DNA of 64,000 nucleotides from Methanotrichaceae archaeon (GTDB taxonomy: Archaea > Halobacteriota > Methanosarcinia > Methanotrichales > Methanotrichaceae): contig CAVVKN010000025.1 in assembly GCA_963748825.1 (NCBI GenBank), positions 1 to 64,000 of the forward strand, in the 5' to 3' direction. Every line of letters starts with the position of its first letter. Within the stretch, counting starts at the first letter, position 1. Positions 1 to 64,000 of this stretch are shown piece by piece. The position numbers and the translations under genes are program-made. The notes beneath the pieces were generated by a model. That model did no database searches. It saw only the letters and a program-made list of their open reading frames with translations, and was not told where the DNA came from.

Positions 1-82
1 GCAGAAATACAGAGAGAAAATCGAGCGCATAGAAAGCGACCTCTCGTAAGCTACAATAGGCCGCCCGTCCTTAGGGCATATC

Positions 83-382
83 ATGCTCTGCCTGCGCTGC
101 GGACGATGCTGCCTTCATCTGAATATTTTTATCGTCAATCCGTCTTCTATTCTGGCAGACGGCAGCATCGATCCGGATGATCGAGAGGCCATGATCTTTA
201 AGCCTGCCGGGAAAAGGTGCCCTCATCTTGCTTTCCAGGCCGCCCACGATGGCGATTATGCCGTTTGCACCATTCACCACCTGCCCTGCTACCGGGGAAC
301 TCCTTGCGATCAGTTCGAGCAGGTGGGGCCCGAGGATGCCGTATGCATAATGAGCGGATATTTCAAGTCTATGGGCAAATGA
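83..382 (+). CDS. YkgJ-family cysteine-cluster (Zn/Fe-chelating) protein
   Basis: N-terminal CxxCGxCC, then CPHL, CTIH and PC motifs. Confidence 0.75.
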   Translation: MLCLRCGRCCLHLNIFIVNPSSILADGSIDPDDREAMIFKPAGKRCPHLAFQAAHDGDYAVCTIHHLPCYRGTPCDQFEQVGPEDAVCIMSGYFKSMGK

Positions 383-453
383 AGCGCAAAGTGCCGCTTC
401 TTATCCCGGATAATTGAAGAAGATAGCTATTAAAAAAAAGAGGAATAAATGCC

Positions 454-2491
454 CTAGGATCTTTCTCCTAGGGCTTGGGAGAGGCCGGCAACCTCTCCTG
501 CCCCGGCGGGCACGGTGAGGTTTGCTCCCAGGAAGTCCTGGCCGATGGGCTGGAAGCTGCCGCCCAGGTGCTCGGCCAAAAATGCCTCGGCTATGGCGTA
601 GAAGGAGAGCCTGTTCTCGGGACGGGCAAATCCATGACCCTCGTCGCCGTAGAGCACATAGGTCACAGGAAGTCCCTTGGCCTGCATGGCTTTGACGATC
701 TGGTCGGACTCATTCTGCTTGACGCGAGGATCATTGGCCCCCTGGCCGATGAGCAGGGGCCGCTCAATTAGCTCCACAGAATTAAGGGGTGAGCGTTCCT
801 GCAGCAGCTTTCTGCCCGTCTCTGTCCGGAAGTCGCCCACCCTCTTGGTGAACTGCTCTATCTCCGGCTTCCAGTAAGGTGGAATTGTCTCCAGGAGCGT
901 TATCAGGTTGGAGGGGCCCACGATGTCCACCGCGCAGGCAAAGATCCTGGGGGTGAAGGTTAAGCCGGCCAGTGCGGCATAGCCGCCGTAGCTTCCACCC
1001 ATGATGGCAATCTTCTCCGGATCGGCGATTTTTTGCTGCACAGACCAGTTGACGGCATCGATGAGGTCGTCATGCATCTTCTTTCCCCACTCCAGATTTC
1101 CCGCATTTATGAAACTCTTGCCGAGACCCGTAGAGCCACGGAAGTTGACGCTCAAGACGGCGTAGCCCCGATTGGCCAGCCACTGGTGAATGGGATCAAG
1201 GCCCCAGTAGTCGCGGGCCCAGGGGCCGCCGTGCACATACAAAACCGTTGGAAGAGGCTTTTCCGGAAGCCCGTCTCCATTCTCATCGCTTTGCAGTGGC
1301 AACGTGTAGTAGCAGACCAGGTCCAGGCCATCGCGCGATTTTATGACGGCGGGGATCATCTTTGCTAATGGCAGTCCCAGCCAGCTTCTCTCTGTCTGTA
1401 AAGAGGAAAGAGGCTTTCTTGGCCTCATGGTCATAATGGTAGTAGCGCGCCGGCCCATTATCCCTGGTGAAAACGACGATCCATACCTTATCGTCCAGGC
1501 TGCGGCTTACAACTGTCATGTCCCCTTCATCCACACTGCGCAGCAGATCGATATCCTGCGAAATAGATGGATCAAGGATCTTCCACTGTATCCGGTCGTA
1601 GTAAAATGCCACCGCCTGCACATTCTTCTCAGTGGGATGGATCATCATGCCCGTGAGGTCTGATTTGGGGTCTTCAGCCAAAAAAGAGCTCTCTTTTGTA
1701 TGCAGATTGAGGGCATAAAGAGCAGCCGTATTTCTGCCCCTGCTGTCGATAAGGTAAATGAGATCATTGCTCTTATTAAATCCGGAAAAACCGGTGGTGA
1801 GGGCATCTTCCATCTCGATCTTCAGGAAGGGCTCCCAGCTTTTGTTTTCGGCGGGTCTGAAAATCTCGGTTCCTCCGTCCGCAGTCATATTGCTCGCCAG
1901 CCTGACCTCAAAGTCGTCATCGATCTCAAAGCCGGAGAACTCTCTATTCTCCAGGATCAGTGTCATGTTGCCGGTCTCGATATTGAGCCGGAAGAGGTCG
2001 TGATACTCGGGATCGCGCTTATTGAGCCCGATGATTGCTTCATGAGGGTGCTTGATGCTAAGAGCCCGGATCTCGGAGCGCACGCCCTCAAAAGGCGTGA
2101 GGTCCCGGGTCTCACCACTGCTGAGATTGACGCTGTAAATACGCCAGTTCTCGTCACCACTGCGATCCTGCAGGTAGAGGATATGCTGGTTGGTGTAAGC
2201 CCAGGTGTAGCTTCTAATGCCACGATAGGTGTCATTGGTTACAGGCTTAGCCGTCTCTGGCGAATCCGCAGGTCCCACCCAAACATTGAGAACTCCGTCT
2301 TTCGGGGCAAGGAAGCTGAGCTTTGAGCCGTCTGGGCTGATTCTGGTAGTAATGCGGTCCGGATTGCCAAAGAGCAAATCCCTGGAAATAAGTGAGCTGT
2401 TATTCCTATTCTCCTCTCCGGTCTTCATATTCGCGCCGCCCAAAGACGTCAGCAGAATAGCAAAAATGACAAAAATAAGGGATTTTTTCAT
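454..2491 (-). pseudogene. S9-family dipeptidyl/acylaminoacyl peptidase with signal peptide, split by a +1 frameshift near 1377 (possible assembly error)
   Basis: Propeller part in ORF 1283-2491; catalytic part (VHGGPW, GGSYGG, NDPRV, DEGHGF) in ORF 454-1458. Removing one base from the CCC run at 1376-1378 joins REKLAG to LPLAKMIP. Confidence 0.85.
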
Positions 2492-2597
2492 CGTATAACC
2501 TCCAATTGCAGCACCTAAAGTCAGTCTTTCAGCTATAAATAAATGTCGAAAATTAAGGCTAAAGTGAAGATGGAGCTGCCTTTTTGCAAGGCACTGG

Positions 2598-3074
2598 TTA
2601 CATAGTCTCGGAGGCTATGAGAAATCCTATGGCTCTTTCTGCCAGGGGATATCTATGTACCAGTGCCTTGAACCTCTTGCCGTGGTTGGGCTCAAGCAGA
2701 TGGGCAAGCTCGTGCACAATCACATAATCCTCGACCCACTGAGGAAGTTTGGCCAGCTTGCTGCTGATGCGAATGGTCCGGGCAGTACAGTTACAGGACC
2801 CACGCCTGCGCTCCTGGTTTGTGGAGTACTGGATGCTGTTCCAGGTAAGGTTTCCTTGAAAGTATCTGCTGTTTAGATGGCAGGCTCTTTCATGCAGATG
2901 GGCGTCATCTTTTGGATAGACCCTCTTCTCCAGTCGAGAGCGCAGTTTTTCTATGTGACCCTGCAAAACGGCGTCTGAGATAGAGGCAGGTGCTAAAACC
3001 TCCATATTTCCTCCCACCATCCTGGCCTGGATGGTCTTTCTGCGTCGCGCAGATCTCTTAATCAGAACCTCCAT
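2598..3074 (-). CDS. M48/YgjP (DUF45)-like metallopeptidase
   Basis: YVIVHELAHL...NHGKRF motif; RSARRRKTI N-terminus. Confidence 0.85.
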   Translation of the reverse strand: MEVLIKRSARRRKTIQARMVGGNMEVLAPASISDAVLQGHIEKLRSRLEKRVYPKDDAHLHERACHLNSRYFQGNLTWNSIQYSTNQERRRGSCNCTARTIRISSKLAKLPQWVEDYVIVHELAHLLEPNHGKRFKALVHRYPLAERAIGFLIASETM

Positions 3075-3287
3075 AGCTAAAATCCCCCTGGTACATCAAT
3101 GGTTCATCGGCGAGATATTAATAACTTTCTTTTTGAAGTTTGTTATGGATTGCCAGTCATTATAATTGCCTCATTTTGGATTCATGTTTTTCATCCTGAT
3201 CCGCTTTTTCTCCTATTTTCTCCAATATCTTTAATTATGATAGTATATAAAAAATAACAAAGTTTATATTGGTATTCGGCTTATGGA

Positions 3288-5279
3288 TTGATTGGGGGTC
3301 TACAAACCGTGGCTATGGAAGAAATCGATGCAATACGGAGCATGATAAAAGAAAAACGCCTCTCCTGGCTGGCCGGAGAGACATCTCTTAGCCGACTGTC
3401 AACGCCGGAAAAATTGAAGCATCTTGGTCTGGTTGTTCCTGAAGATGAGAAAAAAAAGATTCAGGAACTCATGGCAAGAGAGAAGGCGCAAACACTTGAG
3501 CAGGCGCCAGTCTTCATCTATCCCGGTGAGTGGGATTGGAGGCAAGTCTCAGGCAAGAACTGGACCACTCCCATAAGAAACCAACAGCAGTGCGGCTCGT
3601 GCGTTGCCTTTGCCACCGTTGCCCTCATTGAGTCCAATTTAGAGATCTTCAGGAGAAATCCTGATCTCAACCCAGATCTTTCTGAGGCCGATCTGTTCTT
3701 CCAGGGTTGCGGCAACTGCTGTGATCGGGGCTGGTACTTTACATCCGCCTTGAGATATGCCCAGCAAAGCGGCATTCCCGATGAAGGCTGTTTTCCATAC
3801 GACAGCAATCAATCAAGAAGCTGCCCGGATAGAGCGAACCGAATAATCAAAATTAGTAGCTGGAAGACTATACTCAGCGCATCCCAGGCAAAAGAATGGC
3901 TTGTAACGCGCGGTCCTCTTATGACCGGCATGAATGTCTACGAGGATTTCTATTACTATTATGGTGGAGTATATAGAGAAGCCTATGGCGGCTATGTAGG
4001 CGATCATGCCGTCTGCATCGTAGGCTACAATGATGCCCAAGGGTACTGGATATGCAAGAATAGCTGGAGTACAGGATGGGGTGATAATGGGTGGTTTAAG
4101 ATCGGCTACGGCGAATGTGGGATGGGCAGCAGATTCGCTTTTTATGCAGTGCAGTTCACCTCGGATGACGACCTGATCATGCCCAAACAGGGCCGGGTCA
4201 TAGTTCGCTTCAAGGGGATGAACACCACACTGGTAGATGAGATCTGGCAGTATTCTCCCGAGAACAGACTGATCTTCAGGGCCTCCAGCTCGGAGATAGG
4301 CAAGCTCTACGATCTGGGAGTTTATCCCTCCGGCACCCGTCTCATTTTTGCTCTAAAAACCTCAGACGGGCATGTCTATTACACCGATCAATTCCTGAAT
4401 AGTGATGCCTGCGACCATGTCAACACGGTTAAGGCCGGGACCTATAAGTGGGTGCTCTCTTGGGAGGATCTCTATGGTTTAGGGGAGAGGGATTATGACG
4501 ACGTGGTAATGGAGATTGAGATCTTCAATCCTGTTACCGAGGATATTGTGATGCCTAAGGACGGCAGGGTATTTATTACACCTAAGAGCAGGCTTGCCGC
4601 CACTCTGGACGAATTCCGTCAGATCTCCCCCGAAGACAGGTTGATCCTTAGCGATGAAACCCCTCTGGGAACGGCTATTGACCTGGGAGCCTACCCTGCC
4701 GGCGCAAAGCTCTCTTTTGCACTCAAGACCGATGACGGATATACCTATTACACAGATCAGGTGAAGAATCCGGACTTCTTAAGCCACGTGCGCAAGCTTC
4801 CCATTGGCTATAATAAATGGGAGCTGCGCTGGGAGGCATCTCTTGGCCTTACGAAGAAGAGCTACAAGGATCTCGTGGTGGCAATCGAGGTTTTGCCCAT
4901 CATCAGAGAAGATGTTGTCTTAGCAGGCAACAGCCATGTCGTGGCCAGGCTGGTCAGCAAGAATACGCCTTATCACAACCGTTTTTGGCTCTATCAGCCA
5001 GAAAGCAAGCCGCTCTTTGATTCCATTCAGGAGAATGTGAAAAAAAGCTTTGTTGTGGGAGACTTTCCTGCTAACACGAGGCTGGTCTTCGCTCTGCAGG
5101 CCCAGGATGGAAATATGTATTACACGGACAGTAGCCTCAATGCGGATGGAAAAGCACATGTCATAAAACTGCCATTAGGCTCCAGCAAATGCCAGCTTCG
5201 CTGGGAGGATCGCTATGCTCTCAAGGATCGTGATTACAATGACCTGGTTGTGGAGATAATCATAAATCGAACAAATTAA
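3288..5279 (+). CDS. Papain-family (C1) cysteine protease with three C-terminal DUF4114-like repeats; start may be ATG at ~3315
   Basis: QQQCGSCVAF, HAVCIVGY, KNSW catalytic motifs; three ~120 aa repeats ending WED...DYxDxV. Confidence 0.85.
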   Translation: MIGGLQTVAMEEIDAIRSMIKEKRLSWLAGETSLSRLSTPEKLKHLGLVVPEDEKKKIQELMAREKAQTLEQAPVFIYPGEWDWRQVSGKNWTTPIRNQQQCGSCVAFATVALIESNLEIFRRNPDLNPDLSEADLFFQGCGNCCDRGWYFTSALRYAQQSGIPDEGCFPYDSNQSRSCPDRANRIIKISSWKTILSASQAKEWLVTRGPLMTGMNVYEDFYYYYGGVYREAYGGYVGDHAVCIVGYNDAQGYWICKNSWSTGWGDNGWFKIGYGECGMGSRFAFYAVQFTSDDDLIMPKQGRVIVRFKGMNTTLVDEIWQYSPENRLIFRASSSEIGKLYDLGVYPSGTRLIFALKTSDGHVYYTDQFLNSDACDHVNTVKAGTYKWVLSWEDLYGLGERDYDDVVMEIEIFNPVTEDIVMPKDGRVFITPKSRLAATLDEFRQISPEDRLILSDETPLGTAIDLGAYPAGAKLSFALKTDDGYTYYTDQVKNPDFLSHVRKLPIGYNKWELRWEASLGLTKKSYKDLVVAIEVLPIIREDVVLAGNSHVVARLVSKNTPYHNRFWLYQPESKPLFDSIQENVKKSFVVGDFPANTRLVFALQAQDGNMYYTDSSLNADGKAHVIKLPLGSSKCQLRWEDRYALKDRDYNDLVVEIIINRTN

Positions 5280-5343
5280 ATAATTTATACTGAATGATAT
5301 CAATCACGGAGGCCCGATATAAGCTCAATGAATGATTTTTCTC

Positions 5344-5835
5344 TCACGAGCAGGGCAGCCAGTCCACGCTTATCTCACCGGGGCGGCTGCCGGACCAGAG
5401 CTGTATGAACTTTTCAATGGAGAATACTCCCGTCAGATCCTCCACGCTGCGGCCTATGAGTTGATGACGCCCCTTGCTGGAGACGCTCGGATCGAAAGAT
5501 TGCCAGGCGATGTGGGCCTTGCCTATGACATTAGAATTGATGCTTGCCTCAAGGCCTCCGGCCCCACCAGCCGGGCTGCCAGCATCTGCCCCGTTGGCAT
5601 CAGACGCAGATGAATCGGTCCCATAAGCTCTGGTATTAACCTCTGTATTTCTCTCCAGGTGCTCGATGTCAGTGTAAGATTCCGTCAATGATGCGCCGGT
5701 ATCATAATTCTTGACGGTGAGGATATCTTTTTGACCGGCGTTATTCATGGCCCCGGCAAAACTCAGGGGCATCTCACCCTGCGCGCCGCAGATCAGAATC
5801 ATTGCCGTGATCATCAGACCGATCAGTTTGCACAC
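5344..5835 (-). CDS. Hypothetical secreted protein
   Basis: 163 aa ORF with hydrophobic signal-like N-terminus; GGTG RBS-like motif upstream. Confidence 0.65.
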   Translation of the reverse strand: MCKLIGLMITAMILICGAQGEMPLSFAGAMNNAGQKDILTVKNYDTGASLTESYTDIEHLERNTEVNTRAYGTDSSASDANGADAGSPAGGAGGLEASINSNVIGKAHIAWQSFDPSVSSKGRHQLIGRSVEDLTGVFSIEKFIQLWSGSRPGEISVDWLPCS

Positions 5836-5978
5836 TTACCCATCACCTTAGATCGATGATTGTCGAACATTTATTTTAAGCTATTGCCCGATTTCATGAA
5901 ATCGACGAAGGAGGGGGCTACATAGGAATCGAGATAGCCCAAATATTAGCCAAAAAAATAATAATAGATTTTGCCAGC

Positions 5979-6671
5979 TCACAGCATATCTTGCGTACTC
6001 ATGCTAGGACTGGACTGAGGTGTCTGATCCATGTCTTGCAGGGTAGACTCTCTGTTCTGCCTGGCAACTTCATAAGAGGAGTCAATGGTGAGGGCCTTAT
6101 TGAAACAGGTCAAAGCATCCTGATATCTTCCCATCTGCTTCAGGACGACTCCTTTATTATTCCAGCCGGTGGGATCTTGGGGCTTTATTAGTGTGGCATT
6201 TTCAAAGCATTCCAGGGAGCCGTAAAGGTTGCCTTCATTGGCCAGAGCCATGCCCTTTCCTATCCAGGCATCAAAATAAGAGGGATTTGTCTGCAGGATC
6301 TGGTCGAAGATGGCAATAGCCTCACGGTTTCTATTTAATCCCCGGGAGAGTGCAATTGCTTTGAGGTTTGAAGATTCGGGATTGGAGGTGTTGATATCAA
6401 GCGATTTATCAAAACAAGAGATGGCATCATCAAAGCGGCCCATCATGCCCAATACTCTTCCCTTGTTATTCCACAGCTCGGTGCTATTTGCCTCCAGATC
6501 CAGGGCCTTATCATAGCTTGCAGCCGCTTTTTCAAAGTCACCCGAGATGAAGTACCCATTTGCCTGATCGGACCAGAACTGCGCCGATTCTCCCATTGCC
6601 GGCAGAACGAATATCGCTGTCAGCAAAGTGATAATGGTAATTGCAAGTTTCATAGAGAGCCTCTCTTGCAC
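5979..6671 (-). CDS. TPR-repeat protein with signal peptide
   Basis: Repeated WNNKG..L...GR...A..CF.KAL TPR pattern. Confidence 0.85.
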   Translation of the reverse strand: MQERLSMKLAITIITLLTAIFVLPAMGESAQFWSDQANGYFISGDFEKAAASYDKALDLEANSTELWNNKGRVLGMMGRFDDAISCFDKSLDINTSNPESSNLKAIALSRGLNRNREAIAIFDQILQTNPSYFDAWIGKGMALANEGNLYGSLECFENATLIKPQDPTGWNNKGVVLKQMGRYQDALTCFNKALTIDSSYEVARQNRESTLQDMDQTPQSSPSMSTQDML

Positions 6672-6736
6672 GAAGGGGTAAATATCTCTACCCCTTGGCT
6701 TTGCGACCTTATATGAAAAAAAGCGCTTGACCTGAT

Positions 6737-7288
6737 CTAGCCTTCATCTTTTTTTATTTGGTCCATAAACTTGTTCCACCTCTTTGCCTCGTTAACCTTT
6801 CGCCGGATCAAGTCCTCCGCGGCATCCTCTGTCTCAATGCCATGTTCTCTCCTCTTCAGGAGATCCTTGAGGTCCAGAAGTGCTCTAATTATACTTGCAG
6901 CTTCGTCGTGAAGCTCTATTGCCTGTTTTTGGGTCAGCTTTGCCGCCTTGAGATCTTCTTCATCGATCCTCTCTTTTTTCTCCAATATCTCGATCAACTC
7001 GGTAATTTGCAGCCGCTCTTTCTCTGTGATCTCCTTTTCGTTGATCAATCTCCAGATAAGACTGTGCAGCTCTACTCGGCCCTGCCCTACATGAATCTCG
7101 GGAGGCAGATCCTTTTCAGTCTGATGGAACTTTTCCATCTCGCTCTTTAGATCATTGCCATCGATCTGCATCAGCTCCGGCTCTTTCACTCCTACCCATA
7201 CCAAAACATGATGAAGACTGGCCAGCAGCTTTTTCCGCTCCGCTTCTGTCAGATAGTCGTTGATGTCTTTTTTTTCAATTTCAGCCAT
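6737..7288 (-). CDS. Conserved archaeal coiled-coil protein (DUF5788-like)
   Basis: ERKKLLASLH...WVG and IRALLDL...KRW pattern. Confidence 0.65.
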   Translation of the reverse strand: MAEIEKKDINDYLTEAERKKLLASLHHVLVWVGVKEPELMQIDGNDLKSEMEKFHQTEKDLPPEIHVGQGRVELHSLIWRLINEKEITEKERLQITELIEILEKKERIDEEDLKAAKLTQKQAIELHDEAASIIRALLDLKDLLKRREHGIETEDAAEDLIRRKVNEAKRWNKFMDQIKKDEG

Positions 7289-7508
7289 GAATCCTCCTCA
7301 GATTGTTTCTTACATTTGAGAATAACAGATATTATCGCGGCCATATACACATATTTTTGGCACTGAAATCGTGAGGCCTGCCAGAGCGCTCGACAATACC
7401 GTCCAACCGGAACGCAGCTGCCAATCGGACCCCAGTCCCCCCTGATGTGTGTCCACACACGCGACCGGTCTCTGCTCAATTGGATTCCTGTTAGTAGCCA
7501 TCCGCACC

Positions 7509-7604
7509 GCCAAGCTCAAGCTGCTTATGGAGATGCCCGACGCCGGCCCGATCACTCAGGAAGAGTACAATAAGACCAAGGCCGCGATCCTGGCGAGGAT
7601 GTAA
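7509..7604 (+). pseudogene. Orphan SHOCT-domain C-terminal remnant
   Basis: Translates AKLKLLMEMPDAGPITQEEYNKTKAAILARM-stop with no convincing upstream gene body. Confidence 0.55.
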
Positions 7605-7699
7605 AGTAACTCTGCCCTGCCAAGACCCAACCACAAGAGCTGGATCTGATAGCCGTATTCCTCTATTAATATCTGATGTCCTCGATCAATATAAAATTA

Positions 7700-8068
7700 G
7701 CTATTCTAGATGCGTATGAGAATAAGGAAGAGATGCCTCAGATTTCGGTGACGAACAACGAATCAAGGAGCAAATCGCGAACCTTCCGGTTAGTAATCAG
7801 TAAATACGGCATTTATTGAACGCAATAACCTGATCATGAGGGAGCGGAATTAGGAGATTGACCAGAAAGACCATGGGTTTCTCGAAGGAGAAGATTCCAT
7901 TAGTGGAATCATCAAATTTAAATTTAGCAATATATAATTTTTAAAACATAATAACTGCAGGAAGTCGGAATTGGACGTCAAGGAGGACAATCTAATATGG
8001 CTGCAAAAGACGCCTATGATGGTTTCAGGTATCACAGATCACATGTGGACTGAGGTGGAGTTGTAGAT
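7700..8068 (+). mobile_element. Decayed IS1-family transposase C-terminal fragment
   Basis: VNTAFIERNNLIMRER / IRRLTRKTMGFSK (frameshift ~7848) and QKTPMMVSGITDHMWTEVEL match IS1 InsB C-terminal motifs. Confidence 0.75.
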
Positions 8069-8494
8069 ATTCAGATTATTTGATTGAAATAATTTAATTA
8101 ATACTTAATAAGTTTAATCCAAGAAATAACTTTCCTCGGAACCTCTGAAATAAGAGTTCAATCACCAATGTTGACTGACATATATAAGTTTATATATTTT
8201 TATTGTTTTAGAGTTGATTCCAGAGGATTGATCTTAACGTTTCCATCGACAATACCTTCAATTCATCAAGATAGTAATGGCGTTACTCTTATAATCTATG
8301 CTGCCTTTTTTTAGCAGATTGAAATGCTGAGAAAGAATAATCATGGCGAAGTAGATCATTTCCTATCTTTTTCACTTAGAATTCTTTAACAATCGTTATC
8401 AGAGGGACGCATTCAAAGCTTCGGATAAACTTAAGTAGCATTATGCCAGGATTGGTACCGGATCAACCTTACATTACAGTGAAATTTATGGGGC

Positions 8495-10105
8495 ATGATA
8501 GATTTGGCACCTTTTATCGAGATACGGGATCTGACAGTTCGATTCGGTGATGTTGTAGCACTTCGCAATATAAATCTGGTTATCGAGGAGGGCGAATCAG
8601 TAGGAATCTTAGGCAGAAGCGGCTGCGGCAAGAGCGTCCTGATGCATGTCTTGCGCGGGGTGGAGTCATTTCCCGGCATAAGCGGAAGCCTGATCTTCCA
8701 CGTGGCCAGATGTGAGAAATGCCGCCGCGTAGAGCAGCCTAGCCATGTAGGAGAAAAATGCAAATGTGGCGGAGTTCTAAGGCCAATTGACGCCGATTTT
8801 GTGACACTGGATATAAACGATCCTCTTCGGCGCGATATTGTGAACAGAATCGCCATCATGCTGCAGAGAACCTTTGCCCTTTACGGTGATGAGCGTGTGA
8901 TAACAAACGTCATGCGGGCCGTGGAGGAGAAGGGAGACACCATGAGCGTTCACCGCGCAGCGGACCTTTTGGATGAGGTAAACCTGTCCCACAGGCTGAT
9001 GCATGTGGCCAGAGAGCTGTCTGGCGGAGAGAAGCAGCGCGTCGTCCTGGCCCGCCAGCTCGCCAAGTCGCCCATGGTTCTTTTGGCGGATGAGCCAACA
9101 GGAACCCTTGACCCGGCTACGGCCAAAGTTGTGCATGAATCCATCAAGCGTGCCGTCAAGGACTTCAATATGACTTTGATCATCACCAGCCACTGGGAAG
9201 ATGTCATGGTCGAGCTGACCGATAGAGCCATATTGCTGGATGGCGGAGAGATCAAGGCAGAAGGAAAGCCAAAAGATATCGCAGCTATGTTCCTGGCCAT
9301 GGCCGGAACTCTTGGTAAGCGTGAAGAAGTTGAAGTTGGGGCGCCTATAATCAAGGCTAACGGCCTGGCAAAGAGATATATCAGCATCGACCGGGGCGTG
9401 GTGAAGGCCGTGGACAATGTCAGCCTGGACGTAAAAGAGGGCGAGATCTTCGGCCTGGTTGGCGTTTCCGGAGGCGGCAAGACCACTCTCTCCAAGATGG
9501 TAAGCGGCATTATCACGCCTACCGGCGGCAGCATCGCCGTGCGGGTAGGAGACGACTGGGTGGACATGACAGTACTCGGATCTAATGGTCGCGGACGGGC
9601 CACCAAATACATCGGCATTCTCCACCAGGAGTATACCCTTTACCCCTCTCGAAGTGTTATCGAGAACCTGACAGAGGCCATTGGCCTCTCCCTGCCTTTC
9701 GAGCTGGCGGAGAGAAAGGCCATTCACACCCTGGAGACGGTGGGATTCACGGAGGAGCAGGCAGAGACGGTCTTGACCAAGATGCCGGACGAGCTCTCTG
9801 AGGGAGAGAGGCATCGCGTGGCCATGGCACAGGTATTGATAAAAGAGCCGAGAATAGTAATCCTGGATGAGCCCACGGGAACTATGGATGCCATTACCAA
9901 GATTGAGGTTACAAGGTCTATCCTCAACGCCCGTCAGGAGCTGGGAGAGACTTTCGTCATCGTCAGCCACGACATGGACTTCGTTCAAAATATCTGCGAC
10001 CGGGCCTTGCTTATGCGCGATGGGCAGGCGATTTTCACTGGCATTCCTAGCGAAGTCTTAGCTAAGATCACAGAAGAGGAAGAGAAGGAGCTGCTGGGGA
10101 GTTAA
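8495..10105 (+). CDS. atwA: Methyl-coenzyme M reductase system component A2
   Basis: Two ABC ATPase domains (GRSGCGKS, GVSGGGKT), CxxC...CxCGG Zn motif, AIMLQRTFALYG signature; heads marker cluster. Confidence 0.95.
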   Translation: MIDLAPFIEIRDLTVRFGDVVALRNINLVIEEGESVGILGRSGCGKSVLMHVLRGVESFPGISGSLIFHVARCEKCRRVEQPSHVGEKCKCGGVLRPIDADFVTLDINDPLRRDIVNRIAIMLQRTFALYGDERVITNVMRAVEEKGDTMSVHRAADLLDEVNLSHRLMHVARELSGGEKQRVVLARQLAKSPMVLLADEPTGTLDPATAKVVHESIKRAVKDFNMTLIITSHWEDVMVELTDRAILLDGGEIKAEGKPKDIAAMFLAMAGTLGKREEVEVGAPIIKANGLAKRYISIDRGVVKAVDNVSLDVKEGEIFGLVGVSGGGKTTLSKMVSGIITPTGGSIAVRVGDDWVDMTVLGSNGRGRATKYIGILHQEYTLYPSRSVIENLTEAIGLSLPFELAERKAIHTLETVGFTEEQAETVLTKMPDELSEGERHRVAMAQVLIKEPRIVILDEPTGTMDAITKIEVTRSILNARQELGETFVIVSHDMDFVQNICDRALLMRDGQAIFTGIPSEVLAKITEEEEKELLGS

Positions 10106-10106
10106 T

Positions 10107-11630
10107 TTGAGGGTCTTCGTTGATGGCAAAGAGATTGAGCTATTGCCCGGAGCGCAGCTTGTAGATGCCCTGAGCAAAGCCGGCGTCAATCCTGCCGCCG
10201 GTGCAATAGTAGGTGTGGTCAAAGGTCGAGGCGAGAAGAGTCGTCAGACTAACTCTTATTGGCTTAACACCACCAAGGGCAAACTGAGAATTGAGCTTTT
10301 GGAAAATGATTTGCAGAAGATCTGGCACGAAAACGTTGATAAAATCTCTGGATCAACAGTTAGATGGGCCTCGGCTGATAGTATAGCCTTCGGGCCATTT
10401 GCTTCCACCCTCTCTTTTGGACGCGATGCCTTGGAATACAGTCGCTGGGAGGTTGTGATTGGTGCAGCCGGATTTGATGCAAAGAACACTCAGATCATAT
10501 TTGTCCGGAGGAGGCATACGGCAGCCTACGGCACACCCAAGGATGGTGGAGTGGTAGGCCACATTGTGGGCGGCAAAAATACTCTGGATCGGCTGCAAAC
10601 AGGAGACGCTATACAGAGCATCGAGCCTATCGTGGAATGGCAGGACATAACTTCGAAGCTGGCCACAACGGATCTGACTATGCCCATCGAAGATGGAATG
10701 GAGATATTCACTAAAGTAGGGGCAGAGCTGATCGAAGATGCACCAATAGGCGCGGAATTTTTCCTGGCCCTGACTCGAGACGGCTGCTTTAAGGTCGATT
10801 CCGTCTCCAGCTCATATATTTCGTCCGATCAGTTGCTCACAGTGCCTATAGTCTTCGAGCATCGTGAGCCTCGTCTGGAAGGATTGGTGACGGTAAGGAC
10901 TAGCGGACGAGGCTTAGGTAGAATCTTCATCTACAAGCAGGACCGAACCTCGAATCCCGGCCACTCTGCGGTGGCAAGGATAACTTCCGGAATGGACATG
11001 ATAAAGCTGGCCGGTCCCGGCCAGTTGATAACATTCAGTGTGCTGCCGGAGCGCATTATGCTCATGGGCAGCAGCCTCAAAAACGCCCTGGTGCAGATGC
11101 AAGAACGGGGCATCGAGGCAGAGGTGGAAGGATACGAGGGCGAGGATGCCGTAGTTGTGAGGCAAGAGCCGGCAGAGACGATGTCTATTTTGAAGCACAA
11201 AAAGGTGCGCATTTTTTCCATTCCTGCCGCCCGTCTGGTCTCTGTCCAGCTTTATGATGATCTGGCACCCAAGACTCTGGACTACTTCCGGCACGTGACC
11301 GGTCTCAAGGAAAGGCCTGTGGGCCCATTGCCAGTCTACTTTGTCTATGAAAACACTCTACTCTTCAAGCCGGAGATTGATGCCGTCAACTTAAAGCAAC
11401 TGCTACCTGAAAACAAACCTACCGGCCCCGTTCCGGCCGGGTCGATCGCAGTCTCCAACCAGGTTTCCAAGAAGATCGGCCTGGTGGGAATGAAGCTTGT
11501 GGATGATAAGCGCTACGGCCCGTCCGGAGAGAAATTCGAGGCGACGAACGTCATAGGCCGGGTACTTGAGCCTGAGAAGCTAAAAGATGTCTCGGAAGGG
11601 GAGACGATTTACATTAAGGAGGTGCGATGA
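10107..11630 (+). CDS. Methanogenesis marker protein 3
   Basis: Cyclophilin-like duplicated domains, TTKGKLRIEL, YGPSGEKFEATN; directly after atwA. Confidence 0.9.
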   Translation: MRVFVDGKEIELLPGAQLVDALSKAGVNPAAGAIVGVVKGRGEKSRQTNSYWLNTTKGKLRIELLENDLQKIWHENVDKISGSTVRWASADSIAFGPFASTLSFGRDALEYSRWEVVIGAAGFDAKNTQIIFVRRRHTAAYGTPKDGGVVGHIVGGKNTLDRLQTGDAIQSIEPIVEWQDITSKLATTDLTMPIEDGMEIFTKVGAELIEDAPIGAEFFLALTRDGCFKVDSVSSSYISSDQLLTVPIVFEHREPRLEGLVTVRTSGRGLGRIFIYKQDRTSNPGHSAVARITSGMDMIKLAGPGQLITFSVLPERIMLMGSSLKNALVQMQERGIEAEVEGYEGEDAVVVRQEPAETMSILKHKKVRIFSIPAARLVSVQLYDDLAPKTLDYFRHVTGLKERPVGPLPVYFVYENTLLFKPEIDAVNLKQLLPENKPTGPVPAGSIAVSNQVSKKIGLVGMKLVDDKRYGPSGEKFEATNVIGRVLEPEKLKDVSEGETIYIKEVR

Positions 11631-12040
11631 TGTTAGTCACCAAATATGTGATAACATCTTCTGAGTCGAATATCCTTCCCTCTGATATCGCCATGAAGAT
11701 TTACGGTTCGAAATACAAAGTCCTCGTCAAGGAGACCTGCTTTGGAGTCATCATAAATGGCGAAGAAGAAGTTATAGAGGCGCTCATAAAAGAGATAAGG
11801 GCCCTTGACCCAGCCGGCATATTCATCAAAGACCGGGGCTTTCCGCCGGGCGATCCCAGGCGCTGCCGGGGTCGCAGAGGTGGAGGAGCGAGGCCTGGCT
11901 TTTATATGATCGAGTCCGAGTCCAAGATGTTGCCCATGATCTCCAGGGCACTGGCCCAGGAGGGCGATATCCCGGCCATTCCTGAAAAGAAGAAACCTCT
12001 TCCTCTCAAGAGGCTGGAAGAGATATTAAAAGAGGGTTAA
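11627..12040 (+). CDS. Methanogenesis marker protein 6
   Basis: KETCFG, IFIKDRGFPPGDPRRCRGRRGGGARPGF. Confidence 0.9.
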   Translation: MMLVTKYVITSSESNILPSDIAMKIYGSKYKVLVKETCFGVIINGEEEVIEALIKEIRALDPAGIFIKDRGFPPGDPRRCRGRRGGGARPGFYMIESESKMLPMISRALAQEGDIPAIPEKKKPLPLKRLEEILKEG

Positions 12041-12055
12041 CCCTGAGGTAAATCA

Positions 12056-12493
12056 ATGGCAAAAGTTATCGTTTATCCTCCCACCAGCATGATACTCTTC
12101 GACCTTGTGGAGAGGATGGGTCACAAAGCGCTTGTGGTTTCTGAATCGGTGCGTACGCACGTTACAGAAAATAAGATTGATTCGCCGCCTTTGAATATCA
12201 CTCCCGAGGAGCCCAAGAAGGGTCTACGTTATGCGGCTGTGGATGTCCCTTCCGGCGTGCGTGGCCGGATGGCCCTCATTGGGCCCATCATAGAAGAGGC
12301 TGAGGCGGCTATCATAGTAGAAGACCCTGGATGGCTGACGGGCTGTGCGGGCTGCTCAAGAACCAATGAGCTGGTGAGGTTGCTTATCAGGACTAAAGGA
12401 ATTCCCGTGCTGGACTTATCCTATCCCACAAACGACGCCGAAGCTAAGGTCTTTGTGCATAATATCAGAAACTTTTTGGAGGGCTTAAAGTGA
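12056..12493 (+). CDS. Methanogenesis marker protein 5
   Basis: [35 protein letters not shown]. Confidence 0.9.
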
Positions 12494-13716
12494 TTCGCAT
12501 TGCCCAGCTCTCCTGCGGTTCGGAGTATAGCGGCATTCAAAAAGAGATTGAGCGCGCTGCCGAAACAGTAGGAGCAAAGATCGTCTATCCTGAGGTATCT
12601 TTGGAGGATATCCTCAACGTAGAGAAAACATTTGGCGTTTCCGTAGCCTCGGGCGACCTCAACTTAGCCATTGCCCGTGCGGTTCGCATCGTGCAGAATC
12701 CGGACCTCGCCGATGCTGTAATTGTCATGACCTGCTTTCGCTGCGCCGAGGCTGCCATCATCCGATCGGAGATCAGAAAATACATTCATGAGCACTCCAA
12801 GATTCCTGTCTTGAGCTACTCCTTCACGGAGAGGACGACGGCAGAGACACTCCTCACCAGGATGGAAGCGCTGGTTACTACCGTCAAGTACCGGGGCCTC
12901 CTGGCTCGCGAGAAGCAGAAGGGTCTTACTGCCGGAATCGACTCCGGGTCCACGACTACCAAATCGGTGGTGATGAGGGATAATGTTGTGATAGGCACCG
13001 GCTGGGTTCCCACGACCGAGGTCTTGAAGAGCGCGGAGGATGCTCTGCAGGCTGCCCTCAAGATGGCTGGCGTACAGAAGGAGGAGGTTTCTGCGATAGG
13101 CGTGACCGGATACGGCCGTTTTCTGGTGGGAAAGCACATCAATGCCAGGCTGATCCAGGAAGAAATCACAGTCAACTCCAAAGGTGCCGTATTTTTGGCT
13201 GATGCCCAGAAGGGGCCGGCAACAGTTATCGATATCGGCGGCATGGACAACAAAGCCATATCAGTGCAGGACGGTATTCCGGGCGGCTTTACCATGGGCG
13301 GAATATGTGCAGGGGCCTCGGGAAGGTTCCTGGAGCTCACAGCCCGCAGGCTCGGCGTCGATATCACAGAGCTGGGAAAGCTGGCACTTAAGGGGGACTT
13401 TCGGAATGTAGCCATGAACAGCTACTGCATAGTATTTGGCACGCAAAGCCTGGTCAACAGCTTATCCATGGGCTGCAAACCTGAGGATGTCGCCATGGCT
13501 GCATGCCATTCTGTGGCCGAGCAGGTCTACGAGCAGCAACTGCAAGAGGTGGAGGTTAAGGAGCCCGTGATCATGGTGGGCGGAACCTCTCTTATCGAAG
13601 GACTGCCCAAAGCCATGGAAGAGCTTCTTCAGGTTAAAGTGACGGTTCCCAAGTATGCTCAGTACATTGGGGCGGTAGGTAGCGCGCTACTCGTGTCGGG
13701 GTTGCTGGAGGACTGA
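12490..13716 (+). CDS. Methanogenesis marker protein 15 (BcrAD/BadFG-type ATPase)
   Basis: [41 protein letters not shown]. Confidence 0.92.
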
Positions 13717-13717
13717 G

Positions 13718-14290
13718 ATGGACCCCATGGAGGTCTTCAGGATTGAGGTCACCGGCCAGGAAGAGTACGCGGCTAAGAAATACCGCGAAATCATCATGGA
13801 CATTTTGCAGGACCTGGGCCTCATCCGGACCATCGGCCGCCTGTATGTTTACGTGGACATACAAAAGCCGTACTTTGCGATGTACGGGCTTCTTCGCTCC
13901 GGAATTCCGCCACTCACAGTAAAGGACGTGGGCGATGTGCTCAAAGTGCAGGGTGGTTATCAGATCAAGATCAATGACGAGGAGCATATGGCGAATCTAC
14001 TCCGGGTGCTATGGGAGCGCTATGGAAGAGAGAGGGTAGAGCAACCGTCAAGGGACATTGTGATCATAGCCTCGGATACATCGCCTTCCGAGCTAATGGT
14101 GGCGGACCTGGAAGCGGAGTTCCTGCAGGACCTGACCGATGCCCTGATTAGAATAGTACCGGAGGGCTTTCGCAATCGGCGCAACATAATGACTAAAGAC
14201 AGCTTTTTTTTCATCGCCGCTGAGGAGAGCTTGACGCCTGAAATTTTATCTGAGATCGAAGGAAAGATCCGGGAGATGGAGAATGCTTGA
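13718..14290 (+). CDS. Methanogenesis marker protein 17
   Basis: Position between markers 15 and 7; YGRERVEQPSR, PEGFR motifs. Confidence 0.85.
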   Translation: MDPMEVFRIEVTGQEEYAAKKYREIIMDILQDLGLIRTIGRLYVYVDIQKPYFAMYGLLRSGIPPLTVKDVGDVLKVQGGYQIKINDEEHMANLLRVLWERYGRERVEQPSRDIVIIASDTSPSELMVADLEAEFLQDLTDALIRIVPEGFRNRRNIMTKDSFFFIAAEESLTPEILSEIEGKIREMENA

Positions 14291-15206
14291 GCCTGTGATG
14301 TTCACGGGAGGCTTGTACAAGCACGACCTGGTCGTGGAGCTGGTAGAAGATCTGGGCGGCTATGTCCTGCAAAAGAATGTCACCCAAACAGAGATCATCC
14401 TTTTGATACTGGTTCCCAGCGAAGATATGGCAGCGCTGCAGGCACTGGCCAAGGAGCTGAGAAGTGAATTGGTGCGCGCGCCGCTGGCCGGAACGGAGGT
14501 GGCGGTAGTAACACCGACGTTGGCCATTCACCATCTGCCACATGTCGCCTGCGATATAGCCGAGTACCTGCGCCGCCATGGTTCAAAGACCAACATGCTG
14601 GGACTGGCCAGGGGCGTCGGTCGCGAAATCGCCCAGATCGATGAGTACGAGACCGCCCTGATAAACGAGCATGATGCCGCCGTATTCATCTTTGGCAACT
14701 TCCAGGATTGCATCAAGAAGAAGGAGAGCTTATACCGAAACATCACCGTGCCGGTGGTGGTCACGGGCGGGCCGCAGATCGAGGCCAAAGAACTTCCCTA
14801 TGCCTTTGACTATGTTCCGGCCATCGGGCGGATGGCTCACCGGTCCAGAAAGGCAACGGAGATTGGATCTTTAGACCGGATCGTCGACGCGGTAGGCAGA
14901 GCTCTGGATAAGACAAGATCCGCCATTGCCAAGGACCCGCTCACCACTTCACCACCCCGCGTCATGGATGCCGTACGTGAGCAGGTGCCGGATGTGGAGT
15001 TCTCCTATTCGCCGCTTCCCATAGCCCTCAATCTGACAGGCGTGCGGGTGAAGCTGCCCTACAATGATTACAAAGATGCAGTAAAAGCTGTAACCTTCGA
15101 CGAAGGTGTGAAGCTTGGCGAGATTGCCACCATCAAGCCGTCGCGCATGAAAGACTATATACTGGTGAGGATATTGTCCGCTTCTGAGACCGGGTTCGTC
15201 TTCTAA
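14283..15206 (+). CDS. Methanogenesis marker protein 7
   Basis: FTGGLYKHD, APLAGTEVAVV, HHLPHVACDIAEYLRR, GLARGVG. Confidence 0.92.
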   Translation: MLEPVMFTGGLYKHDLVVELVEDLGGYVLQKNVTQTEIILLILVPSEDMAALQALAKELRSELVRAPLAGTEVAVVTPTLAIHHLPHVACDIAEYLRRHGSKTNMLGLARGVGREIAQIDEYETALINEHDAAVFIFGNFQDCIKKKESLYRNITVPVVVTGGPQIEAKELPYAFDYVPAIGRMAHRSRKATEIGSLDRIVDAVGRALDKTRSAIAKDPLTTSPPRVMDAVREQVPDVEFSYSPLPIALNLTGVRVKLPYNDYKDAVKAVTFDEGVKLGEIATIKPSRMKDYILVRILSASETGFVF

Positions 15207-15232
15207 GACCAGGGACCCGGAGAGGAGAGGTC

Positions 15233-15685
15233 ATGAGCTTCGAGGATGATCTGGACGCCATTTTGGTCAAGGGGAAGGAGAAAGCAGCCGAAGATATCTT
15301 AAAAGCAGTGGAGAGCACTTACGGCGAGGTACCCTATGTTTTTCAGTTCATGCAGGACAATCCCGAGATTCTTATAACCAAGGTGTTGCACAACAATGCC
15401 ATCCAAAGAAGCTCAACCCTGGATGCCAGGACCACCGAACTGATCTCGGTTGCCGTGTCGGCTGCCATGAGATGCAGCCACTGCCTGAAATTGCACATTC
15501 GCATCGCCTCCAATTTGGGCATTCCGGACGACGAGATTGCAGCCGCGGTATTTCTGGCAGGAAACCTGGCCTCTGCCAGTGTGCTGGCTACAGCCACCCG
15601 CCATCTGGATAATGAGCGAGAGGTCTGCCGGGTCTGCGAGATCGGAAGCGGTGCCTGCGAGATACATGGAGAGAAGAAGGATTGA
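15233..15685 (+). CDS. Carboxymuconolactone decarboxylase/AhpD-family protein
   Basis: ELISVAVSAAMRCSHCLKLH motif; extra Cys-rich tail. Confidence 0.85.
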   Translation: MSFEDDLDAILVKGKEKAAEDILKAVESTYGEVPYVFQFMQDNPEILITKVLHNNAIQRSSTLDARTTELISVAVSAAMRCSHCLKLHIRIASNLGIPDDEIAAAVFLAGNLASASVLATATRHLDNEREVCRVCEIGSGACEIHGEKKD

Positions 15686-15751
15686 GTCTATCTGCAATTG
15701 GTATTGCTTGCTATTTTTATTCTTACTCTCCTTTACGGTTTCCGGCATAAT

Positions 15752-16045
15752 ATGTCTCCTGAAAAGAAAAACGAGCCCGATTGGTGGGAGGCGGCGGAGG
15801 AGCACCGCTTCGCCCTGCAGGTTTTGCAGCTACGGCTGCGGCGAAAGATTCTCAGCTTCATTGCCGACGGCGTGAGGAGCAATGAGCAGATCGCAAAGGA
15901 GCAAGAGCTTGCTGCTTCTCCTGCCGAGTATCACTTTCACATGCTGGAAAAAGCCCTGGTTATCGAGCAGACGGAAGGCGGCTGGAGAGCCACGCCAACG
16001 GGAATTCTCTACCTGGAGAGAGTGGAGTCGAGACACCGATTATGA
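15752..16045 (+). CDS. ArsR-like winged-helix protein
   Basis: LRRKIL...YHFHMLEKALVIE...WRATPTG; probable ATG at 15752 inside ORF 15698. Confidence 0.7.
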   Translation: MSPEKKNEPDWWEAAEEHRFALQVLQLRLRRKILSFIADGVRSNEQIAKEQELAASPAEYHFHMLEKALVIEQTEGGWRATPTGILYLERVESRHRL

Positions 16046-16525
16046 TTATTCGCATCATCGCCGTAGGGCGCCTCCGGGAAAAATACTGGCAGGATGCGGC
16101 CACAGATTTCGCTCGCCGCCTTCGTCCCTATGTCCGCCTGGAGATAGTAGAGGTGTCCGAGGCGCATATTAAAGAGGCAGCTTCTCTGGCCGAGGAGAAG
16201 AAAGCCATGCAGGAGGAGGCGCAGGCCATTCTCGATAAGCTGAAGCGGCATAGCGGCCCGGTGATAGCGCTGGACAGAAAGGGAAAAGCCCTCGACTCGC
16301 CCGAGCTAGCATCCAGGGCTGCACAAGATAATCCTGGAGGGAAAGACCGAGACCGCCTTTGTGATCGGCGGTCCCCTCGGCCTCGCGCCGGAGGTTACGC
16401 AGAAGGCGGACCTTCTTCTCTCCTTTTCCAAAATGACCTTCCCCCATCAGATGATGAGAATAATTCTTCTGGAGCAGATCTATAGAAGCTTTCGGATAAT
16501 GCGTGGTGAGCCATATCACAAATAA
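16042..16525 (+). pseudogene. rlmH: 23S rRNA pseudouridine-1915 N3-methyltransferase with +1 frameshift at ~16317 (possible assembly error)
   Basis: IRIIAVGRLREKY N-terminus; after removing one G from AGGG it reads FVIGGPLG...[22 protein letters not shown]...GEPYHK-stop. Confidence 0.9.
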
Positions 16526-16548
16526 TATTCAAATAAAAAATTGAATGC

Positions 16549-17133
16549 TCAGGAACGGGATCGGCTGGCTGTTGCGTTTCCGTTTTCCTCCAGCTTCTCC
16601 ATATCATAAAGCTCGTAGCTGCCTTCCAGCTCGCTCTTGACAAGAGCCATATCCAGCCTGTAATCCTTCTTCTGCTGTATCAATTTTACATCCAGGCTTA
16701 TGCCCTCATCGGATATGGAGCCAGTGGCTGTGGCTGGACTATCAGAACCTCTTTCAAGAAGGGTGCCGTAGCCTTGCAACCGATCGCCGGTCTGGATCAA
16801 TATCAAATCAATTATATTCTGCTCTGCCGGATTCTTTTCCAGCATAACCCTCCATTTTCCTGCCAGGTCAATGGTGGGGGCCTTTTTCTCGACGATGACA
16901 GTGTTGGTTGCCGCTTTTTCGCCATTCTCTACCGTCTCATTCTTCGCTTTCACCGTGCCGTCCGTATTTACAGTGTCACTGCTCCCGGTGGAGGACGCCA
17001 CTGCATCGTCGAACATCGGATCTATAAGAAAATCGGTATTATCTCGAATTACCCATTTCCCGCAGCCTGCAAAGGCCGGATAGGTGAGCATAGCTAAGAT
17101 CAATACCATGCATACAATCAACTGGCTCCTCAA
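16549..17133 (-). CDS. Secreted hypothetical protein, paralog of 17232-18461 and 46015-46698
   Basis: Signal peptide; shared domain GKW...LIQ.G..L.G.GTL...ATATGSI...GNATASR. Confidence 0.75.
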   Translation of the reverse strand: MRSQLIVCMVLILAMLTYPAFAGCGKWVIRDNTDFLIDPMFDDAVASSTGSSDTVNTDGTVKAKNETVENGEKAATNTVIVEKKAPTIDLAGKWRVMLEKNPAEQNIIDLILIQTGDRLQGYGTLLERGSDSPATATGSISDEGISLDVKLIQQKKDYRLDMALVKSELEGSYELYDMEKLEENGNATASRSRS

Positions 17134-17231
17134 TTATGATCCTCCGTTGGTGAGATTAAATTCATTCTGGTTTTTATCATGTTTTACTCGCGTAAAAATT
17201 TGTTCTGGTAAAGGAGGCAAGCTGTTCTCCC

Positions 17232-18461
17232 TTAAGAGGCAAATCTGCTGGCTGTGGCATTTCCTTTGCCTATCAGATCTTCGCCCGAGTACATTTTATA
17301 GCTTCCAGAGATGACTCGGTCCACCTTGACCAGTTCGAGCTCGATGTGCTTGTCGATCTTGTTCCCGTATTCACTAATTATGGTCCATGCCTCAAGACTC
17401 ATACTATTCTTGGAAACAGAACCTCTGGCGCTGACCTGAAGCTTCGTGTTCTGCTCATTGAGAGTCCCCATGCCCATAATGCTCCCACCGGTCTGAATGA
17501 TCGTGAGAGGGTTCAGGTTAGCGCCCCCATTATCCAGCTTTATTGTCCACTTGCCCTCCGCTTCCATAAACTCGGGCTCCGGGGGCACGACCTCTACAGG
17601 CATAGCCGTGGCTGTTTCTACTACCGCCTGTGTGGCGGCCTGTGAAGTGGCCTGAGGCAGGGACGTAGGTTTTGTATCGGGCATTTGCATATTGGGACCG
17701 GAGATTGTTGGGGGGGCGCGCGACCTCTCGTCGGGCGCAACTCTCGGCCTGTCCGAAATGGGGTCGGACGTTTTTGATCCCGGATGAGCATCTACAGCGG
17801 AGGATGCTGTATCGGAGACGGAGGTTGATGCGGTATTGGATGTTGTATTAGAGGCAACTGCAATTCCGGCTAATGGAGTAACATCAACTGCTGTTGCATC
17901 ACCATTTTGAGAATTTGCGGCAATAACGTAGCTTTGCACTTTGCTGTCCTCAAATCCAGCAGATCCGGCACGCATTACCTGGACTTCAATCTGGTTTTCC
18001 CCTGCATCTGCGTCTGTAGTATTCCAGGTCCAAGAGCTTTGGGCTATCCAGCCCGTCTCATCCGTAAGCTGTCCATTTGTCGCGGGTCCCATAAGCCAAA
18101 AATTGTAGAGCATTTTTTCATTATTGGGATTGGACGCTTCTACCTTCCAGACTATGGCAGTTCCCGGGCTTTGGGGACTAAGCTTGTCCGGATTTATGCT
18201 CTGGATCGTGGCTTTTTGGTCGGCCTTGGCGACGGCTCCTAGAGTTACAACGGCCTTTGCCGGAGCGGATTGCGCAGTCGAAGATTCGCCCGACACGCCC
18301 TGATTTTGGTTCTTGCTCACATAAAAGTCAGTATCCCCAGATGTGTCGCCCAGAGGGTTTGTGCCGCATCCTTCCCCAAAAGCCGTAGAGCTGAGCAAAA
18401 AAGGCAACGCTGCCAGGCAAAAGAGCACAGCTATGGAAAGAGACAATGTTTTGCGCTTCAT
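17232..18461 (-). CDS. Secreted multidomain protein (Ig-like domain, S/T/P/A linker, shared C-terminal beta domain)
   Basis: Signal peptide, 409 aa ORF, C-terminus similar to neighbouring gene. Confidence 0.75.
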   Translation of the reverse strand: MKRKTLSLSIAVLFCLAALPFLLSSTAFGEGCGTNPLGDTSGDTDFYVSKNQNQGVSGESSTAQSAPAKAVVTLGAVAKADQKATIQSINPDKLSPQSPGTAIVWKVEASNPNNEKMLYNFWLMGPATNGQLTDETGWIAQSSWTWNTTDADAGENQIEVQVMRAGSAGFEDSKVQSYVIAANSQNGDATAVDVTPLAGIAVASNTTSNTASTSVSDTASSAVDAHPGSKTSDPISDRPRVAPDERSRAPPTISGPNMQMPDTKPTSLPQATSQAATQAVVETATAMPVEVVPPEPEFMEAEGKWTIKLDNGGANLNPLTIIQTGGSIMGMGTLNEQNTKLQVSARGSVSKNSMSLEAWTIISEYGNKIDKHIELELVKVDRVISGSYKMYSGEDLIGKGNATASRFAS

Positions 18462-18721
18462 CTATACTAAACCTCCACCATTCTCAAAGTGCATCTGATT
18501 GCAACGGTTTAAAGCTTCCCCTTGGAACGTCATTCAACGAAATATCTCCTCTCGTAAGGTTGTTCGCCCTATTTGGGGAGCGGATCTTTTCCATTTTGCA
18601 ATTTTGGGTTTTTCAAGAAGCATAATTGAATGCATCCCTGCCTCTCCCTCGTTAGCTTTATCAATCATTAAAGATCTCGGTGTTAGAACAGCCCGAGGGG
18701 CTAAAGGGTGATTGAGCATGA

Positions 18722-20245
18722 ATGCGTGGGATCGCTTTATTTGGTAAAATACGTTTTCTAGACACTACCTTACGTGACGGTGAACAGACGCCAGGTGTAT
18801 CACTCGGCATGGATGAGAAGCTCGCCATTGCCCAGGGGCTTGATTCTCTGGGTGTGGATGTGATTGAAGCCGGCTCGGCCATGACCTCAGAGGGAGAACG
18901 CCTATCGATAAAAGCAGTTGCTGATTTTGGCCTCAAAGCGGAGATATGCAGCTACGTTCGAGCTTTGACCGCAGATATTGATACGGCATTAGCTTGCGAT
19001 GTAGATTCCGTCCATCTTGTGGTACCGGTATCGGATCTTCACATCGAGTGCAAGCTCAAATCCGACCGAAAATCGGTGATAAATAAGGCCGTGCAGGTGA
19101 CTGAGTATGCCAAAGATCACGGCCTCATTGTGGAGCTCTCCGGTGAGGATGCCAGCCGTGCCGATCAGGATTATCTGGTCAGCCTTTACATGGCAGGAAT
19201 TGAGGCAGGAGCCGATAGGCTGGCTTTCTGTGATACAGTAGGCGTGCTGGTTCCCGAGGTTACGGGGGATATATTTTCCCGGCTGTCTCAATTGGGCGTG
19301 CCGATCAGCGTCCACTGCCACAACGACTTTGGCATGGCTACCGCCAACACCATAGCGGCTCTTCGCGCAGGAGCGGCCCAGGCGCACGTGACAGTGAACG
19401 GCATAGGCGAGCGAGCCGGTAATGCCAGCCTGGAAGAGGTGGTCATGACCCTGGAATCCCTTTATAAAATCAACACCGGGGTCAAATGCCAGGATATATA
19501 CCAGCTCTCGCGCCTGGTCTCGCGAATGACCGGCCTTCCTATGGCCCCCAACAAGGCCATCGTAGGAGAGAATGCTTTTACCCATGAGGCGGGCATTCAT
19601 GTGCACGGGCTCTTGGCTGATACCAGGACCTACGAGCCGATACATCCGGAGACCGTGGGCAGGAAGAGGCGCATAGTGCTCGGCAAGCATGCCGGTCGGG
19701 CCTCAGTCGAACTGGCCTTGCGCGAGTTCGGACTCCTGGCTTCTGAGCAACAGCTAGCTCAGATAGTGGTCAGGGTAAAAGAGCTGGGCGACAAAGGCAA
19801 GCGCGTCTCTGATGCGGATTTGCAGACCATAGCCGACACCGTGCTCTCCATCCAGATGGAGCCAAAGGTGAAGCTGCAAGAGGTGACAGTGGTGGCCGGC
19901 AATACGGTGACTCCTACGGCCTCGGTGAAGATACTGCTTAACGGGGCTATGAAGCTGGAAGCGGGAACCGGAGTCGGGCCGGTGGATGCGGCCATAAATG
20001 CCATAAGACGGGCCATATCAGACGTGGCGGATGTGCGGCTAGAGGAGTATCATGTAGACGCCATAACAGGCGGAACGAATGCACTAGTAGAAGTATGGGT
20101 GACGATGGCAATGGCAGACAGGAAGATAACGGCTCGAGGAGCTGGCGCGGATATAATCATGGCATCGGTCGAAGCGGTGCTGGAGGGCATCAACCGGCTG
20201 ATGCGGCTGGAAGAGGAGGACAAAGCCAGATGTCTCAAAAGATGA
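18722..20245 (+). CDS. cimA: (R)-citramalate synthase (LeuA/CimA family)
   Basis: [28 protein letters not shown]; upstream of ilv genes. LeuA not fully excluded. Confidence 0.8.
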
Positions 20246-21984
20246 CTGGTGCTCAGGCGGTACTGGAGAGCCTGAAGAGAGAGGGAGTAGATGTAGTATT
20301 CGGGCTTCCCGGCGGTGTGCTGCTGCCTCTTTACGACGCCATCTACCAGTCCGATATTCGTCATATTCTGGTACGTCATGAGCAGGGCGCGGCGCATATG
20401 GCGGATGGATATGCCCGAGCCACGGGAAAGGTAGGAGTATGCATTGCCACCTCCGGGCCCGGGGCCACCAATCTGGTCACCGGCATCGCCAATGCCTACA
20501 TGGACTCCGTACCAATGGTTGCCATCACCGGGCAGGTGAACACCTGGCTGATTGGAAAGGACGCTTTTCAGGAAGCGGATATAACCGGGATCACTCTGCC
20601 CATTACCAAGCACAATTATTTGCTGCGAAGCGCCAAGGATATCACGCGCGTCTTCCGAGAGGCGTTCTACATCGCCCGCACCGGCCGCCCCGGACCGGTG
20701 CTAATTGATCTGCCAAGAGACGTGACCGTGGATGAGGTAGAGTTTTCCTGGCCGGAGGTGGATCTGCCCGGCTATCGCCCTTCCGTTAAGGCACATGAGA
20801 TGCAGATCAAGAAAGCTGCCAAGGCCTTGATGGAGGCGGAAAGACCCGTCATTTACGTGGGCGGCGGAGTGAAGTATGCCGGCGCGCACCGCGAGCTCAT
20901 CGAGCTGGCGATAAAGATCAACGCCCCGGTTACTACTACTCTCATGGGGTTGGGCTGCTTTCCTGAGGACCATCCTCTCTCGCTGGGCATGCTGGGCATG
21001 CACGGCACAAAGTACGCCAACTACTCCATTCAGGAGTCGGACCTCATTTTGGCGATCGGTGCGCGATTTGATGATCGGGTAACGGGAAAGATCTCCAGCT
21101 TTGCGCCGCGGGCCAAGATCGTTCATATCGATGTGGACCCGGCCGAGGTGGGCAAGAATGTGCGAGTGGACATTCCCGTGGTGGGGGATGCGAAAAATGC
21201 CCTGGAAGGACTCCTAAAAGAGGTCAGCCCCAAAGGTAGGAGCGAATGGAATGAGAAGACAGAGGCCTGGAAGAAGGACTATCCTCTGCGCTACATTCCG
21301 GATATGAATGTCATCAAGCCGCAGTATGTGATTGAGAAGCTGTGCGAGATCGCACCTGACGCCATCATCACCACTGAGGTGGGGCAAAACCAGATGTGGG
21401 CGGCACAGTTCTTTGTTCATAAGGACCCGCAAAAGTTCATATCCTCGGGGGGCCTGGGCACAATGGGATACGGCTTTCCAGCGGCCATTGGAGCCAAGAT
21501 GGGGCGGCCGGAATGCGATGTCATCGACGTGGCCGGAGACGGAAGCTTCCTCATGAACAGCCAGGAGCTGGCGACGGCGGTCGTTAACGACATTCCCGTG
21601 AAGGTGGCGGTGCTCAACAACGGCTGCCTGGGCATGGTTCGGCAGTGGCAGGAGCTGTTCTTCGAGAAGAGGTACTCGGCAACCATTCTGGGCCGCACCA
21701 GCCCTGATTTCGTGAAGCTGGCCGAGGCCTACGGAGCAGTGGGCCTGCGGGCCACCAAGCCCTCTGAGGTCGAATCGGTCATTCGTGCAGCAATGGCGAC
21801 AGACAGGCCTGTTGTCATGGACTTCATAGTCAATCCGGCGGAGAAGGTCTCGCCAATGGTTCCGGCGGGAGCTACTCTTAGCGAAATTCTGGAGCTGGAG
21901 TGGTGTGATGCTGAACAATCCTGCCATCTGGAGAAGATTTATGCCCAAGGCAGGAAGGAAATCCTCGGTCAGGAGGGGTTCTAG
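20230..21984 (+). CDS. ilvB: Acetolactate synthase large subunit
   Basis: [31 protein letters not shown]; ATG at 20230 overlaps cimA end. Confidence 0.95.
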
Positions 21985-22476
21985 ATGAAGCACACCATAG
22001 CCGTCATTGTGGAGAACAAGTCTGGTGTTCTGACGCGCATCGCCGGCCTCTTCAGCCGCAGGTCCTTTAACATCGACAGCCTCTCGGTGGGAGCGACAGA
22101 CAATCCCGATTACTCGCGCATGACCATCACTGTGCATGGTGACAGGGACGTGCTGGAGCAGGTCATAAAGCAGCTCTCCAAGCTCATCAACGTCATTCGC
22201 GTCAGCGAGCTGGAACCGGGCGAGTCCATAGAAAGGGAGCTGGCCATAATCAAGGTGAGCGCGGACAAAGAGAGCCGAAGCGAGATCATGCAGATTGTGA
22301 ACATCTTCCGCGCCAAGATCATCGATGTCTCGCACCGGTCCATGATCATCGAGGTTACGGGAGATGAGGAGAAGATCGATGCCATGGTTCAACTGCTGCG
22401 CCAGTTCGGCATAAAGGAAATGGCCCGCACCGGGAAGGTATCGATGGTGAGGGGCGCGAGGGTAATCAAGGCTTGA
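21985..22476 (+). CDS. ilvN: Acetolactate synthase small (regulatory) subunit
   Basis: VENKSGVLTRIAGLFSRRSFNIDSL ACT domain; EMARTG. Confidence 0.95.
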   Translation: MKHTIAVIVENKSGVLTRIAGLFSRRSFNIDSLSVGATDNPDYSRMTITVHGDRDVLEQVIKQLSKLINVIRVSELEPGESIERELAIIKVSADKESRSEIMQIVNIFRAKIIDVSHRSMIIEVTGDEEKIDAMVQLLRQFGIKEMARTGKVSMVRGARVIKA

Positions 22477-22556
22477 GGATTCGAGGGCTGCCTGACAAAA
22501 AGACATCCCTCGAATCCATTATTTTTTGCGATTATTATTAATTGGAGGAATGAAAT

Positions 22557-23552
22557 TTGGTGAAGATATACCATGAAAAGGATGCAGATTTGAGGGTGTT
22601 GAAGGACAAGACCATCGCCATAGTGGGATGGGGAAATCAAGGCCATGCCCAGGGAGAGAACCTGAAGGACTCCGGGCTGGATGTCATCGCTGCCGACCTG
22701 CCGGGCTCCAATGCCTGGAAGAGGGCGGAGGCGGACGGCGTGAAGGTCATGTCCGTGGCCGACGCAGCCAAGAAGGCGGACTACATTCAGATCTTACTGC
22801 CCGACGAGTACCAGGGCAAGATCTACAGGGAGCAGATTGCGCCCTACTTAGAGGAGGGCGATGTTCTGGGATTTTCGCATGGCTTTAACATTCGCTACTT
22901 CCAGATAGTGCCGCCCGAGAACGTGGACGTGGTCATGATAGCGCCCAAGGGCCCGGGCGATCTGGTGCGCAGAACATACCAGGAAGGCAAGGGCGTGCCC
23001 TGTCTGGTGGCCATAGAGCAGGATGCCTCCGGATCGGCTCTGAAGAAGGCGCTGGCCTATGCCAAGGGCATCGGCGGCACACGGGCCGGTGTGATTGAGA
23101 CCACCTTTACCGAGGAGACGGAGACCGATCTGTTCGGCGAGCAGGTGGACCTGTGCGGCGGCGTGACGGAAATGATCAAGGCCTCCTTTGAGACGCTGGT
23201 GGACGCCGGCTACCAGCCGGAGATCGCCTACTTCGAGGCCTGCCATGAGCTGAAGCTGATTGTGGACCTGATCTACGAGGGCGGATTCATGCGCATGTGG
23301 AACAATGTCTCCAACACAGCAGAGTACGGTGGCATGACCCGTGGCCAGAGGATCATTAACGAGGAGTCACGGGCAGAGATGCAGGAAATTCTGGCAGAGA
23401 TCCAGTCCGGCGAGTTCGCTCGTGAGTGGATTTTGGAGAGCCAGGCTGGTCTGCCTGTTAAGAAGTCTCTGGAGAAGATGGAAGCCGAGCACCCTATAGA
23501 GAAGGTGGGAGCGGAGCTGCGGGCCATGATGCCGTGGCTGCAGAAGAAATAA
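22557..23552 (+). CDS. ilvC: Ketol-acid reductoisomerase
   Basis: [32 protein letters not shown]. Confidence 0.97.
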
Positions 23553-23560
23553 GAAGAACG

Positions 23561-23606
23561 GGGCCTGGAATTTTCTGATTTTCCAGCCCCTCAGGCATTT
23601 TTTTTA
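23561..23606 (+). terminator. Hairpin plus T-tract after ilvC
   Basis: GGGCCTGGAA/TTCCAGCCC arms followed by a long T run between convergent genes. Confidence 0.5.
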
Positions 23607-23612
23607 ATCCTT

Positions 23613-24701
23613 TTAGAGTGTTATGCTCGTTTCCTGCTGGTTATTGGACTCATCGCTCTCCTTTACTCTGCAATATTCAGGCATGAACTCGTCGCCAGAA
23701 CAGCTATCCACATTTGCTACAAGCTTGAAGACCTGTCCATGGAGGTCGGGACCAGAGGACTCTCCAAGAGTCACCTCTCCGCTGATCTCGGTCTGAGCAA
23801 GGCCGGCCAGCCCGGAGAATGTCGGATACCAAATGTTCTCCTGACCCCGGACAGTGAAGGGAACCGCAGTTCTTTTGCCGCTGCCGTCAATTGCATCAAT
23901 GCTTAACTTGAAGGAGCCGGATGGAGCTGGCCCCGCATTTTCGATTCTAAACCAAACAGGAACCCTGGCAACGCTGCCTCCTAAATCAAAGCTTGCCTTG
24001 CCGGCCTGCAAGCTAATCGCCTTTAAGTCAGCCAATTTTCCAGGGCTTTCAATTATATCTACGGCGGGCTCCATCATTTTTGGCACAATTACAGACGGTT
24101 CCATCATTGCCGGATTTGCCACTTCTTCCGAAGCGGACCCTCCTTTCTCCGGGCAGTCCGGATCTGTAGCGGCAGTGCAGTCAGGATCGCATTTGCCGTC
24201 TCTCTGGCCATCGCAGAATTCATCCCTCTCTCCGGAAGGACAATCCTTTGGGCAATTGCCGGCGTCCTCTAACATGCCACATACGCCGTCATTGCACGTG
24301 TCACCACCAAAGCTAAGGTTCATCAGCCTGGTGACCTCTACCATTTCGCCGTTCTCCAGAACACACGCTGCACATTGATCGGTCATGAAGTTCTGGCAGA
24401 ACTTGGGATCACTGACAACCTCGGTCGGATAGCCTCTCTTAGCACAGTAGCTGCAGTCCTGAGCCTCCTGGCCCAGGAGGAACTTCCAGGCATCGACAGA
24501 CCTGCCATCCTGGAGATTACAGTAGCCAGATTCGCTCCCATCATCAGCCTTTACCGTCTGGTATTGGTATCCCAGAGCCTGACAGTAGGTGGCGGCAGGA
24601 TTGGTTATCGCCAGGACCGGGCCGATTGTCAGGAATAGAACTGAAACTGCCAGGAAAATGCAGGCGCTAGATCGGGATAATTCTATCTTATTTCGGCTCA
24701 T
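23613..24701 (-). CDS. Secreted Cys-rich protein with DUF333 (putative hemolysin-like) N-domain and CARDB-like C-domain
   Basis: NPAATYCQALG...GYC.L.DG..VDAW; DGxCDPDC; VKESDESNN. Confidence 0.75.
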   Translation of the reverse strand: MSRNKIELSRSSACIFLAVSVLFLTIGPVLAITNPAATYCQALGYQYQTVKADDGSESGYCNLQDGRSVDAWKFLLGQEAQDCSYCAKRGYPTEVVSDPKFCQNFMTDQCAACVLENGEMVEVTRLMNLSFGGDTCNDGVCGMLEDAGNCPKDCPSGERDEFCDGQRDGKCDPDCTAATDPDCPEKGGSASEEVANPAMMEPSVIVPKMMEPAVDIIESPGKLADLKAISLQAGKASFDLGGSVARVPVWFRIENAGPAPSGSFKLSIDAIDGSGKRTAVPFTVRGQENIWYPTFSGLAGLAQTEISGEVTLGESSGPDLHGQVFKLVANVDSCSGDEFMPEYCRVKESDESNNQQETSITL

Positions 24702-24702
24702 C

Positions 24703-27222
24703 TTAGTTCACTCCTTCCACATAATATGCCTTGTCGTAAATATCGCTATAAGGGTGGCCTGAGTAGGGCAAGAATCCGTATCCTGGTCCTGCACTCCATG
24801 TATCTGTAGCCGGATTGGCCTGCCAGTTATTTCCCCAGCTGTTCTTGAAGATCCAGGCTCCCTGGTAAGGTCCCATCGACCAGTTGTCGTCCCAGCCAAC
24901 GATTACAAAGGCATGCTTCCAGTTCGGGGAGCTCACTGAGATCGGACCGTGACATACCAGGGCTCTCTTTAAGGAGTCAACATTGGCGTTCACCTTGAAG
25001 AAATCAGAGATCTTCTGGGGAATAGCACCGGCGCAAACTCCCGCGAGGTCTTTGGGGTTGGAGCAGTGGCAGCCGATGAATGGAACAATCGGAACAGTCG
25101 GAATTAATGGTGCACAGCACTGGGAAAGGCAGTCGTCATTTCCATCCAAGCAGTTCTGAGATTTGTAAGGGAAGCAGGCTTCAGTGCAGATTCCCCCGTC
25201 TCTAATGATTTCCAGGGCCTTTACTGCTTTGCATCCTGTGCAACCCCCGGTGAAGGGATGGCTGACCAGGTACTGCTCAGAGTAGTCGTAGTTCATGGGG
25301 CTGCCCACTTCCAGGTTCTCTTTAGCCTCCATGGCTCCGACCGCAGCGAAAGCCCAGCAAGACCCGCATTGAGCCTGATCTTTCACCGGCGTGATCCAGT
25401 TTTTACCCTTCCAGTCCCGGTAATCGAACCGAGCCGGAAGCTGAGCTTGCGAACAGTAGGAGCAGGGTGTCGGACAGACTCCGCCGCAGTCAACATCATC
25501 CTCTTCAGGCCCCCTTATCCTGTCGTCGCAGTCACAGGCATCGCCCTCTCCATCTTTATCTTGATCAAGCTGTGCTCCCCACTCGTCTCTTGGATTGGGC
25601 ACATTGGGGCAGTTATCGCAAGCACTTCCAATGCCATCACCATCTGGGTCCGGCAAAAGATCGTCCAAGCCTGAGCATTTATCGCAAATATCTCCTGCTT
25701 GGTCGTTGTCCTGGTCCTCCTGGCCGGGATTCTTATCCCATTTGCAATTGTCGCAGGCGTCACCTATTCCATCCTTATCATAGTCTTTCTGATCCTGGTT
25801 GCTCTGGGAGGGACAGTTATCGGCCTTATCCGGTATGCCGTCGCCGTCAGCATCCTCCTTATCCGAGCAGCCTGGGCATTTGTCGCAAGCGTCTCCTACT
25901 CCGTCATTGTCGGAGTCTACCTGATCTGGATTGTATTCAGTGGGACAGTTGTCGCATGCATCCCCCACATTGTCGGGATTGCTACATTTTGTATGGCAGG
26001 GCATCTCCGGGGTTAAGCAGATCTTTTCGCACTTGACGTCTCCCTGGTCGGACTGATCCTGGTTGAAAACAAAGGGACAGTTATCTTGGGAATTGGGAAT
26101 GCCATCTCCGTCCGAGTCCAGGCTGCTGCTCAAGTCTCTGGTGTCAGGGACTTTCTCAATCCCCTGCTTTGGCATAGCAACCTGGGGCGTGGCTTTCCGG
26201 AACCAGTATTTGTTCAATAGCTGGTATTCCAGGCCGCAGACTTCGGGGGAGCATTTCTCATAAAAGCCGAACATTTGCTCGGCCTGTTCAGGCAGCAGGC
26301 AAACACATTCGGGCTGAGCCTCTACCTGAGAAGCTGATTGCCGGAAGCAGTACTTGGGAACTCGATCTTCTGAATAGCCGCAAATAGACCTGGAACATTT
26401 CTCAATGACACCAATACTTGCTGCTTCCTCCTCCAGCATGCAGCGGCAGCCATCGGGGCATCGTTCATTGGCTGGGACTGACGGCTCCTCCCCTGCCCGG
26501 AAGCAGTACTTAGGTTCACCGTTGGCGGCAGTGCCGCAGGGATCTACCAGGCACCTCTCCGGATACTCGAACACCTCCCCGGCCTCTGCCGCCGTCAGGC
26601 ACTGGCAGCCTTCAGGGCACTTCAGCTCCAGCTCATTGGCGGGGCGAAGTGGAGATAGCGGAGCTATGATATCAAAGACGAGCGGCTTCATCCAGAACTT
26701 GTTGCCGCTCAGGTCTTTATCCCTTAGAGGCAATGTGAGCTGAATCCAGCTCTGGTTGATCACCACTCCCTTTGTCGAGTCTGCCCCACTGGGAGCATAT
26801 CCAATGGGCGGCAGGGGAATTATGTTGCAGAACCGGAAGCCCTCAGGGGCTAAAAGCTCGAACCATCCTCTGGAATCGGTGAAGGTCCTGGCAGCCAGCC
26901 TTCCCGGAAGCTGCGGATCTTGGGAACAGTACAGCCCTACCGGCACATCCTCCAGGCCTTTGCTCTCGTCTCCAGGTTCGCCCAGAAAGATCCAGCCGGA
27001 GAGCTTAACCTCGGAAGGAGCGATGGTTTCCAGCGGGATAGTCTCAAGAAAAATTAAATCCTGCTGGGGCATTATCATCGCCTCCGGGGCGATTATCTGA
27101 GCGGGTGTATTCATTTGATATACCTGAAGGGGCTCCTGGGCAGGAGCAGCAAAACAGAAGGCCCCTCCAATAAGAAAAACTGCAATTAGAGTTCTGTAGA
27201 TCAGGTCAACCTTGCGACTCAT
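24703..27222 (-). CDS. Secreted papain-family (C1) protease with Cys-rich repeats and thrombospondin type-3 repeats
   Basis: Signal peptide; CPEGCQCL-type repeats; many DxDxDGxGDACDNCP; DQAQCGSCWAF, HAFVIVGW, KNSWG. Confidence 0.88.
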   Translation of the reverse strand: MSRKVDLIYRTLIAVFLIGGAFCFAAPAQEPLQVYQMNTPAQIIAPEAMIMPQQDLIFLETIPLETIAPSEVKLSGWIFLGEPGDESKGLEDVPVGLYCSQDPQLPGRLAARTFTDSRGWFELLAPEGFRFCNIIPLPPIGYAPSGADSTKGVVINQSWIQLTLPLRDKDLSGNKFWMKPLVFDIIAPLSPLRPANELELKCPEGCQCLTAAEAGEVFEYPERCLVDPCGTAANGEPKYCFRAGEEPSVPANERCPDGCRCMLEEEAASIGVIEKCSRSICGYSEDRVPKYCFRQSASQVEAQPECVCLLPEQAEQMFGFYEKCSPEVCGLEYQLLNKYWFRKATPQVAMPKQGIEKVPDTRDLSSSLDSDGDGIPNSQDNCPFVFNQDQSDQGDVKCEKICLTPEMPCHTKCSNPDNVGDACDNCPTEYNPDQVDSDNDGVGDACDKCPGCSDKEDADGDGIPDKADNCPSQSNQDQKDYDKDGIGDACDNCKWDKNPGQEDQDNDQAGDICDKCSGLDDLLPDPDGDGIGSACDNCPNVPNPRDEWGAQLDQDKDGEGDACDCDDRIRGPEEDDVDCGGVCPTPCSYCSQAQLPARFDYRDWKGKNWITPVKDQAQCGSCWAFAAVGAMEAKENLEVGSPMNYDYSEQYLVSHPFTGGCTGCKAVKALEIIRDGGICTEACFPYKSQNCLDGNDDCLSQCCAPLIPTVPIVPFIGCHCSNPKDLAGVCAGAIPQKISDFFKVNANVDSLKRALVCHGPISVSSPNWKHAFVIVGWDDNWSMGPYQGAWIFKNSWGNNWQANPATDTWSAGPGYGFLPYSGHPYSDIYDKAYYVEGVN

Positions 27223-27520
27223 AAATTAAGCCTCCATAGGATCGCGGTTCCCTTAGAAATGCAGGATAATCCAGGGATTGATACATAGTTGACTTCTAGA
27301 GCGTATAAATCTTATCATATCCTTCCTTTATGATGATGATCATTACGAAAAAATTAAATTTAAGATCTCCTCCCCTCAGCGACTGCACGTGACAGAGGTA
27401 CAGAAGAAAGATCTGCGCTTGCGGTCTTATGCGCACGCAAGTGAGGCATCAAACATTGCGGAGTATGTCATGTGACCTACTGAAATAGGATCGCCTATGA
27501 GAAATTCTGATGTTTCGTGT

Positions 27521-27690
27521 GGAAAATCCCGGCAGAAATCCAGTCAGGAAAGTTCGCTTGCAAGTGTTTTTTAGATAGCCAGGCGGGCCGGTCTTTCAAG
27601 AAGTCTCTGGAGAAGATGGAGGCCGAGCACCCAATTGAGCAGGTGGAGCGGAGCTGCGGGCCATGACGCCGTGGCTTTAGAAGAAGTAAG
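27521..27690 (+). pseudogene. Decayed direct duplicate of ilvC 3' end (copy of ~23384-23553)
   Basis: Shares AAGAAGTCTCTGGAGAAGATGGA, GCCGAGCACCC, GAGCGGAGCTGCGGGCCATGA with ilvC; has indel and TAG. Confidence 0.9.
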
Positions 27691-27942
27691 CTTTATATCA
27701 TGGGAAGTCGTAGCATGGAGTCGGACGGGTGCGGCTACACCTGCGCCCGGACACGATGCCATGTTACTATGGCCTCGGGATAAACACGATTATAACCCAA
27801 CAACAACTACATCACAGGAGGGAGGAGCAGTTCCAGAAGCGCGGCCCACGGGCCGCGTTTCGGGTGCTGTATTATTTATATCATTATTTGAGACATACAT
27901 TTATCCTAAAAAAAATTAATCTTATTTATTTGCAGCCTCGGA

Positions 27943-28848
27943 TTATTGATAATGAGCATCAAATGCATCTCTTAAACTAAATGGGGCTAATTTGTTCTCA
28001 ATCCAGAGAATAAATTCATAAGATAATTTTATATAATCACCTAACTCCTCGGAAGAGAATCTAATTTCTTTACGCAAATCGTCGTGACCTCTATGGATTA
28101 TTAAATGTCGCTTCTTAATTAGTTTAAGCAATTCATTCTTTCTGGGATATTCTAAGAGGTCAAGGCCAAATGCTTTTATGTACATATGTTTTGTTCGTCC
28201 ACTTATATCATGATATGGAAATAATAAGAGGGTTTCAAAAATTATTTTCTCCATTTTGCTAAAATAATCAGATGGCGTTATATTCACGCCGCTACGCCAT
28301 CTTCTTGGCATATCTTCATCTAGATTTTCTACAAATTTTTTAAATAATTCCGGGTCATATTCAAGCGTTTTCTTTAATCGATCCTCAAGAAATACTTCAA
28401 TATTTGTTATTATTCTAAGAAATATGAATATTTTGATTTCATCCGACAAATCATGGCTCGATAACTGTCCACTTTTTAATTTTTGGCATTTGATTTCGCA
28501 AAATACTTCCGCCCATATATTTTCAATTTTCTGTTTGATTTTTATTATTTGCTCATCTGGAGTAATAACCATTTGTTGGAAGTTATCAAATTTAATTCTT
28601 TCCAATTGAGGCAATATAGTTAATATTTCACATATTTTTTCTATATCTTTGAAGAAACGATAGATGGGCTCCTTATCTTTGATCATTAATTCACTCAAAT
28701 TCGCATTAATAAAACAACTTAAGCGATCATCATTAGGGATTTCCTCTTTCATTGATTTTGACAATTTTTCGAAATTCTTTAGCGTTTCCTCGTCCACTTC
28801 AATTTCCACGGTATGCTTTTTAGAACTATTTGTTTGTTTATATGTCAT
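27943..28848 (-). CDS. AT-rich hypothetical protein with probable C-terminal HEPN domain
   Basis: 301 aa, low GC; IEVFLED and KRHLIIH (RxxxxH). Confidence 0.55.
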   Translation of the reverse strand: MTYKQTNSSKKHTVEIEVDEETLKNFEKLSKSMKEEIPNDDRLSCFINANLSELMIKDKEPIYRFFKDIEKICEILTILPQLERIKFDNFQQMVITPDEQIIKIKQKIENIWAEVFCEIKCQKLKSGQLSSHDLSDEIKIFIFLRIITNIEVFLEDRLKKTLEYDPELFKKFVENLDEDMPRRWRSGVNITPSDYFSKMEKIIFETLLLFPYHDISGRTKHMYIKAFGLDLLEYPRKNELLKLIKKRHLIIHRGHDDLRKEIRFSSEELGDYIKLSYEFILWIENKLAPFSLRDAFDAHYQ

Positions 28849-29276
28849 AGTATCTCCAAATTATTGTTTTATCAATTGATATTACTATAATTTTTATCTT
28901 ATGACATCAATATTAGCACCAATCCCACTTTCCACCAGTTCTTGATTTAGCACGATGTAATAGCATAACGACCATTTTCAGAGCACATTCAACCTCAACG
29001 TGTATTTCTATAAGCCCATACCATTCCAATACAGTATCCTGAAGATATTTCAAACCTCTCATTTTCAATATCATTTATATCGACTGGTCATAAATTGCTC
29101 AGAGTGCTAAAGTGCGCATTTGAACCATACTCGAAGTGCTCGCTTGTGATATTGTGATCTATTGTGATCCGATGGATGGACAGAAACGCGGATCACATTC
29201 TGGTAGCTCATTCCGCCGAGCAACTCAGAAGGCTGCATGCTCCTGTACTGCAGGCACTCGAATAGATGTGCATGCT

Positions 29277-29405
29277 AGGCCCGATTGGCGAGCGACCGCA
29301 ACCCCAGACAGCCCAGCCCACAGGCGGCAGGCACGAGCGCAGCCGGGAGCCGGGCAAAGTGAGTCATCTAACGAGCGTGAGCCGGGTGCCGGGAAAAGTG
29401 AGTCT
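29277..29405 (+). repeat. GC-rich inter-cassette repeat copy 1 with internal tandem duplication
   Basis: AGGCCCGA...GCAACCCC...GCACGAGCGCAGCCGGGAGCCGGGCAA; the GCCGGG.GCCGGG.AAAGTGAGTC unit occurs twice. Confidence 0.8.
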
Positions 29406-29486
29406 ATCTGCAAATCCCTGGAAGATTGACCGGATTTCTGGGAAGATGGGAAGCGAAAGGCTATAATCTTATCACTGCTGATAACC

Positions 29487-29750
29487 ATGTTAATGTTTGG
29501 AGAATACATCTTGGCGGCTATGGAAAGGGCCACCTACGAAATCATCGATGACCCTAAGCCCTATTATGGCGAGGTTCCCGAACTGCAGGGTGTTTGGTCA
29601 ACAGGTAAAACTCTTGAAGAATGTCGTAAGGAACTACAGAGCGTAATCGAGGGCTGGATTGCTTTAAAGCTGAGACTGGGTCATCCTATACCTGCAATAG
29701 GCGGATATGTTATTAATGCGTCTGCGGAGCCTGTCTCCATTGTCGAATAA
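29487..29750 (+). CDS. hicB: HicB-family antitoxin
   Basis: YYGEVPELQGVWSTGKTLEEC...IEGWI...IP. Confidence 0.88.
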   Translation: MLMFGEYILAAMERATYEIIDDPKPYYGEVPELQGVWSTGKTLEECRKELQSVIEGWIALKLRLGHPIPAIGGYVINASAEPVSIVE

Positions 29751-29964
29751 ACTTTTGCCGGTTTCAAGACGTGAGCTGATTAAGCGATTGAGTAAATTGG
29801 GTTTTGTCGGTCCTTATCCCGGAGCAGATCATGAGTATATGTCCAGAGGACTGGTAGAGGCGCGCATTCCCAATCCTCATGGCAGCAATATCAGTGTGGA
29901 TCTATTGCAGAGAATTCTGAAGCGAGCTGGAATCAGTCGCGAAGAATGGTTTGATGTAGCATAA
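29740..29964 (+). CDS. hicA: HicA-family toxin (TTG start overlapping hicB)
   Basis: SRRELIKRLSKLGF.GP..GADH..M, IPNPH, LLQRILKRAGISREEW. Confidence 0.88.
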   Translation: MSNKLLPVSRRELIKRLSKLGFVGPYPGADHEYMSRGLVEARIPNPHGSNISVDLLQRILKRAGISREEWFDVA

Positions 29965-29966
29965 TT

Positions 29967-30220
29967 CTTTGTGCCTTCGTATCTTTGCGGTTAGTCGTAG
30001 CTGTTATGTTATAATTGTGCACTAATATTAATAACGAACCGAAGGCATTGCTTTCCTAATCCTACGCTCAGAAAAACCGCATCATTCGGAGTCCAGCTCA
30101 TCCTGGCTCTCAGGCCCGACCAGCCTACCGCCCCTGAGTATGGAGCGTTTGTCGGGCAATCCAGCCCACCCTGACAACCACGCAGCAACCCCGGACGGCC
30201 CGGCCCAAAGGCCACGAGCC
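29967..30220 (+). repeat. Inter-cassette repeat copy 2
   Basis: TGCGGTT..CGTAGCTG..GTTATAATT, CTCAGGCCCGACC, AATCCAGCCC, CGCAGCAACCCCGGACGGCCCGGCCC. Confidence 0.8.
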
Positions 30221-30313
30221 ACGGATGAACTGCTCAGATCGGATACAAACACCTCTTGCACCAAAAGGGGCAACGTTTTTAGGGATGTAACACCTCTATT
30301 CTATGGGTTGAAT

Positions 30314-30595
30314 ATGGATATCCTCGACATTATCAAAAGCCACGCCAATGATATCAAGATCCTTTTTAGCGTCAGGCGAATCGGTATCTTCGGATCCTTC
30401 GCCCGTGGTGAGCAGAAGGATTCCAGCGATGTTGATATACTGGTGGAATTTGAGAAGCCCACATTTAAAAACTTCATGAACCTTTCATTCTACCTGGAAG
30501 ATCTCTTGGAAAGAGAGGTGGATCTGGTCACCGTAAAAGGACTTCACCCGCGCATCCGGCCTTACGTGGAGAAGGATGTGATCTGGTCTGAATAA
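30314..30595 (+). CDS. Minimal nucleotidyltransferase (MNT) antitoxin
   Basis: GIFGSFARGEQ..SDVDILVEF, VDLV; ATG at 30314. Confidence 0.9.
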   Translation: MDILDIIKSHANDIKILFSVRRIGIFGSFARGEQKDSSDVDILVEFEKPTFKNFMNLSFYLEDLLEREVDLVTVKGLHPRIRPYVEKDVIWSE

Positions 30596-30917
30596 AGACG
30601 TAGAGCTACTGGGACACATCCTTGAAGAGATGGATTTCATTGCAAAGTATTGTGCTGTCGTTGGCATAGAGACGTTGATGGCAGATGAAGTTCTCCGCAG
30701 AGCCTGCGTGAAATCCTTGGAGATCATTGGAGAGGCATCCAGGAATATCTCAGATGATTTGAAAACGGCGCACCCAGAGATTCCATGGAGACAGATGATC
30801 GGCATGAGAAACAAGCTGGTTCACCATTACTTTGGAGTGGACTGGGAGATCGTGAATGATGCCCTTAAAAATGAGCTTCCAGAGATAAAATTAAAACTGG
30901 CGAAAATATTAATATAA
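30588..30917 (+). CDS. HepT/DUF86 HEPN ribonuclease toxin (start probably CTG at 30588)
   Basis: LEIIGEA, IPWRQMIGMRNKLVHHYFGVD (RX4HXY). Confidence 0.9.
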   Translation: MNKDVELLGHILEEMDFIAKYCAVVGIETLMADEVLRRACVKSLEIIGEASRNISDDLKTAHPEIPWRQMIGMRNKLVHHYFGVDWEIVNDALKNELPEIKLKLAKILI

Positions 30918-30919
30918 AC

Positions 30920-31475
30920 TCTCAGGCCCGACCGGCCTCCTGCCCGCCCTGACGACAACGCAGCAACCCCGAACGGCCCGGACCACATGCGTCGGCCACG
31001 AGCGCAGCCGGGAGCCGGGCAAGGGAGCCACGTTCGAGCGGCTACCGGGCGCTGCTGCCCACAGCCCCGCAAGGATGACGATGCTGGAGACAACCTTGAA
31101 GTCTGCCAAAACGTCTCTGTGCGCTTCTCGCACCTCTGCGTTTTTCTTCTCGTAACCTCATATTTTACTTCTCCCGCTACGATTATTAACCGCAGAGCCG
31201 CAGAGTTCGCAGAGCCTCGCAATCTACTTATTTGTCTACACTTGAAAAAAAAGTGTACTGTGTCTGAGCAATAGTCGTCTCCGTCCGTTCGTCCTCCGCG
31301 TGCTCTGCGCCTCTGCGGTTCGATCCGTAGCTGCTAGGTTATAATTTTCATCTAATGATAATAGGAAACGGCGATCGTTTCCCAAAATCCAGCCCGCTCT
31401 GACAACAGCGCAGCAACCCCGGACGGCCCGGCCCGAGGACAGCAGGCACGAGCGCAGCCCGAGGCGAGAGGCAGA
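30920..31475 (+). repeat. Inter-cassette repeat copy 3 (longest; contains inverted-repeat element 31188-31320)
   Basis: Aligns by eye with 32982-33390 over several blocks, e.g. CCGGGCGCTGCTGCCCACAG, GCTGGAGAC, TCTCTGTGCG, TGATAATAG, AAAATCCAGCCC. Confidence 0.85.
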
Positions 31476-31525
31476 CGGGCGAGCTGCAGAAAAATCTTAT
31501 ATACTTTTAGGATAAACATTATCTT

Positions 31526-31750
31526 ATGTCAACTTCTGTTTATAGCGTTCGCATTGAAGATCGTATACGCCGGATGATGGATGAGATGTCTGATGTCAAT
31601 TGGCAGGGAGAGATCAAGCAAACCGTGGAGAGAATGGTTCGGGAAAAGAAGAAAGAAAGGCTCCTGGCCGAGGCTCAGGAACTGTGGAAGCATCAAGAGC
31701 CCAATGCAATCGGTGCTGCGGAGATGATACGGGAGGATCGAGATGCTTGA
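31526..31750 (+). CDS. VapB-like (RHH-type) antitoxin
   Basis: SVRI N-terminal strand, VNW, AAEMIREDRDA tail; overlaps PIN gene. Confidence 0.8.
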   Translation: MSTSVYSVRIEDRIRRMMDEMSDVNWQGEIKQTVERMVREKKKERLLAEAQELWKHQEPNAIGAAEMIREDRDA

Positions 31751-32153
31751 TAAGGTAGCTTTGGATTCAAATATCCTGGCATCTATGTTTTTCAAAGAGG
31801 ATGCCTCTCAAAGAGCTCTGGATGCAGTCACCAAACCGGATTTGATCACTCTGGACCTGGCAGTGATTGAGGTTGGAAACGTTGCCTGGAAACAGGTGAC
31901 TCTATTCGGGAAGGACAGGGATCTAACTCTCAATGCTCTGCAGAAATGCCAGACATTTATCTCCGAGGCGTGCGATGTCGTCAGAGCGCAGGATATGATG
32001 GCGAAGGCATATGATATCTCGATTGTTACTACAGCGTCCTTTTATGATTCCCTCTTTTTAGCCCTGGCAGAAAAAGAGCAAGTCCCTCTATTGACTTTGG
32101 ATAAGAAACTGTACAATAAAGCTAATTCTTCATTTAATGTGCAATTGATTTAG
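31743..32153 (+). CDS. vapC: VapC/PIN-domain toxin
   Basis: LDSNIL, EVGNVAWK, FYDSLFLALA, LLTLDKKL. Confidence 0.9.
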   Translation: MLDKVALDSNILASMFFKEDASQRALDAVTKPDLITLDLAVIEVGNVAWKQVTLFGKDRDLTLNALQKCQTFISEACDVVRAQDMMAKAYDISIVTTASFYDSLFLALAEKEQVPLLTLDKKLYNKANSSFNVQLI

Positions 32154-32199
32154 CGTGCATGATTGAGATGTCGTGAAGTTATTGGAATCTAATGTGGCC

Positions 32200-32250
32200 T
32201 CACCTGGCTCCTCAGGCCCGACCGGCCTCCTGTCCCGAGCGCAAGCGAGA
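32200..32250 (+). repeat. Inter-cassette repeat copy 4 (short)
   Basis: CCTGGCTCCTCAGGCCCGACCGGCCTCCTG...GAGCGCA. Confidence 0.7.
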
Positions 32251-32372
32251 GTGCAGTTCATGCCCGAATGAAATTGTATTTGATTTCTCTACTCAATGGA
32301 GAATTGCTCATCAAGACCCAAAGGTTAAATGCCTTAAACAGTATTTTAGATTCATAAAACAGGTGCATTTTA

Positions 32373-32597
32373 ATGAGCGGCGGGGTGCATTCATTGAGCT
32401 TTCAGGATCTAATCGAAGCTGTAGAGTCCATGCCTCTGGAAGATCAGTCCATGCTGGTCGAGCTGATCAACAAACGCATCATAGAGAAACGCCGGGCCGA
32501 GCTGGTAGCTGAAGTCCAGGATGCTAGGAGTGCGTTCAAAAGAGGCGAGGTTAAACGGGGCACATTTGAAGACCTGATGAAGGATCTGTTAGATTGA
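32373..32597 (+). CDS. Putative antitoxin
   Basis: Small helical protein overlapping RelE-type gene; GEVKRGTFEDLMKDL tail. Confidence 0.75.
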   Translation: MSGGVHSLSFQDLIEAVESMPLEDQSMLVELINKRIIEKRRAELVAEVQDARSAFKRGEVKRGTFEDLMKDLLD

Positions 32598-32878
32598 ATA
32601 CTCTTGTCTGGAGCCCTGGCTTCAAAAGATCCTTCAAGCACTCAATACGACGCAGGCCTGATCTGCAAGAGAAAATTGAACATGCACTGAAACTGCTCGC
32701 TACTGATCCACAACACATCTCTCTTCATACTCATAAATTGAAAGGGGACTTGGCAGGTTCTTGGGCTTGTACGGTCGACTTCGAATATCGCATAGTATTT
32801 GAGTTCGTGCGAGATCCAAAGACTCAAGAAGAGATCATCCTGCTTGAAGCAGTGGGCACGCATGATGAAGTCTACTAG
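32594..32878 (+). CDS. RelE/YafQ-like mRNA interferase toxin
   Basis: FKRSFK, LHTHKLKGDLAGSWAC, YRIVF, VGTHDEVY. Confidence 0.88.
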   Translation: MNTLVWSPGFKRSFKHSIRRRPDLQEKIEHALKLLATDPQHISLHTHKLKGDLAGSWACTVDFEYRIVFEFVRDPKTQEEIILLEAVGTHDEVY

Positions 32879-32981
32879 TTTCAAGCCCTCAAATGTATTA
32901 GCTAATAGTAACTGAAAATCGCCACCATTTTAGAATTCAGCCCTTGAAAAGCTGCTTTACTTTATCCCATCTCGATGTGAC

Positions 32982-33390
32982 TTCAGGGCCGACTGGCCTC
33001 CCGCTCTCCCGAGCACGAGTGCGTACGTACGGTCCACCTGTCGGACGATGCCGCCCCCCAGACGGCGCGGCCCACGGGCGACGGCCCCGAGCGCAGCCGG
33101 AAGCCGGGCAAGTCAGTCACGGTCGAGCGGCAGCCGGGCGCTGCTGCCCACAGTCCCGCATGGATAGAAAGGCTGGAGACTGCCAGGAATTCTTTTCAAA
33201 AGTCTCTGTGCGTCCTCTGTGCGCTCTGTGTCTCTGTGGTGGGATCGTTGGTTGTTCTGGTATAATTTTCTGCTTATGATAATAGCAAACTGCCATCGTC
33301 TCTAAAATCCAGCCCACGAGCACGCGCGTGCGGACAGGTCAGCCTGGCGGAAGGCAACGCAGCCCCGCAAGGCCCGGCCACGGACGGCGG
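32982..33390 (+). repeat. Inter-cassette repeat copy 5
   Basis: Homologous to copy 3 as listed there. Confidence 0.85.
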
Positions 33391-33477
33391 ACATTTTAGC
33401 GAAACTTAGGTGTAAGACAAGAGCAGCTTCAAAGGCTAATAAGAGCGAAAGGCTTTATCTGATCAGGGATAACAATT

Positions 33478-33741
33478 ATGCTGATGTTTGCGGAGTACAT
33501 TAAAGCGGCAATGGATAAAGCGACCTACGAGATAATCGACGATCCTGAGCCCTTTTATGGTGAGATTCCTGAGATTCAGGGCGTATGGGCGTCAGGAAAG
33601 ACGCTTGAGGCTTGTCGGGACGACCTTATGAGTGCTCTCGAAGATTGGATAGCGTTCCGCCTTAGGACAGGAAGATCTATTCCCTCGATCGGTGGAACTT
33701 CAATTTCCGTCTCATCGGAGCCGATTAGCGTTGTCGAATAA
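33478..33741 (+). CDS. hicB: HicB-family antitoxin, paralog of 29487-29750
   Basis: Same length (87 aa); MLMF.EYI.AAM..ATYEIIDDP...EP.S.VE. Confidence 0.88.
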   Translation: MLMFAEYIKAAMDKATYEIIDDPEPFYGEIPEIQGVWASGKTLEACRDDLMSALEDWIAFRLRTGRSIPSIGGTSISVSSEPISVVE

Positions 33742-33855
33742 ACTTACTCCCGTTTCCCGACGTGAGCTTGTAAGACGATTGAGGAAATTAGGATTTGATG
33801 GCCCTTATCCAGGATCTAAACATGAGATCATGGCCAAAGGAGACATATCTATCTA
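33731..33855 (+). pseudogene. hicA: 3'-truncated HicA toxin
   Basis: SNKLTPVSRRELVRRLRKLGFDGPYPGSKHEIM, then loses IPNPH and C-terminal helix at ~33850. Confidence 0.8.
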
Positions 33856-34138
33856 TCAAGCTCTGCGGTCTCCCAGACTTGTTTGATGTCAATTCCAAAG
33901 TACTGATGCACGAGAATGTTCCTTAAGCCTACAATGTCGGCCCAAGGAATATCCTGATTGCATTCCGTCAAATCATCTGACAGGTGATTCGAAGCTTCGC
34001 CAATCACCTGAAGATGATGAATTATCCAGACTTGCGTTCGTTCGTCTTCGGCATAGGCCTGATAGCCAATAGAACATACTTCCCAATCTTTTCTATGGCC
34101 TCGTTAATATCACGCAGCCGCTCCTTGTCATCCCTCAA
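33850..34138 (-). pseudogene. HepT/DUF86 toxin, frameshifted and 3'-truncated
   Basis: RDDKERLRDI...; LQVIGEA...IPWADIVGLRNILVHQYFGID in a shifted frame; ends at the hicA junction. Confidence 0.8.
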
Positions 34139-34426
34139 AGGGGCACCGCCTCGCTCAGGACTCTGTCTCGAATTCGCTCTCGCAGGCCACGGTCACTAAC
34201 TACATCGACCTTGATTTTCAGTAGGGATTCAAGCTCTCGGATCATGGCGGAATGGCTAAGCAAAGTTGCGCCTGGAATAAACTCTACCAGGATATCGAGA
34301 TCGCTCTTTGAGTCTGCCTCTCCTCTGAGCAACTGAGCCAAAGATCCTGACATTGCGAGCGCCATGCTTTGCAGCAATCTTTAGAATCTCCTCTCGCTTT
34401 TCATTCCGGAGATCTTCAATACGCAT
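34135..34426 (-). pseudogene. MNT antitoxin with frameshift near 34328
   Basis: [33 protein letters not shown] / [16 protein letters not shown]...VDVV. Confidence 0.85.
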
Positions 34427-34554
34427 AAATTATTATCTGCCGTTCAAGAAGATCAAAGCTTCGATCCAGATGGTTGCGTTGCATAGCGGCGACATCTCTT
34501 TCCAAAGAATCCCGACACCAGGAAAGACCCTTATCAGGCCCCAGCTCTACCTGA

Positions 34555-34680
34555 ACCTCAGGCCCGACCGGGCCTCTGCCCCCGATTGCTAGCGCTTGCC
34601 AAGTAATCCAGCCCGCCCTGACGAAAACGCAGCCCAGGCTGGGCCCCACGGGCGGCAGGCCACGAGCGCAGCCCGAGGCG
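34555..34680 (+). repeat. Inter-cassette repeat copy 6
   Basis: CTCAGGCCCGACCGGGCCTC, AATCCAGCCCGCCCTGAC, GCCACGAGCGCAGCCCGAGGCG. Confidence 0.8.
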
Positions 34681-34820
34681 TGCGATGTCGTCAGAGCGCA
34701 GGATATGATGGCAAAGGCATATGATATCTCGATTGTTATCTTCATTTAATGGGCAATTGATTTAGCATGCATGATTGAGATGTCGTGAAGTTATTGGAAT
34801 CTAATGTGGCCTCACATGGC
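34673..34820 (+). pseudogene. Internally deleted second copy of vapC 3' part and downstream flank
   Basis: Near-identical to 31963-32028 joined to 32127-32208. Confidence 0.9.
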
Positions 34821-34997
34821 ACATATAACTAATATTATATAAACACTAGGATATAATGTGCCCTGCCACCATCACTAACTAATGCGATTGTGCCATTGAT
34901 TGTTGATATCCTGTATATTTTCTTTACTAAACTCCGTTTTGTGCGGTCATTTTATCTATCATGAAAAGAATATTGTTCTCAATGAGCGTGTAACGAC

Positions 34998-35396
34998 ATG
35001 ACTGAAACAATCGTAGAATCAATATTTGGCGTGAATGCTGGTGCCGTATGGCGAGCACTTAATCAAAATGGTCCAAGCAACATTGGCGATCTTGTGAAAA
35101 CTACATCCATGAGCCGTGAAGAAGTCTATGGTGCTCTTGGGTGGCTTGGTCGCGAGAACAAGATCGCCATAGAGAAGCGCGGACGGGCAATTGTATTCTC
35201 ATTACGAGAGTCAGAAGGACGTTCGGAAGCATCTAAGGGCAAAACAATAGGAGATTCTGTGCTACAAGAGCAAACAACGCATCATACAAGAGTTCTGCCA
35301 AAGAAGACCACAAAAGCAAAAAAGACTGCAGAAGCTCGCAAGGTCAAAGCCCCGCTCAAACAAAGCGAAAGGAGCGATGAATTTCTACTTCATTAG
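34998..35396 (+). CDS. DUF2582-like winged-helix protein with Lys-rich tail
   Basis: GVNAGAVWRAL...YGALGWLGRENKI. Confidence 0.85.
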   Translation: MTETIVESIFGVNAGAVWRALNQNGPSNIGDLVKTTSMSREEVYGALGWLGRENKIAIEKRGRAIVFSLRESEGRSEASKGKTIGDSVLQEQTTHHTRVLPKKTTKAKKTAEARKVKAPLKQSERSDEFLLH

Positions 35397-35498
35397 TTGT
35401 TATACTTGCTACAATTAGGGTGAAAGCTGCGGGCAAACAGGAGACAGAGCGCATGGTGACTTCCAATTTCGCCAGGCAAAATATCGAAATGTTTCACA

Positions 35499-35792
35499 AT
35501 GCAGTCTCGATTGCATAGCAGGAAGAAGAATAAGGTTCAATCTGAAACATGGAGGCGTATGTATAGTAAAATTAGCAATTTTGCCCGCATGAAATATGTC
35601 CTCATCGCCATTCTTCTGTTCCTCATTGGGTTGGTCCTGATGCTGACATTCTTCCTGATGATTACAGTACCTTTTGCTCTAGCAGCTTGGGCCTGGGGAG
35701 GGATATTCCTTTACCTAGCCGCAATGAGAAGACCTTACAGCGACTTTGCTGCAACATTAAGATGGCATAAATCACGCAAAAAATATGTGTAA
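35499..35792 (+). CDS. Small two-TM membrane protein
   Basis: Hydrophobic hairpin with basic flanks; start uncertain. Confidence 0.5.
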   Translation: MQSRLHSRKKNKVQSETWRRMYSKISNFARMKYVLIAILLFLIGLVLMLTFFLMITVPFALAAWAWGGIFLYLAAMRRPYSDFAATLRWHKSRKKYV

Positions 35793-35833
35793 TATTTTTC
35801 ATTTAATTATTTGCTACTTTGGCATCTATAGCC

Positions 35834-36232
35834 TTAATCTGGTGGACTGTCTTTGAAGCACTCTATTTCGATGGTCACGTTCTTGATATGCTCTTTTAAC
35901 ACATTAATGCGACTTTCCAATAGGCGTTTCAAATTCTCTGGCATGATAGAATCATAATCTATCGGTGCAACATATCCCATCTCGCCATACAAGAGCGGGA
36001 TCTCACCGGGTAGTGATGGTTCATTCCTATCAACTATGGAAAAATCACCCATAGATGAGAACAAACCAACTGGTTTATTTTTATCTTTATCGGGCTTTGA
36101 AACTTGAACTTTTCCTTTGATCAATAATTCATTAGTCGCTTGCTCTGTTGTCATTTTTTTGCCATCTATATAGACCCACTCGCCTTGGGGGCTTCCATAG
36201 TAGACTTTCATATCCATTTCTAAACTCTCCAC
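35834..36232 (-). CDS. Hypothetical protein
   Basis: 132 aa AT-rich ORF with ATG start. Confidence 0.55.
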   Translation of the reverse strand: MESLEMDMKVYYGSPQGEWVYIDGKKMTTEQATNELLIKGKVQVSKPDKDKNKPVGLFSSMGDFSIVDRNEPSLPGEIPLLYGEMGYVAPIDYDSIMPENLKRLLESRINVLKEHIKNVTIEIECFKDSPPD

Positions 36233-36470
36233 TAATTATCAATAGCAGTCTAATGCTAAATATCTTTCCTCAAAAATGTTCCAATCTAAAGTTCATTGCA
36301 GTGTGTCATATCTTGTGGCAGATATTGGGGATAACTACCGCACTACCCGTATGAGGAGGTAAATCGCAATGATCAACCGCATTACTTGGGCAGGCAGTCA
36401 TAGTTTCAACTAGCTGCTGATTACATGTTTGGGGAAAAATCGCAGGAAAGAAAAAAGAAGATATTATGAT

Positions 36471-37163
36471 CTAAATGTAGACCGCTGTTCCCGGCTCCAC
36501 GTAGATTATCTTCTGGACTCCTTTCTGGAAAAACATCGTCTTCGGGTAGTTGAATTGACCGTCGTAGACCCGGATATCGTGGTTCCGGTTGCCGACGACA
36601 CGCAGGCTGAACCTTCCATCAAGCAGATCTCCTCCCGTTCCCTCAGTGCCGATGTAATTGCCATCTAGGAATATCTGATACCCTCGCATGCCTTGAGATA
36701 CTATTGTAACTGGTGTATCTCCCGTGGCTACAACTTGTGGCTGAGTAGTTGTATATACGGGAGCAGGAGATTGGATCGCCGAACTTGGTGTGCTCGATAT
36801 TGGATACACCCTAAACGATGATTTTGTTTGTGCATAATCCATCGTTTCAGACCAGTTCTTTTGGAATGGGTCCCAATTCATACCAGCTAGAGAATTCAGT
36901 CTGAAGTCCGAATAATAAGGCTGTGGAATATAGGGATATACGCCATATGGTCCTGGATATTTGACCCCACCCGAAGTGTACCAAGGGAAGTATTGAATAG
37001 GAGTATCGAGCCAACGAACCATGCCAGCGATCCCGGGATCTATCCCCGAACGGTCGAAACTTCTAACATATCCTCCTTCCAGCCACTCTTGCCCACATGC
37101 TGTAGCGATTAGCAAGCATACGGTGAAGGCTGTTATACATAGCAATTTAATTCTGGACATCAT
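36471..37163 (-). CDS. Secreted hypothetical protein with PEGA-like C-terminal domain
   Basis: Signal peptide; QIFLDGNYIGT. Confidence 0.65.
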   Translation of the reverse strand: MMSRIKLLCITAFTVCLLIATACGQEWLEGGYVRSFDRSGIDPGIAGMVRWLDTPIQYFPWYTSGGVKYPGPYGVYPYIPQPYYSDFRLNSLAGMNWDPFQKNWSETMDYAQTKSSFRVYPISSTPSSAIQSPAPVYTTTQPQVVATGDTPVTIVSQGMRGYQIFLDGNYIGTEGTGGDLLDGRFSLRVVGNRNHDIRVYDGQFNYPKTMFFQKGVQKIIYVEPGTAVYI

Positions 37164-37348
37164 ATGATTTCACAAAAAATTATTGGCTCTAATGGAATTT
37201 AACACTACCGATAATCTTATTAAATTATTTTGTACCATTTAGAAACATATATCTCCAATAGTTGAATGCCTTCACAGGATGAAAACCAAAGAATGTACAC
37301 ATTTACCATGTATATTTTTATAGAGGAATTGCAGACTTTTTAGGTATT

Positions 37349-37564
37349 ATGACAGAACCTACAGTTGAATCCATTTTTGGCGTGAATGCCGGTATCGTCT
37401 GGAAAACACTCAATCAGAATGGTCCAAGCAACATTGGCGATCTTGTGAAAACTACATCCATGAGCCGTGAAGAAATCTATGGTGCTCTTGGGTGGCTCGG
37501 TCGCGAGAACAAGATTACCGCGGAAAGACGCGGACGGGCAATGGTCTTCTCATTGATCCAATAG
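37349..37564 (+). CDS. DUF2582-like winged-helix protein (short paralog of 34998)
   Basis: DNA nearly identical to 34998-35205 over long blocks. Confidence 0.85.
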   Translation: MTEPTVESIFGVNAGIVWKTLNQNGPSNIGDLVKTTSMSREEIYGALGWLGRENKITAERRGRAMVFSLIQ

Positions 37565-37602
37565 ATTCGGATATAATCTGACTTGAAATCGAGGATAAAA
37601 GA

Positions 37603-38157
37603 ATGATCCATCCATTACGCATCTGTCCTTGGTGGCTTGCACGAGCTTTAGATAACCCAATTCGTAAGCTCATCCACAATCCAAAAAAGATCCTCAGCAG
37701 GTACATAGAAAGAGGTGAGACAGTTCTTGATATCGGATGTGGATCAGGAACTTTCACGATTTCAATGGCGAAAATGGTTGGAGAGAATGGCAAAGTCATA
37801 GCTGTAGATATCCAGGACGAAATGCTCCAAATCGTGAGACAGAAGGCGGCCAAGGAAGGTCTGGAATCCCGCATAATCACCCTTAAGAGTGAGCCAAAAC
37901 GAATAGGGATAGCAGAAAAGGTTGACTTTGCCTTGGCTTTCTATATGGTCCATGAAATGCCAGATGTAGAGGCTTTTCTCAAGGAGATTGCCACCATTCT
38001 CAAACCCAACGGTGAGCTACTAATCGTTGAGCCTATGCTTCATGTTTCAGCATCATCGTTCAAGAAGACGTTGGAGGCTGCTCAGTTGGCGGGATTGAAG
38101 CAGACCTCTGGGCCTACGATACGATTCAGCAGGAGTATGCTGTTTCAATTGGCCTGA
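37603..38157 (+). CDS. Class I SAM-dependent methyltransferase
   Basis: VLDIGCGSG, VIAVDIQ, ILKPNG. Confidence 0.9.
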   Translation: MIHPLRICPWWLARALDNPIRKLIHNPKKILSRYIERGETVLDIGCGSGTFTISMAKMVGENGKVIAVDIQDEMLQIVRQKAAKEGLESRIITLKSEPKRIGIAEKVDFALAFYMVHEMPDVEAFLKEIATILKPNGELLIVEPMLHVSASSFKKTLEAAQLAGLKQTSGPTIRFSRSMLFQLA

Positions 38158-38234
38158 GGATGTGGGTATCATCATGACACTAATACAATTAAAGGCAGTT
38201 AAAAGCAAAAATCGATATCTAAAGGTTTATTAGG

Positions 38235-38319
38235 TGCGGGGGATGGGATTCGAACCCACGAACACCTTCGTGACTGGACCCTGAATCCAGCGCCTTTGAC
38301 CTGGCTTGGCAACCCCCGC
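38235..38319 (-). tRNA. tRNA-Leu (anticodon CAG)
   Basis: GCGGGGG/CCCCCGC acceptor stem, CTGGA-TTCAGGG-TCCAG anticodon arm, long variable arm, GGTTCGAATCC T-arm. Confidence 0.97.
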
Positions 38320-38710
38320 AAAAGATGCAGCCAATCTCATGCAGTAGTAGTATTTAACAGTATTCGTAAGGACCGCCGGGCATCCGCCGAGGAGTCTTTC
38401 GCTCCATCGGTCTGCAGCCTGGTCTTTTCAGCTTCCTCGCGGTCTCGAATGGCCGGGTTTGAAGTCTGCTCACCATAAATCAATGTCTTTTAGCAGTACT
38501 CTGTGCGCTCTGCGACTCTGCGTTTTTATTATCAACCACTAATTATTAGCAGCCATGCGCGGCTCCTGGCTCCTGGACGCGGCAGGCAACATCGTTGCCG
38601 AGCCAGAGAAATTGAACAAAGAAAAGCTAGCCAGGAGACCAAAGGCTTCCTGGGCCAGCTAATTGCATATTATTGCAGGATAATGAAAATGACGTCTTTC
38701 GCCCAATCGC

Positions 38711-39613
38711 TCAGCTTTTGACTGCCAGCATCCTCTCAATCGACCGGCGCGCCCTCACCGCAATCTCCTCCGGCACCGTGACCTGCGGTTGCAGGGTCTG
38801 CAGCGCTCGCAAGACATTGACCAGATCGGTCTTCTTCATATTCTGGCAGATGGCATTCTTGCTCAGTGGATAAAACTCCTTCTCAGGATTCTCCTTCTTC
38901 AGCCGATAGATCATGCCCGCCTCCGTGCCGATTATAAACTCCCTGGCAGCGCTGGCTTTAGCATGTTTGCCCATTCCGGCTGTGCTGTAGGTGAAATCGG
39001 CCTGATCGATGACCTCTGGCCGGCACTCCGGGTGCACCAGCACCTCCGCATTTGGATGCTCCGCCCGGGCGGCCCTCACCTCTTCTGCTGTGAGGTTATC
39101 GTGAACATAGCAGTAGCCGTTCCAGGGAATGATCTTCTTCTCGGTATGGCGGGCCACGTAGGCGGCCAGATTCCTGTCCGGGACAAAGATGACCTCCTTC
39201 TCGGACAGTGAGTTTACCACTTGCACACCATTGGCGGAAGTGCAACAAACATCGCTCTCCGCTTTTATCTCAGCCGTGGAGTTTACGTAGCAAACGACGG
39301 CAGCTTCCGGATGGAGGTTTTTGAGATCGCAAAGCTGTTCGGGCGTGATCATGTGGGCCATAGGACACCAGGCACCCTTCACAGGCAAAATGACCTTTTT
39401 TTGCGGGGAGAGAATGGCCGCGGTCTCAGCCATGAAGTCCACTCCACAAAAGATAATGACCTCCGAATCCAGGCGGGCTGCTGCGCGGGAGAGCTCCAGG
39501 GAATCGCCCACCAGGTCGGCTACATCCTGCACTTCGGGCATCTGGTAGTTATGGGCCAGAATGGTCGCCTGGCGTTCCTCTTTTAAAGCGAGAATATCTT
39601 TTGTCATAGTCAT
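38711..39613 (-). CDS. nadA: Quinolinate synthase
   Basis: ILAHNYQ, GDSLEL, CGVDFMAE, YVNS, HPEC. Confidence 0.96.
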   Translation of the reverse strand: MTMTKDILALKEERQATILAHNYQMPEVQDVADLVGDSLELSRAAARLDSEVIIFCGVDFMAETAAILSPQKKVILPVKGAWCPMAHMITPEQLCDLKNLHPEAAVVCYVNSTAEIKAESDVCCTSANGVQVVNSLSEKEVIFVPDRNLAAYVARHTEKKIIPWNGYCYVHDNLTAEEVRAARAEHPNAEVLVHPECRPEVIDQADFTYSTAGMGKHAKASAAREFIIGTEAGMIYRLKKENPEKEFYPLSKNAICQNMKKTDLVNVLRALQTLQPQVTVPEEIAVRARRSIERMLAVKS

Positions 39614-39730
39614 AGAATTGGCACAATTGTCTGAGAAACTATTATTTCAACCTTTTTAAATAGGTAAGCTTAATAGTATTATCTTAATTAAAGCAAAATT
39701 GATTTAGATGTTGATTGGATGAGCCCACAC

Positions 39731-40015
39731 TCATCCACCGATGGCCGCGGGAAAAAGGGCCACTTCACTCCCTTCGACCAGGAAAGTCTGCAAACCTCGC
39801 AGGTTGGAGATGTTCTTGCCCGCCACAAAAACATTTACGTCCTCCCGCAAATCCTCGCCGCTAAATAACAGTGGGCGAAGGGCAGGACGAGAGGCACAGA
39901 GTGCTTCCAATAGGTCCAATACAGTCATATCCCTTGCTTCTTCTCCCAGCTCGACCTGCATTTCCTTTCCTAGAACATGGCGAAAGCCGGCAAAAGAGAT
40001 GACTTTAACTTTCAT
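39731..40015 (-). CDS. MoaD/ThiS-family ubiquitin-like sulfur carrier
   Basis: MKVKVISFA start; C-terminal ALFPAAIGG; overlaps tfuA end. Confidence 0.88.
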   Translation of the reverse strand: MKVKVISFAGFRHVLGKEMQVELGEEARDMTVLDLLEALCASRPALRPLLFSGEDLREDVNVFVAGKNISNLRGLQTFLVEGSEVALFPAAIGG

Positions 40016-40655
40016 CTGCCATTCTCCGAACTTGCTCCAGGGCCTGCAATGCATCCTCCATCTTGAAGTCCCGCTTCTCCCTGGCCAAGAATTCGCGAAA
40101 ACGCTGCAACTCTTTTTCCGCCACCATTGCTCCTGCATCCGAAAGCATGCGCTCATAGGTCCTTTCTGGAAAGTATCGGGCCTCTGCGCAATGAAAGAGC
40201 CGATCTTTGCAGGAAGCGCTAATTACACCCATCTGCCAGGCTAAATCCAAATTGAAGCGAATGTTCACCAGCGGCTCGGACCTGGGCTCCCAGGAGAAAG
40301 GATCAAAGATGAGAGCCACTTCGTCATCCGAGACCAGATGGCCACTCTTGTAAGCCTGGTAAATTTTGCCTATGCCCTCCATGCCGTAAATGTCCAGCTC
40401 CGCGGCACGCAAGGCTCCCATGCTGGAGGCGCCCAAGACCTTTGCCCCCGTCTCCAAGGCATAGATTACCTCCTTATGAGCCACGGAGCATTCCTGAAAG
40501 AAGACGCCATCGATGAGCAGAATGATCCCTGCTCCCTCCTTGGCTGCCAGATAGATGTCTCCTCTCTTAGCGGGAGGCCGGAAGTCTGCCTCTAAAATCT
40601 GCTGCGCCCTAGCTCTGGAGAGGCTTGGCCCTAGGAAGACGACTATTCCTGGCAT
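40005..40655 (-). CDS. tfuA: TfuA-related McrA-glycine thioamidation protein
   Basis: VFLGPSL, PPAKRGD, IDGVF, GASSMGALRAAEL, SDDEVAL, SEPLVNIR. Confidence 0.92.
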   Translation of the reverse strand: MPGIVVFLGPSLSRARAQQILEADFRPPAKRGDIYLAAKEGAGIILLIDGVFFQECSVAHKEVIYALETGAKVLGASSMGALRAAELDIYGMEGIGKIYQAYKSGHLVSDDEVALIFDPFSWEPRSEPLVNIRFNLDLAWQMGVISASCKDRLFHCAEARYFPERTYERMLSDAGAMVAEKELQRFREFLAREKRDFKMEDALQALEQVRRMADES

Positions 40656-41832
40656 TTCTGCGGGCATCTTTGCACCTTTTTCCCACCCTTTCCGGATCCA
40701 CGGCCGCGATCTCAAGTCCTGGCACAATCACCCTGACCACAGGAATGCCTATCTCCTCGCGAGACAGGTCAACTACCACTACGCGATCGAGGCCAGCCTC
40801 TTCCAGCTTCTTTAGCATATATCTTATGTCCAGCAGGAAGTCATCGCTCTCAAAGGACGCAATATCAGCAAAGCTCTTCGTGTCGGTTGCTTCAAACCAG
40901 TGCTTGTTAAGCCTCTTGGTCCTGTCGTAGCCGATCTGCTTCCTAAAATCGGCAAGTACTGTATCCTCTCTCGCCCCGTGGATCTGGGTGAGGCGGCTTT
41001 GCGCCACCTCAGTGAGGGCGCGAAGCACTGCCACGCCGGCACTGGTGTGTGTGCCCATGCCCGTGGTGAGAAGGGTTGGATCGCGCAGCCGCACATCATC
41101 GGCCGCGGCCGCGCAGGTTGGAACGCCAATGTCGCTGGTGATATCTCTAAGATAGACATCCACCTCGGCTGCCGCGAATTTATCGAGGAGTCCTTTTGCC
41201 GGGTCGTCCTCCACATCACTGATTATGGGGCAGACTTTGCGCGTCGCCTCCACCAGGGCCCAGGCATCTCTTTCTATAACCTCGGCCAGGCCGTGGAATA
41301 TTGCCTCTTCAATCACATTGCCCGAGGCCAAACCACTGGTATTGGTGCGAAAGAGGCGTTTATAATCGGATGGCAGGGGATGAAAAACCGCATTTGCCGG
41401 AATTAAAATCTCCTCATCGTTCATTATGTCCCAGCCTGTAGTCCAGGGTATCATAGCATCCGGCTCCGCACCCGCGGGCAAGATCAACTCGCTTGGGTCC
41501 AGCGCCCCGTCTAAATGGGAGAAGCAGTCGATTTTGAGCTCTCTGTCTCGCACCTCAGCCGAGTAGCGCTCCAGGCCCTCCATCATGGCCGATACTTTGG
41601 CCTCGGTGGGTGTAGCTCCTTTTCCGTTGTAGACGGAAATGGCACCTCGATCGGCCATGGGCCGGATGGAAGAGAAGACGGGGATACCGATTCGGTCCAG
41701 GTTGGTTATGTCCGCCACTCTGGTGATCCCAGCGGCGGGCAATTTGGCCTCGGCGCGCTTTAGCGTCTCCTCTGGTGGCAGAGCCCGGTGGGTATCGTCT
41801 TTGTATTTTTTTATGCAGGACGCTAGTCTCAT
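40609..41832 (-). CDS. ycaO: YcaO-related McrA-glycine thioamidation protein (methanogenesis marker 1)
   Basis: GITRVADITNLDRIGIP, MEGLERYSAE, GLASGN, EVIERDA, TEVAQSR. Confidence 0.93.
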   Translation of the reverse strand: MRLASCIKKYKDDTHRALPPEETLKRAEAKLPAAGITRVADITNLDRIGIPVFSSIRPMADRGAISVYNGKGATPTEAKVSAMMEGLERYSAEVRDRELKIDCFSHLDGALDPSELILPAGAEPDAMIPWTTGWDIMNDEEILIPANAVFHPLPSDYKRLFRTNTSGLASGNVIEEAIFHGLAEVIERDAWALVEATRKVCPIISDVEDDPAKGLLDKFAAAEVDVYLRDITSDIGVPTCAAAADDVRLRDPTLLTTGMGTHTSAGVAVLRALTEVAQSRLTQIHGAREDTVLADFRKQIGYDRTKRLNKHWFEATDTKSFADIASFESDDFLLDIRYMLKKLEEAGLDRVVVVDLSREEIGIPVVRVIVPGLEIAAVDPERVGKRCKDARRNARNSRLPRAKPLQS

Positions 41833-41871
41833 TGCCTGGGCTAAGGGCAGCGATGGAATATAAACTCTGCT

Positions 41872-42288
41872 TCAAAGGAAGGGCAATTTGTCCTTCTTTC
41901 GGTAAGCCAGGGCCTGGCAGGTCGCGATCAATCGCCCGTCTTCGCCGGTTACAGAAATCTGGCAGGCTGAGATCTTTCGAGAGCGATTGACCTCGCGCCC
42001 TTCGGCCTGCAACATCTCTCCGACAAGAGGTGCGCTGAGGTAATTCATATTCACGCCCAAGGCCACAGCTACGGTGCCGTGCGAGTTGACGGTCAGCTCG
42101 AAGGCGGCATCCACCAGCGAATAGATGGCGCCGCCATGGGTCATGCCAAAGAGGTTGTTCATATTCTCAGTAGTACTCATCTTGAGAAGAGCGCGGCCCG
42201 CCTCAAGTTCTACAATCCTGATGCCGAAAATCTTGGCATAAGGCTCCTCTTCAAAGTTCTTCTCTAAAGCTGCCAGACATTGGTCCAA
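41872..42288 (-). CDS. PaaI-family hotdog-fold thioesterase
   Basis: NLFGMTHGGAIYSLVD. Confidence 0.9.
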   Translation of the reverse strand: MDQCLAALEKNFEEEPYAKIFGIRIVELEAGRALLKMSTTENMNNLFGMTHGGAIYSLVDAAFELTVNSHGTVAVALGVNMNYLSAPLVGEMLQAEGREVNRSRKISACQISVTGEDGRLIATCQALAYRKKDKLPFL

Positions 42289-42355
42289 AGCATCATTCCT
42301 CTCCTGGGATTATTCACGAAACGGTTATATCTGCTCCGCTCGATCTAGTAGCTAC

Positions 42356-42859
42356 ATGCCCAGCTCCTCAGGCAATAGGCCGGAGCCGGTCTCTATTGAG
42401 GTGAGCGGCTCTGCGGTATCCATTGTTCTCACCCAGGGCACCATCAATATCTGGTTCGGAAGAAAATTAGATAAGTCACTCATCGCCAAGATTCTCTTGA
42501 TTATCTCCAAGGTCGATGGAACCGCGGAGCATGAGAAGGAGGTCTTATGCCCTTTCGAGGAGATCAGCGAGTTTGAGAACAATGGCTACATCCTCACCTC
42601 CTACGCCCGCAAGAAAGAGAAGTACAGGGCCATATTTGTGGTTCCGTTCTCCAATACCCGGGCGCTGGAGATGTTTATGGAGTCTATCTCCCAGGAGACG
42701 GAGAAAGAGGACGTTAAGATCACCCTCTACTGGAGGGGTGGCAGAATCAGAATGAATCTTATGAAAGAGGAGCTGTCCAGGCTCAATTGCTTTGGCAAAC
42801 AAAATGCAGTTTATAAGGATGAGCCGGTGGGAGCTGTTGGCAGGAGGGAGGAGCCATGA
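42356..42859 (+). CDS. Hypothetical protein
   Basis: 167 aa ORF coupled (ATGA) to aminotransferase. Confidence 0.7.
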   Translation: MPSSSGNRPEPVSIEVSGSAVSIVLTQGTINIWFGRKLDKSLIAKILLIISKVDGTAEHEKEVLCPFEEISEFENNGYILTSYARKKEKYRAIFVVPFSNTRALEMFMESISQETEKEDVKITLYWRGGRIRMNLMKEELSRLNCFGKQNAVYKDEPVGAVGRREEP

Positions 42860-43959
42860 AATTTGCAAGCTGCACGGAAAAGATTGAGATATCAAGCATA
42901 AGGAAATGTTTTGAGGGAGCGGCCCTCGGGTCCGTGAATTTGGGACTGGGCCAACCCGACTTCGACACGCCGGAGCATATCAAGAAGGCGGCCATTGTGG
43001 CTATTGAAAAGGGGTTGTGCGGCTACACTCCCAACTGCGGAGTGCCGGCCCTTCGCAGTGCCCTCGCGGATAAGTTTTGCTCTGAGAACCGGATCGAGTG
43101 CACGCCGGAGGAGATCATGGTGACCAGCGGGGCCAGCGAGGCTCTCTTCCTGGTTATAGCCGCGCTGGTAGACCGGGGCGAGGAGGTCCTGATAGGCGAT
43201 CCTAGCTTCCTGTCCTATGCCGAACTGACCAAGCTGGTAGGCGGCAGGCCTGTGAGCGTCCCTCTCGATGATAGCCTGAGGCTTGCTCCGGAGGCCATAG
43301 AGGAGAGGATAACAGACAAGACCCGGCTGATAATAGTCAATTCGCCCGCCAATCCCACGGGATCGGTGGCAACGCCTCAGCAGATGCGCGCCATCGCCGA
43401 AATTGCTGAAGACAGAGGCATCGCTGTGCTCTCCGATGAGGTCTATGAACATTTCATCTACAAAGGAGAACATGTCAGCCCAGGCCAGTTCTCGGACAAC
43501 GTTATCACCGTTAATGCCGTCTCCAAGACCTATGCCATGACCGGCTGGAGGCTGGGCTATCTGGTGGCTAAAGGCGGCGCACTGGAGCAACTGCTCAAGA
43601 TTCACCAGTATGTTCAGGCCTGCGCCAGTTCCATCTCTCAGGCCGCTGCCCTGGAGGCCATCACCGGGCCGCAGGACTGCGTGGCCTGGATGAGGGACGA
43701 ATTCAAAGCTCGCCGGGATCTGCTGGTAAATGGCTTCCGGGAGATGGGCGTGGATATCATTGAGCCGGAGGGCGCATTCTATCTCTTTCCCCGGGTGGGA
43801 GACGGAGACGCTGTCGCTGCCCGCTTAGGCAAAGCAGGAGTCATTGTCGTTCCCGGATCGGCCTTTGGGCCGGGCGGAAAAGAGCACATCAGAATCTCTT
43901 ATGCTGCGGCGCGCTCTCAGCTTGAGGAAGCAATGCGGCGCATGAAAGACATCCTTTAA
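42856..43959 (+). CDS. PLP-dependent class I/II aminotransferase
   Basis: GQPDF, NSPANPTG, SDEVY, SKTYAMTGWRLG. Confidence 0.93.
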   Translation: MKFASCTEKIEISSIRKCFEGAALGSVNLGLGQPDFDTPEHIKKAAIVAIEKGLCGYTPNCGVPALRSALADKFCSENRIECTPEEIMVTSGASEALFLVIAALVDRGEEVLIGDPSFLSYAELTKLVGGRPVSVPLDDSLRLAPEAIEERITDKTRLIIVNSPANPTGSVATPQQMRAIAEIAEDRGIAVLSDEVYEHFIYKGEHVSPGQFSDNVITVNAVSKTYAMTGWRLGYLVAKGGALEQLLKIHQYVQACASSISQAAALEAITGPQDCVAWMRDEFKARRDLLVNGFREMGVDIIEPEGAFYLFPRVGDGDAVAARLGKAGVIVVPGSAFGPGGKEHIRISYAAARSQLEEAMRRMKDIL

Positions 43960-43994
43960 ATAGGAGAGTTGCATTCGTCGCTAGGAGTGATGAA

Positions 43995-44381
43995 ATGAAG
44001 GAGCAGGTTGAGGTCAGAGAGCTGAAAGAAGGAAGATACGTTATCATCGACGAAGAGCCCTGCATAATCAGAAGCATATCCCATTCCAAGCCCGGGAAAC
44101 ACGGCAGTGCCAAGGCCAGGGTGGACGCAATAGGCATCTTCGACAACCAGAAGAAATCCATCGTTCAGCCGGTTACCACCAAGATTTATGTGCCCAACGT
44201 GGAGCGCAAAACGGGCCAGGTTCTATCGATCGGCGACACCTCGGTGCAGCTCATGGACCTGGGGAGCTACGCCACAGTCGACGTTCCCATAACAGCGGAT
44301 CAGAAGGATAAGATCGAGGAAGGAAAAGAGGTCCCCTATCTCTTCGTCATGGGCAGGAGCAAGCTGGACCTGCGACAATAA
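43995..44381 (+). CDS. eif5a: Translation initiation factor 5A
   Basis: SKPGKHGSAK hypusination motif. Confidence 0.97.
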   Translation: MKEQVEVRELKEGRYVIIDEEPCIIRSISHSKPGKHGSAKARVDAIGIFDNQKKSIVQPVTTKIYVPNVERKTGQVLSIGDTSVQLMDLGSYATVDVPITADQKDKIEEGKEVPYLFVMGRSKLDLRQ

Positions 44382-44402
44382 ACCTTTTTTTAAATCCATA
44401 AC

Positions 44403-45290
44403 ATGTTCCAAAGGTGCGGCTTTGCCGACGCCGACGCAAAATTGCAGGATGCAGACTATGTAATAGTAGGACTGCCCTTCGACTGCACCGCGTCTTTTCG
44501 CTCCGGTTCGCGAGAGGGGCCAGATGCCATCCGTCTTGCCTCTTTTAACTTCGAGAGCTATAACCACTATTACGATGTGGATCTGGCAGAGCTAGCCATC
44601 TGCGATCTGGGCAATATGGAGCTGGGCGCAGACCCCTGCTACGCAGACGCGACCATAAAAGATGGCATCGCCCTTTTGCCCAAAAGTGCTATTCCCATCT
44701 TTTTAGGTGGAGAGCATTCCATTACGCCACCCATTGTGGAGAGCCTCGCTCGGCGGAGCCCTCAAGGCGCGCTTGGCGTGTTGGTACTGGATGCGCACCT
44801 GGACCTGCGCGAGGAGTACGGTTGCACCAGGTACAGCCACGCCTGCGCCAGCCGGAGAATCCTGGAGAAGAAGGGCATCAGCGCCTACGCCTCCATCGGC
44901 ATTCGCAGCGGCTGTAAAGAGGAGTTTTCCTTCGCGAAGGAGAACGGTATTTCGTACATTACTGCCCTTGATGTGAAAGAGAAGGGCATCGATTATGTGC
45001 TGGACCTGGCTTTAGAGAGCTTGAATTGCGAGCGGCTCTACCTGTCCATCGATCTGGATGCCCTCGATCCCGCATTTGCGCCGGCAGTGGGCAACCCGGA
45101 GCCCTTTGGCCTCACCTCTTGGGACGTGAAGAGAGTAATTGAGCGGACGGCCCCGCGGGCAGTGGGATTGGACATAAACGAGTTGACCCCTGCCTATGAT
45201 CGCGGCGAGACGGCGCTCCTGGCGGCAAGGCTGGCGCGGGAGTTTATAGCGGCAAAAGCAAAACATCAAAAGCCAATCGATAAAGATTAG
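44403..45290 (+). CDS. speB: Agmatinase
   Basis: GGEHS, DAHLD, SIDLDALDPAFAP; next to aIF5A. Confidence 0.92.
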   Translation: MFQRCGFADADAKLQDADYVIVGLPFDCTASFRSGSREGPDAIRLASFNFESYNHYYDVDLAELAICDLGNMELGADPCYADATIKDGIALLPKSAIPIFLGGEHSITPPIVESLARRSPQGALGVLVLDAHLDLREEYGCTRYSHACASRRILEKKGISAYASIGIRSGCKEEFSFAKENGISYITALDVKEKGIDYVLDLALESLNCERLYLSIDLDALDPAFAPAVGNPEPFGLTSWDVKRVIERTAPRAVGLDINELTPAYDRGETALLAARLAREFIAAKAKHQKPIDKD

Positions 45291-45364
45291 TTGCCAATAC
45301 GATTTTCTAGAATTAAAATGATCTGACGATAATAAATTTAACCGATTGAAAAAGGAGGCGCAAG

Positions 45365-45784
45365 ATGTCAGGAAAATTGATGGAGTATTTCAACAAGCAG
45401 CCGAGGCAGGGCGTCATAAGCACATCGAGCAAGGATGGGCGGGTGGATTGTGCCGTTTACGGCTCTCCGCAGATGATCGACGAAAAGACAGTCATAGTGG
45501 CATTTGCCAGGGGCCGCACCTTTGCCAATCTGGAGGAAAATCCCAATGCCGTGTTCATGATAATGGAGCCGGGAGCGGGAATCCTTGATTGGAAAGGAAT
45601 CCGGGTTTATCTGAAGATGTTGGAATTCGCCACCTCGGGGCCCAAGCTGGAGAACTACAAGAGCCAGATGGCCAAGATTGTGGGCGAGCAGGCAGCGGGG
45701 ATGATTGCCGTGCTGGCTACCTTCGAGGTAACGGAAGTCCGGCCTCTGATCGACTTTGGGCAGGGCTGGGAGAAGGCGATCTGA
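45365..45784 (+). CDS. Pyridoxamine 5'-phosphate oxidase-like (FMN-binding split barrel) protein
   Basis: STSSKDGRV, RTFANLEENP, GIRVYL. Confidence 0.8.
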   Translation: MSGKLMEYFNKQPRQGVISTSSKDGRVDCAVYGSPQMIDEKTVIVAFARGRTFANLEENPNAVFMIMEPGAGILDWKGIRVYLKMLEFATSGPKLENYKSQMAKIVGEQAAGMIAVLATFEVTEVRPLIDFGQGWEKAI

Positions 45785-46014
45785 AAACTGGTGCAGCCTA
45801 CGCCAAGCCGGATATTGAGGCCTGCCGGAAGATTCTTGGATCGACTTCGACAGTTGGCTAAACCAATATCGTCATATAGTAATACACGAATGGCGAAATA
45901 GGGTTCTGAGACTGTATGCGATAGACTCGCAAAAGAGTGTTCCTGGTTCTCCCAAGTCAAGGGGTTTGCCTGGGAGCGCAGGGCGCTTACAAGTCGGATC
46001 CGGGACAGATCGAG

Positions 46015-46698
46015 ATGATATACTACAAGTTGCTGCTCAGCATAACATTTATTGCCTTTTTCCTGGCACAAGCAGATGCCCAGCCAAGTGACCCGCTCAA
46101 TCCCAGCCAACTGGGTGAATCCATGTCCATGCCCTTGCCCCAAGAACTCATTCAAGAGGCCAAGATGGCAGGAGTGATAACAAAGTCCAATCCGCTTTAT
46201 GAATCCGATGGCAAAAAGCCAGGTTTCTCAGTCGTGCCTCTGCGTGAAGCAGATGCTGATAATTCTCGGGATGATGTGAATGTAACCGGTGCCTGGTCCT
46301 TTGATCTTATGGGCAAAACCCCTGAGAAAATGAAACTGTATCTGATCCAGAACAAAGATGTGGTTGCGGGTCAGGGAGTCATAAATAGAGGAAATGAAAC
46401 TGAAAAGGCCACAGCCAGCGGCTCAATATCAGGAGAGAATATGATCTTAAACGTAATGCCGGAGGGAGTGTCAAACCTGTACAAGCTCAATCTGTCATTA
46501 TCCTCACTGGCAGCAGGGACATATACAGCCTACATGGCCGATGGCAGCAGCCGGTCCGGCAAAGTCACATTCGCAGTCTTCGCGAATATTTTCAAGTCTG
46601 CAACGGTCGCTGAAGATGATCCTGGTGCAGATGCGAACCCGGCAGCAGCGACGCCCGCCTGGCTTTCGGGGACCGAAGGGGCCAAGCAAGAGCATTAG
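46015..46698 (+). CDS. Secreted hypothetical protein, paralog of 16549/17232 family
   Basis: Signal peptide from MIYYK; GAWSF...LYLIQ...GQG...ATASGSI. Confidence 0.65.
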   Translation: MIYYKLLLSITFIAFFLAQADAQPSDPLNPSQLGESMSMPLPQELIQEAKMAGVITKSNPLYESDGKKPGFSVVPLREADADNSRDDVNVTGAWSFDLMGKTPEKMKLYLIQNKDVVAGQGVINRGNETEKATASGSISGENMILNVMPEGVSNLYKLNLSLSSLAAGTYTAYMADGSSRSGKVTFAVFANIFKSATVAEDDPGADANPAAATPAWLSGTEGAKQEH

Positions 46699-46811
46699 CT
46701 CTGCCATATCCACCAGCATGCCATCCGGAGGCAGGTCGATGAGCGAAGAATTATCCAGCTCTGCATTTCCAGCTCGGTTGTGTGAATACACGGCGGCCTT
46801 CGCCAGGATCT

Positions 46812-47095
46812 CATTTGACAGTGGCCGCACCTTTGCCAACCTGGTGGAAAATCCCAATGCAGTGTTCATGATAATGGAGCCGTGAGCGGGAATCCTTGAT
46901 TGGAAAGGAATCCGGGTTTATCTGAAGATGTTGGAGTTCGCCACCTCGGGGCCCAAGCTGGATGCCTACAAGAGCCAGATGGCCAAGATTATGGGCGAGC
47001 AGGCGGCAGGGATGATTGCCGTGCTAGCCACCTTCGAGGTAACGGAAGTCCGGCCGCTGATAGACTTTGGGCAGGACTGGAAGAAAGCGATCTGA
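46812..47095 (+). pseudogene. Direct duplicate of 3' two-thirds of the PNPOx-like gene (45501-45784)
   Basis: Colinear high-identity copy at constant offset 1311; GGA changed to TGA at ~46882. Confidence 0.92.
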
Positions 47096-47190
47096 AAAGT
47101 GAAGAGATGGATCGAGCGGGCGGCGCTCAGGCTGTGGGCCCGGTCTATTAACGAGCTGACTTGATCCATCTATCGGCGAGAGATGGCTTT

Positions 47191-47385
47191 ATGACGACAA
47201 TCAGGGTCATTGAATATCGCGATGTAGACTATGAAACTGCAAAAAAAGAAGTTGCAGGCTATTTCAAAATGAAGGACGAAGCTTATGCCTCAGATGCCAG
47301 CCTGGCCCTTGAGCTTGATTATGAGCTGGTATGCAAGATCATGGACGATCTGGAGAAGGAAGGCCAAATGGAGGCGGCACTGTGA
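47191..47385 (+). CDS. Small HTH-like hypothetical protein
   Basis: MTTIRVIE...AYASDAS..LELDYELV..IMDDLEKEG. Confidence 0.6.
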   Translation: MTTIRVIEYRDVDYETAKKEVAGYFKMKDEAYASDASLALELDYELVCKIMDDLEKEGQMEAAL

Positions 47386-47561
47386 AGGGGTTTGAGGTCG
47401 GCGACTCCCTACACGGTCACAGAATTATAGCCGAAGCCAGAAAAGTTAGCGATCCTGTAGTAATTGTCAAGAGCGGCAGGCACAAAGCGCAGAGGATAGT
47501 CCTGACAGAAAATGCCCTGGCGATAATTGATAGAAAAGGCCGATGGTGCGGCCAACCTTAA
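47382..47561 (+). CDS. Small hypothetical protein (GTG start coupled to upstream stop)
   Basis: GTGA overlap with GGAGG upstream; 59 aa. Confidence 0.4.
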   Translation: MKGFEVGDSLHGHRIIAEARKVSDPVVIVKSGRHKAQRIVLTENALAIIDRKGRWCGQP

Positions 47562-47585
47562 CAGAAATGGTTTAATTCTCTTTAG

Positions 47586-49025
47586 CTATCTCACCGCCCG
47601 CAGCTCCTCCAGCGCCCGATCGACCCGCTCCCTTCTTTCCGCCAGCCGCTCTTCTCCCGCTGCAATCCGTCCCAGCCTATCCTTGATCATGCGCACCGTC
47701 TCTGCTGGCGCTGGCCCGCCCGTATTGGCCCGCAGGGCAACATTGCTTTTCGGGTCAAGTGCCCTTTCCAGATCTTCTACAGAAAAGCCGCGCTCGCTGG
47801 CTCGATAGCCCGCTATCTCCAGGGAGATCTCGTCCAGCTCGGCCAGGCCCGGCCTCCTGCCCGAGGCGGCAATCCGGCCCACAATGCTGTGCGCCGTGCG
47901 AAAGGGCATGCCCGTGATGCGCACTAACGAGTCGGCGATCTCGGTCGCCGTGGAAAAGCCGGCGCCCGAACTTTTCTCCAATCGTTCCAGGTTGAATTTA
48001 AGAGAAGATACGCAGCCGTCCAGGATGCGCACCGTGCTTCTCGCCCAGTCCATTCCCCGCCACAGGTGAGGTGTGACCTCCTGCAGATCGCGATTGTAGC
48101 TTAGCGGCAGGCTCTTGCAAATTGAGAGCCCAGCCATGAGGCTTCCCAAGACCGAAGCCGTTTTGCCCCGGGCCAGCTCTGCCGTGTCCGGGTTCTTCTT
48201 CTGGGGCATGATGGAGCTGGTGGAGGCATAGAGGTTGTCCAGTTCCAGGTATCCGAACTCGGAGGTGGACCACAGCACCAGCTCCTCGGCCAGACGGCTG
48301 AGATTGACCATCAAAATAGAGAGGTCGGCCAAGACCTCCAGAACGAAATCACGAGTGGAAACTGCATCCATGCTGTTTTCCACCAGGCCGTCAAAGCCCA
48401 GCAGCCGGCTGGTTCTATTCCGGTCGATCTTAAAGCCAGTGGAGGCAAAGGCCGCCGCGCCCAGAGGGCTCTGGTTTACCCGCGAGTAGGCGTCCTCCAG
48501 TCGCGCCTGGTCCCGCCCGGCAGCATCGGCGTGGGCCAGTAGATGATGGGCCAGAGTGGTGGGCTGAGCGTGCTGGGTGTGAGTAAATCCAGGGATGATT
48601 GTCTCGGTGTGCTTCTCCGCCAGCCGGACAAGTGTTGTAATCAAGGAGAGCTGCTCTGCCATCAGATCCAGCATCTCGTCCCGCAAGGCCAGGCGAATGC
48701 AGGTGGCCACTTCATCGTTCCTGGAGCGGCCGGTGTGCATCCTGCCCCCTTCCGGGCCGACCTCTCCCAGGATGTGCGCCTCAATGGCCTCATGCACATC
48801 CTCACCTGCGCCCAACGACTGCGAGCCCGCTTGCATTAGATCGTCGAGAGCAGCCATGATCTTCGAGCAGACCTCGCTTGAGATCAGGCCCTGCTCCTTG
48901 AGCATAACCAGATGGGCTTTATCCACCAGCAGATCGGCTTCGAAGATGCGCTCATCTGCCTTTCGGCTGGAAAGGTAGTCCAAGACATCCTGCCGGCTCT
49001 CCCCCAGACGTTGATCGCGAAACAT
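47586..49025 (-). CDS. argH: Argininosuccinate lyase
   Basis: HTGRSRND, SSIMPQKKNPD, YNRDLQE. Confidence 0.97.
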   Translation of the reverse strand: MFRDQRLGESRQDVLDYLSSRKADERIFEADLLVDKAHLVMLKEQGLISSEVCSKIMAALDDLMQAGSQSLGAGEDVHEAIEAHILGEVGPEGGRMHTGRSRNDEVATCIRLALRDEMLDLMAEQLSLITTLVRLAEKHTETIIPGFTHTQHAQPTTLAHHLLAHADAAGRDQARLEDAYSRVNQSPLGAAAFASTGFKIDRNRTSRLLGFDGLVENSMDAVSTRDFVLEVLADLSILMVNLSRLAEELVLWSTSEFGYLELDNLYASTSSIMPQKKNPDTAELARGKTASVLGSLMAGLSICKSLPLSYNRDLQEVTPHLWRGMDWARSTVRILDGCVSSLKFNLERLEKSSGAGFSTATEIADSLVRITGMPFRTAHSIVGRIAASGRRPGLAELDEISLEIAGYRASERGFSVEDLERALDPKSNVALRANTGGPAPAETVRMIKDRLGRIAAGEERLAERRERVDRALEELRAVR

Positions 49026-49035
49026 ATCAGCTCAT

Positions 49036-50220
49036 TTAAGTTGTGTAGTTGGCATTTACATTCACATACTCGTGGGTAAGATCGCAGCCAAAGCCACGTG
49101 CGCTGGCATTACCAAGGGCGAGGTCAATATTGATGGTAATAGTATCCCCTTTCATGATCTCTTTAGCCCGGTCCAAAACACCATCCACAATGCGGCCCTT
49201 TTCTACCAGCGAGACCTTGAGGCTTGCTCCTTCTGGGCTCTTTCCCTCCAGGCCCAGTGTGATCTTTGTTGGATCCATCTCTGCACCCGAGTATCCCACG
49301 GCACAGATGATGCGGCCCCAGTTGGGATCGGCGCCGTAAACCGCCGTCTTGACCAGGCTGCTTCTGGCCACGGCCTTGGCAGCCAGGCGGGCGTCCGCCT
49401 CATTGAGAGCTCCGCTGACCACCGTCTCAAAGTACTTGCTTGCGCCCTCGCCATCTCTGGCCATCATGCGGGCCAGCTCCATGCAGACGTACCGCAGGGC
49501 TTCGCGGAAATCCGCCTCCCCCCGGCCTTTGGCCTTTCCTGTAGACGTGAGAAGCACAGTGTCGTTGGTGCTGGTGTCTCCGTCCACGGTGAGCATATTG
49601 AAGCTGTCTTTCACGGCATCGGCCAGACAGTCGTGCAGCGTTTGCGCGGGGAAATCCGCGTCTGTGTAAAGGAAGCAGAGCATGGTAGCCATATTGGGCT
49701 CGATCATTCCCGCGCCCTTGACGATGCCGGCCACGCGCAGACCCTCATGCTCCACAGCGATCTCTTTTACGCGAGTGTCCGTGGTCATGATAGCCCGCTC
49801 TGCCTCTGTGCTCGCCTCGCCAACGCTACGTAGCCTCACTTTGGCCTGCTCGAAAAGGCTCTCGATTTTTGGCAAGTCCATGTAGCGGCCGATAACCCCG
49901 GTCGAGGCTACAGCGATCTTCTTTTCATCAGTTCCCAGAAAACCGGCCAAAAGTCGGGCCATGGCCCTTGCGTCCTCCAAGCCTCGCGGGCCGGTGTAAG
50001 CATTGGCGCAGCCGCTGTTAGCGATGACGCCATCCAGATGGCCGCCAGCTGCGAGGTGCTCAGCCGTGACGTCCAGCGGCGCAGCTCTCACCTTGTTGGT
50101 GGTGAACATGCCCGCAGCAGCTCCAGAGGCGGCGATCAGTGCCAGGCCGTATTTTCCCTGGCGCACTCCAGAAGCTCGCACGCCTGGAACGGCACAGATA
50201 CCGCCTTCAACCCTCTGCAT
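49036..50220 (-). CDS. argJ: Ornithine acetyltransferase / N-acetylglutamate synthase
   Basis: IMTTD, KGAGMIEPNMATML, DGDTSTND, DPNWGRI. Confidence 0.97.
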   Translation of the reverse strand: MQRVEGGICAVPGVRASGVRQGKYGLALIAASGAAAGMFTTNKVRAAPLDVTAEHLAAGGHLDGVIANSGCANAYTGPRGLEDARAMARLLAGFLGTDEKKIAVASTGVIGRYMDLPKIESLFEQAKVRLRSVGEASTEAERAIMTTDTRVKEIAVEHEGLRVAGIVKGAGMIEPNMATMLCFLYTDADFPAQTLHDCLADAVKDSFNMLTVDGDTSTNDTVLLTSTGKAKGRGEADFREALRYVCMELARMMARDGEGASKYFETVVSGALNEADARLAAKAVARSSLVKTAVYGADPNWGRIICAVGYSGAEMDPTKITLGLEGKSPEGASLKVSLVEKGRIVDGVLDRAKEIMKGDTITINIDLALGNASARGFGCDLTHEYVNVNANYTT

Positions 50221-50686
50221 GCTGCATCCCCAGGCCGGATATGATATCGCCCCTGGTTACTATGCCCACCAGCCTTCCGTCCTCCACCACCGGCAGTCGG
50301 TTTATGCGGTGGCGGGTCATGATGCTTGCTGCCTCCTCCACTGAGTCATCCGGTCCCACATCATGCAGGTTCAGGCTCATGATATTGCCAACCTTCTTCT
50401 TTGGAATCTCCTCCAGGCTGGCATGCATCCTTTCCCACTTCACCAGATCACGGAATGGAATCTCGAAGACCTCGAAGGGGCTGGGAAGCCAGAGACCGCC
50501 TTCCTTCTCTTCCACTGATAAAAGGCGCAAGAGGTCCGATTCCGATACAACCCCCACCAGCTTCTCTCCATCCAGGACCGGCATGCCGCTAATCTTATTC
50601 TCGCGCAGGAGGCGGGCCGCCTCGCTTACAAGAGCCTCTGCCTGGACTGTGACAGGCTTGACGTTCATAACATCTCTGACTTTCAT
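50207..50686 (-). CDS. CBS-domain pair protein
   Basis: ISGMPVLD..LVGVVSESD; INRLPVV..LVGIVTRGD. Confidence 0.9.
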   Translation of the reverse strand: MKVRDVMNVKPVTVQAEALVSEAARLLRENKISGMPVLDGEKLVGVVSESDLLRLLSVEEKEGGLWLPSPFEVFEIPFRDLVKWERMHASLEEIPKKKVGNIMSLNLHDVGPDDSVEEAASIMTRHRINRLPVVEDGRLVGIVTRGDIISGLGMQHAEG

Positions 50687-50714
50687 TTATTTCCACCTAT
50701 TTTCACATATTAAT

Positions 50715-51740
50715 TCAGGGCGCCATGCCTGCGAACCACAGGCCCGCCTTCTCATCGAAACCTGCCATGAGGTTCATGTTCTGAATGGCCTGGCCGGACG
50801 CTCCCTTCACCAGGTTATCTATGGCTGATATGACCACCAGTCGATCGCTATCCTTCTCCGGCTCAAAGCTTATGTCGCAGAAGTTGGAGCCTCGCACCGA
50901 GGACAGCTTGGGAATGCCGTCCGCCATGCGAACAAAGGGGGCGTTCTTGTAGAACTCGCGATAGATCGAGGCTACCTGGTTCTTATCCTGCAGCGTCTCG
51001 ATGGCGTCGGGGCGGGCGAAGACATGCGCTGTGGTGAGGATGCCCCGCACGGAGGGGATGACATGGGGAGTGAAGTTCACCTTTATGCCTGGCGAGAGGC
51101 GGGAGAGCTCCTGCTTGATCTCCGGGACGTGCCGGTGCGTTGTGAGCTTGTAGGGGATGACATTTTGCGACATATTGGGATAGTGGCTGGTCTCGGTCGG
51201 CTCCACTCCTGCGCCGGAGATGCCCGACTTGGAATCATAGACCACACGCTCCACCAGACCGGCTTTGGCCAGCGGAGCCACGGCCAGTGTAGCTCCCGTG
51301 GGATAGCAACCGGGATTGCCCACAAGTTTGGCCCGCGCCACTTCGGGATGAAGCTCAGTCAGGCCGAAGACCGCTTCACGGGGAGCGCGGTGCTTGGTGC
51401 CATAAGTCTTCTCGAAGACATCCGTGGGCAGGCGGTAGTCGGAAGACAGGTCGATGACCCGCGTGCCGGAGTCTAATAGCTCGGGCACCCAGTCCATGGC
51501 TGTGCCATGGGGAACGGCGGTAAATACAATATCGCAGCGCTCGGCAGCCTCTTTGGCATTGAGCGCCTCAAAGTTGAGAGAATAAATGCTCTTTAAATGA
51601 GGATGAACGGTTGTTACGCTCTTTCCCGCCAGCTTTCTGGAGGTGACGGCAACTACCTTGACATCGGGATGATTTGCAAGGAGGCGCAAGAGCTCCCCAC
51701 CGGTGTAGCCCGAACCACCGACAATTCCTACATCTATCAT
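50715..51740 (-). CDS. argC: N-acetyl-gamma-glutamyl-phosphate reductase
   Basis: GGSGYTGGEL, NPGCYPT, DNLVKGASGQA. Confidence 0.97.
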   Translation of the reverse strand: MIDVGIVGGSGYTGGELLRLLANHPDVKVVAVTSRKLAGKSVTTVHPHLKSIYSLNFEALNAKEAAERCDIVFTAVPHGTAMDWVPELLDSGTRVIDLSSDYRLPTDVFEKTYGTKHRAPREAVFGLTELHPEVARAKLVGNPGCYPTGATLAVAPLAKAGLVERVVYDSKSGISGAGVEPTETSHYPNMSQNVIPYKLTTHRHVPEIKQELSRLSPGIKVNFTPHVIPSVRGILTTAHVFARPDAIETLQDKNQVASIYREFYKNAPFVRMADGIPKLSSVRGSNFCDISFEPEKDSDRLVVISAIDNLVKGASGQAIQNMNLMAGFDEKAGLWFAGMAP

Positions 51741-51779
51741 AAAATCCCTCACGAGCTAATGATATAAATTCGCCACGCC

Positions 51780-52727
51780 CTAGCGGCAAAAGGAGGCGGA
51801 AAGCTCTGAGAGGCCACGTGCGGCATCCTCAATTCTCTCCCTTCCTTCCAGGGCGGCCAGCCAGCTCTGCGGGATCCAGGATGAGCCTAGGGCCGCGCCG
51901 AAGAGGGAGCCGGCGATGGAGGCAATGGAGTCGGTATCGCCCCCGCTGCTGGCGGCCATGATGAGCGCCTCCTGCGGCTCAAACTTCAGGAAGCAGTAGA
52001 ATGCGGCGGGAACGGTCTCCGAGGCTAGTGGGGAATTTCTGATCACGCCCAGGGCGTCCTCAGGCTGCAGGTCTAAGAGTGTGCCAACCCAGAGAAGCCT
52101 TTCCGCAAAATATGCATCCAGGCGGCTGGCCTGGGAGGCGGCGTTCCTCAAGATCATCTCCTTGGAAAAGCCGTTCACGGAGAGAGCAACACCTACAGCG
52201 ACGGCCACGGCTGCGGCCCGGGCGGTGGCAGAGGTATGGGTGGGCAGGCTCTGCAAATCGGCATAGCTCTTCACGATGTTCAAATCGAAGTTGTAGAGAA
52301 GGCCGATGGGAGCCGCCCGCATGGCCGAGCCGCATGTGGGAATGGCCAGGCCCGACTGCTGCCACGCTGTTCCGGCGATCATGTTCTCTACGGCGCAGCG
52401 TGTGGCAAAGCCCACCCCACGGTTGAGCCTCTCGTCGAGCGTCCAGGCAGCTCCCCAGGCGGTGAGCTTTTCTGCAAATCGGTCTGCGGAAAAACCGGAA
52501 GTCTCGATGAGCGACTCGGCCAAAAGCAGCGTCTCCTCAGTGTCATCGGTGAACTGGCCGGCAGAAAGGCCGCTGTGAAAGTGGCCCTCGGGAGCGGGCA
52601 TCATCTCACGAACCAGGCCGAATTTAGAGCCAATCTCCCGGGCAGTGTAGCCCTCCGTGGGCATTCCCAGAGCATCGCCCACGGCTACGCCCAAGAGACA
52701 GCCGCGGAAACGGTCCAATAAATCCAT
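51780..52727 (-). CDS. ADP-ribosylglycohydrolase family protein
   Basis: GDALGMPTE, FTDDT, GSAMR, GGDTDS. Confidence 0.92.
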   Translation of the reverse strand: MDLLDRFRGCLLGVAVGDALGMPTEGYTAREIGSKFGLVREMMPAPEGHFHSGLSAGQFTDDTEETLLLAESLIETSGFSADRFAEKLTAWGAAWTLDERLNRGVGFATRCAVENMIAGTAWQQSGLAIPTCGSAMRAAPIGLLYNFDLNIVKSYADLQSLPTHTSATARAAAVAVAVGVALSVNGFSKEMILRNAASQASRLDAYFAERLLWVGTLLDLQPEDALGVIRNSPLASETVPAAFYCFLKFEPQEALIMAASSGGDTDSIASIAGSLFGAALGSSWIPQSWLAALEGRERIEDAARGLSELSASFCR

Positions 52728-52826
52728 GGGCTGAAATGATTATGGCATGGGACTAATAACCATCGGAATAGCACTTCCTGGAACCGGCCAAAGGATTATT
52801 GCTGCTCAATCCCCACTAAGACTCTC

Positions 52827-53449
52827 GTGGACTCTCACCTCAATTCTCACCTTAAGGCCTGGGATAAAGATTACGCGAGCCGTGGCCGCCTCTGGGGGGG
52901 CGCCGTTATGGATCTGCCCCTCCTGCCGAAGGCTCGTCTGTCCTGGAGCTGGGCTGCGGCGACGGCAAAACTCTGTCGGGCATGCCCGGCGGCTGGAAGA
53001 TCGTCGCCCTGGACATCTCGCAGAAGGCCCTTCAATTTAGTCGCAGGCTGCTTCCTGATGTCGAACTTGTCTTGGCCGACGCCTGCCGCCTGCCCCTGCA
53101 AAGTGCCAGCTTCGATGCAGTCTTCGCTTTCCATGTGACCGGGCACCTGCTTGTAGAGGGCCGCAGAGCCCTTGCCCGTGAGGCGGCGCGTGTGCTCGTG
53201 CGCGGGGGAAGGCTCTTTTTCCGGGAGTTCGGGACGGATGACATGCGGGCGGGCCTGGGCGAGGAAGTGGAGGCCAAGACATTTCGAAGGGGCACGGGCA
53301 TCCTCACCCACTACTTCACCGAAAGCGAGGTGGCAGGCATCTTTTGCGAGCTTGAGCCGGCCACTATCGGCACGCATCGCTGGAAGCTGCGCGTAAAAGG
53401 CCAGGATTTGCAGCGCTCTGAGGTGGAGGCGGTATTCATCAAGAGCTAG
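52827..53449 (+). pseudogene. Class I SAM methyltransferase with -1 frameshift at ~52927 (possible assembly error)
   Basis: AWDKDY...DLPLLP / EGSSVLELGCGDGKT...ALDIS...ADACRLP. Confidence 0.82.
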
Positions 53450-53691
53450 TTGTAGTAATAGTGAATCATAATTTTCTAGTTATTGCAATTATGCAGCTCA
53501 TAAATTTGCAGGAATTAATTAAATTATGCATTTCTTTTTATTATCTTTGAAATTGCCTCTAGTATATAGAATACCATAAGGTTTATATCTTTCTTCGTAT
53601 AAATCGTCGATTGCCGTTAGGAGCGGCAAATTAGGTGCTGAAGCCTCTCGCAAATAGTGTTCTTCTCAGCACCGATGTGTTAGGTGGTTTG

Positions 53692-53814
53692 ATGAAACGA
53701 GAACGTAATTTAGCGGGAGCTAGGCAAGTTAATACAGATCCTCCTGGAATTGTTGTAAGAAGTGATTTTTTTTGCTATGGCTATGACGGGCCACAGTCTT
53801 ACATAGGCATATAA
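53692..53814 (+). CDS. Candidate 40 aa small protein
   Basis: AGGTGG RBS-like motif before ATG; ends 19 nt before next gene. Confidence 0.35.
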   Translation: MKRERNLAGARQVNTDPPGIVVRSDFFCYGYDGPQSYIGI

Positions 53815-53833
53815 GTTTAGAGGTGATAATAAG

Positions 53834-54337
53834 ATGTCTGGTTTTATGATGGTTGGGTGCATACTTTCCGATGAACTCCTGGGCCTCACAGAATACTATG
53901 ATGCCGTTCTTAGCAGAACAGGACTTGTAAAAAAAGAGAGCGAGTTTCGGACCAATAAACTCAGCATGATATTAGATTTTATAAGAACTATTTGCATTCC
54001 AGAAAATCCTAAAAAAGAATTAACATCGGCTATCATCGAAGCCTGGCGGCTCCAGGTTCCGGAGAGGACCTTAATACAAAGAGAGGAAGAACTGAGACGA
54101 GTTATGGACAGTATATGCAGCATAAAAAACGTGGCAAAATGGATTGAAAGGCGCAAAGATCCAATGAATGGATCACAACTGAATTTTAGAGTCTTATCGG
54201 ATCTTCCAATAGCACCATCCGACTTTCGATCTGAAGACGTTCCAAAGATTTATGATCTACTCAGCCAAATCATGGATTATTGCATGTCCATAACTGAGAG
54301 CAATCTATGCCTCAGCCCTGAGGCCAGCCCCTCCTAA
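53834..54337 (+). CDS. Hypothetical protein
   Basis: 167 aa, GAGGTGA RBS, AT-rich. Confidence 0.65.
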   Translation: MSGFMMVGCILSDELLGLTEYYDAVLSRTGLVKKESEFRTNKLSMILDFIRTICIPENPKKELTSAIIEAWRLQVPERTLIQREEELRRVMDSICSIKNVAKWIERRKDPMNGSQLNFRVLSDLPIAPSDFRSEDVPKIYDLLSQIMDYCMSITESNLCLSPEASPS

Positions 54338-54434
54338 TCTCTAATATTTTGGCGCCTGCAAGCTTGGAAGTAATCTGGCATCAGTAATTTTAATTTTTAT
54401 ATATCCATAGATTTTTTGCTAATAATATACATAT

Positions 54435-54803
54435 CTAGCTCTTTAGATTTACAGTAACATCTCCAATTAGCTTCTCACCATCCCTGTAGGCATCGATTAG
54501 CTTTTCAATTGTCATATCATCTTGATTTTCGTACCTAATTTTTGCCTCGTTTAATACCCTCCAAGCATTTCGCATGCTATTCGACTTTGTTCCTAAGTTG
54601 AAAGACGTCATTATGCCAACAGAGATCGCTGCGCCCCAGGCAATCCATGGAGTTAAGGAAGTCTTTTCCCCAATTGTAGAGGCAACAGTTATTGTCAGTA
54701 TTACAGCTATCAAACCCAAGGATATATGCAAAAACCTAAGTATGCCGGCACTTCGATACCAGACATTAACCGCTTCCTTGATTTCATCAGGTACTTCTCT
54801 CAT
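54435..54803 (-). CDS. SLATT/DUF4231-like two-TM protein
   Basis: WY then two TM helices, then helical tail (RNAW..L...RY); GGAGGGAG RBS. Confidence 0.6.
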   Translation of the reverse strand: MREVPDEIKEAVNVWYRSAGILRFLHISLGLIAVILTITVASTIGEKTSLTPWIAWGAAISVGIMTSFNLGTKSNSMRNAWRVLNEAKIRYENQDDMTIEKLIDAYRDGEKLIGDVTVNLKS

Positions 54804-54913
54804 ATTGTTACTCCCTCCGTGTACCTAGTATCTGTATCAAATTTGAAATAAATCTTGCTATTGTTTAGGTCGAGGCCTCCTTGCTCTCGGGATTTTCGGG
54901 CCGTTTATTCATA

Positions 54914-54964
54914 GGGCAAAGACTTATGCGCGCCGAGGTGGAGGCGGTCTTCCTCAAGAGCTGA
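54914..54964 (+). pseudogene. Decayed duplicate of methyltransferase 3' end (53399-53449)
   Basis: GAGGTGGAGGCGGTCTTCCTCAAGAGCTGA vs GAGGTGGAGGCGGTATTCATCAAGAGCTAG. Confidence 0.75.
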
Positions 54965-55430
54965 TGTCAGGAAACTGGAATTGGTCGGGCATGAAGTTGG
55001 TGGCATCGGCCTTGTAGAGGTCCAGCTCCAGGATGGTATACTCGATCTCCTCTCCTACGTCCTTTGTCTCGAAGATCATGGGGGTATTGTAGCGGTAATA
55101 GCCATAGACTTTGTCAAACTTCCCTTCCCCTGCATTCCAACCGTCTCCTATGGTGAAGTAAAGACCGTATTCGCCATCCTCAATGCCGTCCACTTCTAGC
55201 GCGTCCTTGGCGCGCAGGTAGACGGCAAGCTTCGGCTTCACCTTCTTGTCGGTAAGCACGGCCACCGTGTCCATGGTCCAGTTGTTGTAGATAACCAGCA
55301 GGCCATATCCGTCCCGGTGCATGTCGCGGATGTAGGTGCCGGTTTCGGGGCGGTCGGCTGGCTTTGCCTGCGTACTTGAAACGCCAAATAATAATATAAG
55401 AATTATGAGACACATTGTTTTTTGGCGCAT
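54954..55430 (-). CDS. Secreted hypothetical protein
   Basis: Signal peptide MRQKTMCLIILIL; beta-rich domain with GEYGLYFTIG. Confidence 0.7.
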   Translation of the reverse strand: MRQKTMCLIILILLFGVSSTQAKPADRPETGTYIRDMHRDGYGLLVIYNNWTMDTVAVLTDKKVKPKLAVYLRAKDALEVDGIEDGEYGLYFTIGDGWNAGEGKFDKVYGYYRYNTPMIFETKDVGEEIEYTILELDLYKADATNFMPDQFQFPDISS

Positions 55431-55618
55431 GAAATCCCTTCTTAAGCCGTTGATATACTTCCTGGTATTTATCTCTTTGATCACTTCCTCCGGCGATCTC
55501 CGACAGCTACGCCCGCTCGCACCCGCTCCCAGGCCAGCGCATGTGCACCCGCGAGAGATTCTTTAGCTTTTTTCGAAACAAGGATTCTAGCCACGATTCG
55601 GTACTTTCAATTTCAATG

Positions 55619-56017
55619 TTACTCCGTTCGCTTGATGACGATGGTATCAGATATCCTATTGAATAAACGCTGTCTGCTCTCGCGAAAAGCATACCAGCCG
55701 ATGAAGCAGTCGACGGGAAGCAGAAATGCCTTTCCAAATGACTCTACCGCTGCGTCTCTAAACCTGATTCTCTCTCCAAGAGGACCTGTTACAACTAGGT
55801 TAAAGAGCATCTTCCCCAGCGACTGACCTCTATAACCTTCTAATGCAGTCCAATAAATGAATAATATTGCTGCCAGTAGAACGGCTCCACTAATGCCTAA
55901 GGCATCCATTTTTAAAACGATCAGAATTCTGTGCCAGAGGATGCACATAAGAAGAACATCGATCAACCAGGCCCAAAAACGATCTTCCCAGCTTGACAAT
56001 ACTATTATCTCATCCAT
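55619..56017 (-). CDS. RDD-family membrane protein
   Basis: RFWAWLID, GQSLGKM, QRLFNRISDT. Confidence 0.88.
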   Translation of the reverse strand: MDEIIVLSSWEDRFWAWLIDVLLMCILWHRILIVLKMDALGISGAVLLAAILFIYWTALEGYRGQSLGKMLFNLVVTGPLGERIRFRDAAVESFGKAFLLPVDCFIGWYAFRESRQRLFNRISDTIVIKRTE

Positions 56018-56122
56018 AAGAACTCCCTTTGAGACAACATTGTATCCAGATTTTCACAATTCTATAATCATGATTCGAGCTGATCTATTGGCTCCCCAAA
56101 AAAGGAGGATGGGGCCTGGTGA

Positions 56123-57178
56123 TTAACTGGCCTTCTTCTGCTTCTTTCGGTACATGTATCCGCCTGCTGCTATTATGATGATGAGAACAATTCCTGCAGG
56201 CAGAAGCAGTGATGCGGAAGCGGCCTTGACCGTCACCGGTATTTTCATGCTCTCCGAGATGACCGTGTCGCCGTTTAGGTCAGTATACTTGATCTCGCTG
56301 TTAATTGCGTAGTCCTTGGGCGTGGCATCGGAGTCCACATCCAGCCTGAAGACCACCGTTTTCTCTTCCCCGGGCAGCAAGGTGCCGATGAAGGCCTGGT
56401 CATCGGTAGATGAAAATGGCTTGAAGATGGAGAGCCTTGCAACAGCATCCTTGATGGGATCCTCCCCGATATTCTTGTAGGTGGCAGAAATTGGTGCTTT
56501 CTTGGCTCCGGTTAAGAGAACTCCTGAGTTGTTCAAGATCTCAAAGTCCGCCTGCTTCTTGACGGTGATGGTGATGGGCAGCGTCTGGTTGGCCTTCTGG
56601 TAGATGTAGGAAACTCTATAGTTTGCCAGAGTGGGCGCGCTCCCGCTGGTGACAAGTTGGGAGGCATAGACCCGAACATTATCCTGATAGTCATAAGACA
56701 TGTTTAACTGCAGAGGATATTTGCCGGCAGGAGCGTGCTCCCCGATCTTCAGGGTGAACTTTAGGGGCGATTGGGTCTTGTCTCCCGATTTAAGGGACTG
56801 GACGACCTGGTCGCCGGACTTTATGTCGATCTGCTGGCTTTCTGAGCTGAGGCTGGCGGTGATCCCCAAAGCGGTAGGCTTCTTATACTCCTCCTGCAAT
56901 TCAGCCGCAGCCAGAGCGAACTCTTTGGGGTTCTGAGGTGTCAGATCCTCCTTGAAGCCGAGGATCCTTCCGTAGTTGGTCAGATCCAAATACAGCGAGA
57001 CGGTATCTCCCCGCTCGAACTCATTAGTTCCCGAAACACTGGCGGAGATATCTGGACTGCCGTACATGGTATAGTAATTGTCTCCTCCGAGCTCATAGGG
57101 AATGTAAGTATTCTGGGCAGAAGCAGTAGCCAGAAGTGTCAACATAATAGCCGTAGCTATGGCAAACTTAATTTCCAT
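56123..57178 (-). CDS. COG1361-type S-layer/surface protein
   Basis: Signal peptide, Ig-like repeats, C-terminal TM plus basic tail; coupled to RND gene. Confidence 0.8.
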   Translation of the reverse strand: MEIKFAIATAIMLTLLATASAQNTYIPYELGGDNYYTMYGSPDISASVSGTNEFERGDTVSLYLDLTNYGRILGFKEDLTPQNPKEFALAAAELQEEYKKPTALGITASLSSESQQIDIKSGDQVVQSLKSGDKTQSPLKFTLKIGEHAPAGKYPLQLNMSYDYQDNVRVYASQLVTSGSAPTLANYRVSYIYQKANQTLPITITVKKQADFEILNNSGVLLTGAKKAPISATYKNIGEDPIKDAVARLSIFKPFSSTDDQAFIGTLLPGEEKTVVFRLDVDSDATPKDYAINSEIKYTDLNGDTVISESMKIPVTVKAASASLLLPAGIVLIIIIAAGGYMYRKKQKKAS

Positions 57179-59501
57179 TGATTTTTCTCCGTGGTTGTTT
57201 ATTGATTAGCGCAAATGCTTTTTTAAGTTCCTGTTTAGCGTTCTCTAACACCTCACGCCGAATTTCCATGCGAATCATCAGAACTACAAAGACTGTGAAG
57301 GTGGTGACCAGTGCAAAGATAACCGCCATCACAGTCACCAGTCCGAAGTTGCTGGTGATGTTGAAGGGCGATGTGATCAGCGCTGCAAAGCCGAAGGTCA
57401 CAGTCATCCCCGATGCCACTAGGGCGGAACCGATGCGATTGGCGGTGATCTTCAGGGCCTCAAAGGGATCTCCGACATTTTGCAGCTCTTCATAGAAGCG
57501 CTCCATCATCAGAATTGCGTACTCTGATCCAATTCCCAGCACCAGGGCTCCGAGGGTGGCAGTCAGTGGTGTGTACTTCAATCCTCCTAGATACATAACT
57601 CCGCCCATCCAGCCGATCACCACCAGCATGGGCAGTACCGGCAGAAGGGCCTTGATCAGATCTCTGTATATTATTAAGAGCAGGATGAAGATCAGGACGA
57701 GACCGAGCAGCGACATCTCCACCCTTCCGGTGGTCAGAGCGCTTATGGTCGCCGTACTCACCATGTTGTTTCCTGTCATCTTGACTGATATATGGGGTGG
57801 AGGAGTCACCCAGGCCAGGTCCCTTTCAAATTCCTTGGTGAGTCGGTCAAAGTTTTCCAGTCCCAGATTCGAGGCAGTCTGACCAAGATTTACATCTATC
57901 ATGGCCGTATTATGGCCACTAAGATATTTGCGTTGTACGGATTGGGGTAGGCTATCGATTATGGCTCTAATTTCCGTCCGGTCGTCAGGCAGCGTCCCGC
58001 CGTTCATCTGCTTAATGTAGGTGACTATGCTGGTAGCGCCGTGAACCTGATCTCTGGACTTTTGCAGGTAATCGCTGAATTCGTCCATCCATTGCAGGTT
58101 CTTCGGATCTGTGAGATCGTCTCCCTGAACTATGAACTGAATGGAGTCTGTGCCGCCGTAAATGCTGCTCATGTGTCTGAAATCAATAAGAGGCGGCAGA
58201 TCCTGGGGAATATAATTTTTCGTGTCCGTCTCCACTGCAACCTGGCTGTCCAGATAGTTTCCGGCCAGGGCGAATATAAGGGCAACAGCCAATACCGCTT
58301 TCCACTTATGAATACAAAAGTCCGCAGTTCTCTCCACATAAGAGCCAATGGCCGATCCGTTATCTAATCCGTTCCCCGACTGACTTATTGCTTTCCTTCT
58401 CCGAGACCCAGTTCTCTTCTCGCCCAGCCACAGAGCCGTCACTCCCACAAATAGGGCGGACAGATAGCACATGAAAAGCCCGATTATGCACAGCTTTCCA
58501 AAATCACGGATCATGGGAACTGAAGAGTTGAGGAGAGCCACAAATCCTGCTACTGTAACAATCAATGCGATCATTACTGGAATGGCCACGTGATTGACCG
58601 TATTGATGGCCGCCCTGACAGGCGACTCACCCTTGGCGAACTCTTCGTCAATCCTGTTGTGGAATTGAATGGCATAATCGATGCCTATTCCAATGAGGAG
58701 TGGGAACGCGGAAAATGATACCATGGTCATGGGAATATGAAATAGCCCCATGGCTCCGAAGGTCCAGATTATTCCCAGGAAGACGACAGGTATGGGCAGA
58801 AGCGGCCACTTGACATGCCGGAAGACCAGCAGCAGAGCGAAGACCATCAGCACGCCCGCCAGGAGCATGATCTGGCTCTGGCTGGCGCTCATCGCATCAG
58901 TGATCGATTTCATGAGCGCCGGTGTGCCCGTAACTGTCACGTCGTACCCCGGCGGGAAATCAGCCAACTTAACCGCTTCCTTAATCTCTCTCAAGATCTC
59001 GGATCTCTGGCCGTCTGTGATGTAGACCGGGTCCTCAATGGACATCATGGTATGCCTTTGGTCGGGCAACAGGGCCTGCACCAGAGGGCCGCCACCGGCC
59101 AGTATTTCGTCAATTCGTTCTTGAGATGGGATCTGCCGAATACCGTCTGTTTTTGCCTCGGCATCGGCCACCATATCGGCAATGCTGCTGACAGACGACA
59201 CCCTGGGAACATCCTTGACGAAGTCGGATAAGCGCAGCGCAGCTTTGAGAGCTTTAGCGCTTGCCACATTATCTCCTTCGATCAATACCGCTATGGATTC
59301 CGTGCCGAAATTCTCTTTGTAGAGGTGGTCGTAAATCTGGTAGAGAGGGGATTCTTTGCCTACCATGCTCTCGGTATTCATGCCCTGCGTGGTGATCGAC
59401 TGGGCGAAAGATAAGGAGGCAAATGTCAAAATCAACGCTACAGCAATGATTATTACAGGATTCTTGGTGATCCACACCCCAAGGCGCTCCAAGTCGATCA
59501 T
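57168..59501 (-). CDS. RND/MMPL (HAE3) family transporter
   Basis: GIGIDYAIQFHNR and GIGSEYAI; two TM bundles. Confidence 0.9.
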   Translation of the reverse strand: MIDLERLGVWITKNPVIIIAVALILTFASLSFAQSITTQGMNTESMVGKESPLYQIYDHLYKENFGTESIAVLIEGDNVASAKALKAALRLSDFVKDVPRVSSVSSIADMVADAEAKTDGIRQIPSQERIDEILAGGGPLVQALLPDQRHTMMSIEDPVYITDGQRSEILREIKEAVKLADFPPGYDVTVTGTPALMKSITDAMSASQSQIMLLAGVLMVFALLLVFRHVKWPLLPIPVVFLGIIWTFGAMGLFHIPMTMVSFSAFPLLIGIGIDYAIQFHNRIDEEFAKGESPVRAAINTVNHVAIPVMIALIVTVAGFVALLNSSVPMIRDFGKLCIIGLFMCYLSALFVGVTALWLGEKRTGSRRRKAISQSGNGLDNGSAIGSYVERTADFCIHKWKAVLAVALIFALAGNYLDSQVAVETDTKNYIPQDLPPLIDFRHMSSIYGGTDSIQFIVQGDDLTDPKNLQWMDEFSDYLQKSRDQVHGATSIVTYIKQMNGGTLPDDRTEIRAIIDSLPQSVQRKYLSGHNTAMIDVNLGQTASNLGLENFDRLTKEFERDLAWVTPPPHISVKMTGNNMVSTATISALTTGRVEMSLLGLVLIFILLLIIYRDLIKALLPVLPMLVVIGWMGGVMYLGGLKYTPLTATLGALVLGIGSEYAILMMERFYEELQNVGDPFEALKITANRIGSALVASGMTVTFGFAALITSPFNITSNFGLVTVMAVIFALVTTFTVFVVLMIRMEIRREVLENAKQELKKAFALINKQPRRKINGN

Positions 59502-59566
59502 GCCAATAAAACCTTCCATTCGGATTTTGTAGAACGGACCGAATAAACGCAAAATACTTAAACTTT

Positions 59567-60133
59567 GTGATTGACCTGATAATTGTGAACAACGAAGAAA
59601 TGCTGGCGCTAAAGAAGCCCATCATTGATGCATGCGTAAAATCTGCTAAAAAAAAAGGGTGGAGCGATGCGATGGGAATACTCCGAGGCACCCTCTTCCT
59701 GGAAAGCGAACCCGTCTCCCTTGATGCGCTGGCCGAGAAGACCGGCTACAGCAAAACGACAGTGCGCTCCAATATGAGCTATCTCGAAAACCTTGGCATG
59801 GCCCGTCGTGTGGTGGGTCCTGTGGGCAAGCAGCACCGCTATAAACAGCATCGCTATGCTTTGGAGACAGACACAGAAGCGATGAGGCCGGTGGTCCTGT
59901 CTGCAGCAAAGGATGAGATCCGTTCGGTCTTGCAGGCTCTCAATCAAATCGAAAAGAACCTTGAGGGCCATAGCCAGGAGGCCGAAACGATGAGCGCGAT
60001 AGTGTCAAAAACAAGACAATTTTATGAAGAGATGGACAGAATCATGCATCTTATGGACCATTACACTTTGAAAGAGCTAATTGAGATTTTGGAGCGAAAT
60101 AAGAAGGCCCCATTGGCCAATCAGATAATATGA
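59567..60133 (+). CDS. GbsR/MarR-like transcriptional regulator divergent from RND operon
   Basis: EPVSLDALAEKTGYSKTTVRSNM..LE HTH; start uncertain. Confidence 0.82.
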   Translation: MIDLIIVNNEEMLALKKPIIDACVKSAKKKGWSDAMGILRGTLFLESEPVSLDALAEKTGYSKTTVRSNMSYLENLGMARRVVGPVGKQHRYKQHRYALETDTEAMRPVVLSAAKDEIRSVLQALNQIEKNLEGHSQEAETMSAIVSKTRQFYEEMDRIMHLMDHYTLKELIEILERNKKAPLANQII

Positions 60134-60143
60134 CCAGGCTCAT

Positions 60144-60755
60144 ATGACCGACCGCGCGAAAGAGCTTGAGGCGGCAGCAAGGGACATTGATCCCGCATCC
60201 CTGCAAGCTGCAAAGGCCGCCGTCGCCGCATCCTGCCGGGAGTACATCCGCTGGGCCGACCTCTTCTCCCGCCGCCTGGAGACAATAAAGCCGGAGGAGA
60301 TACACAAGTTCGCTCGGGCGTTCAGCCTCACATTGCTCGGCCACCTGCCCACCAAGCCCGGCACCTGCCCATTCTGTATCCAGTACGACCGGGACAAAAG
60401 CTGCGGGGGCTGTGGCTATGCGGCAACGCATGGCCGCTGCGATGCAGACGATTCCGCCTTCAGCCTCTTCATCGAGGCCTTTCAGGAGCTGGGGCGGGCG
60501 ATATACCAGGATACGGGCGAGCTAGGCTGCTCACCCCACGATGCCCGGATGCATCTCAATTCATCCATAAAAACCTCCTGCGAATTGGCTTTGCGGATGC
60601 AAGAGGATCTTCCTTTCGCTTCAGCCCTGAGGCTTATGGAGCTGAAGGCTGCATATCTCGATGCAATGATCAAATTGCTCCCTGATGAGATCTTAAGCGA
60701 AGAGGTCGCCAGAAAGCGCCGTCTCGTTGAAAGAATGCTCCTTGATTATTGGTAG
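60144..60755 (+). CDS. Hypothetical protein with Cys cluster
   Basis: CPFC...CGGCGY...HGRC. Confidence 0.7.
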   Translation: MTDRAKELEAAARDIDPASLQAAKAAVAASCREYIRWADLFSRRLETIKPEEIHKFARAFSLTLLGHLPTKPGTCPFCIQYDRDKSCGGCGYAATHGRCDADDSAFSLFIEAFQELGRAIYQDTGELGCSPHDARMHLNSSIKTSCELALRMQEDLPFASALRLMELKAAYLDAMIKLLPDEILSEEVARKRRLVERMLLDYW

Positions 60756-60795
60756 AACTGAAGAAAGACGATGGCAATGGGACAAATATTAATTT

Positions 60796-62268
60796 ATGAA
60801 GCTGACATCAAGTCCCTGGATGCAGACGTGCACTGATTCGGATACCAGGAAATGCGCTCTTATCATCGCCACGCTCACCTCTTTCTTGCCGCCCTTCATG
60901 GCCTCCTCCATCAACATCGCTCTGCCGGCCATTGGAGCCGAGTTCTCCATGGATGCGATCCTTTTAGGGTGGATTGCCACCAGCTATCTGCTCTCCGCCG
61001 CCGTCTTCATGGTGCCCTTCGGAAAAATCGCCGATATCTACGGCATGAAGAAGGTCTTTTTCGTTGGTCTTTTCATATTCACGGCATCGTCTCTGGTTGC
61101 CTTCTTTGCTCCTACCTCCACGATCCTCATCGGCTCAAGGATTCTGCAGGGCTTCGGAAGCGCCATGATCTTCGGCACGGGGACGGCCATTTTAGTCAGC
61201 GTATTCCCTCCGCAGGAGAGGGGAAAGATCTTAGGAATCAATGCCGCCTCCGTTTACCTGGGCCTCTCGTTGGGGCCTTTCCTGGGGGGCCTGCTCACTC
61301 AGTACTTCGGCTGGAGAAGCCTCTTTCTGATCAACGTTCCCCTGGGACTGATTCCGCTGGCCCTGGGTCTTTGGAAGCTGAAAGGCGAGTGGGCCGGAGC
61401 CAGAGAGGACAGATTCGATCTGGTCGGATCGGCAATCTACAGCCTGATGCTCGTGGCCGTTATGTTCGGCTTTTCCCTTCTTCCGGCGTGGCAGGGGGCC
61501 GTCCTGGTGCTGTTGGGAATGGCAACCTTTCTCCTGCTCATCCGCTGGGAGTCGGGGGTGGCCTGTCCGGTGCTGGACGTGAACCTCTTTAAAAAAAATC
61601 ACGTCTACGCTTACTCCAATCTGGCGGCTCTGATCAGCTACAGCGCCACCTTTGCCATAACCTTCCTGCTCAGCCTCTACCTGCAATACATCAAGGGCCT
61701 GGAGCCCGATCAGGCCGGACTGATCATGCTGGCCCAGCCAGCCGTGATGGCCATTTTTTCCCCCTACACAGGAAAGCTCTCCGACAGAATGGAGCCGCGC
61801 CTCGTGGCCACCGCCGGAATGGCTCTCACATTTGTGGCCGTCTTAGCATTCGTATTTCTAAACGGGGAGACAAGCCTCTTTTTTATCGTAGCCTGCCTCA
61901 TCACCTTGGGCTTTGGGCTGGCACTATTCACCTCACCTAACACCAACGCCATTATGTCTTCCGTAGAGCCGCGCCATTACGGCGTAGGGTCGGCCACTCT
62001 TGGAACCATGCGTCTGGTGGGACAGGTCTCCAGCATGAGCTTTGTCATGATGGTCTTCTCGCTGTATCTGGGAAAGGTGGAGATCACGCCGCAGTATTAT
62101 CCCCAGTTCCTGGCCAGCGTGAAGGTGTCCTTTGTCGTCTTTTCCGTCCTTTGCATTCTGGGGATTTTTGCCTCCCTGGCTAGAGGGAAATTAAGGACCG
62201 GAGGACATGGACAAGGAGAAGACAGGCTAGCATTAAATGGAAAAGCAATGCAGGAAAGCAATAAATAA
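60796..62268 (+). CDS. MFS (DHA2/EmrB-like) transporter
   Basis: INIALPAI, GKIADIYGMKK, many TM segments. Confidence 0.92.
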   Translation: MKLTSSPWMQTCTDSDTRKCALIIATLTSFLPPFMASSINIALPAIGAEFSMDAILLGWIATSYLLSAAVFMVPFGKIADIYGMKKVFFVGLFIFTASSLVAFFAPTSTILIGSRILQGFGSAMIFGTGTAILVSVFPPQERGKILGINAASVYLGLSLGPFLGGLLTQYFGWRSLFLINVPLGLIPLALGLWKLKGEWAGAREDRFDLVGSAIYSLMLVAVMFGFSLLPAWQGAVLVLLGMATFLLLIRWESGVACPVLDVNLFKKNHVYAYSNLAALISYSATFAITFLLSLYLQYIKGLEPDQAGLIMLAQPAVMAIFSPYTGKLSDRMEPRLVATAGMALTFVAVLAFVFLNGETSLFFIVACLITLGFGLALFTSPNTNAIMSSVEPRHYGVGSATLGTMRLVGQVSSMSFVMMVFSLYLGKVEITPQYYPQFLASVKVSFVVFSVLCILGIFASLARGKLRTGGHGQGEDRLALNGKAMQESNK

Positions 62269-62277
62269 AAATAGCCT

Positions 62278-63372
62278 TCAGGACAGATGCCGCCGGAGCA
62301 CATCCTGATAAAGCCTCTTTACGTTCTCGCTGGTCTTGGCCATCTCCGGAAATCCCCGGTATTGCATGGCCTCCGGCACGTCCTCAGCTAGTTTGAGCTT
62401 GTACTGGCTGCGAGATAGGAACCAGCCCTGCCTGGCGTAGTAGCGGGAGAGATACTCCTGCTCCGTCTGGCCGGGAGTGGGTGTGAAGAGGCCGTGCTTC
62501 TTGTCGAGCTCCGCCATTTCCATCATAGTAGTATAGCCGGACCTTGTAATGATGAACCTGGCCCGGTTCATAAGCTCTGCCTTCTCCTCTGTGGAGACGT
62601 AGGAGTGCACCGTGGTGTGCCCGTCCACCTTTCGATGCGAGTCCTTTTGCGGGCTTCCCAGGAGGACCACCTTCTCGCCGGGGAGGGTCTGCACCTGCTT
62701 CATAATAATCTCCTCCAGCTTTGTCCTCTGCGGCTCGGGACCGGATACGATGGCCAGGAAGTCCAGGTCCTCGGCCACCGCCATTTTTCTCGTGCTTGTC
62801 AAGATTCCTGCGTAGTAGACCCTGCGTTTCGTGACATCGAGATTGGAGCGACAGAGCTTGCCGCTCAAATTCTTGCCGTTGCCGTTGGGATCGATATCCG
62901 GCACAATCACGCCCTTAAATTTGCTGTGAAAGAAGCTATTGAAGGGAATGGTCAATATCTCTAAGGGATAGAGATAGCCGGGCATGCTGTAGCGCAGTTG
63001 ATGAGTGATGAAGTAGCTGGGAATCTTGGGACTGTAGACACACATGCGGTTGTCGCTGATGATCATGTCGAATTTATTTTCAGCCAGTATTTGTTCCAGC
63101 CTCTTTCTCTCAACAGCAAAAGCCCGCAGCAAGGCTGGAATGCCTGCGATAAAATTGGGAAGGAAAAACCGAGAGTCGCTGTAGGGTACCGGATAGTCCT
63201 TGAAGAGGATGAAATTACACTCTGGACATTCTCTCTGCAAGAGTGCCAGGGCATTGCCGCTAGTGCCTATGGTCACTTCATGCCCCTGGCGCAAAAGCTC
63301 CTCAATGATGGGAATGTCTCGGGTGGAGTGGCCCAGACCCCAATTGAGGGGACTTACAAGTACATGTCCCAT
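62278..63372 (-). CDS. GT-B glycosyltransferase (GT28-like)
   Basis: NWGLGHSTR, SGPEPQR, RSGYTT, PTPGQTEQ. Confidence 0.85.
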   Translation of the reverse strand: MGHVLVSPLNWGLGHSTRDIPIIEELLRQGHEVTIGTSGNALALLQRECPECNFILFKDYPVPYSDSRFFLPNFIAGIPALLRAFAVERKRLEQILAENKFDMIISDNRMCVYSPKIPSYFITHQLRYSMPGYLYPLEILTIPFNSFFHSKFKGVIVPDIDPNGNGKNLSGKLCRSNLDVTKRRVYYAGILTSTRKMAVAEDLDFLAIVSGPEPQRTKLEEIIMKQVQTLPGEKVVLLGSPQKDSHRKVDGHTTVHSYVSTEEKAELMNRARFIITRSGYTTMMEMAELDKKHGLFTPTPGQTEQEYLSRYYARQGWFLSRSQYKLKLAEDVPEAMQYRGFPEMAKTSENVKRLYQDVLRRHLS

Positions 63373-63758
63373 GAAAGAGGACAGTGCTGCCTGGTTGTAT
63401 AAATCATTTCCTCGGGGAAACTTTTAATTATAATATGAGTTGATGCGATCAGAACCAGATGAATTTCAGTTACAAAATCTCTATCTGAGTTCCAACTTCG
63501 CCTTTCTCCAGAGCAACAAAGTATGCTTGAAGCCTCTTGCAAGCAAAAATATCAGAAATAGAATTCATTATTAAAGGATTTTTCAATTAACAAGATGATA
63601 ATGAACATTTTGTTTTTATAAAAACTTATGTGCCTCACTTTTTAGGAAATCTCTTTCCAGAACTGTTATAAATAATTTAAAATTAAATAGATTAGCATTA
63701 AATAGTTGTAGGCGGATTTGCTCCTGATTTGTGCTCAGAAATTATTAGAGGTATTGAT

Positions 63759-64000
63759 ATGGCAAAGGATGTTCGCGATAGATCCATAGATCCCGCCAGC
63801 CGGGAGATGCTCGATGTCTGCCAGAGAGCCGGTCTGGAGACTGCCTGGGATCGCTTCGATAAACAGCAGCCTCAATGCGGCTTTGGCGAGCTTGGTCTGT
63901 GCTGTCGAAACTGTAACATGGGACCCTGCCGCATTGATCCCTTCGGAGAGGGGGCCATCAAGGGCGTCTGCGGAGCGACGGCTGACATAATCGTTGCCCG
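63759..64000 (+). CDS. cooS: Anaerobic carbon-monoxide dehydrogenase catalytic subunit, 5' part (runs off window)
   Basis: TAWDRFDKQQPQCGFGELGLCCRNCNMGPCRI...GVCGATADIIVA. Confidence 0.92.
   Translation, partial: MAKDVRDRSIDPASREMLDVCQRAGLETAWDRFDKQQPQCGFGELGLCCRNCNMGPCRIDPFGEGAIKGVCGATADIIVA

Follow-up and report, generated by a model that had tools for sequence, protein, structure and literature searches.

Toxin-antitoxin cassette arrays punctuated by co-oriented non-coding repeats in the archaeal genus Methanothrix

Methanothrix is a globally important genus of acetoclastic methanogens. The DNA analyzed here, referred to below as the window, is the 64,000-nucleotide stretch at positions 1 to 64,000 of contig CAVVKN010000025.1 from a Methanotrichaceae archaeon. 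Between 29.25 and 34.82 kb it holds an array of six type II toxin-antitoxin (TA) modules and a vapC relic, separated by seven to eight copies of a GC-rich repeat of modular build, which are co-oriented and all lie on the plus strand. TA families were assigned from Pfam and NCBIfam matches exceeding curated cut-offs, and repeat copies were located by nhmmer (E 1e-19 to 1e-38). The features of the array are as follows:

29251–29399, plus strand: repeat copy 1, left edge of the array (HMM 80–239); degenerate module a fused to b, with the start of the tail
29487–29964, plus strand: hicB-hicA cassette 1; HicB 29487–29750 (UPF0150, 1e-32), HicA 29707–29964 (HicA_toxin, 1.7e-7)
30057–30226, plus strand: repeat copy 2, within the inter-cassette unit 29966–30226 (c-half, x, a, spacer, b)
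30314–30917, plus strand: MNT-HepT cassette; MNT 30314–30595 (NTP_transf_2, 2.9e-15), HepT 30630–30917 (HepT-like, 2.2e-26), the HepT open frame beginning further upstream
30866–31063 by nhmmer, to 31123 with the tail, plus strand: repeat copy 3 (HMM 9–240; family D2), a fused straight to b
31130–31372, plus strand: gene-less unit with a complete palindromic c element, arms 31188–31214 and 31294–31320 (I2)
31373–31469, plus strand: repeat copy 4, b only, meeting the c element at the AATCCAGCC motif
31526–32153, plus strand: vapBC cassette; VapB 31526–31750 (NCBIfam NF050799, 4e-21, 75.3 bits, cut-off 60), PIN/VapC 31743–32153 (Pfam, 8.7e-10)
32189–32247, plus strand: repeat copy 5 (HMM 40–98), x remnant and a only
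32373–32878, plus strand: antitoxin-RelE cassette; family-untyped 74-aa ORF in the antitoxin position 32373–32597, YafQ/RelE-type toxin 32594–32878 (YafQ_toxin, 1.5e-7; ParE_toxin, 7.4e-5)
32930–33153, plus strand: repeat copy 6 (a, b, tail), with families D2, D4, and D5 in 32930–33385
33205–33307, plus strand: c-half 3' of copy 6
about 33300–33385, plus strand: divergent b-like repeat copy 7, found by sequence comparison and missed by the HMM
33478–33886, plus strand: hicBA cassette 2; intact hicB2 33478–33741 (UPF0150, 1.9e-31), 3'-truncated hicA2 33692–33886 (64 aa)
33849–34426, minus strand: inverted, decayed HepT-MNT cassette; truncated HepT (ORF 33849–34007, match at 33861–34070), frameshifted MNT (overlapping ORFs 34135–34377 and 34256–34426)
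34509–34687, plus strand: repeat copy 8 (HMM 12–197), a, spacer, b, running into a vapBC leader
34673–34820, plus strand: terminal vapBC relic (vapC remnant) with two internal deletions

The elements named in an earlier note, which was made from the letters of this DNA alone, all lie where that note had placed them. Small antitoxin and toxin genes lie side by side, in the families HicB/HicA, MNT/HepT, VapB/PIN, and YafQ-RelE, and judged by these matches the cassettes are type II TA modules. The description of six compact TA operons is right as to their number, but the last two are decayed rather than intact. The hicA2 frame, which has 64 aa against 85–92 aa in relatives, gave no Pfam match and is joined tail to tail, near 33850, with the inverted HepT-MNT cassette. 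Counterparts of this decayed pair are intact in two other arrays (113 aa and 96 aa in L015 and L017), and metagenome contigs differ by 1 nt at 34326 and 34328, within the decayed MNT. The terminal relic is 96–98% identical to two segments, 31963–32028 (family D9, 98%) and 32127–32208 (family D6, 96%). Its first deletion junction has 8 nt (CCGAGGCG) in common with the vapBC leader, the signature of a deletion through microhomology of that length. In addition, the TATA-like boxes that had been reported before several modules are conserved: AT-rich boxes 22–29 nt 5' of the start codons are kept in six of six aligned vapBC copies (near 31497 in the window) and four of four hicBA copies, one with a substitution (near 29461 for cassette 1, from the upstream alignment). 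These boxes are promoter-like.

The repeat is modular, non-coding, and both GC-rich and C-rich. On their upstream side cassettes are bordered by the end of module b, on their downstream side by module a, and the sole junction that lacks a repeat is, as had been noticed, the tail-to-tail fusion near 33850. Many copies are partial, consisting of a only, b only, or fused modules, and a is joined to b at differing points among the fused copies. Copies are about 75–78% identical to each other, within-array pairs included; across many species, conserved blocks of 12–20 nt are sharply set between variable stretches. Two module junctions share the motif AA(T/G)CCAGC; hybrid junctions are found there, and the motif could mark a defined crossover point. 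The earlier picture of one repeat family always in plus orientation holds as to orientation, by nhmmer, but not as to unity. Element c is a member of another, palindromic family of about 130 nt, found at roughly 40 sites scattered through the genome, and by sequence the repeat is a composite in which c is distinct from the a/b modules. In one array (family D5), the AT-rich box of the c-half and the x-a-b body that follows are 93–100% conserved.

The a/b repeat occurs at only four loci in the 2.88-Mb genome, each adjoining TA genes. The proposal of a cassette-like array is borne out, and the scatter through ordinary intergenic regions that the earlier note had listed as evidence against it was not seen for a/b. 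Of 58 other Methanothrix species, 36 have the repeat; it was absent from all 46 genomes examined from 15 sister genera, and all 20 matches to an exact 23-mer, among 185,579 species genomes searched, are Methanothrix-type records. The family of repeat-punctuated arrays appears to be restricted to Methanothrix. The 36 loci examined hold 251 repeat copies, co-oriented in 35 of the loci, with a median cassette interval of 716 nt and typed TA genes in 90 of the 120 intervals that are 250 nt or longer. The polarity of a cassette relative to the repeat is fixed within its lineage: vapBC points the same way in nine of nine cases, while DUF3368 and TumE point the opposite way in seven of seven each. 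TA genes are also found elsewhere, as 29 of the 36 HepT, HicA, and PIN matches in this genome fall outside repeat loci.

Cassette order, which the earlier note had proposed comparing among relatives, is not invariant. An array site downstream of ilvC (ilvBNC) is orthologous in five species, and the cassette sets and orders at this site differ. Metagenome contigs also show cassettes joined differently, with the joints within repeats, and because these contigs were matched at 90% likeness the joints may stem from other species. The gene-less unit provides one instance: it is missing between the same two cassettes in another genome (G020), and metagenome joints 30945>31386 and 30986>31447 skip its region. 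Cassettes are more conserved than their housekeeping flanks, vapBC being 95.9–98.2% identical between species (eight other loci) against 90.7–94.1% for ilvC, and the repeats beside vapBC are far more divergent than vapBC itself. We count this as support for the exchange of cassettes between species. The boundaries of vapBC are graded and do not coincide, the 5' one lying near HMM position 172 and the 3' one near 85, and the end points of HSPs are spread. Furthermore, an intra-array duplication of roughly 1 kb (95.5% identity, with blocks of 100% identity) ends inside repeat modules.

Co-oriented sites between single cassettes of variable order, observed here in 35 of 36 loci and in five orthologous arrays, are a feature of integrons, and the earlier note had likened the array to one while stating that the window has no integrase and that the repeats are not canonical attC sites. 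Both of these statements hold. No tyrosine recombinase lies within the window, and a PF00589 profile search of the whole genome gave two matches (C20 and C5), each an ORF of about 115 aa outside the window, so that the genome holds fragments and no full-length gene. The core of an attC site is a pair of R'' (RYYYAAC) and R' (GTTRRRY) boxes, 40–150 nt apart, in an imperfect hairpin. No such core pair was found on either strand in 29200–34900, against 0.98 ± 1.5 in shuffles, and RNAalifold found no conserved helix on either strand in alignments of 27–120 copies with RNA or DNA parameters (0 to −4.5 kcal/mol). With IntI, attC cores, and a conserved hairpin all missing, membership among integrons or CALINs is rejected. 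A recombinase or HUH transposase tracking the repeat, for which the earlier note had advised a search, was likewise not found: among the flanking ORFs of the 36 arrays no recombinase is conserved, although one could have escaped notice because many arrays stop at contig ends, and the single Y1 transposase gene of the genome is degraded.

Sedentary chromosomal integrons and CALINs, including those of Archaea, share with these arrays small cassettes, co-oriented repeats, prominent TA modules, variable order among relatives, a chromosomal site, and an integrase that is often not adjacent (PMC9668308). However, the Methanothrix repeats are about 100–330 nt long, are conserved in sequence rather than in structure, lack R''/R' cores and a hairpin, and are confined to one archaeal genus; their cassettes bear promoter-like boxes of their own and have boundaries that do not fall at one point, and this genome has no IntI gene. 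The pdif modules of Acinetobacter plasmids are similar in that separate units, frequently TA pairs, change order with no dedicated integrase, host recombinases presumably acting at the repeated sites that border each unit. The pdif sites are short Xer sites of alternating orientation on plasmids, whereas the present repeats are long, all direct, and chromosomal, an arrangement that does not match pdif/Xer modules. REP/BIME- or MITE-type repeats are likewise non-coding, lineage-specific, modular, and intergenic, and the c component resembles them in being dispersed and palindromic; unlike them, modules a and b are limited to TA arrays, uniformly oriented, and non-palindromic. TA/defense islands show the same clustering of HicAB, MNT-HepT, VapBC, and RelBE modules, but we know of no common punctuating repeat in ordinary islands of this kind.

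The explanation that we favor, to which we give an even chance of being correct, is that the repeats are portable substrates for the gain, loss, and shuffling of cassettes, probably through host recombination. Exchange within the a-spacer-b zone, together with microhomology-mediated deletions, would duplicate, remove, reorder, and swap cassettes within an array, between arrays, and, following DNA transfer, between species. The machinery would most likely be the general recombination apparatus of the host rather than a dedicated integron-type recombinase, and TA addiction, possibly with defense functions, would retain the arrays. Uneven boundaries, spread HSP ends, variable a-b fusions, the duplication, and the microhomology relic are all signatures of general or illegitimate recombination; from these we infer both the recombination inside repeats and the machinery performing it. 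However, an identity of about 75–78% between copies is a poor substrate for RecA/RadA-type recombination and counts against the host-recombination reading, as does its failure to account for common flanks on unrelated TA modules. Moreover, the conserved 12–20-nt blocks look like the product of selection for protein-binding sites, which would fit a regulatory function as well as a site-specific system.

A site-specific system would be a functional analogue of the integron, in which a-spacer-b, roughly 100–240 nt, serves as an att-type site for a recombinase encoded elsewhere, and cassettes leave as circles and integrate at other repeats. Strict co-orientation and fixed cassette polarity fit this possibility, as do sequence blocks kept despite about 75% identity with no concerted evolution, the recurring junction motif with its hybrid junctions, the occurrence of the same cassette in arrays with differing flanks, the second, relocated vapBC copy in the array, and gene-less units that look like empty cassettes. 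We consider it unlikely, given that the tyrosine recombinases are fragmentary and the Y1 gene degraded, that the 36 loci have no flanking recombinase in common, that the 5' and 3' boundaries of cassettes fall at differing repeat coordinates, and that a conserved secondary structure of the attC type is missing. The repeat might instead be mainly cis-regulatory or transcribed. The c-half could supply a promoter-like box to a non-coding RNA or a C-rich leader; alternatively, the whole could silence the array as an insulator or a platform for binding. In either case, cassette variation would be a by-product. Transcription would entail co-orientation, the c-half box and x-a-b body are strongly conserved within one array, conserved blocks exist, and contigs from RNA libraries span parts of the array, although DNA carry-over is possible. 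Nevertheless, one third of the typed cassette genes (68 of 202) point the opposite way, many copies are partial, and no conserved RNA structure was found on either strand. Rfam 15 gave no match at relaxed E-values (E ≤ 1 in 28500–35500; E ≤ 0.1 in arrays L015 and L001), and because the cassettes have promoter-like boxes of their own, the repeat would not be their promoter; we regard a mainly regulatory role as improbable. Chance insertion between TA genes of a selfish non-autonomous element, either a MITE or an IS200/IS605 derivative, is very improbable. Element c alone has the palindromy and dispersal of a MITE, partial and nested copies occur, and some arrays (L017, L015, L016, and L028) contain or adjoin genes for IS200 tnpA, tnpB, IS21, and DDE transposases. 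However, such genes adjoin a minority of arrays, with an intact tnpA beside just 1 of 36 (L017), a/b never leaves the four TA loci of this genome, and its orientation is uniform in 35 of 36 loci. A MITE identity for a/b is rejected on that confinement and on the lack of inverted arms; an IS200/IS605 derivation is rejected because conserved hairpins, including subterminal ones, are missing and the genome's one PF01797 match contains 2–5 stops.

To our knowledge, no platform for building ordered arrays of exchangeable gene cassettes other than the integron is yet well understood, and the archaeal integrons described to date have canonical attC sites and IntI. Methanothrix has the same array logic, in that the punctuation is co-oriented, the cassettes consist of two genes, their order varies, and they are exchanged between species, but with a different, genus-specific, unstructured repeat and no integrase. 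A search of the openly accessible literature found no paper on such arrays in Methanothrix or Methanosaeta. It is a tentative and rather doubtful proposition that they represent an undescribed cassette-exchange system, integron-like yet unrelated to integrons, with an att-like a/b site of about 240 nt and a recombinase encoded elsewhere; if true, such a system would let TA and defense cassettes move among chromosomal arrays and species. Confirmation of recombination at the repeats would point either to convergent cassette arrays kept by host recombination or to a new recombinase-site pair. In addition, the arrays offer a tractable marker of strain-level TA/defense-gene dynamics in methanogenic communities and a pool of uncharacterized two-gene cassettes. 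Finally, defense-type genes adjoin several loci, namely SIR2, OLD-TOPRIM plus UvrD, STAND, GmrSD, or HD-CE; an antiviral role of the arrays, as raised in the earlier note, is only suggested by this neighborhood.

The array at 29.25-34.82 kb is built of compact type II toxin-antitoxin (TA) modules, and gene calls drawn from the ORF listing together with Pfam and NCBIfam matches confirm the modules that an earlier note had named from the sequence alone (HicBA, MNT-HepT, VapBC, RelE/YafQ, a second HicBA, an inverted MNT-HepT and a vapBC relic), as well as the fusion that it had placed at about 33850.

Modules of the array (window coordinates)
29487-29964: hicB-hicA
30314-30917: MNT-HepT
31526-32153: vapB-vapC
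32373-32878: untyped 74-aa ORF and YafQ/RelE-type toxin
33478-33886: second hicB and 3'-truncated hicA (64 aa, without a Pfam match)
33849-34426: inverted HepT fragment and MNT split into two overlapping frames, fused tail to tail with the truncated hicA near 33850
34673-34820: vapC relic, matching two stretches of the intact vapC at 96-98% identity

Relatives keep an intact HepT (113 aa) and MNT (96 aa), and metagenome contigs differ from the window by one-base indels (34326 and 34328) in the region of the split MNT; both points mark the last two modules as decayed. On both sides the island is bordered by housekeeping genes (mcrC, leuA, ilvBNC, nadA, ycaO and others), with mcrC, leuA/ilvBNC and a YcaO gene with a ThiS-family neighbour at 14283-15206, 18722-23552 and 39731-41832, and the absence of an integrase from the window is borne out in that the genes of the array and its flanks include no recombinase. 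Directly upstream of the array, a minus-strand ORF of 301 aa without a family (27943-28848) lies within a kilobase of 30.5% GC, and this stretch at the array edge looks like foreign DNA. Contigs from RNA runs (about 90-99% likeness) cover cassette genes, but such contigs give neither strand, ends nor level, so that no expression is read from them and gaps in their cover count for nothing either.

The repeat was defined by a repeat search, MAFFT alignment and a profile HMM, which detects seven copies in the array (E-values 1e-19 to 1e-38), an eighth being divergent; all lie on the plus strand, as the earlier note had it. From left to right, the repeat consists of a c-half that carries an AT-rich box, a AATCCAGC motif, segment x and module a (core CTCAGGCCCGACCGGCC); after a spacer and a AAGCCAGCC motif come module b (core CCCGGACGGCCCGGCCC) and a tail. 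Some copies are whole, others have just one of the two modules, and in others a is fused to b. Conservation falls in sharp blocks of 12-20 nt between variable stretches. Module b is 78% identical between copies within an array versus 75% between genomes, and because within-array copies are barely more alike than between-genome copies, the family must be old and not homogenised. A coding repeat is ruled out by conservation without 3-nt periodicity (1.13, 1.15 and 1.21) and by indels that are mostly of 1 nt. A structured RNA or attC-like hairpin is rejected as well, since RNAalifold, run under both RNA and DNA parameters, gave no conserved helix for either strand and Rfam had no matching RNA family. 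A canonical G-quadruplex motif (loops up to 7) occurs in 17 of 251 copies, none of them in the window array, and is thus not a defining feature.

Halves of a further element, c, are built into the repeat. This element forms a palindromic family of its own, about 130 nt long, in which heptad-like CTCTGTG arms enclose a GGTTATAACC centre. It is dispersed over about 40 genomic sites and resembles a family of the MITE or REP type.

Examples of element c
Window: 31130-31372 and 33205-33307
Elsewhere in the genome under study (contigs C3, C9 and C10): C3:121245-121659; C9:220808-220926; C10:171150-171272

A check of the repeat's neighbours across the genome, set as a test in the earlier note, shows that modules a and b are not scattered: they occupy only four places in the 2.88-Mb assembly, each adjoining TA genes.

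Loci with a/b repeats in the assembly
C25: the window array
C18, 58.8-62.7 kb: six copies, all on the minus strand
C10, near 200.1 kb: one copy
C21, near 62-63.3 kb: two copies

This association is one-way, with 7 of the 36 HepT, HicA and PIN matches in the genome at repeat loci. Beyond this genome, in a set with a single genome for each species, a 281-nt repeat copy had matches in 36 of the genus's 58 other species and in none of 46 genomes from 15 other genera of the family; several near-complete genomes of the genus gave no match in the same search. An exact 23-mer taken from module a turns up 20 times among 185,579 species genomes, always in records titled Methanothrix, Methanotrichaceae or uncultured Methanosarcinales; it has no match in IMG/VR, nor has the repeat in PLSDB. 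A single match of a 19-mer, considered as a sign of a viral or plasmid carrier, arose by chance in coding DNA of 66% GC and had no HMM match.

Across the genus, 36 repeat-bearing loci, which were taken by BLAST matches and are therefore not a random sample, hold 251 HMM-detected copies, uniformly oriented in 35 of the loci. The copies delimit 215 intervals, 95 of them shorter than 250 nt and 120 longer (median 716 nt), and Pfam-typed TA genes (MNT/HepT, HicAB, DUF4258 with an MqsA-like partner, VapBC, DUF3368 with UPF0175, TumE and RelE) are found in 90 of the longer ones. Of 202 typed genes, 134 point in the direction of the repeat, and polarity is fixed within each cassette lineage. Seven more of the longer intervals contain an untyped pair of 173-aa and about 96-aa genes (L001:7005-7834, the C18 locus; also arrays L028, L029, L030, L032, L034 and L036), which belongs to no Pfam or NCBIfam family and in the ESM Atlas finds only unnamed clusters (bacterial for the 173-aa protein) and one low-recognition match; it is a candidate for a new TA-like pair. 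An acylphosphatase-domain gene also lies between two repeat copies (L003:5295-6098, on C21; L016:9005-9667 and 10890-11162), so that arrays can hold non-TA cassettes.

Because an array lies downstream of ilvBNC in five species, this site is an orthologous hot spot, and a comparison among these relatives shows that cassette content is not invariant but differs between all five.

Arrays downstream of ilvBNC (G numbers are genomes of other Methanothrix species)
Window: HicBA, MNT-HepT, gene-less unit, VapBC, RelBE, decayed HicBA2 and HepT-MNT, terminal VapBC relic
G020: HicBA, MNT-HepT, VapBC
G012: HicBA, inverted DUF4258/MqsA pair, inverted HepT-MNT, VapBC
G006: RelBE, inverted DUF3368/UPF0175 pair, inverted HepT-MNT, HicBA2, VapBC
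G101: MNT gene, VapBC

The window array resembles a G020-like array to which a G006-like one has been joined; on this reading, its ancestral terminal vapBC would have been degraded by deletion across an 8-nt microhomology. Between species, vapBC is 95.9-98.2% identical (8 loci), against 90.7-94.1% for ilvC and 90.9-94.5% for ilvN, an indication that vapBC was exchanged between species recently, with strong purifying constraint on it as the alternative. Sediment metagenome contigs carry other cassette joints, all inside repeats (for example MNT-HepT joined to HicBA2 or RelBE, or a joint that lacks the gene-less unit), and since they were matched at 90% likeness, they possibly come from other strains or species.

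Where the joints fall within the repeat bears on how they arose. On its 5' side, sequence linked to vapBC begins at about HMM position 172, where b ends; on its 3' side it runs to about position 85, where a ends. The zone between these two boundaries is linked to neither neighbour. HSP ends across all loci are spread; 3' ends have a modest peak at positions 81-90, and a peak at 111-120 is shared. In the G012 array (L015), about 1 kb of gene-less, multi-repeat sequence is present twice (10100-11104 and 12893-13911). The two copies are 95.5% identical overall, reach 100% over stretches of 300 nt and have their ends in the tail and in module a; they show that a duplication took place recently within this array. 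The surroundings of the arrays at the 36 loci share no conserved recombinase; IS200 tnpA, tnpB, IS21 or DDE genes adjoin single loci only, and the genome under study has one broken Y1 transposase gene and two Phage_integrase matches, both fragments of about 115 aa. On the strength of these boundaries, the spread of HSP ends, the G012 duplication and the missing conserved recombinase, we prefer an explanation by general and microhomology-mediated recombination within the repeats. A site-specific system acting at the repeats is kept as a rival; it would better suit the low identity of copies to one another, their conserved blocks and an AA(T/G)CCAGC motif that recurs at junctions. Only two HSPs among the loci reach at least 97.5% identity over at least 250 nt, too few to give exact recent junctions. 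A crossover site at a CACGAGCGC core, suggested by the vapBC, hicBA and MNT-HepT boundaries, did not stand: the ends of repeat copies fall mostly around 191-200 and 231-241 of the HMM, and the first occurrence of the core in the repeat is only moderately conserved.

The likeness to integrons proposed in the earlier note stands in part. The array logic matches that of chromosomal integrons and CALINs, archaeal ones included (PMC9668308), but their defining IntI and attC were both sought and not found, with no attC-type core pairs in the window array versus about one expected. The nearest case of integrase-less module shuffling in the accounts available is that of pdif modules, whose site type and orientation differ from those of the array repeats. 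The literature searched holds no description of the repeat or the arrays. That they constitute a categorically new recombination system we think rather unlikely.

At about ten loci, the arrays adjoin genes of defence type (SIR2_2, OLD-TOPRIM and UvrD, STAND/NACHT, GmrSD, HD-CE or RelA/SpoT), and a defence or addiction role may be plausible. The array on C18, the second of the genome under study, has neighbours at L001:7-4339 and 8886-10412: on one side a cluster of Baseplate_J-like (a weak match), 725-aa and DUF6519/DUF4815 genes, which is possibly phage-tail-like, and on the other a 508-aa SIR2_2 protein. In two other species, an OLD-type AAA_15 and TOPRIM nuclease gene with a UvrD-helicase gene adjoins the arrays (L031:16232-18061; L032:5330-7417), and this pair resembles Gabija.
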